A stretch of DNA of 64,000 nt from Torpedo marmorata (Eukaryota): positions 17,484,001 through 17,548,000 of the forward strand of contig OZ360251.1 in the NCBI GenBank assembly GCA_977017645.1, in the 5' to 3' direction. The position numbers and the translations under genes are program-made. This document shows, one piece after another, positions 1-64,000 of the stretch. Within the stretch, counting starts at the first letter, position 1, and each line of letters starts with the position of its first letter. A model generated the notes under the pieces. That model was not told where the DNA came from. It made no database searches and saw nothing but the letters and a program-made list of their open reading frames with translations.

Positions 1-208
1 AATATTGGGCACAGACTGTAATGGTCTGGGTATTTTTTTTACATACACACTGTTTATAAATATATGATATCTGTATATTTGCTATAGATACTTATGAGGG
101 GTTAACTGTGTTAAGACATTATATTATTAATAGTCATTAATAAATATAGAGTTAAAATTTAACCCTTTTGAATTGCGTCTTCTGTTGCTGCTGGTTTGAG
201 TTGTAACA
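1..208 (+). repeat. 5' LTR (3' portion only; truncated by window start)
   Basis: Ends ...GAGTTGTAACA, aligns by eye to 16786-16983 and is followed directly by a PBS. Confidence 0.9.
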
Positions 209-211
209 AAG

Positions 212-232
212 TGGGGGCTCGTCGTCCGAGAT
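212..232 (+). promoter_or_regulatory. Primer-binding site, tRNA-Pro type
   Basis: TGGGGGCTCGTcgtCCGAGAT versus the canonical tRNA-Pro PBS TGGGGGCTCGTCCGGGAT (3-nt duplication, 1 mismatch), 3 nt after the LTR end. Confidence 0.8.
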
Positions 233-403
233 CTGAACAAATTTGGGAGCTTAGAGGTCGATTGTTAGTGATCAATCGTCTGAGTCTGAATCAAGCTGGA
301 GCTTGGTGATTGATGGAATTCCAGTCTGGTCTTGGAAATTCCTTTGGTAAAGATAATTAAAAGCTAGTGTGTATGTGAAATCAAAAGCAACAAACCAGCA
401 GCC

Positions 404-1698
404 ATGGATATAGAGGGATTTTTGGCATTACCCTTTCTTGAGAATTTGAAAAAGGCTAAAAAGCACGAGTTGGTGACTATTGCCAACAAGTTGGCAATTG
501 CTTCAGTGGAACCACAAATGAAAAAGGTGGAGATTGGGAGGAAAATTGCAAAATACTACATAGAAGAAGGAAAGTTTGACAAAGAAGTGTTAGAGAAGTT
601 TCCCAAGGGTAAAACTTCTGAGAAAATACAGTTGGAATGAAAGAGATTAGATTTTGGAGGCAGCTGAGAAACAGAAGAGATTAGAATTGGAGGCAGCCGA
701 AAGACAAAAGAGATTGGAAATGGAACTGAGGATATTAGAACTAGAGGCAGAGGAGAAAATTAGGCTACATGAGCTGGAAAAGTTTAGAGTGGAAAATGAC
801 AGGAGAAAAGAAGAGACCCGAGATCAAATTCTTGGTCATGGTGAGGGGATTATGGCCAGTAGAGAAGTTAGGTTGGTTCCTCCATTTGAGGAAGCTGAGA
901 TAGATAAATATTTTCAGCATTTTGAAAAAGTGGCTGTGAATTTAAATTGGCCACAAAACCAATGGTCTCTTATGTTACAAAGTGTAATTAAAGGGAAAGC
1001 TCAACAAGCTTATTCTGCCCTTACCACAGAGCAAGCTGCTAATTATGAAATTGTGAAAAAAGCTATACTCCAGGCTTATGAGTTAGTTCCTGAGGCTTAC
1101 AGACAGAAGTTCAGGAATTTTAAAAAATCAACAATCCAATCTTATGCAGGTTTTTGCTTATGAAAAGGTTGTGTGTTTTGACTGGTGGTGCACATCGAAG
1201 ACTGTAAACAATGATTATAATCGATTGAGAGAATTGATAATAATAAAGGAGATTAAAAGATGTGTTCCTGATGATATTAAAGCATACTTGGATGAGAAGG
1301 AGGTGAAAACTAGGCAGGAGTCAGCTAAGTTAGCAGATTGATATGCTTTAACACATAATCCTAAGTGGACGTCAGGCAAAATTTTTCAAAAGTGCACTGT
1401 GGATAATCCAAGTAAGGTGGAGAGTAAATTTGGAAGTAGTATTAGGGGTAAAGATGAAGGGAAGTTGGTAAAGGAAAAACCTTCGGGTCCCCTTTGCCAC
1501 TACTGTAAGAAGGCTGGTCACGTGATAGCAAGTTGTCCTGTGCTGAAAAAGAAGAGAGAAATAGAGGGAGCACCGAATGCTTGTATTCAAAACGAGAAGA
1601 GGTATAAAAACCAAGAAGGATCCAAATTTACTGATAAAATTAGGGATGTATTCAAACCTTTTGTCCTAAGTGTTTGGTTTCAGTTAAAGAAGAGTTAA
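404..1698 (+). pseudogene. gag (coiled coil, SCAN-like capsid, CCHC zinc knuckle), broken by stops and frameshifts
   Basis: ORFs 404-640, 654-1163 (LVPPFEEAEIDKYFQHFEK...YELVPEAYRQKFR), 1144-1341 and 1399-1698 (CHYCKKAGHVIASC). Confidence 0.88.
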
Positions 1699-1699
1699 A

Positions 1700-1781
1700 A
1701 CAAGTGCCAGTGAAAATCTTGCAAGATACTGGGGCTGCTCGGTCACTTGTGTTAGACAGTGTTTAACGGTGAAGAAACCGA
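1700..1781 (+). pseudogene. Aspartic protease, N-terminal half (continues at 12141)
   Basis: PVKILQDTGAARSLV motif; the reading resumes as ...DTGEINLIRGIG after the solo LTR. Confidence 0.8.
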
Positions 1782-3294
1782 TGTTATGGACCATGACTGA
1801 CCATTTGGACTGCGGACGGTCAGCAGGAAGGATGAAGTCTTTTGAGTACACACTGGGACCAGGTACTGAAAGAGTTAACTTGCCTAGGGCTGGCTGTGAT
1901 CAGAGAGAGACACACATAGAGAGAGAGAGAGAGACAGGCTGTGGAAAGATATTTTGTTGCACTTTTGCAAAAGCAGGTGCAAAACTCTGCAAAAAGCATT
2001 CAGATTGGAGTTGCAAAAGGCTGGAGCAACCACACCAAAAACAGGCTTGTGCATTCCAGTGGAAAGACTGGGGAAAATAGCACATGGCCTCTTGTATCAG
2101 CAAAATCCTGATATAAAGCAACTTTCGTGGAGAACAGGCGTGAGATCAACGAGACAGGCTGTGAGATCCAAGTACTCAGTGGTATACTGATTTGGAACAG
2201 CAACCCTCGTGCACCTACCAAAAGGGAAAGTCATCGGTAGGAAAGCGGACCAAGCATTCGTAAGCTTAAACAGTCATTGTCTCTCTCTCCAATGTTCATT
2301 AAGAAGTCCTTCGTGCCAGCGCACAGAGCTGAATTTGGACCCTGAACATAGAGAGTGGTTTTTGTGGACTGTATTTTTGGGACTGACTTATTTTTATGAC
2401 TGACCTGGGGTTTTGGGGAAGGTTTTCTATTTTCTTTTCTTGAGATTTGGGCACAGACTGTAATGGTCTAGGCTTTACACACACACACACTTTAGATAAG
2501 AATAGTGATTATAGACGTTTATAGTGGGGTTAATTGTTAAGAATTATATATTTAATTGTTTTTAATAAATATAAATTTCAATTTTGTTATAAAATTTTTA
2601 TTTATTCCATTAATTACATTGTACATGTTGACTATTACTATATAACCCCTCTCCCCCCACCCACCCAAAAAGAAAAGAAGAAAAAATAGAAAAGATTGGA
2701 AAATAAAACAAGAAAACAAAGCAAGAAAGAGAAAGAGTTTTGTCAGGAGTCCACAGGCTTTATTTTACTTGGCTTTTCCGGGATCTAAGAAAGAAGGGTA
2801 TGGATGAGGGGTTCAGAGGCGGGTGGGGGGAAGGGGTGGGGGGTACAATTAAAGCATTGCACCTGTATATTGCAAGTATGGTTGGCAAATTTTCAAAAAT
2901 GATTCATATTTATTCCTTAAATTATGTTATTTTCTCAAGGGGAATACAGCTATGCATTTCTGTGTTCCAACGTGTCATTCCTAGATGGGAATCAGACTTC
3001 CAAGTAACCGCTATACATTTCCTGGCCACCGCCAATGCGATCTTAACAAATTCTGTTTGAGATTTAGACAGCCTCATTGTAGGTCTTACGTCTGTAATAT
3101 TTCCCAGTAAAAACAGTTCTGGGTTTTGTGGAAATTGAATTCCTGTAATTTGCTGTAAAAAAGTTCCTACGGTAATTCTACCCAGAAAGGTCTTACTTTA
3201 GGACATGACCAGGTTGAATGTAGAAAGGTTCCTATATCCGAGCCACATCTAAAACACTGATCTGATATTTCTGATTTTAACTTATTTAATTTTT

Positions 3295-3921
3295 TATTTA
3301 TTTATTATTTTATTTAAATTTTTAAATCACATAATACATAATTCAAAATATATAGTTTCCAAAATACAGTGATATAAATTTCCTCCCCCCACACCCTCCC
3401 ACCCCTCCCCAACCCCCCCAACCCCACTATTCTAAAAATAGTTAAAAAAAAGAAAAAAAGAAAAAAGAAGAAAGAAAAGTAGATTAATAGTGAGGAGAGA
3501 ACCATCTAAAAAACTTGTTTTATCCTGGAGGTTAAACTCGCCAATAGACCTGATTTCTAGAGATTTCAAATCCTTAAACCCATAACTCTCATATATGGGC
3601 TCCAAATTTTTAAAAAAGAATGATATTTATTACGTAAATTATAAGTAATTTTTTCCAAAGGAATACATGAACGAAGTTCTGCATGCCATCTGTCTAAGTT
3701 TAAATCTAAATCTGATTTCCAAGTAATAGCAATACATTTTTTTGAAACAGCTAAAGCAATACGCAAAAATTCTACCTGATACATATTCAATCTATTCCTA
3801 ATACTAAATTTTCTAATATCTCCAAATAGAAATATCATAGGATCCATTGGAAATATAACATTAAAAACTCTCTCTAAAAAATTCTTAACTTTAAGCCAAA
3901 AATCTTGAATCTTTGGACATA
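3295..3921 (-). mobile_element. 5'-truncated L1 (L1-B)
   Basis: ORF2 C-terminus (3566-3847) plus 3' UTR; 16-bp TSD AACTTATTTAATTTTT at 3279-3294 and 3922-3937. Confidence 0.9.
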
Positions 3922-4260
3922 AACTTATTTAATTTTTGTGGTGTAAGATATAACTGATGCAAAAAGTTATATTGCACCAGTCTATATCTAATATTTATTG
4001 TGTTTGTCATGCTGTCTCGACAAAATTCGGACCATCTTTGTTCACCAATTATTATATTCAAGTCTGATTCCCATCTCTGTTTAGACTTATACAACCCTTG
4101 TTTAGGAGTTTCCGCTTGAAGTAGGAAATACATTGCTGAGATAAATTTCTTTATATTCCCATTTCGAATCAGAGTCTCCATATCACTGCACTTCAGTAAG
4201 GCCATTAATGGACCTAATTTATCCCTTAAATAGGATCTTAATTGAAGATAGCAGAAGAAA

Positions 4261-5191
4261 TAAATTTATATCACAAATGTATAAATTACTTCAGAGAAAA
4301 ATGCCTAAGGTAGGATTTCATAAATCAAGATTAAGATGGGAATCAGATTTAAATATTAGTATAGATGAAAAACATTGGAAAGATTTATGTAAATTGAGTA
4401 TGACTAAAATTATTAATGTTAGGTATAGATTAGTACAATATAATTTTTTTCATCAATTATATTTAACACCTAAAAAATTAAAGAAATTTAATCCGGCATT
4501 ATCAGATATGTGTTTTAGATGTAAGGATGAAATTGGTTCGTTTGTTCATTCAACATGGTTATGTTCTAAAATTAAGGATTTTTGGTCTAAGGTTAAAGAT
4601 TTTTTGGATAGAATTTTTAATATTACGGTTCCAATGGATCCTATGTTATTTTTATTTGGAGATATTAAAAAATTTAGTATTAGAAATAGATTAAATATGT
4701 ATCAAATAGAATTTTTGCGAATTGTTTTAGCGGTTTCAAAAAAATGTATTGCTATTACTTGGAAATCAGATTTAGATTTGAATTTAGATAGATTGCATGC
4801 AGAATTACGTTCATGTATACCATTGGAAAAGATTACATATAATTTACGTAATAAATATCATTTCTTTTTGAAAATTTGGAGCCCATATATGAGAATTATG
4901 GGTATGAATTAATTCTCTAGAAGTCGGCTCCGCTGGCGAAATTAACCTCCAATATATAAATAGAATTAGCTTGTAATTTGTTTTCTCCTCACTTTAATTC
5001 TTCAATTCTTTATTATTCAACATTTTTCTTTTTTTTTATATAACCTTTTTTTTTTCTTTTTCTTTTTTTTTAGAGTAGTGGAGGGGGGTTGGGGAGGGGA
5101 GGGTGGGAGGAAATATATCACATGTACTTGGAATGATATATTATTTTTGATCTATGTATTTTGTGATTTTAAAAATTTAAATAAAATTAAA
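4261..5191 (+). mobile_element. 5'-truncated L1 (L1-C)
   Basis: ORF2 C-terminus (CFRC...HSTWLC); 17-bp TSD GAAGATAGCAGAAGAAA at 4244-4260 and 5192-5208. Confidence 0.92.
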
Positions 5192-5824
5192 GAAGATAGC
5201 AGAAGAAAGAATTGTTTGATAGATCATATTTAATTTTTAACTGGTCAAATGACATAAACTGACCCTTCTCATAACAATCTTTGATACACCTGATCCCTTT
5301 CTGATACCAGGTGTCCAAAATCTTGTTATCCATCATTGATTGTATTAACCTATTTTGAGCCAGGGGTGTTTTTGATGATAGCCCCACCTTAAATCCAATC
5401 TGTTGGTTTATTTTATACCAGATTGTAATTAAATGTTTTAATAGTGGGGTATCTTTCGCTCCAGATATCAGTTTAGTATTCCATTTATATATAAAGTCTC
5501 CTACCTTATACAGATCAATTTTTGCCCAGGAAGGTTTTTCTCCTCCCTCAAAGAGGGAGGTGATAAACCTCAACTGAGCTGCCCAATAATATTTTTTTTA
5601 ACTCTGGGAGTCGTAATCCTCCCAGGGTATAATCCCATGTTAATTTTTCAATGAGACTCTGGCCATCTTACCTTTCCAAAGAAATTTTTTTACACATTTG
5701 TTTAAATCTTGAAAAAACCTCTGGGGCAATAATATAGGTAAAGCCTGAAAAAGGTATTGAAGTCTTGGCATCACATTCATTTTTATACAATTAACTCAGC
5801 CAACTAACTTTATTGGCAGAGTCA

Positions 5825-7912
5825 AGTCAAGTCAAGTCAGGTCAAGTCACCTTTATTTGTCGTTCATTACCATATACACAGTAAGACGAGATAACGTTTC
5901 TCCAGGACCATGGGCAAATGTACATAAATATCATAATACAATAAAAAAAAACTATAACATGCTAATACACATATATATCTAGGAATTGAGGAGCCTGATG
6001 GCTTGGGGGAAAAAACTGTTGCACAGTCTGGACATACGAGCCCGAGTGCTTCGGTACCTCCTTCCGATGGCAAAGGGGAAAACAGTTTACCAAAGGGGTG
6101 TGAGAAGTCCTTCACAATGTTTTTAGCCTTCCTCATGCATCGTGTGTTGTAGATGTCTGTCATGGTGGGGAGAGAGACTCCAATAATTTTCTCCGCTGAC
6201 CTCACTATCCTCTGCAGGGTCTTTCGGTCCAAAATGGTACAGTTACCAAACCAAGCGGTGATGCAATTGCTCAGAATACTCTCAATACATCCCCTGTAGA
6301 ATGTAGTAAGGATAGGGGGTGGAAGATTAACTTTCTTCAGCCTTCGCAGGAAGTAAAGACGCTGCTGGGCTTTCTTGACTATGGAACTGGTGTTGAGGGA
6401 TCAGCTGAGACTCTCCGCCAAGTGCACTCCAAGAAACTTGGTACTCTTTACGACCTCAACGGTAGAGCCGTCCATGGTCAAAGGAGAATGATCCCCCCGG
6501 GCCCTTCTGAAGTCGACAACCAACTCTTTTGTTTTGTTTACATTCAGCTGCAGGTTGTTGGTTCCGCACCATTCCATTAGCGACTGCACCTCATCTCTGT
6601 ATGCTGACTCATCATTCTTACTGATAAGGCCCACCACGGTTGTATCATCAGCGAACTTTATGATGTGATTCGAGCTGTGTTTTGCGGCACAGTCATGAGT
6701 CAGCAGGGTGAACAGCAATGGACTAAGCACACAGCCCTGGGGAGCCCCCGTGCTCAATGTAATGACCTTAGAAGTGCTGTTTCCAATCCGGACTGCATGA
6801 GGTCTTCCCGTCAGGAAGTCTAGGATCCAATTACAGAGGGTATAGTTTAGGCCCAGCCCCCTCAACTTCCCTATCAGGTACTGAGGTATGATCGTGTTGA
6901 ATGCCGCGCTGAAGTCAATAAACAGCATTCGAACATACGCGTCCTTATTTTCCAGGTGGGTGAGGGCTAGGTGGAGGGTGGTAATGATGGCATCATCTGT
7001 GGAGCGGTTTGATCTATATGCGAACTGCAGGGGGTCCAGTGAGGGGGGCAGCAGAAGTTTGATGTGCCTCATGATGAGCCTCTCGAAGAACTTCATGACG
7101 GTAGATGTGAGTGCGACAGGGCGATAGTCATTGAGGCAGGACACCGTCGACTTCTTTGGCACAGGGATGATGGTAGCGGCTTTGAAGCACGTTGGAACCA
7201 CGGCACTGCTCAGGGAAATGTTAAAGATGTCGGTGAGAACATCAGCCAGCTGGGCCGCACATCCCCTGAGCACTCTGCCGGGAATGTTATCTAGCCCAGC
7301 AGCTTTCTGTGGGTTAACCTTGCTTAACACTCTCCTCACGTCGGCCACTGTGAAACACAGCACCTGATCATTTGGAGGAGGGGTTGTCTTCTTTGCCACT
7401 ACATCATTTTTCGCCTCAAAACGCGCGTAGAAGTTGTTCAGTGCATCTGGGAGGGAGGCATCACCAGCACAGTCAGATGGTGTAGTCTTGTGGTTAGTGA
7501 TATCTTGAATGCCCTTCCACATGCGTCACGTGTCATTGCTGTCCTGAAAGTGACTCTGAATTCGCTAGGCGTGTGCACGCTTTGCCTCCCTGATGGCCTT
7601 AGACAGCTTGGCTCTTGCGATAGCTAGGGTTACCTTGTCGCACTGAAGGCAGAGTTTCGGCTCCTCAGCAGCACACGCACCTCCTCAGTCATCCATTGCT
7701 TCTGATTAGAGCGAGTAATGATGGTCTTGGGCACAGTGACTTCGTCAGTACACTTACTAATGTAACTAGTCACCGATGCCGTATACTCCTCCAGATTGAT
7801 GCAGTCGCCATCGGTTGCTGCTTCCCTGAACATGTGCCAATCAGTACACTCAAAGCAGTCCTGAAGTGCATGGATGGCACCTGCTGGCCAGGTTTCAACC
7901 TGCTTCCGAACT
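5825..7912 (-). mobile_element. 5'-truncated Rex1/Babar LINE
   Basis: RT ORF 6401-7522 ([28 protein letters not shown]); (TTGAC)n 3' tail at 5821-5849. Confidence 0.9.
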
Positions 7913-10900
7913 GTCATCCACCTGTTAGGTCTTCTTCAATTTTCTTGAGCAAGGGGAGATAGTTTAGTTTATATCAATTTTGTAAATTGTTATCTATTCT
8001 AATCCCTAAATATTTTATTCCATTTTGCGGCCATTTAAATTGAGTGTCTCCTTGACATTAAGCATAATCCCCTCCCACTAGCGGCATAATTACACTCTTT
8101 TCCCAATTTATCTTGTAACCCGAAATGTTCCCATAATGTTTGAGTTTAGAGCACAATGTTTGCAATGAATTCACTGGTTCTGTCAGATATATCAACACAT
8201 CATCTGCAAAGAAATTAATTTTATGTTCTTCCTGGTTCACCCTGAATCCCTTAATGTCTGGGTCTTGGCGGATAGCTTCTGCCAATGGTTCTATCGCCAG
8301 AGTAAAGAGGGCCGGAGATAATGGACATCCCTGTCTACTAGATCTAGTTAATGGAAATATTGAAGAAATTTGTCCGTTGGTTACCACCCTAGCTTGGAGC
8401 TCATAATATAGTGCCCTGATCCAATTTATAAAGATTTGTCCTAATCCAAATTTTTCCAGTACCTTAAACAAAAAATCCCATTCTAGTCGATCAAAAGCCT
8501 TTTCAGCATCCAGAGCCACAGCAAGGCTTGGGTCACCTCTTGGTTGTGCCAGATGTATTATACTAAGAAATCTGCTTACGTTATCTGCAGACTGTCTCTT
8601 TTGCACAAAGCCTGTCTGATCCATATTTATTAATTTTGGCAAAAACTTTGCCAATCTATTTGCCAAGGCTTTGGCAATTATCTTATAGTCCGCATTCAAT
8701 AATGAAATAGGTCTATAAGATGACAGTTTCAATGGATCCCTGTCTTTTTTAGGTATCACCGTAATTATTGCTACTGAGAAAGATTTTGGGAGGGTATGGG
8801 TTTCGACCGCCTGTCCTACCACCTCCATAAAGATGGGTAACAAAAGATCCTTGAACTCTGTAAAATTCAGGAGGAAACCCATCCTCCCCCGGAGATTTAT
8901 TAATTTGAAGTGAATTTAATGCTTCCCTCATTTCTTCTTCAGTAAAGGGAGCATCGAGTCCTCTCTGTTCCTCAAGATCCAAATTTGGAAGCTCCAATTC
9001 TGACAGAAATTATTTTATTTTATTAATATCCCCTTGTGACTCTGATTTGTATAATTTGGCATAAAATTTCTTAAAAGTCTCATTTATATCTTGCGGTTTA
9101 TATGAAATCTCGCCTATTTCCATTGTAACCGCGTTAATCGTTTTCGAAACCTGTTCTGCTTTCAACTGCCAGGAGAGGACCTTATGGGCTCTTTCCCCCA
9201 GCTCATAGTACTTTTGTTTGGCTCTCATTATTGTTTTTTTTCCATTCTATATGTTTGTAAGGTGTTGCACTTGAGCTTTTTATTAACAAGTATCTTTTAT
9301 TTATCCTTCGAGCCCATTTTTTAAAGATCCTTTTCCAATAAATTAATTTCCTGCTCCAATTCCTCCACCTCCCTCATGTAATCTTTCTTAATTTTTGATG
9401 TGTATCCAATTATCTGTCCTCTTAAATACGCTTTTAAAGTATCCCATATAAGAAATTTATCAGTAGTGGAATTATAGTTGATTTCACAGAACATTGCAAT
9501 TTCTTCTCTAATAAAATTACAAAACTCCGGTTTTTTCAATAACAATGTATTAAAGCGCCATCTATACACCGTCTTTTGCTTATTTGGCATTATAATTGTT
9601 AATATCAAGGGTGAATGATCCGACAAAAGTCTTACTGTGTAATCAACTCCCATGATCCTATAATTGAGCTGATATCAAAAACAAATCTATTCTCGAGTAA
9701 GAATCATGTTGTTTTGAATAAAAAGAATAATCTCTTTCCCTAGGATGCTGTCTTCTCCAGGCGGCCATGAAATTCAGCTCCCTCATTAATACCAAGGTAG
9801 CCTTAGCTGCCTTTGTCTTTATTACTTTTTTTTACTGACTTATCTTGGACCGGATCTAAACACCACCAATTAGAATATCTTCATGTGCATCTGCCAATTT
9901 CAAAAATGTATTATGTATAAATTCTTCATCATCAGTATATGGCGCGTACACATTCATGAGGGTCCAAGATTCCGAATATATCTGACAGTGTACCATTATA
10001 TACCTACTTGAAGTATCTATCACTACCTCTTGCACTCTAACTGGAACATTTTTTCCTATCAAAATTGCTACTCCTCTTGTTTTTGAATTAAATGAAGAGG
10101 CCATGACCTGGCGAACCCATCCCCTCTTTAATTTATCATGTTATTTTTCTGTTAAGTGTGTTTCTTGAAGGAAGGCCAGGTCAACCCCCAGTTTTTTTAT
10201 GTGAGCCAATACTCTTTTTCTTTTTACCAGGCTATTTAAACCATTAACATTAAAATGAACATATTTTAAAGTATTAGCCATTATTCCAGAGGTCATCACC
10301 ATATATATTACACCCCCCCCACCCTCCCCGCCTCCACCCCCCACAAAGATCCATCTTTACCTGCCAATGGAAACTGGCTGGCTAACTCCAGACGAAACAA
10401 GAAAAGAATTAAGAAAGAATTGAAAATATTAAGAATAATAGTACCCCCCTTAATATATAACCAGTGTCAATATAACAAAAATTGACACCACCCCCCTCCG
10501 TCCACCGGGTTGTTCTTGGTGAAACTATCTAAATGTGTCACAGTGAATCCCAAACCCTCCCATAATATTTCCCGATATCATTAACTCATATATAATTTTT
10601 TTTCCCTTATCATATAGATACATTAACAATTTAACAAAAAAAGTTTAATCATTGGACAATATGAACCACGTTATCTTGTAAATACTTACATAGATGATTT
10701 AACAGAAGAAAAAGAGAGATTATTTACAGTTTACTCATCATATTAAATGTTAAACATTTCCCTCTGTAATCTCCGGTAATTTATTGACACATTCTGTTGC
10801 CTAAGTAATATCTGATATAAATTTCTTTTCTCCCCCTAGCAGAATCACTTTTAAAGTTGCTGGGTAACGTAAAACAAAATTATATCCTTTTCGTCTCAAT

Positions 10901-12140
10901 ATGCCCTTTAGTGGGTCAAATTCGCACCTGCGTTTAAGCAAAGCAGCGCTTATATCAGGATAAAAAAGTATTTTTATCCCCATCCACTTCTAACGGACCT
11001 CCTCTTGCCTTGACACCCTTAGCTGACTCTCTTAATATTCTTTCCCTGTCCTGATATCGCAAAAGCTTAACCAGGACAGTGCGGGGCCTTGGGTCGGTCC
11101 AGGGCGGGGCATAAGAGATCTATAGGCTCTTTCTATTTCTACTAGACTTCCAATTTCTTCTATACCCAGAGCTTTTGGAATCCATTCCTGTAAAAATGAT
11201 ATGGGGTCTTGTCCTTCTATTCCCTCTTTCAATCCCACTATTTTAATATTATTCCTCCTTCTGAAATTTTCCAGTGTATCTAATTTTTCCCATATTTTTT
11301 TGTTTGTCATGAGTCCAGACGTCCATTTCATATTCCACATTATCCATTTTGTCCATTACAACTTTCAGCTTTTCTTCTGTCACATTAACTCTTTCATATA
11401 GGCTGCCAATTAATCCTTTAAGTGCATCCATATTTTTCAAGACTTCATTAAAGTTTTTACTCATTTCTTTATTCATTTTTTTGTCTTTCTTCTCAATAGC
11501 TTTCATAATATCATCAATTGTATACTTTGATGTTTTTTCTTCTTTACCTTTCAGCACCTTCTTTACTCTTCTTATTTTCGTAGTTTCTTCTTGTTCCACG
11601 TCCTCTTCAACACTTGTGCCTTCTTCTAGATTTTCTTCCAGGCTCTCGCTTGCACTCTCTGCTTCCGACTCTTCGGAGCCGGAGGCTGCCGTCGCCGCTT
11701 GCCGCTTACCCCTAGAGGGACTCGCCGTATTTCCGTGTTGGGCCAAGTCACAAACGTACTTGCCCTCATGGATACATAGACCAAGAAGTTAATCCACGGT
11801 GCGGTCTCCCTGTCTTCCCGATGGCGACCCACTCCCAGTAGCTTCTTCAGGCGAGCCACTTATGCGTGGGGCAGGGCGAATCACCGTCCACGGTTTCTTT
11901 GAGGTAGGCCTCTTCCACGACCACTGTCTACCGCCGGACGGACTTTTAAAGTTGACATTGCAGGTAGTTTTCTTCTTGGCATATTTTTAAAAGTTGTTTG
12001 TCCAAGTTTGTCCAGGTTTTTTGATAATTTAATCTCTTTTTCTCTCCTTTTATTTAATCCTGGGAGCTCTGGGTTTCAACCTCCTACCTCCTCACTGCAT
12101 TGAGTCTTCTGTCGTTGCTGGTTTGAATTTGTAACACTGA

Positions 12141-13946
12141 CACCGGAGAAATAAATTTGATTAGAGGTATCGGAAGTGATACTGAGCCCCTCCCTTTGCA
12201 CAGAATTGTGTTAAAATCAGCCTTGGTTAATGGACCTATTACAATAGGAGTGAGGTTGAATTTGCCAGTGGAAGGAGTCTCACTGTTGCTAGGCAATGAC
12301 TTGGCGGAGGGGAAGGTTGTTCCTGCAGTGCGAATGACAGCCAAGCCAGTCATTGATGAGTCAGAGAGGGACTCTGATATTTACCCAGCTTGTGCTGTAA
12401 TAAGGGCAATGTCTAAAAAAAATGTCAATGCAGATAAAGCTGTGAAAAATGATTTAACGGAAAATAAAGTCTGTGATAATCAAAAACAACATTCAGGTGG
12501 AAATGACCTGGTAAAGGTTGAGCAATCTTCTTTATTAGACCCAAGCACTGATAGTAAACCTAAGGGTACAGATTTGTCGCTATCCAGACAGGAGTTGATA
12601 GCAAGGCAAAATGAGGATCCTTATCTTGCTGAGGTGAGAGATAAGGCTCTCTCTGATGAGGAGATTAAGAACATGCCAGTGGGTTATTATGTCAAAGGTG
12701 GAGTATTGATGAGGAAGTGGAGACCACATGATGTTCCTGCCAGTGAAGATTGGGCAGTAGTGCAGCAGGTTGTGATCCCTAAAGCCTATAGGAATAAAAT
12801 TATAACTTTGGCTCATAGCACATCCTTCGGTGGTCACCTTGGGGTGAAGAAAACTATGGATAAGACAATGAAACAATTTTATTGGCCTAGTTTAAGAAAG
12901 GATGTTGTAAGCTTTTGCCGGGCCTGTCCCACTTGTCAGGTGGTGGGTAAACCTAATCAGGGTCCCCCGGTGGCACCCTTACAACCTATCCCTGCTTTTG
13001 GTGAGCCTTTCTAGAAAGTTATTGTGGACTGTGTTGGCCCATTGCCTAAAACCAAAGCTGGGAATCAGTATTTGTTGACAATTATGTGTGCAGCCACAAG
13101 GTTTCCGGAGGCCATTCCTCTGAGAAACATTAAAGCAAAGGCAATTGTGAAGACTTTGTTAAAGATTTTCACCTTGGTTGGCCTGCCAAGAGAAATCCAG
13201 TCAGATCAAGGGAGTAATTTTATGTCAGGCTTATTCCAACAAGTGGTTTATGAATTGAGAATTAAGCAGATTGTATCTTCTGCATACCATCCAGAGAGTC
13301 AAGGGGCCTTGGAGAGGTTCCATTCGACCCTGAAAAACATGAGAACTTATTGTTTTGAGAATGAAAAGGATTGGGATGAAGGAGTTCATTTGCTTTTATT
13401 TGCAGTGAGGGAGTCTGTCCAAGAATCACTTGGTTTTAGTCCATTTGAGGTGGTTTTTGGACATAAGGTAGAGGTCCTTTAATGTTATTAAAACAACAGT
13501 GGGTTAATAATGATGTGCATTTAAATTTGTTGGATTATGTCTTTAAATTTAAGGATCGGTTGCATAAAGCTTGTGAAATGGCAAAGGAGAATTTAAAGGC
13601 CACTCAACAGAAGATGAAGGTTTGGTATGATCGCAAGCCAAAGATGAGAAATTTTAAACCTGGTGACAAAATGTTGGTTCTGTTTCCTACACATTCAAAT
13701 CCTCTTTGGGCTAGGTTTTCAGGACCATATGAAGTTAAGTCTAAAATTAATGAGGTCACTTATGTTATTGAAACACCTAATCACAGACAAGATACTCAGG
13801 TCTGTCATGTAAATATGATTAAGCCATATTTCGAGCAGGTGCCTCACAGTGAGACTAAACTTTCGCCAGAGGTGATGGTTATCAACCAGGATAATGAGGA
13901 GACAAATAAACAAGTTTCGGAGAAGGTAATGGGACACAAATATTGA
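12141..13946 (+). pseudogene. Protease C-terminal half plus integrase (HHCC, DDE, GPY/F)
   Basis: AHSTSFGGHLG...CRACPTC, DCVGPLP, SDQGSNF, HPESQGALER and FSGPYEV motifs in ORFs 12157-13014, 13024-13482 and 13482-13946. Confidence 0.92.
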
Positions 13947-14040
13947 TAAGCTCGAGGTTGGAAAATTCCATGGTTTTGCAGGATCTGGAAACAAAGTTGG
14001 CTCATCTCCAAACTTCAGAAAGGAAAATAAAAAGAGACAG

Positions 14041-15363
14041 TTGTTTTTAAAATTTGAGAATTTATTTCCAGATGTACCTCAGAGAATTTCCATAGCTTAT
14101 CATGATGTTGATGGTGGTGATGCTAGACCTATTAAACAGCATCTCTATAGGATGAATATGGAAAAGTGCAGACCAGTAGATCAAGAAATTGACTACACGT
14201 TGAAGAATGGTATCATTAGAAAGTCTACTTCAAATTGGAGTTCACCTTGTGTTTTAGTGCCTAAGCCAGATGGAACTGTTAGGTTTTACACTGACTTTAG
14301 GAAGGTAAATGCTGTGACAAAGACAGATGCTTATCCTATTCCTAGAGTGGATGATTGTATAGACAAGGTGGGGAAGGCAAAATTCTTACTAAAATTGACT
14401 TGTTGAAAGGTTACTGGTGTGTTCCTTTAACAGATAGGGGTAAAGCGATTTCTGCATTTGTTACACCTTCTGGGCTATATGAGTACAATGTCATGCCCTT
14501 TGGAATGAAGAATGCTCCGGGGACATTTCAAAGAATAATTCTGTAATTCAGGGGTTGAAGCACACAGATGCTTACATTGATGATTTAGTTATAAGTAGTG
14601 ACATGTGGGAAGAGCATGTCCTTGAGTTAGAATAATTGTTTAATCGACTTTCAAAAGCAAATCTCAAAGTGAGTTTGGTCATGCGACTGTTACTTATCTG
14701 GGTTATGTCGTAGGACAGGGGCAGTTGGCGCCAGTTGAGGCAAAGGTTTTGACTATCTCCGAGTTCCCTGTTCCAATTAGTAAGAAAACTCTTTGAAGGT
14801 TCCTGGGAATGATTGGCTACTATCGCAAGTTTTGTAAAAGCTTTGCAGATATTACACTCCCTCTAACAAAACTGCTTAAGAAGGGAGAAAAATTTGTCTG
14901 GTCGAAATGTTGCCAAGAAGCATTTGTAAAATTGAAGGCCATTTTATGCCACCAACCTGTGATTAAGTCACCTGACTTAGAGAAACCATTTTCTTCAGCC
15001 GTGGATGCCAGTGATGAAGCTGTGGGTGCGGTGCTGTTACAGAAGAAGAATGATGATGATATTGACTATCCTGTATCCTACTTCTCGAAGAGGATTAATG
15101 ATCATCAGAAGAATTATTCCACCATAGAGAAAGAATTGTTAGCTCTTGTGTTGGCTCTACAACATTTTGATGTTTACATTTGTGCAGCTCAAAAACCGCT
15201 TATGGTGTATACTGACCATAATCCATTGTTTTTTTTGTGTAAAATGAAGAATAAGAATAGACGTTTGTTAAATTGGAGTTTGATTTTACAAGAGTATGAT
15301 TTGATGATAATGCACATTAAGGGAAAGGATAATGTGATTGCTGATTGCCTTTCTAGATGCTAA
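14041..15363 (+). pseudogene. Reverse transcriptase and RNase H, frameshifted
   Basis: WSSPCVLVPKPDG, MPFGMKNAP, AYIDDL (~14570-14587), DASDEAVGAVL, YSTIEKELLA, TDHNPL and ADCLSR. Confidence 0.92.
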
Positions 15364-15413
15364 ACTTTGTAAATGAAATTAGTTACTGTTTGTGCTTGTA
15401 GATGAACATCGTG

Positions 15414-16309
15414 TGTTATGGACCATGACTGACCATTTGGACTGCGGACGGTCAGCAGGAAGGATGAAGTCTTTTGGAGTATACACTGGGGCCAGGTACT
15501 GAAAGAGTTAACTTCCCCAGCTACTTGGTGTACCCAGACAAGATACATTGTTGCACTCTTGGTGTACCCAGACAGAGAGAGACCAGAGAGAGAGAGACAG
15601 ACTGGACAAGATACATTTGTTTCACTTTTGCAAAAAGCAGGTGCAGATTTCTGCAGGAAAAGCAGACAGTTGTAAGTTGCAAAGGCTACAGAACACAGCC
15701 AAATCCAGGTTTGTGCATAGTCAGAGAAAAGACTGGCAGAATAGCACATGGCCTCCTGTCTCAGAGAAATTCTGAGTTAAAAAGCAACTTCTGTGGAGAA
15801 CATGCGTGAGATCAGCGAGACTAGCTGTGAGATTCAAGCATACGCCTAAATCAGTGGTATACTGATCTGAACAGACAATCCTTATGAACACCCAAGAAGG
15901 GGACGTCATCAGAGAAGAAAACAAGTATTTGTAAGCATAAACAGTCATTGTCTCTCTCCAACGTTCATTCAGAAGTACTTCTACCAGACACAGAGCTGAA
16001 GTTGAAGCCTGAACTTAGAGAGTGAATTTTGTAGACTGTATTATCCTTTTTTTTGACTGACTTGTTTTTTATGACCGACCTGGGGTTTTTGGGGAAAGTT
16101 TTTCCATTTTTACATAAGGGTTGGGCACAGACTGTAATGGTCTTGGCTTTACACACACACACCTTTTTAATAAGAATAGTGTTTATAGACGTTTATAGTG
16201 GGGTTAGTTGTTGTGAAATTATATGTTTAATTGTCTTTAATAAATAGTAATTTCAATTTTACCCCTTTTGCATTGCGTCTTCTGTCGTTGCTGGTTTGAA
16301 TTTGTAACA
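15414..16309 (+). mobile_element. Solo LTR B (896 bp)
   Basis: TGTTATG...TGTAACA termini; perfect 4-bp TSD CGTG at 15410-15413 and 16310-16313. Confidence 0.9.
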
Positions 16310-16392
16310 CGTGTTTTGCTTTATATTGTGACACCTTAATTAATTACTAAAATTTTGTTCTTACAGACCAAAATTTTCTTGTGGGTGGGAGG

Positions 16393-16983
16393 TGTTATGG
16401 ACCATGGACTGTCATCATAAAGGATGGAATTCTGCTGAGAACTCTGTGTGACTTGTGACATCGTGAGACAATGGAACAGAATTTGGAGCGGCAGAACGGC
16501 AGTTGGAGCAGCAGAGGACAGCTGGAGAGCTGTGTGAAATGCACATGCCTCATAAGTGAGGAAGGGTTAAAAAAAACACACACTTTGAGAACCAAGGGAA
16601 GTCACCTGAGGAAGGCTGAAAAAGGATTCGTGAGCTTACTGCAACGCAACATCAGTCATTTCTCTCCCCAACGTTCAATACGACGTCCTCTGTTATCAGT
16701 TAAAGAACTGATCTTGGACATTGAATTTTGTGGACTGTGTTTTTGGACTGACTGACCTGGGGTTTTGGGGATTTTTCCTTTTTGAATATTGGGCACAGAA
16801 TGTAATGGTCTGGGTATTTTATTTTTTACATACACAGTTTATATATATCCGTATATTTGCCATAGATACTTATAAGGGGTTAATTGTGTTGAGACATTAT
16901 ATTATTAAAAGTCATTAATATAGAGTTAAAAAATTAACCCTTTTGAATTGCGTCTTCTGTTGATGCTGGTTTGAGATGTAACA
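16393..16983 (+). repeat. 3' LTR of the Gmr1-like element
   Basis: Preceded by the purine tract GTGGGTGGGAGG; TG...CA termini; 3' part matches 1-208. Confidence 0.88.
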
Positions 16984-17055
16984 GGCTCCTTCGGGCATTC
17001 AGAGTGTGCAGTTTCAAGGGATACCTACCATCTTCTCAAAGCAATGAGGGGTAAG

Positions 17056-17302
17056 GGTGGCACGGCTAGTGTAGCGGTTAGCGCAACACTATAACGTGCC
17101 AGTGACCTGGGTTCCAATCCGGCGCTGTCTGTAAGGAGTTTGTACGTTCTCCCCGTGTCTGCGTGGGTTTCCTCCGGGTGTTCCGATTTCCTCCCACCCT
17201 TCAAAACGTACGGGGGTTGTAGCTCAATTGGTATATGTGGACAGCACGGCTAGTGGGCCGGAAGGGCCTGTTACCGTGCTGTATCTTCAAATTAAAATTA
17301 AA
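17056..17302 (+). mobile_element. tRNA-derived V-SINE (HE1-like)
   Basis: tRNA-like head, V-domain GTTCTCCCCGTGTCTGCGTGGGTTTCCTCCGGGTG, CR1-like tail GGGCCGGAAGGGCCTGTT. Confidence 0.85.
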
Positions 17303-17445
17303 TAAGCAATAACACAGGTCTTGCCGTCAAAGTCCACAACCTGCGTACGAATTTACAGATTGTTTATTCGTCAGAGGGGAGAGCAACTGAAAAGAGCAAG
17401 GTGAAAGCTTAAAAATAAAGTGCAGGTTGCAAGTTTAGGAAAGAT

Positions 17446-17451
17446 TTTATT
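17446..17451 (-). terminator. Candidate poly(A) signal AATAAA of the SIPA1L3-like gene (alternative at 17363-17368)
   Basis: Minus-strand AATAAA at the end of an AT-rich, TE-free, UTR-like block (17450-17900). No transcript evidence. Confidence 0.5.
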
Positions 17452-18257
17452 CAATTTACCAGATACATGCAAAAAGAACAAAGTAAAAGATGATTTAATC
17501 AGCAAAAAAAAGCAGAATCAAAACAATTACAAATTAAATACAAATCTCATTTGAAAGCATAATGTCTGTATAAAATATGAAAACAGATAAATTACACACT
17601 ATTCAATGAGAGAATATGTCCTGAAATCAATAAATCACATCAACAATTCTAGACAGAAATGTACATTGAAAAATGTGCGCAACAAAAACAATAAAATGTA
17701 AGACTTTGTTTCACTTATTTTGTACACAAATATTACAAAGAAAGCTGAAAGTCCAAGTAAACTTTCATTTTAAGACATTGATGGTTGCAGCTGTGACACT
17801 TGGAACATTTTCCGTTCAGCATGAAATTTAAGTTATCATATAAATGTCCGATAAAAACCTGCCCTTTTTTTGTGCCAGTTTATGTACGAAACCTCAATCG
17901 TGCATCAACTCACAAGCTGTCGGCATGCAGAGACTGAGGGGGCTGTATTATTGCTGCGGGAACAGTCAAGGGAGGACAGAGCTTTTTTTTTTGGTTCAAA
18001 ATGCAGAACAAGACTAATTGCAGTACCTGGTTTTTCCACTGCCCTTAACTAAGGGTACACGTACACTCGGGCACACCCTCGAGTATTTGCGTATGCACAC
18101 TCCCAAACACGCATACATCCGCGCGCACACAGAGGCGGGCATGCACGCATACTCACACAAAGTTATTCTCTCAGATGCTGAAGCTAATTTACGGTTGGTC
18201 CTGCAGGTATAGGCAGCGGTTCATACCTAACATTCAGGTTGAGTAGCAGATCTCAAT

Positions 18258-18459
18258 TGCCTGGAATGCTTTGCCAGGGGTGGTGGTGGAGGCTGAAATA
18301 TTAGGGGCATTTAGGAGACTCTTCGACAGGTACATGGATGAAAGGAAAATAGAGGGTTAGAGGTAGAGAGGGTTTGGTACTTTTTTTGGTAGGAATATAT
18401 GGGTCGGCACAACATCGAGGGCCGAAGGGCCTGTACTGTGCTGTATTGTTCTCTGTCCT
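18258..18459 (+). mobile_element. CR1 (HER1-like) LINE, 3' end
   Basis: TGGAATGC...GGTGGTGGAGGCTG...GGGCCGAAGGGCCTGTACTGTGCTGTA. Confidence 0.8.
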
Positions 18460-19245
18460 CAGTCACGCTGCAGATGGCAACTGCTCCCAGTGTGACTGGG
18501 GCATGGATGTTACATTGGTTTTCTCTCCCTCCCCCCACTTCTCTCCCCCCCCTTCAACCTTTCACGATCCAACCGAACACACAGCAAGCTTGCATTTCAA
18601 TCTTGGGGCTACAATGCTCCATGTATCAGCTTAATAGTTTGGGTCTCCCGTTCCACTGCCCAGCTCCCCCAAGACACCGTCACCTGCTTTCCTGCCACTC
18701 TTTAGAAACCCGCGACTACCAGGGTATTACGCACGCACTTCAACCGAGGAAGCGGCCGTTAAACATCCTGGTTGGAAAAGGGGAAACTGAACGTCGGCAA
18801 ACGGATGTATCCCAAATTCCTTTGTCACGTCCTTCAAAAGAATAAGCACATGAACACTGGTGCAGTGCAGAGCAGTTGTAGGCTTCACACAAGTGCCTAC
18901 TACATATGCACACACGCTAATTCTCACTGCTTTATTGCAAGGCTGACTAAACGAAACATGACAGTACTTAGAAATGTTTGTATTTGGGCCCAAAATGACT
19001 GCAAAGAACTTCAGCGGAATTAGGGAGGGGAAGATTGTACCAGTGACCATCTTCAATATCTCTGTAAGATATCACAGGGCTGGATCCTCCTGGAAAATGA
19101 CCAAAAGCCATCCAGTGTAAAGGGCTGGGTAAAGAGCGATGTCCTCTGTGACTTTCTGGAACATTCCAGTACCTCACTGCCTGTGGAGCCCTTGACTAGC
19201 ATTCAGTATGTTCACTTTATATAGTCCCCTGCTTTACAGTGATGG

Positions 19246-19480
19246 AGCCATGGAAACAGGCCCTTCAGCCCCTCACCTGTGCTATCCATCTACCCCCATC
19301 CGACAGTCACTCCATTTCTATTCTTTCCAGATACCCCCTCATCTCACCCCCTCTCATGTTCTACCACCCATCTACCACCAACCTAAACCTTTTTGTGAGG
19401 CGGGAGGAAACCGGAGCACCCGGAGGAAAGCCACACAGTCACAGGGAGCGCATGAAAATCCACACAGACAGCGCCCGAGG
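19246..19480 (-). mobile_element. V-SINE, diverged
   Basis: Reverse complement of the V-domain (GGGAGGAAACCGGAGCACCCGGAGGAAA) and CR1-like tail. Confidence 0.7.
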
Positions 19481-20446
19481 TCTCTGGAGCTCCACCCGCT
19501 GCACCACTCTCTCCCTGGTCCATTCAAATTTGGTCGGATCAGCAGAACCTCCACTGGTGGTGAACGAGAATCTCCAGTGTGCAAGGCAGGGGTTAAGTCC
19601 AGACCACGGGATGTCTCAGCCAACCGGCTTTGCAGTGCAGTGTGACAACTGCCCCCTTTCGGCTTCCTCCCGTTCAGCTCAGCGCGGCAGTGGCAGAGGT
19701 CAGTTCCCCGAGCAACGCCCTGCCACCTTCACCGGGGAACCAACAAGCCCCAGCGTCACCAGATTGACTTTCTCCGCCACCCAGAGGAACAAGGCCATCA
19801 GGGGCCAGGCTCCCCTCTGCACTTGGCAATGATAAGCTGCTCCATCATCGTCAGTGGGTCCAAACCTTGGACGTCCATGACTGCGGGAGCACCTCGACTG
19901 CAAGGCCATGGTTTACCACCCAGGGATGGGCAATAAATGCTGGTCTTCGTTGGAACAAAAGCAACAATTATGAGGAAAAGGAGTCCGTGAACAGGAAACT
20001 ACACTTTATGACTGTTCCCCTTTCATAAAGGCAGAGAACTGAACAAATTATTTAACAGTTTGACCAACTCGAGAAGTCTAAATCAATCTGCCAACATCAC
20101 TCCCACAATGCACCGCTGCACACAATTCCACCATATTCAGTAGTCACTGATCACCTCAACAATTCCAATCGCAAGTTTTAAGATTTCAAATAAAACAAAA
20201 ATTCTAAAACAATTTATACAAATATAGTGTACACAGAGAGCATATACATTTATCAGTTTAAATTTCCTGAGCCATCCCACATGGAACTTTTTCTAGAAAA
20301 TAATTTAGTCTGCATGAGAAAGTGCTTTTAATTACTTTGTATATTATCGTTAGACAAGGGTAGCCTTATTGTCTCAGTCTGAAATATTAAATCTTTTATA
20401 TCGGAAACAAAACCTTTTGATTAAAGTTTTCAAATAAAATTAAATA

Positions 20447-20902
20447 CTGTATACGCCGCATAACGTCCACGATACGTTCTGTGAAATTGGGCTTTATGCA
20501 ATGAGGACGTAGTGCAAACACCATATTATATACTGTGCTTAGCAAAGCTATATGGGATACTGTAGTGTACCTGTAAACTTTTTAATTTGTAAGTAGGGAT
20601 CAGTGTGGGGACCGACACGGGGCTGTGGGCAGAGAGCGGGGCAGTGGGATCAGTTTGGGGACTGATACAGGGCTGTGGGGAGAGAGCGGGGCAGTGGGAT
20701 CAGTGTGGGGACCGACACGGGGCTGTGGGGAGAGAGCGGAGCAGTGGGATCAGTGTGGGTATACAGTATAAAATTTCCTATAGCTAGCGATCTCTTTTTC
20801 TAAATTGATGCGGACTTGCTCGCGGTAACTGAATAATTATGGCACCACGAACGTATATGGGGTCGAACGTTGCCCGAACGGACGTTAAGCGGCGCATACC
20901 TG
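20447..20902. mobile_element. Tigger-like (Tigger3/Golem-like) MITE
   Basis: TA flanks; imperfect TIRs CTGTATACGCCGCATAACGTCC / GGACGTTAAGCGGCGCATACCTG. Confidence 0.7.
20597..20759. repeat. 50-bp minisatellite, ~3.3 copies
   Basis: Unit GGGATCAGTGTGGGGACCGACACGGGGCTGTGGG(G/C)AGAGAGCGGGGCAGT, repeated at 50-bp spacing. Confidence 0.9.
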
Positions 20903-21392
20903 TAGCTTACATCAACAGTGTGGGAGACGATACAAAGGATCGATATCACATCTGGACTCTAGGTAATGGTGGACTTGAATGATCTGCCTACACTGGAGTT
21001 TATGTGTCTCCCTGCCGCCACCGATCCATCGTCCAGCCTCTGAATCAAGGAGTCCACTGATACACTGATGGCCATCTCTCCAGCATCCAAAACACTGACG
21101 CGCTGACCACATCTCGTGGGTAGTGCTTGGGTGTCGAGCTCTCCGACTAGAGAAGGCATCACAAGAGATTGCACCGCAATGAGTTTCCAGGAGTCTCCCA
21201 AAGGGAAGAAGCTGGAGACATTGGAGCAGTGACGGGGAGTGGGGAACTCTGGCCGGGGGGGGGGGGCGGCTTCAGGGAGAGGCCGTCAGTCGTCACTCAG
21301 CACAGAAACCCCAGCCCGACACTCAAAACTGGAACGCTCTAGTCCGGATGGGTTCAGATTTGGTGCAGACACTGCTCTTCTCAAATATAGCA

Positions 21393-21597
21393 CAGTAAAA
21401 CCCCTGGTATCCGGCACCTATGGGGATTGGTAGATGCCGGATAAGTGAATTTTCCGGTTGCTTGTTGTGTGATTGGCGAACTGACAGCCAAATTTAAACT
21501 TCCGTATTTTTTTTACCTATTTATTTTCCTTGATTTTTTTTTGCCAGTTGCTTGAGGCTGCCGGTTGCTTGAATTCCAGGTAACAGGGGTTTTACTG
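21393..21597. mobile_element. Tc1/mariner (Tigger-like) MITE
   Basis: TIRs CAGTAAAACCCCTG / CAGGGGTTTTACTG; right flank TA, left flank CA. Confidence 0.78.
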
Positions 21598-22286
21598 TAT
21601 TTTTTAAAAAAACCCTGGACTTTGCAAGTTAATTTTTGAATATCAAAGATCATGAATTGAAACCTCCCGGTGTTGAGAGGTTTGGACAAGAAGAAAGAGA
21701 AGATTAAACTGAAACTTGTTGCTGACCATACCAATAGAAAGGTTTATGGCAAGAGTATAATTTTGGTTTGAGAGCAGCAGGGTGCATATGAGCCTGGGCT
21801 GGCTTTTACAAACCTGTTAAAGTTAAGACTGGTTAATAGTCAGTGGACAATAATTCCTGACCAAGTATTTTTTGTAAAAATGCAACTGATTTTTTTTTTT
21901 TGAACGAATCATCCTGACTGCTCCAGGGAGCAGCAGAGTGCTGGAAGGAGAGAGATTAATGGGCTCTCGTGGCTGTGCTGTCACAGCTTCTGGGAGGGAT
22001 TGAAAGCACTGGGGACGTTGAAACACTTGTACAGGCTGGTTTCGTGCTGGCACTGGATGCGGGGCAGAGACCACGCAGGGCTATGCAGGGCGTGCTCGAT
22101 GGCTGTCAGCAGGCAAGGGCAACCCGGCACTCGCTCTCCTCTGACGCAGGCCCAGAAACGAGCTCGCCTGGCTGGTGCTGACACAGCAGTGACGTTGCAG
22201 AATTTTCCAGGATGAGTTGTTGCTCCGTAATACGATAACAGCAAAAGTACAGTGAGTTCAGGTTCGTCATGGACAGCCGGCAGGGG

Positions 22287-22430
22287 TCACTTCTTCTCCA
22301 TCGTGCTGGAAAACATTGCAGCAAATTTGCGCAGCTGCTCTGTTGCCGACAGAGATTCCTCCTGGAGACGCTGGTTATTGACCCTCAGGTTTGCCACCTC
22401 TGCCTGCAGGACATTCTTATCTTCCTTCTC
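22287..22430 (-). CDS. SIPA1L3: SIPA1L3-like terminal coding exon (coiled coil and stop)
   Basis: AG acceptor; EKEDKNVLQAEVANLRVNNQRLQEESLSATEQLRKFAAMFSSTMEKK*, matching the SIPA1L3 C-terminus as I recall it. Confidence 0.92.
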   Translation of the reverse strand, partial: EKEDKNVLQAEVANLRVNNQRLQEESLSATEQLRKFAAMFSSTMEKK

Positions 22431-22461
22431 CTAGGGGTAGGAGGAGAGAGGGAGAGCGATG

Positions 22462-22605
22462 CATCAGATTTCTGAATGGACAATGAACCACAGACACTAC
22501 CTCACTTTCTCTTCTTTTGTACTAATTTGTTTATATTTTCACCTATAACACTGCTGCAAAAAAACAAATTTTGTGACATGTTCATGATAATAAAATCTGA
22601 TTCTG
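22462..22605 (+). mobile_element. Rex1/Babar 3'-end fragment
   Basis: Similar to the 3' ends at 47795-47963 and 59290-59468; ATTCTG tail. Confidence 0.7.
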
Positions 22606-25600
22606 AGAGAGAGAGCGCATGTGAGAGAGAGCGCGCGAAAGAGAGAGAGGGACTACGAATGAGAGAGCGCAAGAGACCACGAAAGAGAGAGCGTGCAAGA
22701 GCGCGTGCGAGAGCGAGCGAGAGAGAGAGCCAGAGAAAGAGCGCGCGAGAGAGCGCGAAAGACAGCACGAAAGAGAGCAGAGAAGGAGAGAGACAGAGAG
22801 AAAGAGACAGAGTGAAAGAGAGAGCGAGAAAGAGAGACAGAGCAAAAGAGAGCGCGAAAGAGAGAGCGCGAAAGAGAGAGAGAGCGAAAGAGAGACAGAG
22901 CGAAAGACAGAGCGAAAGAGAGACAGAGCGAAAGAGAGACAGAGCAAAAGAGAGACAGAGCAAAAGAGAGACAGAGCAAAAGAGAGAGAGAGCAAAAGAG
23001 AGAGAGAGCAAAAGAGAGAGAGAGCAAAAGAGAGAGAGCGAAAGAGAGAGAGCGAAAGAGAGAGAGCGAAAGAGAGAGAGCGAAAGAGAGAGAGCGAAAG
23101 AGAGAGAGCGAAAGAGAGAGCGAAAGAGAGACAGTGCGAAAGAGAGACAGAGCGAAAGAGAGACAGAGCGAAAGAGAGACAGAGCGAAAGAGAGACAGAG
23201 CGAAAGAGAGCGAAAGAGAGACAGAGCGAAAGAGAGACAGAGCGAAAGAGAGACCGAGCGAAAGAGAGAGCGAAAAAGAGAGAGAGCGAAAGAGAGATAG
23301 AGCGAAAGAGAGACAGAGCGAAAGAGAGACAGAGCGAGACAGTGCGAAAGAGAGACAGAGCGAAAGAGGGAGAGCGAAAGAGAGACAGAGCGAAAGAGAG
23401 ACAGAGCGAAAGAGAGAGAGCGAAAGAGAGAGAGTGAAAGAGAGAGAGCGAAAGAGACAAAGCGAAAGAGAGAGACAGAGCGAAAGAAACAGAGCGGAAG
23501 AGACAGAGCGAAAGAGACAGAGCAAAAGAGACAGAGCAAAAGAGACAGAGCGAAAGAGAGACAGAGCGAAAGAGAGACAGAGCGAAAGAGAGACAGAGCG
23601 AAAGAGAGACAGAGCGAAAGAGAGAACGAAAGAGAGAGCGAAAGAGAGACAGACCAAAAGAGAGAGAGAGCGAAAGAGAGACGGAGCGAAAGAGAGCTAA
23701 AGATAGAGCGAAATAGAGCTAAAGAGAGACAGAGCAAAAGAGAGAGCGAAAGAGAGAGAGCGAAAGAGAGACAGAGCGAAAGAGAGACAGAGCGAAAGAG
23801 ACAGAGCGAAAGAGACAGAGCGAAAGAGACAGAGCGAAAGAGACAGAGCGAAAGAGAGAGAGAGCGAAAGAGAGAGAGAGCGAAAGAGAGAGAGAGCGGA
23901 AGAGAGAGAGCGGAAGAGAGAGCGAGAGAGAGAGCGAAAGAGAGAGAGAAAGCGGAAGAGAGAGAGCGAAAGAGAGAGAACAAAAGAGAGACAGAGCGAA
24001 AGAGTGACAGAGCGAAAGAGAGACAGAGCGAAAGAGAGAGAGAGCGAAAGAGACAGAGCGAAAGAGACAGAGCGAAAGAGAGACAGAGCGAAAGAGACAG
24101 AGCGATAGAGAGACAGAGCGATAGAGAGACAGAGCGATAGAGAGAGAGCGAAAGAGAAACAGAGCGAAAGAGAGTCAGAGCGAAAGAGAGACAGAGCGAA
24201 AGAGAGCGAGAGACAGAGCGAAAGAGAGAGAGCGAAAGAGAGAGCGAAAGAGAGAGAGAGCAAAAGAGTGAGAGAGAGCGAGAGACAGAGCAAAAGAGAG
24301 AGAGCGAAAGAGAGACAGAGCAAAAGAGAGAGCGAAAGAGACAGAGCGAAAGAGAGAGCGAAAGAGAGACAGAGCGAAAGAGAGAGAGAGCGAAAGAGAG
24401 ACAGAGCGAAAGAGAGACAGAGCGAAAGAGAGACAGAGCGAAAGAGAGACAGACCGAAAGAGAGAGGGAGCGAAAGAGAGACGGAGCGAAAGAGAGTGCG
24501 AAAGAGACAGAGCGAAAGAGACAGAGCGAAAGAGAGACAGAACGAAACAGAGACAGAGCGAAAGAGAGACAGAGCGAAAGAGAGACAGAGCGAAAGAGAG
24601 ACAGAGCGAAAGAGAGAAAGCAAAAGAGAGAAAGCGAAAGAGACAGAGAGCGAAAGAGAGAGAGAGCGAAAGAGAGAGAGAACGAAAGAGAGAGAGAGAG
24701 CGAAAGAAACAGAGCTAAAGAGGGAGAGAGCGAAAGAGAGAGATCAAAAGAGAGAGAGCGAAAGAGGGAGAGAGCGAAAGAGAGATCGAAAGAGAGAGAG
24801 CGAAAGAGACAGAGCGGAAGAGACAGAGCGAAAGAGAGAGATCGAAAGAGAGAGAGAGCGAAAGAGGGAGAGAGCGAAAGAGAGAGATCGAAAGAGACAG
24901 AGCGAAAGAGACAGAGCGAAAGAGACAGAGCGAAAGAGACAGAGCGAAAGAGACAGAGCGGAAGAGACAGAGCGGAAGAGACAGAGCGGAAGAGACAGAG
25001 CGGAAGAGACAGAGCGGAAGAGAGACAGGGCGAAATAGAGAGCGAAAGAGAGAGAGAGCGATAGAGAGACAGAGCGATAGAGAGACAGAGCGATAGAGAG
25101 ACAGAGCGAAAGAGAGACAGAGCGAAAGAGAGACAGAGCGAAAGAGAGACAGAGCGAAAGAGACAGAGCGAAAGAGAGACAGAGCGAAAGAGAGACAGAG
25201 CGAAAGAGAGAGCGAAAGAGAGAGAGCGAAAGAGAGCGAAAGAGAGAGCGAAAGAGAGAGAGAGCAAAAGAGTGAGAGAGAGCGAAAGAGACAGAGCGAA
25301 AGAGAGAGCGAAAGAGACAGAGCGAGAGAGAGCGAAAGAGAGCAAAAGAGTGAGAGAGAGCGAAAGAGAGACAGAGCGAAAGAGGGACAGAGCGAAAGAG
25401 AGAGAGCGAAAGAGATAGAGCGCGAAAGAGAGAGCGAAAGAGAGAGCAGAAGAGAGAGAGAGCGAAAGAGACAGAGCGAGAGAGAGACAGAGCGAAAAAG
25501 AGACAGAGCGAAAGAGAGACAGAGCGAAAGAGAGACAGCGAAAGAGAGACAGCGAAAGAGAGAGAGAGCAAAAGAGAGAGCAAAAGAGTAGAGAGCGAAA

Positions 25601-28450
25601 GAGAGACAGAGCGAAAGAGAGACAGAGCGAAAGAGAGACAGAGCGAAAGAGAGACAGAGCGAAAGAGAGACAGAGCGAAAGAGAGAGAGCGAAAGAGAGC
25701 GAGCGAGAGAGAGCGAAAGACAGAGAGCGAAAGAGAGAGAGCGAAAGAGAGAAAGAGCGAAAGAGAGACAGAGCGAAAGAGAGACAGAGCGAAAGAGACA
25801 GAGCGGAAGAGACAGAGCGGAATAGAGAGCGAAAGAGAGAGAGCGAAAGAGAGAGAGAGCGAAAGAGACAGAGCGAAAGAGAGAGAGCGAAAGAGAGCGA
25901 AAGAGAGAGAGAGCGAAAGAGACAAAGCAAAAGAGAGAGACAGAGCGAAAGAAACAGAGCGGAAGAGACAGAGCGAAAGAGACCGAGCAAAAGAGACAGA
26001 GCGAAAGAGAGACAGAGCGAAAGAGAGACAGAGTGAAAGAGAGAGAGAGCGAAAGAGAGACAGAGCGAAAGAGAGACAGAGCAAAAGAGAGAACGAAAGA
26101 GAGACAGTGCGAAAGAGAGAACGAAAGAGAGAGCGAAAGAGAGACAGACCAAAAGAGAGAGAGAGCGAAAGAGAGACGGAGCGAAAGAGAGCTAAAGACA
26201 CAGAGCGAAATAGAGCTAAAGAGAGACAGAGCAAAAGAGAGAGCGAAAGAGAGCGAAAGAGAGACAGAGCGAAACAGAGACAGAGCGAAAGAGACAGAGC
26301 GAAAGAGAGAGAGAGCGAAAGAGAGAGAGAGCGAAAGAGAGAGAGAGCGAAAGAGAGAGAGAGCGAAAGAGAGAGAGAGCGGAAGAGAGAGAGCGGAAGA
26401 GAGAGAGAGCGGAAGAGAGAGAGCGAAAGAGAGAGAACAAAAGAGAGACAGAGCGAAAGAGAGACAGAGCGAAAGAGAGACAGAGCGAAAGAGAGAGAGC
26501 AAAAGAGACAGAGCGAAAGAGAGACAGAGCGAAAGAGAGACAGTGCGAAAGAGACAGAGCGATAGAGAGACAGAGCGATAGAGAGACAGAGCGATAGAGA
26601 GACAGAGCGATAGAGAGACAGAGCGATAGAGACAGAGCGATAGAGAGAGCGAAAGAGAAACAGAGCGAAAGAGATACAGAGCGAAAGAGAGCGAAAGAGA
26701 CAGAGCGAAAGAGAGCAAAAGAGAGAGAGCAAAAGAGAGAGCGAAAGAGAGAGAGAGCAAAAGAGTGAGAGAGAGCGAGAGACAGAGCGAAAGAGAGAGA
26801 GCGAAAGAGAGACAGAGCGAAAGAGACAGAGCGAAAGAGAGAGCGAAAGAGAGACAGAGCGAAAGAGAGACAGAGCGAAAGAGAGAGAGCGAAAGAGAGA
26901 CAGAGCGAAAGAGAGACAGAGCGAAAGAGAGACAAAGCGAAAGAGAGACAGAGCGAAAGAGAGAGCGAAAGAGAGACAGACCAAAAGAGAGAGAGAGCGA
27001 AAGAGAGACGGAGCGAAAGAGAGTGAAAGAGAGAGCGAAAGAGACAGAGTGAAAGAGTCAGAGTGAAAGAGAGAGAGTGAAAGAGACAGAGCGAAAGAGA
27101 CAGAGCGAAAGAGAGAGAGAGCGAAAGAGAGAGAGTGAAAGAGAGCGAAAGAGACAGAGTGAAAGAGACAGAGCGAAAGAGAGACAGAGCGAAAGAGAGA
27201 GAGCGAAAGAGAGTGAAAGAGAGAGAGCGAAAGAGAGAGAGCGAAAGAGAGAGCGAAAGAGACAGAGTGAAAGAGTCAGAGTGAAAGAGAGAGAGTGAAA
27301 GAGAGACAGAGCGAAAGAGACAGAGTGAAAGAGAGAGAGTGAAAGAGACAGAGCGAAAGGGAGTGAGACAGAGCGAAAGAGACAGAGTGAAAGAGAGATA
27401 GAGCGAAAGATAGATAGTGAAAGAGAGACAGAGCGAAAGAGACAGAGCGAAAGAGAGAGCGAAAAAGACAGAGCGAAAGAGAGAGCGAAAGAGACAGAGT
27501 GAAAGAGACAGAGTGAAAGAGACAGAGTGAAAGAGACAGAGCAAAAGAGAGACAGAGCGAAAGAGACAGAGCGAAAGAGAGAGTGAAAGAGAGAGCGAAA
27601 GAGACAGAGCAAAAGAGAGACAGAGCGAAAGAGACAGAGCGAAAGAGAGACAGAGCGAAAGAGAGACAGAGTGAAAGAGAGATAGAGCGAAAGATAGATA
27701 GTGAAAGAGAGACAGAGCGAAAGAGAGAGCGAAAGAGAGAGAGTGAAAGAGAGAGAGCGAAAGAGAGACAGAGCGAAAGAGAGACAGAGCGAAAGAGAGT
27801 GAAAGAGAGAGAGCGAAAGAGAGAGAGCGAAAGAGAGAGCGAAAGAGACAGAGTGAAAGAGTCAGAGTGAAAGAGAGAGAGTGAAAGAGAGACAGAGCGA
27901 AAGAGACAGAGTGAAAGAGAGAGAGTGAAAGAGACAGAGCGAAAGGGAGTGAGACAGAGCGAAAGAGACAGAGTGAAAGAGAGATAGAGCGAAAGATAGA
28001 TAGTGAAAGAGAGACAGAGCGAAAGAGACAGAGCGAAAGAGAGAGCGAAAAAGACAGAGCGAAAGAGAGAGTGAAAGAGACAGAGTGAAAGAGACAGAGT
28101 GAAAGAGACAGAGCAAAAGAGAGACAGAGCGAAAGAGACAGAGCGAAAGAGAGAGTGAAAGAGAGAGCGAAAGAGACAGAGCGAAAGAGAGAGAGTGAAA
28201 GAGACAGAGTGAAAGAGACAGAGCGAAAGAGAGAGAGTGAAAGAGACAGAGTGAAAGAGACAGAGCGAAAGAGAGAGAGTGAAAGAGAGAGCGAAAGAGA
28301 GACAGAGCGAAAGAGAGTGAAAGAGAGAGCGAAAGAGAGAGAGCGAAAGAGAGAGAGTGAAAGAGAGAGAGCGAAAGAGAGACAGAGCAAAAGAGAGACA
28401 GAGCGAAAGAGAGACAGAGCGAAAGAGAGACAGAGCGAAAGAGACAGAGA
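22605..28450. repeat. ~5.8-kb GA-rich satellite, unit ~12-16 bp (GAGCGAAAGAGAGACA and variants)
   Basis: Continuous tandem array; a GAGTGAAA variant dominates after ~27020. Confidence 0.97.
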
Positions 28451-29130
28451 GGGGAGAAACAGAGAAAATATAGCACAGTAACAGTTAAAAGTAATGCAGG
28501 TGAAAATTCATCACCCACGTGCTGATGTACTGACAATCAAAGGGGGCACTGAATACACAAATAAAGAGACAGTAGTGGACATTCCCCTTTCAGTGCTGGG
28601 ATTGATAGGTGACTGCGCTGGGCGACTAGTCCGCGGGCTGCACGGAGCTCGTCACCTCTGTACATGTAGTGGGTGGTTCCTCTGTTCCTAGTCATGGAAC
28701 GAACTGCCAATCTGGAAGTTCCCATGCTTCCTGCATTTCAACATTAGCTGTACATCGCTTCCTCTGAACCTAGTCAAGTATCAATGGAATTCTTTGGGAT
28801 AAGACCTAGTGCTTGGTAAAAAAAAAAAAGTTCCAATATCCCACTAAGGAATATTTCGGAAACATATCCTGGCTTTCTGATCCCAGTCCAATTTCACAAC
28901 CGCCTCAGGCGGTCAGTGACTCAGTGGAAAGCCTGATTTAATTTTTCTCACAGGACAATGACTAAGCAATGTTAAGTTTGTGGTTGAATCCTCTAATCTA
29001 GAACAATGACTATATCCAAGCATACATTCCATCTGATTTGTTAAATCCCACACTGAGGCCCTTCAGCCCATCAATACAGCCCTTTATGACGAAAATCCAA
29101 AGATCGGCCATGTCTCACATGTTCTGTCCT

Positions 29131-29570
29131 TATAGAACATTGAACATTACTGAATAGTACAGGCCCTTCAGCCCATGATGCTGTGCCAACCTACATATAT
29201 AAACCTACTCAACAAACTAAACCTTCCCAACCTCACACCCATTACCCTCTATTTTTCTTTCATCCATGTGCCTGTCAAAGAGTTTTTTAAATGTCCCAAA
29301 TGTTCCAGCCTCCACCACCAACCCTGGCAAGGCATTCCAGGCACCCACAACTCATTGTGTAAAAAACTTACCCCTGACGTCTCCCCTAAACTTTGCTCCC
29401 TTCACGCTGGTGTTTGCTACTTCTGCCCTGGGAAAAGGGATAATCTTGTAGACATCTATTAAGTCACCTCTCATCCTTCATTTCTCCAAAGAGAAAGCCT
29501 TAGCTCTGCTAACATTGCCTCATAAGACACGTTATCCAATCCCGGCAACATCCTGGTAAATCTCCTCCTT
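29131..29570 (-). mobile_element. CR1 LINE, 3' fragment
   Basis: TAGAACA tail, AGGCCCTTCAGCCC; homologous to 38583-38900. Confidence 0.8.
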
Positions 29571-29978
29571 TCTCTGACCTTTGTCTTTTATTCTCCCCTG
29601 ACAGAAGGACTTGGATGTAACGAGCCTGTCCAACAGCTCTCTACGTAGAAATGCCACCCCTTGGTTTCTCAGCTGAGTCTCAATGACAGCAAGAGTTAAC
29701 ATTGCTGTTTCCCTTCCACCTAAAACCTTACATTTTAAAATATCTACCGTCTCCCCTCGATTTCCCCTGCTTGTGTGGTGAAAGCATTTGTACCTGGGTC
29801 CATGTAAATTCCCCCTCTGGTTATCATTTCACGTGCTGTTTCAAAATACTAGAATGGCAACAATCTCCCCTTGTTATTTGGGGTGGAAGACCTTTCGCCG
29901 TTGCCTGTTCTGGTCTATAGCATAGGCCAGTCCCAACAACTCGTCTTCATCCACAAAAATCACTGGACAATCTGGAGT

Positions 29979-30216
29979 AGGGCCACACGGTTAGCGCAAC
30001 GCTGTTACAGCGCCAGCGACCCGGGTTCAAATCCCGTGCTGTCTGTAGGGAGTTTGTACGTTCTCCCCGTGTCTGCGTGGGTTTCCTCCGGGTGCTCTGG
30101 TTTCCTCCCACCCTTCAAAAACGTACCAGGAGTTGTAGGTCAATTGGGTGTAATTGGGCGGCACGGGCTCGTGGGCCGAAAGGGTCTGTTACCGTGCTGT
30201 ATGTCTAAATTTAAAA
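29979..30216 (+). mobile_element. V-SINE (HE1-like)
   Basis: Same structure as 17056-17302. Confidence 0.85.
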
Positions 30217-30512
30217 TCATAAACCCTACCTGGTTGACTGAAATCCTTCAGGGAAGGAAATCTGCCACGGTTACCTGGTTTGGGTGCTGTTCAACTCAAT
30301 AAATCCCTTGTGATTCAACTGTCTTCTGACCATGCCTAACAAACAGTTGTCATCAGCTTTTCAATGGATGGACAATAAATGCTCATCAGTGCTGCCCAGA
30401 TCCCAAGAAATAAGTAAGCTTTAACAAGCATGGTTCATCCTGCCTGGGCACTCTGCAGGGATGGTAATGAATGGATCTGGCCCCGTCCTAAGAACGTATC
30501 TATGACTCTCAC

Positions 30513-30594
30513 CTTCAGCAGATCATCTTGCAGCTGTTTCAGGAGGACCTCGAGCTGGTAAACTTTCCCCGTCAGTGCTAATGCTGGCTCATTG
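30513..30594 (-). CDS. SIPA1L3: SIPA1L3-like exon
   Basis: ttccag/…/gtgaga boundaries; (S)NEPALALTGKVYQLEVLLKQLQDDLLK; 82 nt, phases fit both neighbours. Confidence 0.92.
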
Positions 30595-30667
30595 CTGGAA
30601 CAGAAAACACATTCATTACATTCAAGGCAATGTGCAGCTATACCCTGAATGATATCCTGAATATCAT

Positions 30668-30810
30668 TCCTTGAAGAAGGGCTCAGGACCGAAATGTCGG
30701 TAATATATCTTTACCTCCTATGGACGCTGCGTGACCGGCTGAGTTCCTCCAGCATTTACTGTATGTTTTTACTACAATCACAGCGTCTGCAGACTTTCGT
30801 GTTTCACTCA
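30668..30810 (+). mobile_element. Penelope-like pLTR fragment
   Basis: CCTTGAAGAAGGGCTCAGG..CGAAA..GTCGG...GCTGAGTTCCTCCAGCA...GTGTTTCACT; this repeat follows GIY-YIG coding sequence at 49714-50160. Confidence 0.75.
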
Positions 30811-30925
30811 GCTATATCCTGGGTCTCAGAAGCTTCAATCCCATACCAAAGATTTGAGAACAAAGTCCAGGCCAATTCTCCAGTACTGAGGGAGTGCTAC
30901 AACGTTGGAGGTGCTGTCTCTCAGA

Positions 30926-31312
30926 GAGAACCATAGAACAATGGTAGGGATGATGAGAGACGGAGGTCAGGAGTGAAGGAGCATGCAGAGTAACAGACCC
31001 TTTAGCCCATCCCGTTCATGCTGAACTATTTTTCCCACCTAATCCCATTGACCTGCATACCTCTCCCATCCATGTACCAGTCCTTATCTTAAATGTCAAA
31101 ATCGAATCTGCATCCACCACTTCAGCTGTCAGTTCATTGCACACTCTCACCACCCTCTGAGTGAAGAAGTTCCCCCTAATGTTCCCCTTAAACATTTCAC
31201 CTTTAACCCATGTCCCCTTGTTCTTGTCTCACCGATTCACCTAACATCAGTGGAGAAAGCCTGTTTGCATTTACCCTATCTATACCCCTCAAAATTTTGT
31301 ATACTTCTATCC
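30926..31312 (-). mobile_element. CR1 LINE, 3' fragment
   Basis: AGAACCATAGAAC tail; homologous to 31820-32253. Confidence 0.8.
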
Positions 31313-31489
31313 CCTCTTCTCCAACATGAATCCACATCACCACTAGCCCATTGGAACTCAGCTTACCTAGGTCTTAACCTAACAACTAAACCCTGAAAAC
31401 ATTGCAATCCTACATTAGTGTTCATATTGAAAGCATCCATTGTAGCATTAAGTTCTCTCCGAGCATGCAGAGCAGAATTTATTAAACCC

Positions 31490-31730
31490 TTTAGCGGTTA
31501 GTGAGGCAGTTAGTGCAATGCTATTACAGCACCAGTGATCCGGGTTCGAATCCGGCGCTATCTGTAAGGAGTTTGTACATTCTCCCTGTGTCTGTGTGGA
31601 TTTCCTCCGGGTGCTCCGGTTTCCTCCCGCCGTTCAAATACGTAAGGGGGACGTAGGTTAATTGGGCGGCACGGGCTCGTGGGCCGGAAGGGCCTGTTAC
31701 CGTGCTGTATGTCTAAATTTAAATTTATAA
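31490..31730 (+). mobile_element. V-SINE (HE1-like)
   Basis: B-box GGTTCGAATCC, V-domain and CR1-like tail. Confidence 0.85.
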
Positions 31731-31819
31731 TTAAACTAAAACATTTCAGCATCGGGCAATACTCTTCAGGTAAAGTGATATAGGATTGTGTCTGTCATCA
31801 ATAACAAAGAGAAAAGGTA

Positions 31820-32253
31820 ATCATAGAACCATAGAACACTACAGCACAGAAACAGGCCCCTTCGGCCCTTCTAGTCTGTGCCGAACCATTTTTTTTTGCC
31901 TCGCCCCACTGACCTGCACCCAGTCCATAACCCTCCATACCTCTCCCATCCATGTACTTGTCCAAATCCTTCTTAAATGTTAAAATTGAGCCCGCATTCA
32001 CCACCTCAGCTGGCAGCTCGTTCCACACTCCCACCACTCTCTGTGTGAAGAAGTTCCCCTCATGTTCCCCCTAAACTTTTCCCCTTTCACTCTTAACCCG
32101 TGTCCTCTGGTTTGTATCTCACCTACCCTCAGTGGAAAAAGCCTACCAACATTTACTCTGTCTAGACCCCTCATAATTTTAAATACCTCTATCAAATCTC
32201 CCCTCATTCCTCTACGCTCCAGGGAATAAAGCCCTAACCTGTTTAACCTTTCC
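31820..32253 (-). mobile_element. CR1 (HER1-like) LINE, 3' fragment
   Basis: RGDLIEVFKIMRGLDRV...TRGHGLRVKG...WNELPAEVV; (CATAGAA)n tail. Confidence 0.9.
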
Positions 32254-32677
32254 CGTTGTAGTATTCATGAAGAGAGAGCAATGCAAAGGTAGTTAGTATT
32301 AGAGTGCTGACTGATTCTACAAGTTTGACCAGTGATACCGGCTTTAATGCCTTCTGCACTTTCATGCCCTGTCCACCTCGGTAACTCAGTCCTGTGAATG
32401 AGCAGCAGGGAAGGGTCCACTAACAGGTTGGGTGGGCATTAACCCATCTTTCCCTTTCTCAGAGATGGTCTCACCTCAGCCTTGCACCAGTTTCTACGCT
32501 GCAGAGATCATGAAAATGGTGGGGATGATGAGAGACGGAGGTCAGGACTGAAGGAGCACGCATAAACTGAGGGAGGAATACCATTGCCACGTTTCAGCTT
32601 GACACAAGGACCCGATGTAACAGAGGGAACAAGCAGTCAGGAGCAATGGGAGGAATGGCAAAGGGAGAAGCAGTCAC

Positions 32678-32810
32678 CTTAAAATGTGTGGTGCTCTGGG
32701 GGAGGTCTGTCGCTCGAGGGCAATCCGTGTGTGCGCTAGATTGTAGGCCGGTCCAACCTCTGGTCCAACGGAGGCATCGTTTAATGAGAAGAGAGAAACT
32801 GCTCTCTGAA
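32678..32810 (-). CDS. SIPA1L3: SIPA1L3-like exon
   Basis: ttctag/…/gtgact boundaries; (V)QRAVSLFSLNDASVGPEVGPAYNLAHTRIALERQTSPRAPHIL(S); 133 nt. Confidence 0.9.
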
Positions 32811-32910
32811 CTAGAATAAAACAAAATCACAACAGAATAATCATTGTCAAGACGTGTTCTGGAGAAACCTTTTGTGTTGCTGGTCAGTATCTAGCCGCTG
32901 AGCCCAAGTT

Positions 32911-33147
32911 CGGCACGGTTAGTGTAATGGCTAGCGCAACACTATTACAGTGCCAGCGACCCGAGTTCAAATCTGGCGCTATCTGTAAGGAGTTTGTACG
33001 TTCTACCCGTGTCTGTGAGGGTTGCCTCCGGATGCTCTGGATTCCTTCCACCCTTCAAAGCGTACAGAGGTTGTAGGTTAATTGGGGTATTTGGGCGGCA
33101 CGGCCTCGTGGGCCGGAAGGACCTGTTACCGTGCTGTACGTCTAAAG
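32911..33147 (+). mobile_element. V-SINE (HE1-like)
   Basis: Same structure as the other copies. Confidence 0.82.
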
Positions 33148-33259
33148 TTAGGGCTCCAGAGATTAAACAACTACTGCTCTCACCGTCCATCTTCCCAGGC
33201 ATTCCAGGTGAAGCAGAACAAGTGACTACTTTGCAGAATCTGGTTAGTTAACAAGGATG

Positions 33260-33450
33260 CCCCTGATTTTCCAATCACCTATCAATTTAATTTCCCATCT
33301 CACTCCCACCCTGACCCCTCTCCCTCTTGGTCGACTCCTGCACTAGTCCAACAAATCCCAACACAAGCTCGAGTAACAGCATCTCATCTTCCATCTGGGC
33401 ATGTTGGAGCCCACGGAGCTCAAAATGGAATTCAACAGTTTCAGATAACC
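33260..33450 (+). mobile_element. Old Penelope-like GIY-YIG C-terminal fragment
   Basis: KLE*QHLIFHLGMLEP-like coding remnant, homologous to 46513-46590. Confidence 0.6.
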
Positions 33451-33807
33451 AGCCTTTCCTGTTTGTTCAGTTTGGTCAGTTCTGATGTACAGTCAGCATC
33501 TGCAATATTAACTCCGTTTTGCCTTTTTCAGAATTTATTGTCATGAACATGTCTCGAAATTCGTTGTTTTGCGGCAGCATCACAGTTCACTGATATTGTC
33601 CGATCTGCTGGGTATTTTTGTTTAAGACCTCCAGCATCTCACAGTCTCAATCCATTCTTTTGTTTCTTCCCTCCACCCACCCTTGTTCATCAATGAACTG
33701 TTCAGCACCGAAAACATTGCGTCACCGGGGTCACCTTTAGTGTCTACCCCTCTGTGCTCCCTCCTCCCCTTCCTGAAAGTAAAAACAGTTCGGAGTGAAA
33801 CAGAACT

Positions 33808-34025
33808 AACTCAGCAGGTCTCGCAGCATCCATAGGAGATAAAGATATATAACCAACATTTCGTCCCTATGTCCTTCGTCAAGGTATGCCTACCCTGAAG
33901 AAATTCTCCTCCTCTCTTCCACACCTTGAAGAAGGGCTCAGGCCCGAAACGTCGGTTATATATCTTTACCTCCTATGGACACTGCGAGACCAGCTGAGTT
34001 CCTCCAGCATTTCTGTGTTTTTAGT
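33808..34025. mobile_element. Penelope-like pLTR pair in inverted orientation
   Basis: 33808-33885 is the reverse complement of 33923-34000. Confidence 0.8.
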
Positions 34026-34082
34026 AAAAACAGTTTGTTTGAGGATTCACTGGTTTAAAGTGTTAACTCTATTTCACTCTCC

Positions 34083-34377
34083 ATTGCAGTAAATACACAA
34101 AATTGCTGGAGAAACTCACCAGGTCTCGCAGCGTCCAGAGGAGGCAAAGATATATAACCAATGTTTCAGGCCTGAGCATTTTGTCGAGCAAAAAGCAGGC
34201 AGGCCCCATACCTTTTTATTCAGGTGCCTGCCTGCTTTTTGCTCGACAAAAGGCTCAGGCCTGAAACGTTGGTTATATATCTTTGCCTCCTCTGGACGCT
34301 GCGAGACCTGGTGAGTTTCTCCAGCAATTTTGTGTATTTACTACAATCACAGCGTATGCAGACTTTCGTATTTCACT
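34083..34377. mobile_element. Penelope-like pLTR pair forming a near-perfect inverted repeat
   Basis: Arms 34083-34204 and 34226-34347, 3 mismatches. Confidence 0.88.
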
Positions 34378-34867
34378 TTAACGTAACGGTTATCCCAACA
34401 ATGACGTCCCACTATTACTGGAGAAAAGCAAAGTTATGTTCTGTAATTTGCAGTGTTTCTGAAGGTTCTGCATTTTTGTTGAAACCCATATATTCCACTG
34501 TCAAATGTGTGCAGTCAAGCATCAACCCTTACAGCGGGGGCCAGGCATCAGGTTACTGCTTCATCTAATGTTCTCTCCCATTGTTTGTATGGATCCCACA
34601 GTACAACTAATACCTGTCAGTGAGCAGCCTGAACAATGCAGAGTGCCAATCCAATGGCTTTTGCTGCTGGTTACCCTGCAGTGGGATAATGTGTCACGTA
34701 GCCTCAGGTCCCAGGATATTGAGTTCAGAAGGGCTCACATGACACAACCAGAGTGAATTGTGTCAACGATTTTCAGACTGGTTTCGGGTGTTGCTCTCCC
34801 AGAGGTTTCAGGTTATCCCTCATTGAATTACTTCCAATTTTCTCCTTCTCACAAGATGAATATTGTG

Positions 34868-35688
34868 AATTGAGTATGACCAAAATTATTAATGTTAGAT
34901 ATAGATTAGTACAATATAATTTTTTTCATCAATTATATTTAACACCTAAAAAATTAAAGAAATTTAATCCGGCACTATCAGATATGTGTTTTAGATGTAG
35001 GGATGAAATAGGTTCTTTTGTACACTGTACATGGTCATGTTTAAAAATTCAAAATTTTTGGTCTAAAGTTAAGGATTTTTTGGATAGAATTTTTAATATT
35101 ACGGTTCCAATGGAACCTATGTTATTTTTATTTGGAGATATTAAAAAATTTAGTATTAGAAATAGATTGAATATGTATCAAATAGAATTTTTACGAATTG
35201 TTTTAGCGGTTTCAAAAAAATGTATCGCTATTACTTGGAAATCAGATTTAGATTTGAGTTTAGATAGATTACATGCAGAATTACGTTCTTGTATACCATT
35301 GGAAAAAATTACATATAATTTACGTGATAAATATCATTTCTTTTTGAAAATTTGGAGCCCATATATGAGAATTATGGGTATGAATTAATTCTCTAGAAGT
35401 TGGTACCGCTGGCAAAAATAACCTCCAATATATAAATAGAATTAGCTTGTAATTTGTTTTCTCCTCACTTTAACTCTTTAATTCTTTATTATTCAACTCT
35501 TTTCTTTTTTTTTTCTTTATAACTAACATTCTTTTTTTTTTCTTCTTTTTTTTTTAGAATAGTGCTGGGGGGGTTGGGGAGGGGAGGGGGGAGGTAATAT
35601 ATCACATGTATTTTAAATGATATACTATTTTTGATTCATGTATTTTGTGATTTTAAAATTTAAATAAAATTATAAAAAATAAAAAAAA
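34868..35688 (+). mobile_element. 5'-truncated L1, same family as L1-C
   Basis: ORF2 end nearly identical to 4395-5190; poly(A) tail; 15-bp TSD AAGATGAATATTGTG. Confidence 0.92.
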
Positions 35689-35699
35689 AAGATGAATAT

Positions 35700-35825
35700 T
35701 GTGTATGTCTATGTGCGTGTCCATCTGTGCGTGCATGTTTCTCTGTCTGTGCGTGCATGTGCATCTGTGCGTGCGCGTCTGTGCCTGTGTATGTGTGCGC
35801 GTGTCTGTGCCTGTGTGCGCGTGCG
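35700..35825. repeat. Degenerate (GT/GC)n microsatellite
   Basis: GTGTGCGTGC-type repeats. Confidence 0.8.
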
Positions 35826-36817
35826 GAAATCTATTCAATCAGGAATAAGAAGTTCGTGGAATTTATGAGGCTTGAATCTGATGGGACAGAGCTGAGTTTC
35901 CTGGTGGTTTGGAAGAGCTACGATTTTTGGAACCAACACAAATGCTGTAATCACAGAGGTGAACGGTGATCCATATCAAAGGACAACAGTAGAACGGCCA
36001 TCTACATTCTGGCAGTAGATGTAGTGGATACATAGCATGAGAATTTAGCAGCCATCCAATCTTAACAATACCCCAGGCAAGACAGCGCTCTGGACATTAA
36101 AATCCATGAGCAATTATAAGCCAGTTGTGTCTCCAATACCCTGGGAGTAGCCAAACCAGTTTCACATTGGGTCTCTCATACTGCCAGTGAAATAATGCTC
36201 TGACAGCCCCTGTTGAATTTGTTCCCAGGACCTGGGGTGAGGAGAGTCCAAAGGTTTTATACAAGAAGTGGTTCGGATTTGGAGACTTCTGCCCCACAGC
36301 GTGGTGGGTACAAATTCAGAAAAAGACTTGAGGATGATGTAGCAGCACTATGGGGAAGAAGCAGAATGAGTGGAACTCACAGGAGTGCTCTCTGAGAGAC
36401 ATGGCATGCCCCAAATGACACCTCCTGATATATTTTGTCATTTAAACTGTTCTACGATCCTGTGCCCTGACTTGCCAGGCCCTTTGCATGAAACCTTGTC
36501 AATTCCCCACACATCGCAGCAGGCACAATGATACTGGTATACCATAACAAAAGGTTGGCTTTAATAAATTAGCAACTTAGCCATCTTCCAACAAAATCCT
36601 GATGAGGGCAAATTCATCAGGGGTGACCTAGAAGGCAGCCTCAACCTCATATCAGGAACTGCTGAACCCTGGTCTCCACCACAGCCGAACTGAACGAGAG
36701 AAAAATCATCAAAATTCAAGTACTTTAAGATTTAAGGTACCGGAAATAGCAGAGATACTCTGAATTCCTGATGGAATTTTTCTAAAAATAGGAAGTGCTT
36801 TAAAGAACAAGTCTGAC

Positions 36818-36964
36818 CTTCGAACGCCTTGGCCACGCTGACCAGACTGGACCATTCTAGCTCGGACTCTGGGTCTGGCAGAGGCATCAGGCCTGGATCA
36901 TTATGGCGCATGGGGATTCGGTCTCGCACATCAATCAACGACAACTCCGAGGCAGATATGTTAG
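36818..36964 (-). CDS. SIPA1L3: SIPA1L3-like exon (SPAR C-terminal region)
   Basis: ctcag/…/gtcaga boundaries; (T)NISASELSLIDVRDRIPMRHNDPGLMPLPDPESELEWSSLVSVAKAFE, with the family motif DPGLMPLPD; 147 nt. Confidence 0.94.
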
Positions 36965-37702
36965 CTGAGCAGAAGAGGACAAAACAGGTTTGGTGAGCAA
37001 TGTTCGAGGAGATCACAACTATCAAATAAAGTAGTTTGTTGATTTTATTTGCACCAAAAAGTTACTTTCGCCAGTGGTGAAGAATCTTGCGGCGTTTCTT
37101 CGTGCAGAGAAATATGGAGAATGACACAGAGAGGGAGTAGGGGCCTGTCTCAGTACAACTCACAATCTTGCTCGTTGATGGGAGGATTCACCCATAGCAC
37201 TGTTTCAGCAATTTCTGTTGGGATAATGCCTTCAACATTTCAAGTTGCTCAAAGGCACGCTAGAAGTGGGTTCTCAAGTAACACCCAACAATGAGGTATC
37301 TGAGGATACATTAGGACAGATGGCCAAATGCTTGGCCAAAGAAATAGAGAGATGGAGAGTTGTAGGAATGGGATTTCAAAGCTTAAGGCCCATGTGGTTG
37401 AAGGCAGTGCGATGAAATCAGAGCCAGAATTGGTCGACTGATGAGATCTTGGAAGGTTAGGGAAGGTTATCGACATAAGGAAAGGCAAAGAGCTTGGGAG
37501 GGATACGACACAATGGATAGAATACGCTCCTCCTGGACTATATGATTCTGTTATAACAAGCTTAAATGTCAACAAATAGCACTATGGGGGAACTTGGATC
37601 CTGATGAACCCCCAACAAATCAAGGTAACACAAGAGGCAGGTTAAGATGAATAAAGGGTAAAGTGCAAAAAATGAATTAATAAGAGTTGGTGGGGGGTGG
37701 AG

Positions 37703-38516
37703 TACATAGAACATTACAGCACAGTACAGGCCCTTCGGCCCATGATGTTGTGCTGACCTATGTATATATATCTAAAAAAAACGAAACCCTCCTTACATAA
37801 CCTTTTATTTTTCTTTCATCTATGTGCCTGTTTGAGTCTCTTAAATGACCTCATCGAGCTCACTATTCCAAAGTTTAATTGGCTAAATTTTATTCTAATT
37901 TCTCGTCAAAATGTGATAGATGTAAGACTGAAGGTACATTATTTCATGTTTTGGTCATGTTCCTCGCTTTCCAATTATTGGGAAAGTATTTTCCGTACCT
38001 TGTCTTTAGTTCTTAATATTAATTTGGCTTCTAACCCTTTTCTAGCCCTATTTGGAATAAGTAAGTCAGCTGATTTAAATTTATCTAGGCTACAATCCCA
38101 TGTAGTTGCCTTTGCTCTCCTTATTGCCAGAAGAGCTATACTTATGAGATGGAAGGATGCTGTCCCTGCTACGCATACTCAATGGTTATCTGATGTGATG
38201 GCATGCTTGACTCTGGAAAAAATCAGATGCTTTACTAATGAAATGAACCTTAATTTTCTAAACTTATGGGGTCCTTTCCTTAATTATTATCAGAATTTAT
38301 AAGATTATTGGATCCCATTTTATGGTTTGGTTGCTTTTTCTTTCATACATTAGTGGAACATATATGCTTAATCATAACCACAAGGGAGGGGTTAGATCAT
38401 TAGAGTAGTTTTTTTTCATATATATTTTTGTCTCTTTCATAGGTTGTTTACAGCCATTTGTTAATATATATTTACTTTGTTGGATATATATTCTTGTTGT
38501 TACCTATGTATGAGCA

Positions 38517-38563
<47 letters not shown>

Positions 38564-39795
38564 TTAATAAAAATATTGGAAAGAGTCTCTTAAATGCCCC
38601 TATTTGTTCCAGCCTCCACCACCACCCCTGGCAAGGCATTCCAGGCACGCACAACTCTCTGTGCAAAAAACGTAGCCCTGATGTCTCCCCTAAACTTTCC
38701 TCCCTTCACTTTGTACAGATGTCCTCTGGTGTTTGCTACTCCCGCCCTGGCTGTTTACTTTATCTATGCCTCTCATAATCTTGTAGACCTCTTTTAAGTC
38801 ACCTCTCATCCTTCTTCGCTCCAAAGAGAAAAGTCCTAGCTCAGCTAACCTTGCCTCATAAGACATATTTTCCAATCCAGGCAACATCCTGGTAAATCTC
38901 CTCTGCACTCCTTCATATCTTCCACATCCTTCCTGTAATGAGGTGACCGGAACTGAACACAATATTCTAAGTGTGGTCTCATCAGATCAGAGATTTATAA
39001 AGCTGCAACATTACCTCAGGACTCCTGAACTCAATCCCCTGACTAATGAAGCCTAACATACCATAGGCCTTCTTAACTATCCTATCAACCTGCGCGGCAA
39101 CCTTGAGAGATGTATGGATTTGGACCCCAAGGTCATTCTGTTCTTCCACACTGTTAAGTATCTTACCATTAACCATGTACTCCGCCTTCAAGTTTGACCT
39201 TCCAAAATGCATCACCTCACATTTACCCAGATTGAACTCCATCTGCCACTTTTCCGCCCAACTCTGCAGCCTGTCTATATCCTGTTGTAACCTACGACAA
39301 CCTTTGACACTATCTGCAACTCCAGAAACCTTCGTATCATCTGCAAACCTACTGACCCATCCCTCTACATCTTCGTCCAAGTCATTTATAAAAATCACAA
39401 AGAGCAGGGGTCCCAGAACAGATCCCTGCGGAACTCCTCTAGTCACTGACCTCCAGGCAGAATACTTTCTGTCCATTACTACTCTCTGCTTTCTACAGGC
39501 AGGCCAATTCTGAATCCACACAGCCAAGGTTCAATGGATCCCATGCCTCATAACTTTCTGAATTAGTCTCCTATGGGAGACCATGTCAAATGCCTTACTA
39601 AAATCCATATGCACGCGTTTACCACCCTATCTTCATCATTTTCTTTTGTTATCTCCTTAAGAAACTCAATTAGGCTTGTGAGGCATGACCTTCCCCTCAC
39701 AAAGCCATGCTGACTATCCCTGAGAAGACTATAAATGCTTGTAAATCCTGTCCTTAAGAATCCACTCCAATAGTTTACCCACCACTAATGTAAGA
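37703..39795 (-). mobile_element. CR1 LINE (RT C-terminus and 3' end), interrupted by an L1
   Basis: GVPQGSVLGPLLF, RFADDTK and WQMEFN in ORF 38982-39527; CATAGAACA tail. Confidence 0.92.
37848..38582 (+). mobile_element. 5'-truncated L1 nested in the CR1
   Basis: HYFMFWSC...ARRAILMRWK...LEKIR; TSD GAGTCTCTTAAATG at 37834-37847 and 38583-38596; (TA)n at 38518-38558. Confidence 0.88.
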
Positions 39796-39937
39796 GTAGA
39801 ATAAGGCTACAAAACCAAAAGAATAAAATGACAGGCTTCTTATCCCAATTTTTCCTTCACTTAATACACAAATAAAATAACATTGACAAGAGCTAAAATT
39901 TACAAGGCAGCTGTGCTAATTCATGTTGCATTCTTAC

Positions 39938-40142
39938 TTTTCTTTTCAAAGCTGGATGTTGGAGGCTGCATGAGCCTGCGAATGGGTAGTGTTTGGCATG
40001 GGTATGTGCTGGTGAAGATCACGTCATTTGGAAGTGCCTGGTCAATAGCTGCAAGCTGGGAATTGGAGAAAGTTGGTTCCCTTCGACCACTGCAGATGCT
40101 TTCATCGGACAGCGTCCTCTGCAGGCTCTTCCGCGAAGAATG
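39938..40142 (-). CDS. SIPA1L3: SIPA1L3-like exon
   Basis: tttcag/…/gtaaga boundaries; HSSRKSLQRTLSDESICSGRREP...SFEKK, with the family motif LQRTLSDES; 205 nt. Confidence 0.94.
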
Positions 40143-40282
40143 CTGAAAAGCAGCAAGACGTTCCTTTTTCAGGAAAAGGCGTAAACAGTCATACAGCACG
40201 GAAACAGGCCCTTCAATCTACCAAGGCCATGTCGACCATCGATCTTCTATTTGCACTAATCCATTTTTTAAACTCCTCATAA

Positions 40283-40530
40283 ATTTTAAATTTAAATTTA
40301 GACATACAGCACGGTAACAGGCCCTTCTGACCCACAAGGCTGTGCTGCCCAAATGCACCAATTAAGCTACAAACCTCATATGTTTTTGAAGGGTGGGAGG
40401 AAACTGGAGCACCCGGAGGAAACCCACGCAGACATGGGATGAACGTACAAACTCCTTACAGACTGCGCCGGATTCGAACCCGGGTCGCTGGTGCTGTAAC
40501 AGCATTGCGGTAACCGCTACACTAACCGTA
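40283..40530 (-). mobile_element. V-SINE (HE1-like)
   Basis: Reverse complement of the SINE structure. Confidence 0.85.
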
Positions 40531-41565
40531 GCTAACCAATTCCCTCTGATTCTACCCAGCTTCTTCACAGTAGCCCATTATATAATTCACTCATCTCTGG
40601 GTAGTGTTGGGAAAGTAGGAGATCCTGGAAGTAACCGTGCAAACTCCACTCGCACAGCGCCAGAGGTCAGGATCGAACCCACTAGCTGCACCACTGTGCT
40701 GCCTACGAAGGCTTCACAGAGGCTGCGTGCAAATGCTTGTGCTCAGAGGGAAAGTGCAGAACCTTGCAAGTCACAAAGAAGCATTTTTAGATCACAGGCT
40801 TCAGGAAATTTCTGCCAACACTTGCCCTCAACATTGGGAATAGGTGCATGCTTCTTGTGATCTTTCAATTCAATCAGGATATCATGATACCCCAGTGACT
40901 CATTTATGGGGGACTTGGATCCTGATGAACCCCCAACGAATGAAGGTAACACAAGAAGCAGGTTACGATGAAAAAATGGTAAAGTGGAGAAAATGCACTA
41001 AGCAATGTGATACTGGGCATCATTGCCTCACTGAAGTGACATAGATTTAAGGTCACTGCAATATCCCACTATTTACACCATGCCAGGTTCAAGCTGGTAC
41101 AAGATATTGTTTCAGAAGAATGCCAATAAAGAGGAGAGCATATCTGAGCTAATCGGTTGCACATACTTACTAGAGCGTGAAATTTCTCACTGTGAACAAC
41201 GACTGCAAAGGCACTGGCAGCAGTTTTACTTCACAGCTCAGCGCCCAACTTACTGACCTGTTCTTCATGGCTGGGCTTTGAGCTAAATCGTGGACTGCTG
41301 ACCGAGGCTTTTTAAACTTGCTCTCTATCAACTAACTAGCTTCCCCCTGTGTGTGTATACAAGCCCATCAGTCAGGCGTGGTGGATTGTGATGGGGCACT
41401 AACACTCAAGAATACAGAAAGGAGTCACCAAACAGACCCTTGAGCTGGCTCTGCCATGTACAAAGATGACGGCTGAAACGATTTTCGCCTCAGCTCCATT
41501 TTCCTGTTTGTTCCCCATAACCCTCAAACCTCCTAATAATGTAAAATTGTCCACCTCAACCTTGG

Positions 41566-42371
41566 GGGAAAAAAAACGGCAGCGCTACCTCTGGTGTGGA
41601 CCCGGGGAGAGCGGGGAGTGGAGGCACAGTACTCCTCCACAGGATCCAACCGCCTGCCCCTAATGCTGACGGCTCTGTACATGCTTTAAACGGCCTGTTA
41701 AAGGAGCCAACGGTGTTTTTATTTAAAATCCTGAAACCGCGGGGTCTGTGCCCAAGATGGTAGCGCCTGTGCTGGCAGCGGCCACGAGGGGTTGCAGACT
41801 CCGGGGAGCAACAGACCAGTGCAGGGCACCAGTAAACAGGGAGAACACCCCACGTTCAGAAGGAGAAGCAGAGAAGACGACCCTACAGGACAGTGACCAT
41901 AGCAGCGGAGCTGCGAGGGACTCAGCCGCTGAAGAACCCACACAACCTGCGGGCTCTTGGTGACTTGCGGTCAAAGGACTCACACAGGCTGTGGGCTGCT
42001 GGAGACTGGCTCACGGGAACAAGGTATCGGAGCCGGGATTCGAGAGGGTGCTGAGGGCAAGAAGGGCTCCCAAAGGGCCTCGGGCGCTGAAGGCTCCCTG
42101 ATCGTATCGGAGGTTTGGATCTGGAGTTCCGGTTTGCCAAAAGATAGAAGAGGAGTCTGTGTGACTGCTGAGGCTGCGGGAGCACTGGAGGCAAATCCAC
42201 GGACACTCAATGTCTCTGAAGGGACTCTCCTTTGCTTCTCTTTCTGTTACTGTAAGGGGCGCTAGGCAAATCTAATGGCGACTCTGTCTGCCTTCCGACA
42301 GACTAAAGGAAATTTCATGTAATATTACATTTTCTGTTTTATTACATGACAATAAAAGAACCTTGGAACCT
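41566..42371 (+). mobile_element. Non-coding GC-rich retroposon with a Rex1-type 3' end
   Basis: Internal CAAGATGG; ends ...TGACAATAAAAGAACCTTGGAACCT; no RT-like ORF. Confidence 0.5.
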
Positions 42372-42429
42372 CCAAACTACCTCTCTTGATCGTATCACCA
42401 TTTCACCCCACCTTTAGACTGCCTCCAAT

Positions 42430-42650
42430 GCTTCTAAACCCTTTTTGGATAGAGAATCAAAAGCGTGCTCAGTATTCTAGGTGTGGCCTCACCCACACCC
42501 TACACATCTGTTACAAAACCTCCTTATTCTTAAACTCCAACTGCTTTACGTTAAATGTTAACATGTTGTTGGCTGCCTTAACTACTTGTTGGACCAGTCT
42601 GCCAACTTTTGGTGATGCATGCACTGGAACTCCCGAGATCCCTCTGACAC
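42430..42650 (-). mobile_element. Old CR1 fragment
   Basis: QQVVKAANNML...LEFKNKEVL...VRPHLEY remnant. Confidence 0.7.
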
Positions 42651-42762
42651 CATCGAGCCTGTTCCACGAGTTCCCTGCGCGCAGTTTGTTAGTCCGTTGG
42701 CAAGAAAGACTTGGTGATTCTGGCTCCCCCACACCTCTCCCCCCCCTCCCCGCCCCACTCAC

Positions 42763-42940
42763 ATCAGGACGTACAAGCATTTCCCTATCTGTCTCCAGCA
42801 AAGGGCTGTCCAGCAGAATAAGCTTCTTCAAATCCTCTTCAAGGGTGGATTTCTGGGCTCTGCGCGGCGATCGGAGGTCCCGTAAAGATGCCCGCAATCT
42901 GGGCTGCCCAAAGACATTTGTGGAGGCAACACTGGATGCC
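42763..42940 (-). CDS. SIPA1L3: SIPA1L3-like exon (most 5' exon found in the window)
   Basis: ttccag/…/gtgagt boundaries; ASSVASTNVFGQPRLRASLRDLRSPRRAQKSTLEEDLKKLILLDSP...; 178 nt. Confidence 0.93.
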
Positions 42941-43053
42941 CTGGAAGGTGAGGGAATGAAGACTTTAAGAACCTTAATAACACATGATTATTATTGTTTT
43001 CAGCAACTGGATTATAAACCATTTGTCTTTCAAAGCTGACGAATAATGGGTCA

Positions 43054-43179
43054 AGTGAAACACGAAAGTCTGCAGATGCAGTGATTGTAGAAAAAACACA
43101 CAGAAATGCCGGTCTCGCAGCATCCATAGGAGGTATAGATATATTACCGATGTTTTGGGCCTGAGCCCTTCTTCAAGGT
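43054..43179 (-). mobile_element. Penelope-like pLTR fragment
   Basis: Reverse complement of the 30668-30810 repeat. Confidence 0.72.
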
Positions 43180-43184
43180 TTAAA

Positions 43185-43695
43185 GGGTGCAGAGGAGATT
43201 TACCAGGATGTTGCCTGGATTGGAAAATGAGTCTTATGAGGCAAGGTTAGCAGAGCTGGGACTTTTCTCTTTGGAGCAAAGAAGGATGAGAGGAGACTTA
43301 ATAGAGGTCTACAAGATTATGAGAGGCATAGATAAGGTAGGCAGCCAACATCTTTTTCCCAGGGCGGGAGTAGCAAACACCAGAGGACATCTGTACAAAG
43401 TGAAGGGAGGAAAGTTTAGGGGAGACATCAGGGCTACGTTGTTTTTTTTTGTTTTTTTATTTTAAAAATTTTTTTACACACACAGAGTTGTGGGTACCTT
43501 GCTAGAAGTGGTGGTGGAGGCTGGAACAATAGGGACATTCAAGAGACACTTAGACAGGCACATGGATGAAAGAAAAATAGAGGGTAATGAGGTAGGGAGG
43601 GCTTAGTTTTTTTTTTGGGTGGGTAGATATAGGTCGGCATAACATTGTGGGCTGAAGGGCCTGTACTCTGCAGTATATGTACATATGTTCTATGT
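43185..43695 (+). mobile_element. CR1 LINE, 3' fragment
   Basis: [12 protein letters not shown]...RGDLIEVYKIMRG...TRGH; 3' UTR ending in TGTTCTATG. Confidence 0.9.
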
Positions 43696-43786
43696 ATAAT
43701 GGGTCAAAGATGCCATGAGTTGTGTGAAAAGCAACCAGTTTGTTTTCCTCTGCTACTGAGAGGCACGATTTTTTATACCGATTTCT

Positions 43787-44475
43787 TTTTCAATATTTTT
43801 ATTGGTTTCATTAAGTAAATGTTACATAGGTACGTAATAATAAAATAAAGTATTAACAAATTACATATAATAATAAAAATGGTGGTAAGACCTACGTTAC
43901 ATTGAAAAGAAGTAAAAAACAAAAAAAAACACTATACTAATTATCAACCCCCTCCCTTCAGAGGCTGCTGGCTGAACATAAACAGTCCACTTACCTAATA
44001 ATAAAAAGAAGGTAATGAATGGGGCCAAAAACCAACAGTTAATTAATCTTACAAATTTTGAAAATAATTAAGAAAAGAACCCCATAAGGAAACAAAGTTA
44101 AGATTAATTTCAGTTGTGAACCATCTAATTTTTTCCAAAGTCAAACATGCCATCATATCAGACAACCATTGAGGGAGAGTGGGAGGGACAGCATCTTTCC
44201 ATCTCATTAATATGGCCCTTCTAGCGATAAGGGAGGCGAGGGCAACTACATGGGATTGTGAAGCAGTCAATATTAGACCTGTTGGCCCACTTATTCTAAA
44301 AAAAAAGCAAGAAAAGGATTTGGAGTCAAATTAATGTTAAGAACTAAAGACATGGTACGGAATACACCTTCCCAAAAATTGGAAAGAGAAGGACATAACC
44401 AGAACTTATGATAATCACATTTAGGAGAAAAATCAGAATAGAATTTAGCCAATTGGACTTTGGAAAAGTGTACTA
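43787..44475 (-). mobile_element. 5'-truncated L1
   Basis: ARRAILMRWKD...LEKIR; TSD TTTATAC(C/T)GATTTCT at 43772-43786 and 44476-44490. Confidence 0.85.
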
Positions 44476-44789
44476 TTTATACTGATTTCTGAAATGAGCT
44501 GTGTTTATCCTTTGCCTTTGGGAACCTCATTGTCTACGGATGTTAACATACGACGCAGGCTGCTCAGGCCATGTTGGAGAGTGTGGGAAGATGCGAAGGA
44601 TGCACAACCTCTAACTCACTGCAGATGTGAAAACTAACTTCCCTCCACTACACTGGACAAACCAACCCAAGACCATGGAATGAGAAGGGGGCAATCAGCT
44701 TTTAAATTCTCGTTTTCCATGGATCTTGGAAAATCAATGCTATTTAACAAAATTTCTTCCCAACTTCCAAATAGTTGTCAGGTGAAGCT

Positions 44790-45001
44790 AGTTGCCCACG
44801 AGCCCGTGCCATCCAATTACACCCAATTGACCTACAATCCCGGTACGTTTTTGAAGGGTGGGAGGAAACTAGAGCACCCGGAGGAAACCCACACAGACAC
44901 GGGGAGAACATACAAACTCCTTACAGACAGCGCCAGATTCGAACCCTGGTCGCTGGCACTGTAACAGCGTTGCACTAACCTCTACGCTAACCATGCCACC
45001 C
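44790..45001 (-). mobile_element. V-SINE (HE1-like)
   Basis: Reverse complement of the SINE head and V-domain. Confidence 0.82.
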
Positions 45002-45354
45002 TCTAGACAGGTTCTCTCACTCAAATCATGCGATTCCTTGAAAATCTCTACTGTTTCTGCCTGATGAAGCCAGTGTTTCAACTCTTATGCAATTAGATCA
45101 TGGGATCGTTCTCAGCCATTGCCAGCCTATAGCGGCGCAGGAATGCCACAAATTTAAAATCCGTCCTGTAGCCTCGCCCATCTCTATTTCTGCAATCTCC
45201 TCCAGCCACACAACACTCTCCCTATCCCTCTATTCTGATCACACTCTGCACACCAATTTTGATCCATTATTGGCTGCCGTGCTTTCTGTTGCCTGGAGCT
45301 TATCCTCTGGAATTCCCTCCCTGAATATCTCCCCATCTCTTTAAAGGAACATCT

Positions 45355-45712
45355 TAACATTGACTTTTCTGCTTTCCTCTAAACCTGCTCGCCTTTTCCT
45401 TCCCCTCCCCCTGTCCTGTCCTTCCAGTTTTTTCCACCCACCCAGCCATCCCTCCTCCCCCTCTTTGCTGCTGTCCCCTCCCTCCTTTCTCCACCTATTA
45501 TCTCCTGCCTTTGCCACCCCCCTTCCCCCCCTCACTCTTTTGTTCGGACACCTGCCGGCATTTTCTCATAGTTTGATGAAGGGCTCAAGCCCGAAACGTC
45601 AGTTATGTATTTCTACCTTTGCTACATAAAAGACACTGTTTGACCTGCTGAGCTTCTCCAGCATTTGTATTTTTTTACTTCAACCACGGTGTCTACAGAT
45701 TTTCGTGATTTA
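45355..45712 (+). mobile_element. Penelope-like 3' end (pyrimidine tract and pLTR)
   Basis: AACATTGACTTTTC...C/T tract...TTGATGAAGGGCTCAAGCCCGAAACGTC. Confidence 0.75.
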
Positions 45713-46499
45713 CATCATAATACTATCATCTGAGCGTTGGGCGACCCATCCTAATTCCTCCTGTTGTGCTGGCAATCAGATGTGGACTGATTATACTCCT
45801 GCGCTGCACCTTTTGGAGGTTTCATAATATCAAAAATGCTTTACAAATCCAAGTTGATGTTGCTGGGACAGCAAAGAAATTCACAGCATCTGTGAAAGCA
45901 AACAGACGCCTCATCCCTTCAGGGGAGAAGAAAATGACAGGAAATAAAATGAGTGCACTGCATGAGGCTTTCATATGGAAGAAGGCAAGCCTTTTGATCA
46001 TACAAACTTTTCATACATATTTGTGAGAACAAAAACATTTGCCCAGGCAGTACTGCTGTGTGCTCCGACAACTGGAGCTTTGTGCAAGAACTGTTGCCAA
46101 ATCACACCTCCCACCCTACCCGTCTCTCGGCAGAAATATTTTAAAATCTTCAGATCTCGAGTGCCAGCACAAATTGGTTATTGATTTCTCCTCCTAATGC
46201 ATTGTGGTCTCTGAAGGGAAACCATGAGCAGGTTCAGAAGAGAAGCGCTGCTGAAGTTCAGCACTCGTCTCGCCGCATGTTGCCAATTAGGCTCCTCTCC
46301 CTGACGTGACAACAACATGCAGCAAATGTCAATGCAATGGGCAGAGAGGGAAAGACATCGAGATCCCTTCATCCTGTGTGTGTGGAAACTTCACATTCTT
46401 TCCCCTTTGTGCTGTGCTTAAAATGCAATTCATAATTTGTATGTATTTATATGTTGCCTTGCTGGAAGGTCCAACGAATTATTATTAATAAAGTTAAAC

Positions 46500-48283
46500 C
46501 AAGATCACCCGTAAACTGGAGAAGCAACACCTAATTTTCCGTCTGGGCACTCTCCAACCAAATGGTATTAACATCAACTTCTCCGGCTTCTGCTAGCCCA
46601 CTCCCCGTTCAAAAGGGCATCAATCATCCCGGTACCTAAGAAGAGTAGTGTGAGCTGCCTCAATGACTACCGCCCAGTAGCACTAACCTCTACTGTGATG
46701 AAATGCTTTGAGAGGCTGGTCAAGGCCAGAATTAACACGTACTTAAACAAAGATCTGGACCCACTGCAATTTGCCTATCGTCACAATCGCTCCACAGCAG
46801 ATGCAATATCACTGGCTCTCCACTCAGCTCTGGATCACCTCGAAAAGAGCAATTCATACATACGGCTGCTCTTCATCGACAACAGCTCGGCCTTCAATAC
46901 CATTATTCCCTCAGTGCTGGTCAAGAAGCTACAAACTCAAGGCCTCTGTACCCCACTCTGCAACTGGATCCTTGACTTTCTCATCGGAAGACCACAGTCA
47001 GTACGAATTGGAAACAACGTCTCCTCCTCACTGATTATCAACACAGGCGCACCCCAAGGATGCGGGCTTAGTCCACTGCTCTACTCGTTATACACCCATG
47101 ACTGTGTGGCCAGGCACAATTCCAATGCCATCTACAAGTTTGCCGATGACACCTCAGTTGTCGGCAGAATCACAAACGGCAATGAGGAAACGTACAGGAG
47201 GGAGATAGATCAGCTCGTTAAATGGTGTAACGACAACAACCTTGAGCTCAACATCAGCAAAACCAAGGAGATAATTGTGGACTTCAGGAGGAAGTCAGGG
47301 GAACACGACCCAGTCTTCATCGAGGGCTCAGTAGTGGAGAGGGTCAAGAACTTCAAATTCCTGGGTGTCAACATCTCCGAGGATCTGTCCTGGAGCATCC
47401 ACGTTGATGCAATCACAAAGAAGGCTCGTCAGCGGCTATACTTTGTGAGGTGTCTGAGGAGATTCGGTATGTCACCGAAGACTCTCGTAAACTTCTACAG
47501 GTGTACCGTGGAAAGCATTCTGGCCGGTTGCATCACTGCCTAGTATGGAGGCGCCAACTCTCAGGACAAGAATAAACTCCAGAGGGCTGTTAACTCGGCT
47601 TGTGACATCACAGGCACCAGACTTCACTCCTTCGAGGACATCTATATGAGGCGGTGTCTTAAAAAAGCAGCCTCTATCCTCAAAAACCCCCACCACCCAG
47701 GCCATGCCTCTTCACTCTGTTACCATCGGGAAAAAGGTACAGGAGCCTAAAGACGAGCACTCAACGGCACAAGGACAGCTTCTTCCCCACTGCCATCAGA
47801 TTCCTGAATAATCAATGAACCAAAGACACTGCCTTACTTTTCGTGCACTATTATTTATAATTTTTTATAGTAATGTCGTAAGATGGTTAATATGAATGTT
47901 TGCACTATGATGCTGCCGCAAATCACCGAATTTTATGACTTGTTCATGACAATAAATTCTGAATCCCTCTCTTCCCTATCTCTCTGTCTTCTTTCCTCCA
48001 GCTCTCCATCCCCTTCCCTCTCCATTCACAGAGCCATCCCCCCTCCCCTTGTTTGCTGCTGTGCCCTCCCTCCCTGATCCACCTATTACCTCCTGCCTTT
48101 GGGACTGTGCTCCTCCCCCTGTCCCTTCCCCCACCCCCCACCATTTTGTTCAGGCGCCTGCCTACATTTTGCTCATACCTTGATGAAGGGCTCAAGGTCA
48201 AAATGTTGGTGATGTATCTTTATCTTTGCTTCATAAAGTACACTGTTTGACCTGCTGAGTTTCTCCAGCATTGTGTTTTCACT
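46500..48283 (+). mobile_element. Penelope-like 3' end split by a Rex1 insertion
   Basis: [21 protein letters not shown] at 46513-46580; the C/T tract and pLTR resume at ~47965. Confidence 0.78.
46611..47963 (+). mobile_element. 5'-truncated Rex1/Babar LINE
   Basis: RT ORF 46650-47543 ([17 protein letters not shown]); AATAAATTCTGAAT tail. Confidence 0.92.
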
Positions 48284-48426
48284 ATTAACAAAGTTATTTG
48301 AGTATTAAAATGTTAGGAAGATTGAAGCCTTTGAATTCGGTTCCTACCTCCAACTCGATATCCTTGTAATCAACTTCACACCTACTCCCCAATGTTGGTG
48401 ATCTATTTGACCCAGACCTCATACCT

Positions 48427-49713
48427 CTCCACGGGAAACCTGCCACCCCTTAGTACCCTCTTTGGCATACTTAATTAACTAGCTAACCAGCTAACCGTAC
48501 CGCCCAACTCCCCCCGGGCTCTTTGCCTCTTTATATTATTTACCTTAAAAACCATTATTTACACAATATAACACAACTCAGTATAATGATACTACTACAG
48601 AAAACAAAACCATCCCTCTTAACCAGCGTCCCACTTTAAGTTCAATCAAAGTCCTTCTTTCCTCCTCGTTCCTTTCTCCAAACCTTAGGATCTTCCCGGG
48701 AGGTCTCGAACAAAGTCCGCAGCCTCCTGGGGCGTCCCGAAGAACTTTCTGCCTCCTTCTGGTGTGTCGAGCCTTAGCGTCGCGGGGTGGAGTAGCGCAT
48801 ATGGGATCCCCATCGCTCTCAGCTGCCGCTTCACTGTGTCGAACGCCCTCCGAAGCTTCACCAAGGACGCACTCAGGTCTGTGAAGAAAAGTACCTTCTC
48901 CCCTTCTGGATCAATGGGCCCGCCATTTTCTCTCGCACGTGCGGTTGCCACGCGCAGGATCCTCTCCCGGTCTTGGTAGTTGAGCAAACGCACCAAGACT
49001 GGTCTTGGTCGTTGGCCTGGATCTGGTCGGGGTCCGGTGGACCCTTTCTATGAATAAAGTTTTTTAAAAGTTTTCCTGGCCCAGGATCTTTGTGATCCAC
49101 CTTTCAAAATAACCCACTGGATCTTTCCCCTCCTTCAGCCCAATTATCCTGATATTATTCCTCCTGCTGAAGTTCTGCAGCCTATCAAGCTTCTCCAAAA
49201 TATTGTCTCTCTCCACTCTCCATGCATCGATATTATTTTCCTGCTTTTCTAGCCTCTCCTGGACGTCCTCCATTTTATCTTCAACCTCCCCCACTCGAGA
49301 GGTTAAAGCTCCAAACGAGTTCTTCAGCTCTCTGATCCCAGTTGTGAGCTCTCCAAACTTGGCTCGAGCGCAGCAATCTTGGCGTCTAGCCCAGTAATCT
49401 TGCCGGCTAGAGCCTGCACAGCTTGCAGGATATCACGCGATGTGGGCTCTGGGGCCCCACTCGCCTCTTCCAACGCCGGCATCATTATGGAGGTTCCCAA
49501 ACCGATGCTCCTGTGAGGAGAATCACCCGTTGATATCGACGACCTGGAGGCTTCTTCTTCCGCAGAAACTTGGTGTTTTGTCTTCTTTCCCATATTTGAA
49601 GAGATATTGATGTATTTAATGCTAAACTGACTGTTCTAAATGGCTTTAAATATCGATCTTTCAGGGAGCCCTTGGGTCCGTGTCTTCTCCTTATCGCCGC
49701 ATCACGTGACCCC
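48427..49713 (-). mobile_element. 5' part of L1-D (5' UTR, ORF1, start of spacer), inverted relative to its 3' part
   Basis: ORF1 fragments 49593-48685 (NFSRRNNIRIIGLKEG, FFTDLS, LLHPATLRL); TSD half GACCACCGACAAATT at 49714-49728. Confidence 0.9.
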
Positions 49714-50161
49714 GACCACCGACAAATTGGAGGAACAACACCTCATCTTCCATCTGGGCACCCTCCAACCGGATGGCATTAACATCGACTAATCCGGTCG
49801 ATTAAACCTCACCCCCCCCCCCCCCGCCATCTTCGACACCTGTCTCCTTTCCTCCAGCTCTGTCTCTCTCTCTCCTTTCACAGAGCCAAAATCAATTCTC
49901 ACCTTTCCTCTTATCATATCCAATTAACACCTTTTGTGTTGGTCTGGACTCCTCCCCCTCCCATTCTTCCCCCTTTCTCTCCCTAGATTTTATTCAGACA
50001 CCTGCCTGCTTTTTGTTTATACCTTGAAGAAGGGCTCAGGCCCGCAACGTCGGCAATATATCTTCACCTCCTCTGGGCGCTGCGAGACTGGCTGAGTTCC
50101 TCCAGCATTTATGAGTGTTTTTACTACAATCACAGCGTGTGCAGACTTGCGTGTTTCACTC
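49714..50161 (+). mobile_element. Penelope-like 3' part (GIY-YIG end and pLTR)
   Basis: TTDKLEEQHLIFHLGTLQPDGINID followed by the C/T tract and pLTR. Confidence 0.82.
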
Positions 50162-51039
50162 GAAGCAGATTATTGTCAGGATGGGAAATGTGACCCATGT
50201 ACAGGGTCCACATGCAGTGCATGAGGAGTAATCAGTCACTGGTCTCTCTCGGAGGTTGGGGGAAGAATGTAAGACAAAGCACAGAGGGGAAATTCCTGCA
50301 CATCAATGACTCTTCTATATCAAAGTAGATTACATTTTTGAAAGATCAGGGAATGGAAGACTGGGAACTGGCAGAGAGGAGGAGTGAAACCTGGGCCAGA
50401 TCAGCCAGGATCACATTGAATGAGGAAGCAGACTTGAGGGACCAAGGGACCCATTCCTGCTGTTTTACTGTTAACCCTTGTCTAACATTGCAGCATTCCC
50501 GTGTGTTAACAGTGAAATACCAAACTATTATCAGGGTTCCAGGACTTAAATGAGGCTCAAGTTCTCAACACTGACTTGTTGAGCTATGCTAGGGCAAACC
50601 AAAATTACTTTTGAGAATAAGGTCACAGTTTGGCCAACTGACAACATTACTTTGTAAGTTCAGTAACATCAGCTTGCATAGTAGTGAAAGAAGAAAAATG
50701 AGTGCCTGACTGAAGGACAGAACTTGATCCTGAAGTATTGAGGGGTGGGTACAGCTTTGCTAGAAAGCCGAGTTACAGGTATCTCGGAGGTGGCATGGAG
50801 CTGAGATGGCTGATATGCAAGTTGCCAGCGAGTATGGCAGTTGGACAGGATTGCAATAAAAATAAACCCAGATTTCAGGGAAGGTAGAAGGTAATAGACG
50901 CACGGTCTTCAATGTTAGATTGGAGATGTCCAGGGCTTTGGATGCCATTGTTGTTGAGCAAAGATACTGGTTGACTGGCTGAGGTCACTGGCAGCGGAGT
51001 TTAGGGTGTTTAGAGCGATGGCGTAGGTATGGGGAAAGC

Positions 51040-54000
51040 GGCAACCGCACGTGCGAGAGAAAATGGCGGGCCCATTGATCCAGAGGGGGAGAAGGTACTT
51101 TTCTTCCCAGACCTGAGTGCGGCCTTGGTGAAGCGTCGGAGGGCGTTCGACACAGTGAAGCGGCAGCTGAGAGTGAAGGGGATCCCATATGCGCTACTCC
51201 ACCCCGCGACGCTGAGGCTCGACACACCAGAAGGAGGCAGAAAGTTCTTTGGGACGCCCCAGGAGGCTGCGGACTTTGTTCGAGACCTCCCGGGGAGATC
51301 CTAAGGTTTGGAGAAAGGAACGAGGAGGAAAGAAGGACTTTGATTGAACTTAAAGTGGGACGCTGGTTAAGAGGGATGGTTTTGTTTTCTGTAGTAGTAT
51401 CATTATACTGAGTTGTGTTATATTGTGTAAATAATGGTTTTTAAGGTAAATAATATAAAGAGGCAAAGAGCGCGGGGGGAGTTGGGCGGTACGAAGTTAG
51501 CTGGTTAGCTAGTTAATTAAGTATGCCAAAGAGGACACTAAGTGCACCCCGTCTTGAGGGGGTTGATGGCGCCAAAGGAGTGGGTGTTGTTGTTGGTGCT
51601 GGAGCAAGGGGAAGGGACATTTTTTTTAATCTGCGTTTTTTTTCGCGGGCTTTTGTTTTTTTTTTAGCGTCATCGTCAGTGCTGAACAGATATATATATT
51701 ATTGTAAAAAGGGACAGACACACCATAGAAAAAATATACAAAGGGGCTATAAAAATGGGATGGAACTATACATATATTCAAATGAGTAAGACTATAAAAT
51801 TTCTTAGTTTTAATGTTAATGGATTGAACGGACCCATAAAGAGGAAAAGAGTCTTGGCACACCTTAAAAAGCTACAGGCGGATATAGTTTTCTTACAGGA
51901 AACGCATCTTACAAAGCAGGAGCATAGCAAATTAAAAAGAGGTTGGGTGGGACAGATAGCTGCATCTTCTTTTAACTCCAAAGCTAGGGGGGTAGCTATC
52001 TTAATAAATAAAAATGTTCCAGTGGTGGTTGGGGACACGGTTGTTGACTCGGCAGGAAGATATGTGATGGTACATTGTCAGATTTACTCAGAACCCTGGA
52101 CACTCTTGAATCTTTACGCACCAAATTTTGACGACGAGTCATTTATGCAGAATATTTTTTTTGAGAGTGACAGGAGGACGACAAAACGTTTTGATTGGTG
52201 GGGATTTTAACTTCTGTCTGGATCCCATTCTGGATAAATCGGCAAAGACAGTTAAGAAAGCCAGGGCGGCTAAAACAACCTTGGCTTTCATGAAAGATTT
52301 AAACCTAATAGATGTATGGAGACAGTTGCACCCTCAAGCTAGAGACTACTCCTTTTATTCAAAGCCCCATGATTCTTACACCAGAATTGACTATTTCCTG
52401 ATGTCTGCACAATTAGAAGGCATAGTGATTGAATCGGAATATCAAGCCAGACTTCTATCGGACCACGCGCCCTTGATTTTGTCTATGGTAACGTACAGAT
52501 GGCGCCTTAATTCTACGCTGTTGAAAAGACCAGATTTCTTTGGTTTTATAAGGGGTCAGATAAGTTTGTTTTGCGAAACAAACTGCCCCTCTACTAATAA
52601 TAGTTTTCTAATATGGGATACATTGAAGGCGTATCTAAGGGGGCAAATAATTTCATACACCAAAAATATCAAGAAAAAATATATGGCAGAAATAAACAAT
52701 TTGGAAGGGGAGATTTTAAAATTGGAAAAGGAATACCAACAGTCGGGATCAAAAGATAAATATCAAACTTTGGTAAATAAGAAACTTAAATATAATACTT
52801 TACAAACATACAAAATGGAGAAGGACATTTTAAGATCTAAGCAGAAATACTATGAATTAGGGGAAAGAGCACATAAGGTTTTGTCTTGGCAATTGAGGAC
52901 AGAGGAGACTTCGAGGACAATTAATGCAGTTCAGTCGGGACCGGATAAGATATCGTACAATCCAAAAGAGATCAATGACACTTTTAAACAGTTTTATGCA
53001 AAATTGTATGAGTCAGAGTCGCCAAGTGACTCAACTACAATAGATGAGTTCCTGTCCACGAATGAATTGCCAAGGTTGGACCAGGAGGATCAGATGGAAT
53101 TAGGTGCCCCATTCTCCGAAGAGGAGACTGAAAAAGCCTTGGGTTCTCTACAGGCAAATAAATCGCCGGGAGAGGATGGTTTCCCGCCTGAGTTCTACAG
53201 AGAGTTTAAGGATCTTTTGATGCCTCTTATTATGAATGTAGTTAACCAGGCGGCGGAAACACGGACTCTCCTGGAATCCTTTTCAACAGCTATTATTACA
53301 GTTATACCAAAGTAAAATAGAGACCCATTAAAACTTTCTTCATACAGGCCCATTTCATTATTAAATGCGGACTACAAAATAATAGCCAAGGCATTGGCTA
53401 ATAGATTGGGTCAATATTTACCAAAATTGATAAATTCGGACCAAGTCAGCTTTATTAAGAAGAGACACTCGGCCAACAATTTGGGCAGACTATTGAGTAT
53501 TATACATTTGGCACAATCAAAGGCAGACCCAAGTATAGCCGTGTCTTTGGATGCGGAAAAAGCTTTCGATAGGTTGGAATGGCCTTTCTTATTTAAAGTA
53601 CTGGAGAAATTTGGATTGGGAGAATCATTTATTAATTGTGTATGAACGCTCCATTACAAACCTCGGGCCAAGATCATTACGAATGGCCAGATATCATCGA
53701 CATTAAGTAGGTCTAGCAGACAGGGTTGTCCACTGTCTCCAGGTCTTTTTATCTTGGCAATTGAGCCACTGGCAGAATCTATTAGGTGGGACCCAGACAT
53801 AAAAGGATTCAGGGTGGACCAGGTGGAACATAAAATTAATTTATTTGCAGATGATGTGTTGTTGTATTTGACAGACCCTGCCGAGTCCTTGGCCAGGTTG
53901 CAGACCACACTGGAAGATTACGGCATGATTTCGGGTTACAAAATCAATTTAGAAAAAAGTGAGATCATGCCGTTGACAAAATTTGATTACGGGGAATATC

Positions 54001-55814
54001 AACAAAAGAGTCGCTTCAAGTGGCAACCAAAGGGTATTAAATATTTGGGAATAATGATTGATAATGATTTGCAAAATTTGTATAGACTTAACTACCTCCC
54101 TATGCTTGGAAAGATCGAAGACGATTTACTTAGGTGGAGGGACCTGCCCATTACTCTAGTGGGCAGGGTGAACTGCATTAAAATGAAGGTGATGCCGAGA
54201 CTGCAATACCTCTTTCAGTCCTTGCCAATCCCATTGCCGCGGGTCTTTTTTAAAGCACTAACGGACATGTAAGGCAATTTATCTGGAGTGGCAAGGTCTC
54301 CAGAGTTTCCATGGAGAAGCTGACATGGGATTACAATTTGGGGGGTTTGCGATTACCAGATTTTAAGAAACATTATTTAGCAGCTCAGTCGAGGTTTCTT
54401 TCATCCTTTTTCGAGGGGGACGATCCCCCCTCATGGGTCCAAATTGGACTACACACCATAGGAGAGAAAATAGCGAAGGACTTTATCTACAAATGGAACA
54501 CCAAATTAATATCTAGGCGAACGGACAATCCCATTCTAAAACATATGATTAAGATTTGGCAGGAAATCATTGAATGTACAGGAGGAAAGGTGGAAATATC
54601 ACCAAAGGCACCTTTGATCCAAAACGAAACTATACCCATGGCTTTGGGTAACAAAATTTTAAACATTTGGCACCAGAAGGGACTCCGATATATTGAAGAC
54701 TGTTACGAGAAAGGACAACTTATGTCTTTTGAGCAATTGAAGAGTAAATATGATTTGTCTAATGGAACCTTCTACTGTTTTCTTCAACTAAGGTCCTTCT
54801 TGAGGGATAGATGGGGTTCTACAATGACCCCACCTCGGTGTAATGAAATGGAAAAGTCGCTTCGATTGGGAAATGCACCTAAATTCATATCTAGAATGTA
54901 TTTCGTACTCCAAAGCGAAAGCCTTAAGCCGGGCCTACAAAGATCGAGAGAGAGGTGGGAGTCGGACTTGGGAACAACAATTCACGAACGATGCTGGTCA
55001 GACTGGTGTTTAGATAGCATGACAGCAGTCATTAATGCCAGATATAGGCTGGTTCAATATAATTTCCTACACCAATTGTATCTCACACCACAAAAACTAT
55101 ACAAGTCAAAACCAGAGATATCAGAAATGTGTTTCAGGTGTGGGATAGAAATTGGATCCTTTTTACTCTCCACCTGGTCATGTGCAAAGGTAAGGCCCTT
55201 TTGGCATGATTTGGCTAATGTACTAACTAGGATTACGGGAGTAGCCTTCCCACTAGACCCGGATTTGTATCTTTTAGGAAACCTCATGGACATAAGCAAA
55301 AGATTATCTAAATTCCAAATTCAATTTGTAAAAGTTGCACTGTCCGTAGCAAAAAACATGCATTGCAGTTACTTGGAAGTCCGACTCCCCCCTTCTCATC
55401 ACTCGATGGTCTACGGAAATGTACAGCTGTATCCCCATGGAAAAAAATTACATATAGTCTTAGAAATAAGTACGATAACTTTGTTAAAAGTGTGGCAACC
55501 ATACTTGGAGCACATTGGTGCTCAATTGTAATCAAACCTCTGAGGTATGGTGTACTGTAATGTATAATTATTTTAAGGGTGTGTCATCCCCAAGTACTTG
55601 GACAAAAGTTGTAAGTGCTGACGGTATGTTTAGTTTTCTTTTCCTTTTCTTTTTCTTCTGTTTTGGTTTTATTCTTTTTGGGTGGGGGAGGGAGGATTAA
55701 GGGGCGTAATGTATTCTGTACTTGATACGTTTGAAATTTATGTATGTTCGTGATTGTTTATTAATGTTTTGTGAAAATTTTGAAAATGAAAAATAAAATA
55801 TTTTTATTTTTTTA
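51040..55814 (+). mobile_element. 3' part of L1-D (ORF1 end, spacer, ORF2 51782-55531, 3' UTR)
   Basis: APE (FNVNGLNGPIKRK, FLQETHL, RIDYF, LSDHAP) and RT (SRQGCPLSP, LFADD), with several frameshifts and stops; AATAAA tail. Confidence 0.93.
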
Positions 55815-56172
55815 AATTTGTCGGTGGTCTCAGTCTGGCAGTGCATGAGACCATGGACAGACATGTCAGCAAGGGAATGGGACGGCGAATTGAAATGGAT
55901 ATCCACTGGGAGATCCACGCTAATGTGGCGGATAGCGTCGAGGTGCTCATCAAAGCTTATCATATCCAATTAACACCTTTTGTTTGTTGATCTGGACTCC
56001 TCCCCCTCCCACTCTTCCCCCTCTCTCTCCCAGTCTTCATTCAGACGCCTGCCTGCTTTTTGCTTACACCTTGAAGAAGGGCTCTGGCCCGAAATGTTGG
56101 TAATATATCTTTACCTCTTATGGATGCTGCAAGACCGGCTGAGTTCCTCCAGCATTTACTGTGTGTTTTTAC
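55815..56172. mobile_element. Penelope-like 5' part (minus, 55815-55954) joined to an oppositely oriented pLTR (plus, 55955-56172)
   Basis: Minus-strand FDEHLDAIR...HFNSPSHSLADMSVHGLMHCQTETTDK; the plus-strand part matches 49910-50130. Confidence 0.82.
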
Positions 56173-57444
56173 AATAATCTGTTTAGGGTTATGTACAGAA
56201 AGGCCTCAATCTTACCTTGTTCTCTGGGGGAAGAGGCTGGGACAGGACTGAGTAGGCAGTTAGACATAGTGGTGGTAAGAGTGAATGACTCTGCCAATAC
56301 TCCTCCCAATCTTTGCAGGGAAATACTCCAGTGTTAGTGCAGCCCTTCCCTAATGTTGTCCCTTGAATGGAGAAATCCGGTATAATCTTACAGCCTCCCA
56401 CTCTGGGCCACGGCACATCCACACCCTGTAATGAACAGCATCTTTCACAATTCGCAGTGCCCACCCACATTCACACTCGCTCAAAAACAGAACTGCTGAC
56501 CTTATTAATTTTGGTGAAAGGCATGAAGGCTGTTGAAACGGGATCCCTGCATAGAACTGCTGCAGTGAGCTGCCATTGTTCGGCAAGCAAACAATGCTCC
56601 TGCATCACAACAAAGCAATTATTCTCCATCAAATCTGCACTGCTGTTTCCTTTCACATGCCCGTGACGAATAGATAATGTAAACACTTCAGGAAGTTAAT
56701 GCTCTGCATTCATCCGGGGACTAATATTTTTCTCATGCCAGAAAAATTATTCCCAGGGTAAACATTTTTTTAATTTAAAATCAAACAAATGTGTTGTTGG
56801 GATTAATGTGGAAATTATGTGATTTTATTGCCTCATCTTTAGCCAAGCAGACAAGAAGAATGGGACTGTTGGGAAAAGCAGGGGTTGGTTCGTGACATAA
56901 AGAAGCATTTCCACCGATTAGCTTCAACTTCAGTTCAGATCATTCTGCTCATTTTGTGATTTGACACAAAATGCTTTGAAATTACTATTTAGTTGACACA
57001 TCAGATACAGTGATTGAAGGCTTCTCGAGTTTATTAGGGCTTCAGGCTGCTACTAAGAAGCAGCTATTTCCCTTATATAATCTACAGCCGGATGCTGGCT
57101 TTGAACCAGCAACTTCTGCTTTAGACTAAATCTATTGAGCGAAATACCAATCATCTGTGTGTGCAGAATGCCTCAGCTCAGTTCAGCTCTCTGAGGAGAG
57201 GCTTGTGTTAACCACATGGTATTAAAGGACATTGGCAGATGTGAATTTTATTTGATTGATTTTTTTTTTTTAAATCACATTTTATCTAGCACACAAAGCC
57301 ACAACTTAAATTCCTTTGGCAATGATAAAGATAGTAGTTTGAGATTTTCTGGGATTCAAATTAATAGAAGACTCTGAGAACTGTCAGATATCCAGACCTA
57401 TTCAAATGCTTAAAATATGCTGACTGTTAGCAAAATTCTCATTG

Positions 57445-58358
57445 CAAGGCCCTTCAGCACGCAATGTTGTGCCGACCTATATATACTGTCCCAAAAAAAA
57501 AACGAAACCCTCCCAACCTCATAACCCTCTATTTTTCTTCCATCCATGTGCCTGTCTAAGAGTCTCTTAAATGCCCCTAATGCTCCAGCCTCCACCACCA
57601 CCCCTGGCAATGCATTCCAGGCACCAACAACTCTTATGTGAAAAAAAAAACTTACCCTGACGTCTCCCCTAAACTTTCCTCCCTTCACTTTGTACAGATG
57701 TCCTCTGGTGTTAGCTACTCCCGCCCTGGGGAAAAGGCACTGGCTGTCCACCTTATCTATGCCTCTCAGAATCTCATATTAAGTCACCTCTCATCCTTCT
57801 TCGCTCCAAAGAGAAAAGCCCCAGCTGTACTAACCTAGCCTCATAAGACATATTTTCCAATCCAGGCAACATTCTGGTAAATCTCGTCTGCACCCTCTCC
57901 ATAACTTCCACATCCTTCCCGTAATGAGGTGACCAGAACTGAACACAATATTCTAAGTGTGGTCTCATCAGAGATTAGTAGAGCTGCAACATTACCTCAT
58001 GACTCCTGAAATCAATCGCCTGACTAATGAAGCCCAGCGTACCACAGGCCTTCTTAACTATCCTTATGAACCTGCGCGGCGATCTTGAGATCTATGGATT
58101 TGGATCCCAAGGTCCCTCTGTTCTTCCGCACTGTTAAGTATCCTACAATTAACCATGCACTCTGCCTTCAAGTTGACCTTCCAAAATGCATCACCTCATA
58201 CTTATCCGGATTGAACTCTATCTGCCACTTTTCCACCCACCTGTGCATCCAGTCTATATCCTTTTGTAACCTACGATAACCATCAACACTATCCACAACC
58301 CCTCCAACCTTTGTATCAACCGCAAACATATTGACCCATCCCTCTACATCTTCGTCCC
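57445..58358 (-). mobile_element. CR1 LINE fragment
   Basis: [23 protein letters not shown]; homologous to 38583-39380. Confidence 0.9.
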
Positions 58359-58377
58359 GAGGAATAAAATTAAAACC

Positions 58378-59468
58378 ACAGCTCGGCCTTCAATACCATT
58401 ATTCCCTCAGTGCTGGTCAAGAAGCTACAAACTCTAGGCCTCTGTACCCCCCTCTGCAACTGGATCCTTGATTTTCTCATCAGAAGACCACAGTCAGTAC
58501 GAATTGGAAACAACATCTCCCCCTCACTGATTATCAACACAGGCGCACCCCAAGGATGCGTGCTTAGTCCACTGCTCTACTCGTTATACACCCATGACTG
58601 TGGCCAGGCACAATTCCAATGCCATCTACAAATTTGCCAATGACACCACAGTTGTTGGCAGAATCACAAACAGCAATGAGGAAGCGTACAGGAGGGAGAT
58701 AGATCAGCTCGTTGAATAGTGTAACGACAACAACCTTGCGCTCAACGTCAGCAAAACCAAGGAGATGATTGTGGACTTCAGGAGGAAGTCAGGGGAACAC
58801 GACCCAGTCTTCATCGAGGGCTCAGTAGTGGAGAGGGTCAAGAACTTCAAATTCCTGGGTGTCAACATCTCCGAGGATCTGTCCTGGAGCCTCCACGTTG
58901 ATGCAATCACAAAGAAGGGTCGCCAGCGGCTATACTTTGTGAGGTGTCTGAGGAGATTCGGTATGTCACCAAAGACCCTCGTAAACCTTTACAGGTGTAC
59001 CGTGGAGAGCATTCTGGCTGGTTGCATCACTGCCTGGTATGGAGGTGCCAACTCTCAGGACAAGAATAAACTCCAGAGGGTTGTTAACTCGGCCTGTGAC
59101 ATCACAGGCACCAGACTACACTCCATCGAGGACATCTACACGAGGCGGTGTCTTAAAAAAGCAGCATCTGTCCTCAAAGACCCACACCACCCAGGCCAAG
59201 CCCTCTTCACTCTGCTACCATCGGGAAAAAGGTACATGAGCCTAAAGACGAGCACTCAACGGCACAAGGACAGCTTCTTCCCCGCTGCCATCAGATTCCT
59301 GAATAATCAATGAACCAAAGACACTGCCTTAATTTCGTGCACTATTATTTATATATTTTTTATAGTAATGTCGTAAGATGGTTATAACATGAATGTTTGC
59401 ACTATGATGCTGCCGCAAAACACCGAATTTCATGACTTGTTCATGGCAATAAATTCTGATTCTGAATC
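58378..59468 (+). mobile_element. 5'-truncated Rex1/Babar LINE, same family as 46611-47963
   Basis: [10 protein letters not shown]...[14 protein letters not shown]...SFFPAAIRFLN; (ATTCTG)n tail. Confidence 0.92.
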
Positions 59469-59847
59469 AATGGTGGAAGGATGGGGTCTAGAACCAAAGG
59501 GTATAACTTATCTCAAGGGGCTGACCACACAAAATTCAGAAGGAAATTCTTTCTCTCAGAGCCTGCAAGTTTTGAAATTCTTTACTTCATAAGGCTCAGG
59601 ATACTGAAACATTAAAATAATCAAGGCTGAGATCCATTGGGACTCAGAGAATTAGAGGATGATTTGGATCAGGTAGGAAAGTGAATTAGTAACATGATCA
59701 GAATGGTGAAGTGGGGCTAAGTGAGCTCGTGGCCTCCACCTGCTTATCCTTGTATTCTCTAACATCTCCTCTAACATTCCAATTTAAAGATACTTTGTTT
59801 TGTTAAGTTATTCCATTAATAAAGGCAGCTTATTTTCCTTCTAAATA

Positions 59848-60772
59848 CCGTATATTTCGGCGTATAAGTCGACACTTGAAACCCTCAAAAATGTCTCAAA
59901 AAACGGGGGTCGACTTATACGCCAGATATACTTTTGAGACCTTAAAATCAGCTCAAAATCGAGTTCACGCCGATTCGGCGTATAAGTCGACCCCTGAAAA
60001 CACGATTCGGCGTATAAGTCGACCCCTGAAACACGATTCGCCGTATAGGTCGACCCTGGAAGCGCCTCCCCACCGCCGGCGCCGCCGCTATCCGACACCT
60101 ACCCACCGCCGGGCGCCGCCATAAACCACCCAGACATTCTACAATTGTAGAGCCCGAGGTCCCCGCTCCTACCCGGGAGAATGAGCTCCCCGCTCCCTGC
60201 TCGGGAGAAAGACGTCCCCGCACCTGCTCGGGAGAACGAGCTCCCCGCACCTGCTTGGGAGAACGAGCTCCCCGCAACTACCCGGGACAACGACGTCCCC
60301 GCTCCTGCTCGGGAGAACGAGCTCCCCGCTACTACCCGGGAGAAAGACGTCCCCGCTCCTGCCCGGGAGAACGACCTCCCCGCTCCTGCTCGGGAGAAAG
60401 ACGTCCCTGCTCCTGCTCGGGAGAACGAGCTCCCCGCTCCTGCTCGGGAGAACGAGCTCCCGAGAACGAGCTCCACGCTCCTACCCGGGAGAACGAGCTC
60501 CCCGCTCCTGCTCAGGAGAAAGATGTCGCCGCACCTGCATCTTCCCGGCCAGAAGCAAAGGTTTTTTTTACTTACCGGTACTTGCTTAATTTAAAGCTTT
60601 GTTACTTGGCGATTGGGATGTTGTAACAAATTTTGGTTTGTTGCTGGGAGGCCCAGACAGCATGAAATTGGGGGTCGACTTATACGCCAGATATACCATA
60701 AAACCATTAAAATGAGGCTGAAAAAGGGGGGTCGACTTATCTGCCGGTCGACTTATACGCCGAAATATATGG
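59848..60772. mobile_element. Non-autonomous Tc1/mariner DNA transposon (Tc2/pogo-like)
   Basis: 26-bp TIRs CCGTATATTTCGGCGTATAAGTCGAC (1 mismatch), TA on both flanks, subterminal motif repeats. Confidence 0.88.
60160..60520. repeat. 27-bp GC-rich minisatellite, ~13 copies
   Basis: Unit CCCGCTCCTGCTCGGGAGAACGAGCTC; it translates as a 9-aa period (PAPARENEL). Confidence 0.9.
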
Positions 60773-61091
60773 TATTTAACACCCATCCTGCCTCAAGTGG
60801 GCTGCACTATTGTTGTGAATCATATCTGGAGTTCAAACATGCCAAGGGCGACCACTCCTGCACAGGACTGGGGAACCACTGCAGTGTCTCTCTGGTCTGG
60901 GCGCCATTGTGGGTATTAAACCCACATTTAACCCAAGCTTCCAAACTACTAATCCAGTGGTGGTTTAACCATTGAGCAACCACCCTGTCTTTATTTTAAA
61001 CATCATGGAAAAGGATTCAACACTAAAATTCATTTCAAAATCTGAAGAAAACCACCATGCCTATGCCTCAAACTAAAATTTCTTCCCATTA

Positions 61092-62904
61092 AAAGAGAGA
61101 GAGAAAGAGAGAAAGAGAGAGGCAGAGGGAGGGGGAGCGGAGAAGGGGGGAGAGGGAGGGGAGAGGGAGGGGGAGAGAGAGGGGGAGAGAGAGGGGGAGA
61201 GATGGGGGGAGAGAGAGAGGGAGAGCGGGCGAGAGAGGGGGAGAGAGGGAAGAGAGAGGGGGAGAGAGATGGGGAGAGAGTGGGGGAGAGAGTGGGGGAG
61301 AAAGTGGGGGAGAAAGTGGGGGAGAGAGTGGGGGAGAGAGAGGGGGAGAGAGATGGGGAAATAGGGGGAGAGAGGGAGGGGAGAGAGGGAGGGGGAGAGA
61401 GGAGGAGAGAGGGAGGGAGAGAGGGAGGAGGAGAGGGAGGAGGAGAGGGAGGGGAGAGGGGGGAGAGAGTGGGGTAAGAGAGATGGGGGAGATAGGGAGG
61501 GGAGGGAGGGGGTAGAGAGGAGGGAGAGAGAGTGGGAGGGGGAGGGAGGGGGTAGAGAGGAGGAAGAGAGGGGGAGAGGGAGGGAGAGAGGAGGGGCGAG
61601 AGGAGGGGCGAGAGAAGGGGGAGAGGGGGTGAGAGAGGGGGAGATAGAGGAGAGAGGGAGGGGGAGAGGGGAGGGGAGAGAGAGGTGAGAGAGGGAGGGG
61701 GGAGGGAGAGGGAGAGAGATGGGGAGAGGGAGGGGGAGAGGAGGGGGAGAAGGAGGGAGAGAGGGAGCGAGGGGGGAGAGGGGGAACGAGGGGGGAGGGA
61801 AGGGGGTGAGAGAGGTTGAGAGGGGAGTGAGAGGGGGAGAGATGGAGGGGGAGAGATGGAGGGGGAGGGAGAGAGAGGGAGGGAGGAGGAGAAAGAGGGG
61901 GAGAGGGGGGTAGAGAGTGGTGTGAGAGAGTGGGGGAGAGAGAGGGAGGAGAGAGAGGGAGGAGAGAGAGGGGGGAGAGAGAGAGGGAGGAGAGAGGGGT
62001 TGAGAGAGGGGGAGAGAGGGGGTGAGAAGGGGGGAGGGAGAGAAGGGGAAGAGAGGGAGGAGAGATGGGTTGAGAGAGGGGGCGGAGAGGGGGGAAGAGA
62101 GTGGGGAGGGAGGGAGGGGGTAGGAGGAGGGAGAGAGAGAGGGAGGGGGAGGGAGGGGGTAGAGAGGAGGAAGAGAGGGGGAGAGATGGGGAGTGAGGGG
62201 AGAGAGAGGGGGAGGGAGTGGGAGAGAGGGGAGAGGGAGAGGAAGAGGGGGGAGAGGAGGGGAGGGGGGAGAGGGAGGACAGAGGGGGACGGGGAGAGGG
62301 GGAGAGAGGGGGAGAGAGGGGGAGAGAGGGAGAGGGGGGGAGAGAGGGGAGGAGGAGAGGGTGGAGAGAGGGGGAGAGGGGGGAGAGAGGTGGGGGAGAG
62401 AGAGTGGGAGAGGGGGNNNNNNNNNNNNNNNNNNNNNNNNNNNNNNNNNNNNNNNNNNNNNNNNNNNNNNNNNNNNNNNNNNNNNNNNNNNNNNNNNNNN
62501 NNNNNNNNNNNNNNNNGGAGAGAGTGGGGGAGAGGGGAGAGGGGGAGGGGGAGGAGAGGGGGAGGGGGAGGAGAGGGGGAGGGGGAGAGTGGGGGAGGGG
62601 GAGAGTGGGGGAGGGGGAGAGTGGGGGAGGGGGAGAGTGGGGGAGGGGGAGAGTGGGGGAGGGGGAGAGTGGGGGAGGGGGAGAGTGGGGGAGGGGGAGA
62701 GAGGGTGGGAGAGAGGGGAAGAGAGCGGAGAGAGGGTGAGAGAGGGGGAGAGGGGAGAGGGTGGGAGAGAGAGGGGGTAGGGGGAGAGGGGGCGGGGAGG
62801 AGAAGGGGGTAGAGGGGGGAGAGAGGGGGGGAGAGGTGGGGTGGAGAGGGGTGGGGAAGGGTGGGGGGGGAGAGAGGGGGGGGAGAGAGGGGGGGAAGAG
62901 AAGG
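61092..62904. repeat. G/A low-complexity tract containing a 100-N assembly gap (62417-62516)
   Basis: Almost pure purine on the plus strand; run of N. Confidence 0.95.
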
Positions 62905-64000
62905 ATACTGTCGTGAAATACTCTTATCTACCAAAGAATCCATAGTGAAACTTTGCAGCAGTTCTTATTAATTGAGTGGATACATCATGGCTTTAGGCCT
63001 TTTGCCCAATCTTCTGCATCAATCCTAATACAGTTAATGGTGGTCACAGGATGCCAATGAACCTTGAGAGGAATGAAATCCAAGGAACGCCATGAAGCTC
63101 AGATTTCGGTTTTTTAGGGAGAGAATGGACGAAGCGGGAGATTGCAATGAATCTGGTATTGGACATCCTGATAGTGGAGAGAAAGTGCAATCACTGCTCC
63201 GGAGGAATAAGTTCAGAAAAATAGAAATGACGCATCAATGCAGTGGAGAGACAAGGAAGACTCCAATAAAGTTAGAGTGGATTTTCATCTTCTTGTGCCT
63301 TGCCCAAGAGTCAAGAGGTGTAGGAGTAGCCTTCTTTCAGATCTTGCCAGGATTGAAGCCTTGTGATTCTTGAGCAATAAAGAAAGTCAACGCTGTGGAT
63401 CGGCACAATAGGTACCAGGAATTGTGGTGTTGGAAGCAAATGATTTGAGAGACGCATTCTCAAAGCTGCACGTTATTGCTTTAAGATGAACTTTCAAGAG
63501 ACTAAGTAATTGTGCAGAGATATTGAGTCACCCGCTTCTATTTGCTTTATAATTTATGTCTCGAGTTTTTACATGTTCAATAAATCTTCAAAATAGCATG
63601 GTATTGTTACACACTGAGGGATGGGCCATAACGGTGATTTTTCAGCATGAGTAATTTGACCAATTGTAATAAAAAAATTCAAGATATTTGCAATGCCTCT
63701 CCATTCACAGATGTGTCAATAAATGCTACTCATAATCCAAAATCAGCTATAGCTTGGTAGTGATATTACCTTCCCCTCTTCTTTACAATGGGAAACATTG
63801 TTCCTTGGTTCTGTGCAATCAGGGCTTCCTCTCATTGGGTAGTGAAACTGGCAGAGACTTTTCAGAATGCTCACAGACAATCAGTGCCGTGATACAGTGT
63901 GCCGGAACAAAGGTTCAACTTGTGGGTTAAAAGATAATATCACTACTGGCTCTCATCTTAGATCCAACAGGAAATTTCGGAAAAGCGTCTTTACTCAGAG

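What the first reader, a model, noticed from the sequence alone, without database searches (positions are those of the whole stretch)
48420..55829. ~2.6-kb intronic inversion with a ~500-bp inverted duplication, revealed by an L1 whose TSDs now point in opposite directions
Seen: (1) The L1 5' part lies on minus (48427-49713) and the 3' part on plus (51040-55814). (2) GACCACCGACAAATT at 49714-49728 is the exact reverse complement of 55815-55829, and joining the flanks restores one Penelope reading frame (HGLMHCQTETTDK|LEEQHLIFHLGTLQP). (3) 48450-48948 and 51040-51542 are inverted copies of the ORF1 end and spacer with about a dozen differences. (4) CATACCT at 48420-48426 recurs inverted at 51025-51031, and an old L2-like remnant appears to read through that join. 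Inference: one full-length L1 inserted into a Penelope element, then ~48427-51031 was inverted by staggered breaks or template switching, not by ectopic recombination between repeats. The event also separated the L1 promoter and ORF1 from ORF2 and turned them sense to the host gene.
Basis: partly seen in the sequence, partly recalled or inferred. Interest (0 to 1): 0.7.

Follow-up and report, generated by a model that had tools for sequence, protein, structure and literature searches.

The report
Inversion splitting a ray L1 retrotransposon
In an intron of a ray's SIPA1L3 gene, 2.6 kb of DNA holding the front of a dead jumping gene (L1) lies back-to-front with 505 bases duplicated, likely the scar of one repair accident during or soon after the element's insertion, a known kind of event that removes no exon.

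Summary
The inversion is real, but one breakpoint was misread. One full-length L1 inserted into a Penelope copy in a 21-kb SIPA1L3 intron. Window 48449-51037 (1.27 kb of L1 5' end plus 1.32 kb of flank) is inverted, the 15-bp TSD copies face opposite ways, and L1 nt 793-1297 occur twice.

The proposed 7-bp outer duplication (CATACCT) is chance. A paralogous copy and an outgroup contig show a near-blunt outer break, whose two ends carry adjacent imperfect microhomologies to the L1. The 'L2 read-through' could not be confirmed. A diverged relative carries the inner junction.

The arms share one variant absent from 85 other copies and differ at 11-12 sites, so they come from one element and split early (lag 0-56% of its age). 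The best reading is fold-back of the L1's free 5'-side end during integration (0.40). Later break repair (0.30) or a templated patch followed by recombination (0.15) give the same sequence. Close analogues are known from human cells. The scan noted related inversions on other DNA, one in this genome. The inverted half's threefold excess of substitutions is unexplained.

The parts
42775..42939 (-). SIPA1L3 coding exon (aa 1417-1471 of P0001) that closes the intron; the preceding exon (aa 1350-1415) lies just outside the window at 64252-64446
   Evidence: Pfam SPAR_C; named homologues, best 98% identical; exon map with consecutive residues and no exon between
48285..48456 (.). Left flank: old, near-single-copy DNA that ends at the outer breakpoint; family unidentified
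   Evidence: Only one other match in the genome, L063, 92% over 48393-48456
48449..48456 (.). Junction 1: 8-bp imperfect microhomology (7 of 8) between the flank end and L1 nt 1290-1297
48449..49713 (-). Inverted 5' part of the L1 (nt 1-1297: 5' UTR, frameshifted ORF1, start of the spacer), now sense to SIPA1L3
   Evidence: ORF pieces
48449..48951 (-). Left arm of the inverted duplication (L1 nt 793-1297)
49714..49728 (-). First copy of the 15-bp TSD, abutting the true L1 5' end
49714..50160 (+). 3' half of the host Penelope copy (end of ORF and downstream terminal repeat), inverted relative to its 5' half
50320..50466 (.). Old short dispersed repeat inside the inverted flank
   Evidence: 39 other matches at 73-83% among 40 scored
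50467..51037 (.). Single-copy DNA inside the inversion; orthologous contigs in organisms A and B
51038..51044 (.). Junction 2: 7-bp imperfect microhomology (5 of 7 against the ancestral form, 4 exact bases in the window) between the flank end and L1 nt 793-799
51038..51542 (+). Right arm of the inverted duplication (L1 nt 793-1297)
51038..55814 (+). Forward 3' part of the L1: end of ORF1, spacer, broken ORF2 (endonuclease + RT), 3' UTR and short T/A tail
   Evidence: Pfam Exo_endo_phos and RVT_1
55815..55829 (+). Second copy of the 15-bp TSD, after the tail
55815..55956 (-). 5' half of the host Penelope copy (5'-truncated)
55956..56179 (+). Oppositely oriented Penelope terminal-repeat segment at the 5' end of the copy
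48420..48426 (.). CATACCT (inverted match at 51025-51031): chance 7-mer, not a breakpoint

Best explanation
A 2.6-kb stretch holding the 5' quarter of one full-length L1 and its upstream flank is inverted with a 505-bp inverted duplication, and it likely arose in one microhomology-driven fold-back and end-joining accident while the L1 was integrating. SHOWN: one L1, one 15-bp TSD now facing both ways, a near-blunt outer break with no duplication, two adjacent imperfect microhomologies there, and arms descended from one element. INFERRED steps: (1) Target-primed reverse transcription made a full-length cDNA, and second-strand synthesis from the TSD end copied L1 nt 1 to ~1297. (2) That strand came off as a long 3' overhang, and its tip annealed to an 8-nt near-complement in the same strand 1.3 kb upstream of the TSD, then extended. 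(3) The loop was cut at its base, which flipped flank plus L1 5' part and lost almost nothing. (4) The new free end annealed to the cDNA at nt 793-799 and was joined, which duplicated nt 793-1297. The result is a dead element in an intron, predicted to be nearly neutral.
For: Structure. In 14 of 16 other Penelope copies the terminal repeat follows the body in sense; here it does so only after re-inversion. Outer site: L063 reads GAAAGTGGTAAGTACCAAGGGGTGG, in which the inner-flank end and the left-flank end are adjacent. An 840-base contig of organism B (11-12% diverged, runs X2 and X5, one sample) continues past the inner flank as ...GGGGAAAGTGGTA, not into L1. Adjacent microhomologies with no loss are what cutting at the base of a fold-back loop predicts (inference). 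One source: variant 51394 is in both arms and in 0 of 85 other copies. Early timing: 1 shared private versus 11-12 unshared changes, likelihood ratio 1.2-6.5 for 'concurrent' over 'any later time'. Organism A, 64 differences in 3661 bases of mostly single-copy DNA, already has junction 2. [quoted passage not shown]
Against: The timing is loose: lag 0.4-56% of the element's age. The shared private variant is most simply a mutation that arose after insertion and before duplication. Such microhomologies are cheap: 3 sites in the L1 match the left end at 1 mismatch or fewer, and 5 sites in 3.8 kb of flank match the L1 tip. No inverted piece was found in 54 other fetched L1 regions, so integration-linked inversion is not a habit of this family. 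Microhomology-flanked internal deletions are common in these copies (9 events in 8 of 39, after setting aside L160, a nested insertion), which suggests that ordinary break repair of resident L1s is frequent. The organism-A contig reaches only 29 bases into the L1, under the tool's 31-base bar, and junction reads cannot tell orientation across a 505-bp arm.
Confidence: 0.4

Rival explanations
1. The L1 integrated normally and was inverted later by break repair: a staggered break or collapsed fork inside the L1 plus a near-blunt cut or fold-back in the flank, joined by microhomology.
For: It gives the same final sequence. The shared private variant 51394 would be an ordinary mutation from before the inversion. 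One-sided inverted duplications of this size are described for staggered-break inversions (PMC1885836, passages). Inversions with a retrotransposon at only one breakpoint are common between human and chimpanzee (63 cases; PMC2603318, passages). Resident copies here often carry microhomology deletions.
Against: It needs the event to fall in the short interval between insertion and the split from organism A. The likelihood ratio against a uniform lag is 1.2-6.5. A 505-nt stagger must be unwound or supplied by a sister chromatid.
Confidence: 0.3
2. Two steps: a blunt break in the flank was patched with a 505-bp inverted copy of the neighbouring L1 (templated or endonuclease-independent insertion), and the resulting inverted repeats later recombined and flipped the DNA between them. 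The locus might still flip.
For: It gives identical junctions. Both broken ends show terminal microhomology to the L1, pointing towards each other. All three variants shared by the arms sit in one 176-bp difference-free tract, as a conversion tract would.
Against: It needs two events. The tract is not exceptional: 14 of 406 pairs of independent copies have an identical run at least as long, and the family is less variable there (1.2% versus 2.0%). There is no second TSD, tail or 3' end for an independent copy.
Confidence: 0.15
3. Twin-priming across two breaks: the broken left flank primed a second cDNA inside the L1 RNA at nt ~1297 while the normal cDNA ran to nt 793, and the excised flank piece was joined back reversed.
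For: Polarity fits: the left end is complementary to the sense strand, the inner end to the cDNA. Single L1s 'sawed in half' bridge balanced rearrangements in tumours, and overlaps at twin-priming junctions occur (10.1101/2024.08.27.596794, passages and section 8 part 2). An unchecked scan note reports a twin-primed L1 elsewhere in this genome (e1-9926575).
Against: It needs an independent second break 1.3 kb away at the same moment. 0 of 13 5'-truncated copies show a 5' inversion. In cell assays 5' inversion was nearly confined to human L1 in human cells (PMC4245944, passages).
Confidence: 0.1
4. Assembly artefact or haplotype mixing at the L1.
For: No raw or long reads were available. No contig laid here spans an arm, and junction 1 and the two TSD junctions were not seen in the cut read tables. 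There is a 100-N gap 7 kb away in the same intron.
Against: The arms differ at 12 sites with coherent private variants. Junction 2 is in an independent, diverged organism. The inner DNA is single-copy in the assembly. The microhomology junctions are base-clean.
Confidence: 0.05

Closest known systems
L1 insertion with local genomic inversion on the reciprocal end (human cell clones and tumours; 10.1101/2024.12.14.628481, section 9 read, figures not seen)
   Same: kb-scale inversion that begins at the target site on the 5' side; TSD-like overlap kept but flipped; homology at the inversion junction; one tumour case counts genomic DNA plus L1 in the inverted piece (3,275 bp, 15-bp overlap)
   Different: Here it is germline, old and in a cartilaginous fish. 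The inverted piece carries the true 5' end of a full-length L1 with a 505-bp overlap and almost no deletion. Concurrence with insertion is inferred, not observed.
Single-L1-bridged balanced rearrangements by twin priming (10.1101/2024.08.27.596794, passages and section 8 part 2 read)
   Same: One L1 in two halves forms both bridges; one tail and one target site
   Different: Those cases are translocations or Mb-scale events whose halves share a breakpoint. Here the halves overlap by 505 bp, the TSD joins the canonical 5' end, and the family shows no ordinary 5' inversions (0 of 13 truncated copies).
Staggered-break inversions with inverted duplications in Drosophila (PMC1885836, passages)
   Same: Inverted duplication of a few hundred bases at one breakpoint only; no pre-existing repeat pair needed
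   Different: The duplicated DNA here is part of a young L1, and the event is close in time to its insertion.
Retrotransposon recombination-mediated inversions and one-breakpoint L1/Alu inversions between human and chimpanzee (PMC2603318, passages)
   Same: Diagnosis by displaced TSDs; the one-breakpoint class is attributed to microhomology with the retrotransposon
   Different: There is no second element with its own TSD, so this is not the two-element recombination class unless the partner was a patch copied from this L1.

Membership tests
Full-length L1 inserted by target-primed reverse transcription | ORF2 with APE-type endonuclease and RT | tested here: met
   Pfam Exo_endo_phos and RVT_1 in the broken ORF2 pieces
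Full-length L1 inserted by target-primed reverse transcription | TSD abutting the 5' end and the 3' tail | tested here: met
   15 bp; 5' end at the same base as other copies; TSDs of 12-17 bp in 8 of the 11 full-length copies with a 3' match, and a similar short T/A tail
Classical twin-primed 5'-inverted L1 | Direct TSDs around the whole insert, no flank DNA inside | tested here: not met
   TSDs are inverted and 1.32 kb of flank lies between the halves
Classical twin-primed 5'-inverted L1 | The 5' TSD joins the inverted piece at its internal end | tested here: not met
   The TSD joins L1 nt 1 in the normal sense
Recombination between two independent inverted retrotransposon copies (RRMI) | Two elements, each with its own TSD, swapped into hybrid pairs | tested here: not met
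   One TSD pair only; the outer site is near-blunt and the 7-mer is chance
Recombination between two independent inverted retrotransposon copies (RRMI) | Arms derive from independent copies | tested here: not met
   Shared variant absent from 85 other copies; later gene conversion cannot be fully excluded
Staggered-break inversion | Inverted duplication at one or both breakpoints | tested here: met
   505 bp at the inner break, none at the outer
Staggered-break inversion | Acts on an already integrated locus | tested here: inconclusive
   Lag 0.4-56% of the element's age
L1 insertion with reciprocal-end genomic inversion | Inversion adjoining the target site on the 5' side with the TSD overlap preserved | tested here: met
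L1 insertion with reciprocal-end genomic inversion | Short homology at the self-annealing junction | tested here: met
   7 of 8 bases at 48449-48456, though such matches are common
L1 insertion with reciprocal-end genomic inversion | Inversion formed during the insertion | tested here: inconclusive
   Likelihood ratio 1.2-6.5 in favour; no intact-L1 allele was looked for in long reads
   No match but itself and L063 in genome DNA and protein searches or in about 1.0 Mb of fetched loci; these searches miss very old repeats

The most novel reading that the evidence does not exclude
The locus is a germline fossil of an L1 integration intermediate outside mammals. It records second-strand synthesis running 1.3 kb from the target site, folding back and flipping its own flank. 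The roughly threefold excess of substitutions in the inverted half (26 in 1239 bases versus 29 in 4215) would be the error burst of that single-stranded repair, which would make inverted-TSD L1s a readable record of second-strand synthesis in fish genomes.
Probability: 0.2. Interest if true: 0.6.

Novelty: new member of a known kind. Interest (0 to 1): 0.33.

Why it matters
As one locus it matters little: the element is dead, no SIPA1L3 exon is touched, and kb-scale L1-associated inversions are known from human cells, tumours and primate comparisons. Its value is as an unusually legible case. An outgroup gives the pre-break sequence to the base, so competing repair models can be stated precisely. 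If the inversion was made during integration, it would extend a class described in human somatic cells to an inherited event in a cartilaginous fish whose L1 family shows no routine 5' inversion. I found no such report in one narrow search (shark + inversion + LINE-1 + twin priming: 1 unrelated review), which does not prove absence. The leftover 505-bp inverted repeats could keep the segment flippable, and the L1 promoter now points at a SIPA1L3 exon 5.5 kb away; both points are untested.

Tried and rejected
The 7-bp CATACCT duplication was rejected. Reading 48427-48448 as untemplated filler was rejected, because it is flank.

Identifying the old flank as L2 or Penelope RT gave no hit. Looking 10 kb either side of L063 for more of the flank found nothing. 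A second haplotype of the locus in the assembly was not found.

Gene conversion in the 176-bp identical tract is not significant (14 of 406 pairs). Different L1 sub-lineages for the two halves gave no pattern (rho 0.09 over 33 copies), but the family is star-like and the test is weak. There is no strand-coordinated C or G signature in the inverted half. No lost SIPA1L3 exon lies in the inverted DNA.

Run X6 laid nothing on 50470-51075, which is no evidence of absence. The 16-kb read laying was swamped by repeats; its opposite-strand joints at 49723/55824 come from ordinary Penelope copies, not from this locus. Supplements and figures of the two preprints were not seen and may hold closer analogues.
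Full report
SETTING. The window is G000:C74:17484001-17548000 of a 6.2-Gb genome. An exon at 42775-42939 (minus) carries SPAR_C, and its best named match is a ray SIPA1L3 at 98%. Mapping two such proteins over the window and 110 kb of neighbouring DNA gives a run of minus-strand exons. Residues 1350-1415 lie at 64446-64252 and residues 1417-1471 at 42939-42775, with nothing between (Rap_GAP exons further upstream). The finding therefore sits in a 21-kb intron and removes no exon.

THE OBSERVATION. The 15-mer at 49714-49728 is the exact reverse complement of 55815-55829, is not extendable, and occurs only there. Against an ordinary full-length copy, the window holds L1 nt 1-1297 on minus (49713-48449) and nt 793-5586 on plus (from 51038). 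The 5' end falls on the same base as in other copies. TSDs of 12-17 bp and a short T/A tail are normal for the family (8 of 11 full-length copies with a 3' match; 4 of the 15 fetched had none in range). ORF2 has endonuclease and RT domains but is broken by stops and frameshifts, as is ORF1. The target is a 5'-truncated Penelope copy whose frame is split at the TSD. In 14 of 16 other copies the terminal repeat follows the body in sense, which holds here only after re-inversion. The arms differ by 12 substitutions and a 2-bp gap; one of the 12 (48455) is a flank letter, not a mutation.

THE OUTER BREAK WAS MISREAD. That 7-mer occurs 11 times in the window. A lone paralogous stretch 6 Mb away (L063; the only other match) aligns with the left flank straight through it to 48456 (59 of 64 bases). 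L063 then continues with letters that match the end of the inner flank: it reads GAAAGTGGTAAGTACCAAGGGGTGG, while the window has ...GGGAAAGCGG running into L1 at junction 2 and L1 running into GTACTAAGGGGTGG at junction 1. Organism B (runs X2 and X5, one sample, 57 differences in 487 bases) has an 840-base contig over 50506-51015 whose 228 loose letters begin TGCGATAGCTTGAGTATGGGGAAAGTGGTA. That agrees with L063 and not with L1; only 30 letters are shown, so B alone does not reach the left flank. Together these show a near-blunt ancestral break with 0-3 bases lost and nothing duplicated. Each end carries an imperfect microhomology to the L1 (7 of 8 at nt 1290-1297; 5 of 7 at nt 793-799), and the two are adjacent in the ancestral sequence. 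Such matches are individually cheap; it is their adjacency that is informative. It argues for a cut at one point and against free serial template switching (inference). No search supported an L2 identity for this DNA.

IS IT REAL? Run X1 (organism A) has a 514-base contig on 50533-51066, with 14 differences and 20 gap letters far from the junction, that runs from the inner flank 29 bases into the L1. That is just under the tool's 31-base bar for bridging. Over eight pieces (seven of the eight X1 pieces listed, the one inside the L1 dropped, plus one) A differs by 64 of 3661 bases. It is therefore an independent, diverged lineage that shares junction 2. Junction 1 and the TSD junctions were not visible in the cut tables, and short contigs cannot phase orientation across a 505-bp arm. 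I put the inversion as assembled at about 0.9.

ONE SOURCE, EARLY SPLIT. The arms share three non-majority letters. Two (51402, 51448) occur together in 7 of 54 other copies and are lineage or recurrent variants. One (51394) is in 0 of 85. Against that stand 11-12 unshared changes. The lag between insertion and duplication is estimated at 15% of the element's age (95% interval 0.4-56%). The likelihood ratio for 'concurrent' over 'any later time' is 1.2-6.5 across assumptions. This is modest support. The element's own rare-variant load (about 1%) is similar to half the distance to organism A (0.9%), which also leaves little time, though the two rates need not be equal. All three shared letters lie in a 176-bp identical tract, but 14 of 406 independent pairs do as well.

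MECHANISM. Four routes give this sequence. (a) Fold-back during integration (0.40): the second strand primed at the TSD reached nt ~1297, came off, annealed to its 8-nt near-complement 1.3 kb upstream in the same strand, was cut at the loop base, and the freed end joined the cDNA at nt 793. This needs one lesion and explains the adjacent microhomologies. It follows the self-annealing model for L1 insertions with reciprocal-end inversions (10.1101/2024.12.14.628481: passages, section 9). (b) The same chemistry, or a staggered break, after insertion (0.30; PMC1885836 passages; PMC2603318 passages). (d) Twin-priming from a second break (0.10; 10.1101/2024.08.27.596794 passages and section 8 part 2). 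Against (d), and partly (a): none of 54 fetched L1 regions (some overlapping) holds an inverted piece, including 0 of 13 copies truncated within the fetched stretch. Also, 5' inversion in cell assays was nearly confined to human L1 in human cells (PMC4245944 passages). PMC2912911 was read in passages for the twin-priming definition. All steps of (a)-(d) are inferred.

UNEXPLAINED. The inverted L1 half has 26 rare substitutions in 1239 bases against 29 in 4215 for the forward part beyond the arm. The ratio is 3.05, above all 35 comparison copies (maximum 2.33, pooled 1.12; binomial p 2e-4). This was a post-hoc test, the comparison copies were chosen by likeness to the window, and the copies are overdispersed, so about 1 in 36 is the fairer figure. 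There is no strand-coordinated signature and no sign of a different sub-lineage. Error-prone repair of a long single strand would fit (a) or (b), but this is not shown.

VERDICT. A real, well-preserved small inversion of a known kind, with the outer breakpoint corrected and the timing tied loosely to the L1 insertion. It is probably neutral. Earlier scan notes describe related TE-linked inversions on other DNA; they were not checked and are not used as support. Interest 0.33.

Noticed in passing
window 48457-49713 versus 51543-55800: The inverted L1 half has about three times the rare-substitution density of the forward half (2.1% versus 0.7%), more than any of 35 other copies; unexplained.
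   Followed up: partly
L063 (G000:C74:23535145-23535219): A lone ~75-bp, 92%-identical copy of the sequence spanning the ancestral outer breakpoint, wedged between two repeats 6 Mb away; no further similarity within 10 kb either side.
   Followed up: partly
L156-L194: Internal deletions of 64-996 bp, mostly with 1-11 bp of overlap, in 8 of 39 L1 copies; L160 holds a truncated L1 nested in another L1.
   Followed up: partly
L174:3024-3896 and L166:5877-5915: L174 has a 168-bp direct duplication of L1 sequence around a ~870-bp insert; L166 has a ~78-bp duplication around 38 bp.
   Followed up: no
window 46879-47965 and 58375-59462: Two 95%-identical RT-bearing LINE copies (RVT_1 + ALKBH8_N; Rex1/Babar-like, label recalled) in direct orientation 11.5 kb apart bracket the whole locus.
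   Followed up: no
window 55956-56179: The host Penelope copy has an oppositely oriented terminal-repeat segment at its truncated 5' end; 2 of 16 other copies show an upstream inverted segment within the stretch held.
   Followed up: partly
window 651-15363: Decayed LTR-type retroelement frames (gag-like, integrase-like before RT-like; labels recalled from the translations), interrupted by older L1-like pieces.
   Followed up: no
window 22500-28500: A ~6-kb purine-rich simple repeat next to a SIPA1L3 3' exon at 22290-22430.
   Followed up: no
window 62417-62516: A 100-N assembly gap amid G-rich simple sequence in the same intron.
   Followed up: no
G000:C40:35902996-35903895: Two Rap_GAP profile segments that are separate exons on C74 lie in one 545-aa open frame here: possible intron loss in a paralogue.
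   Followed up: no
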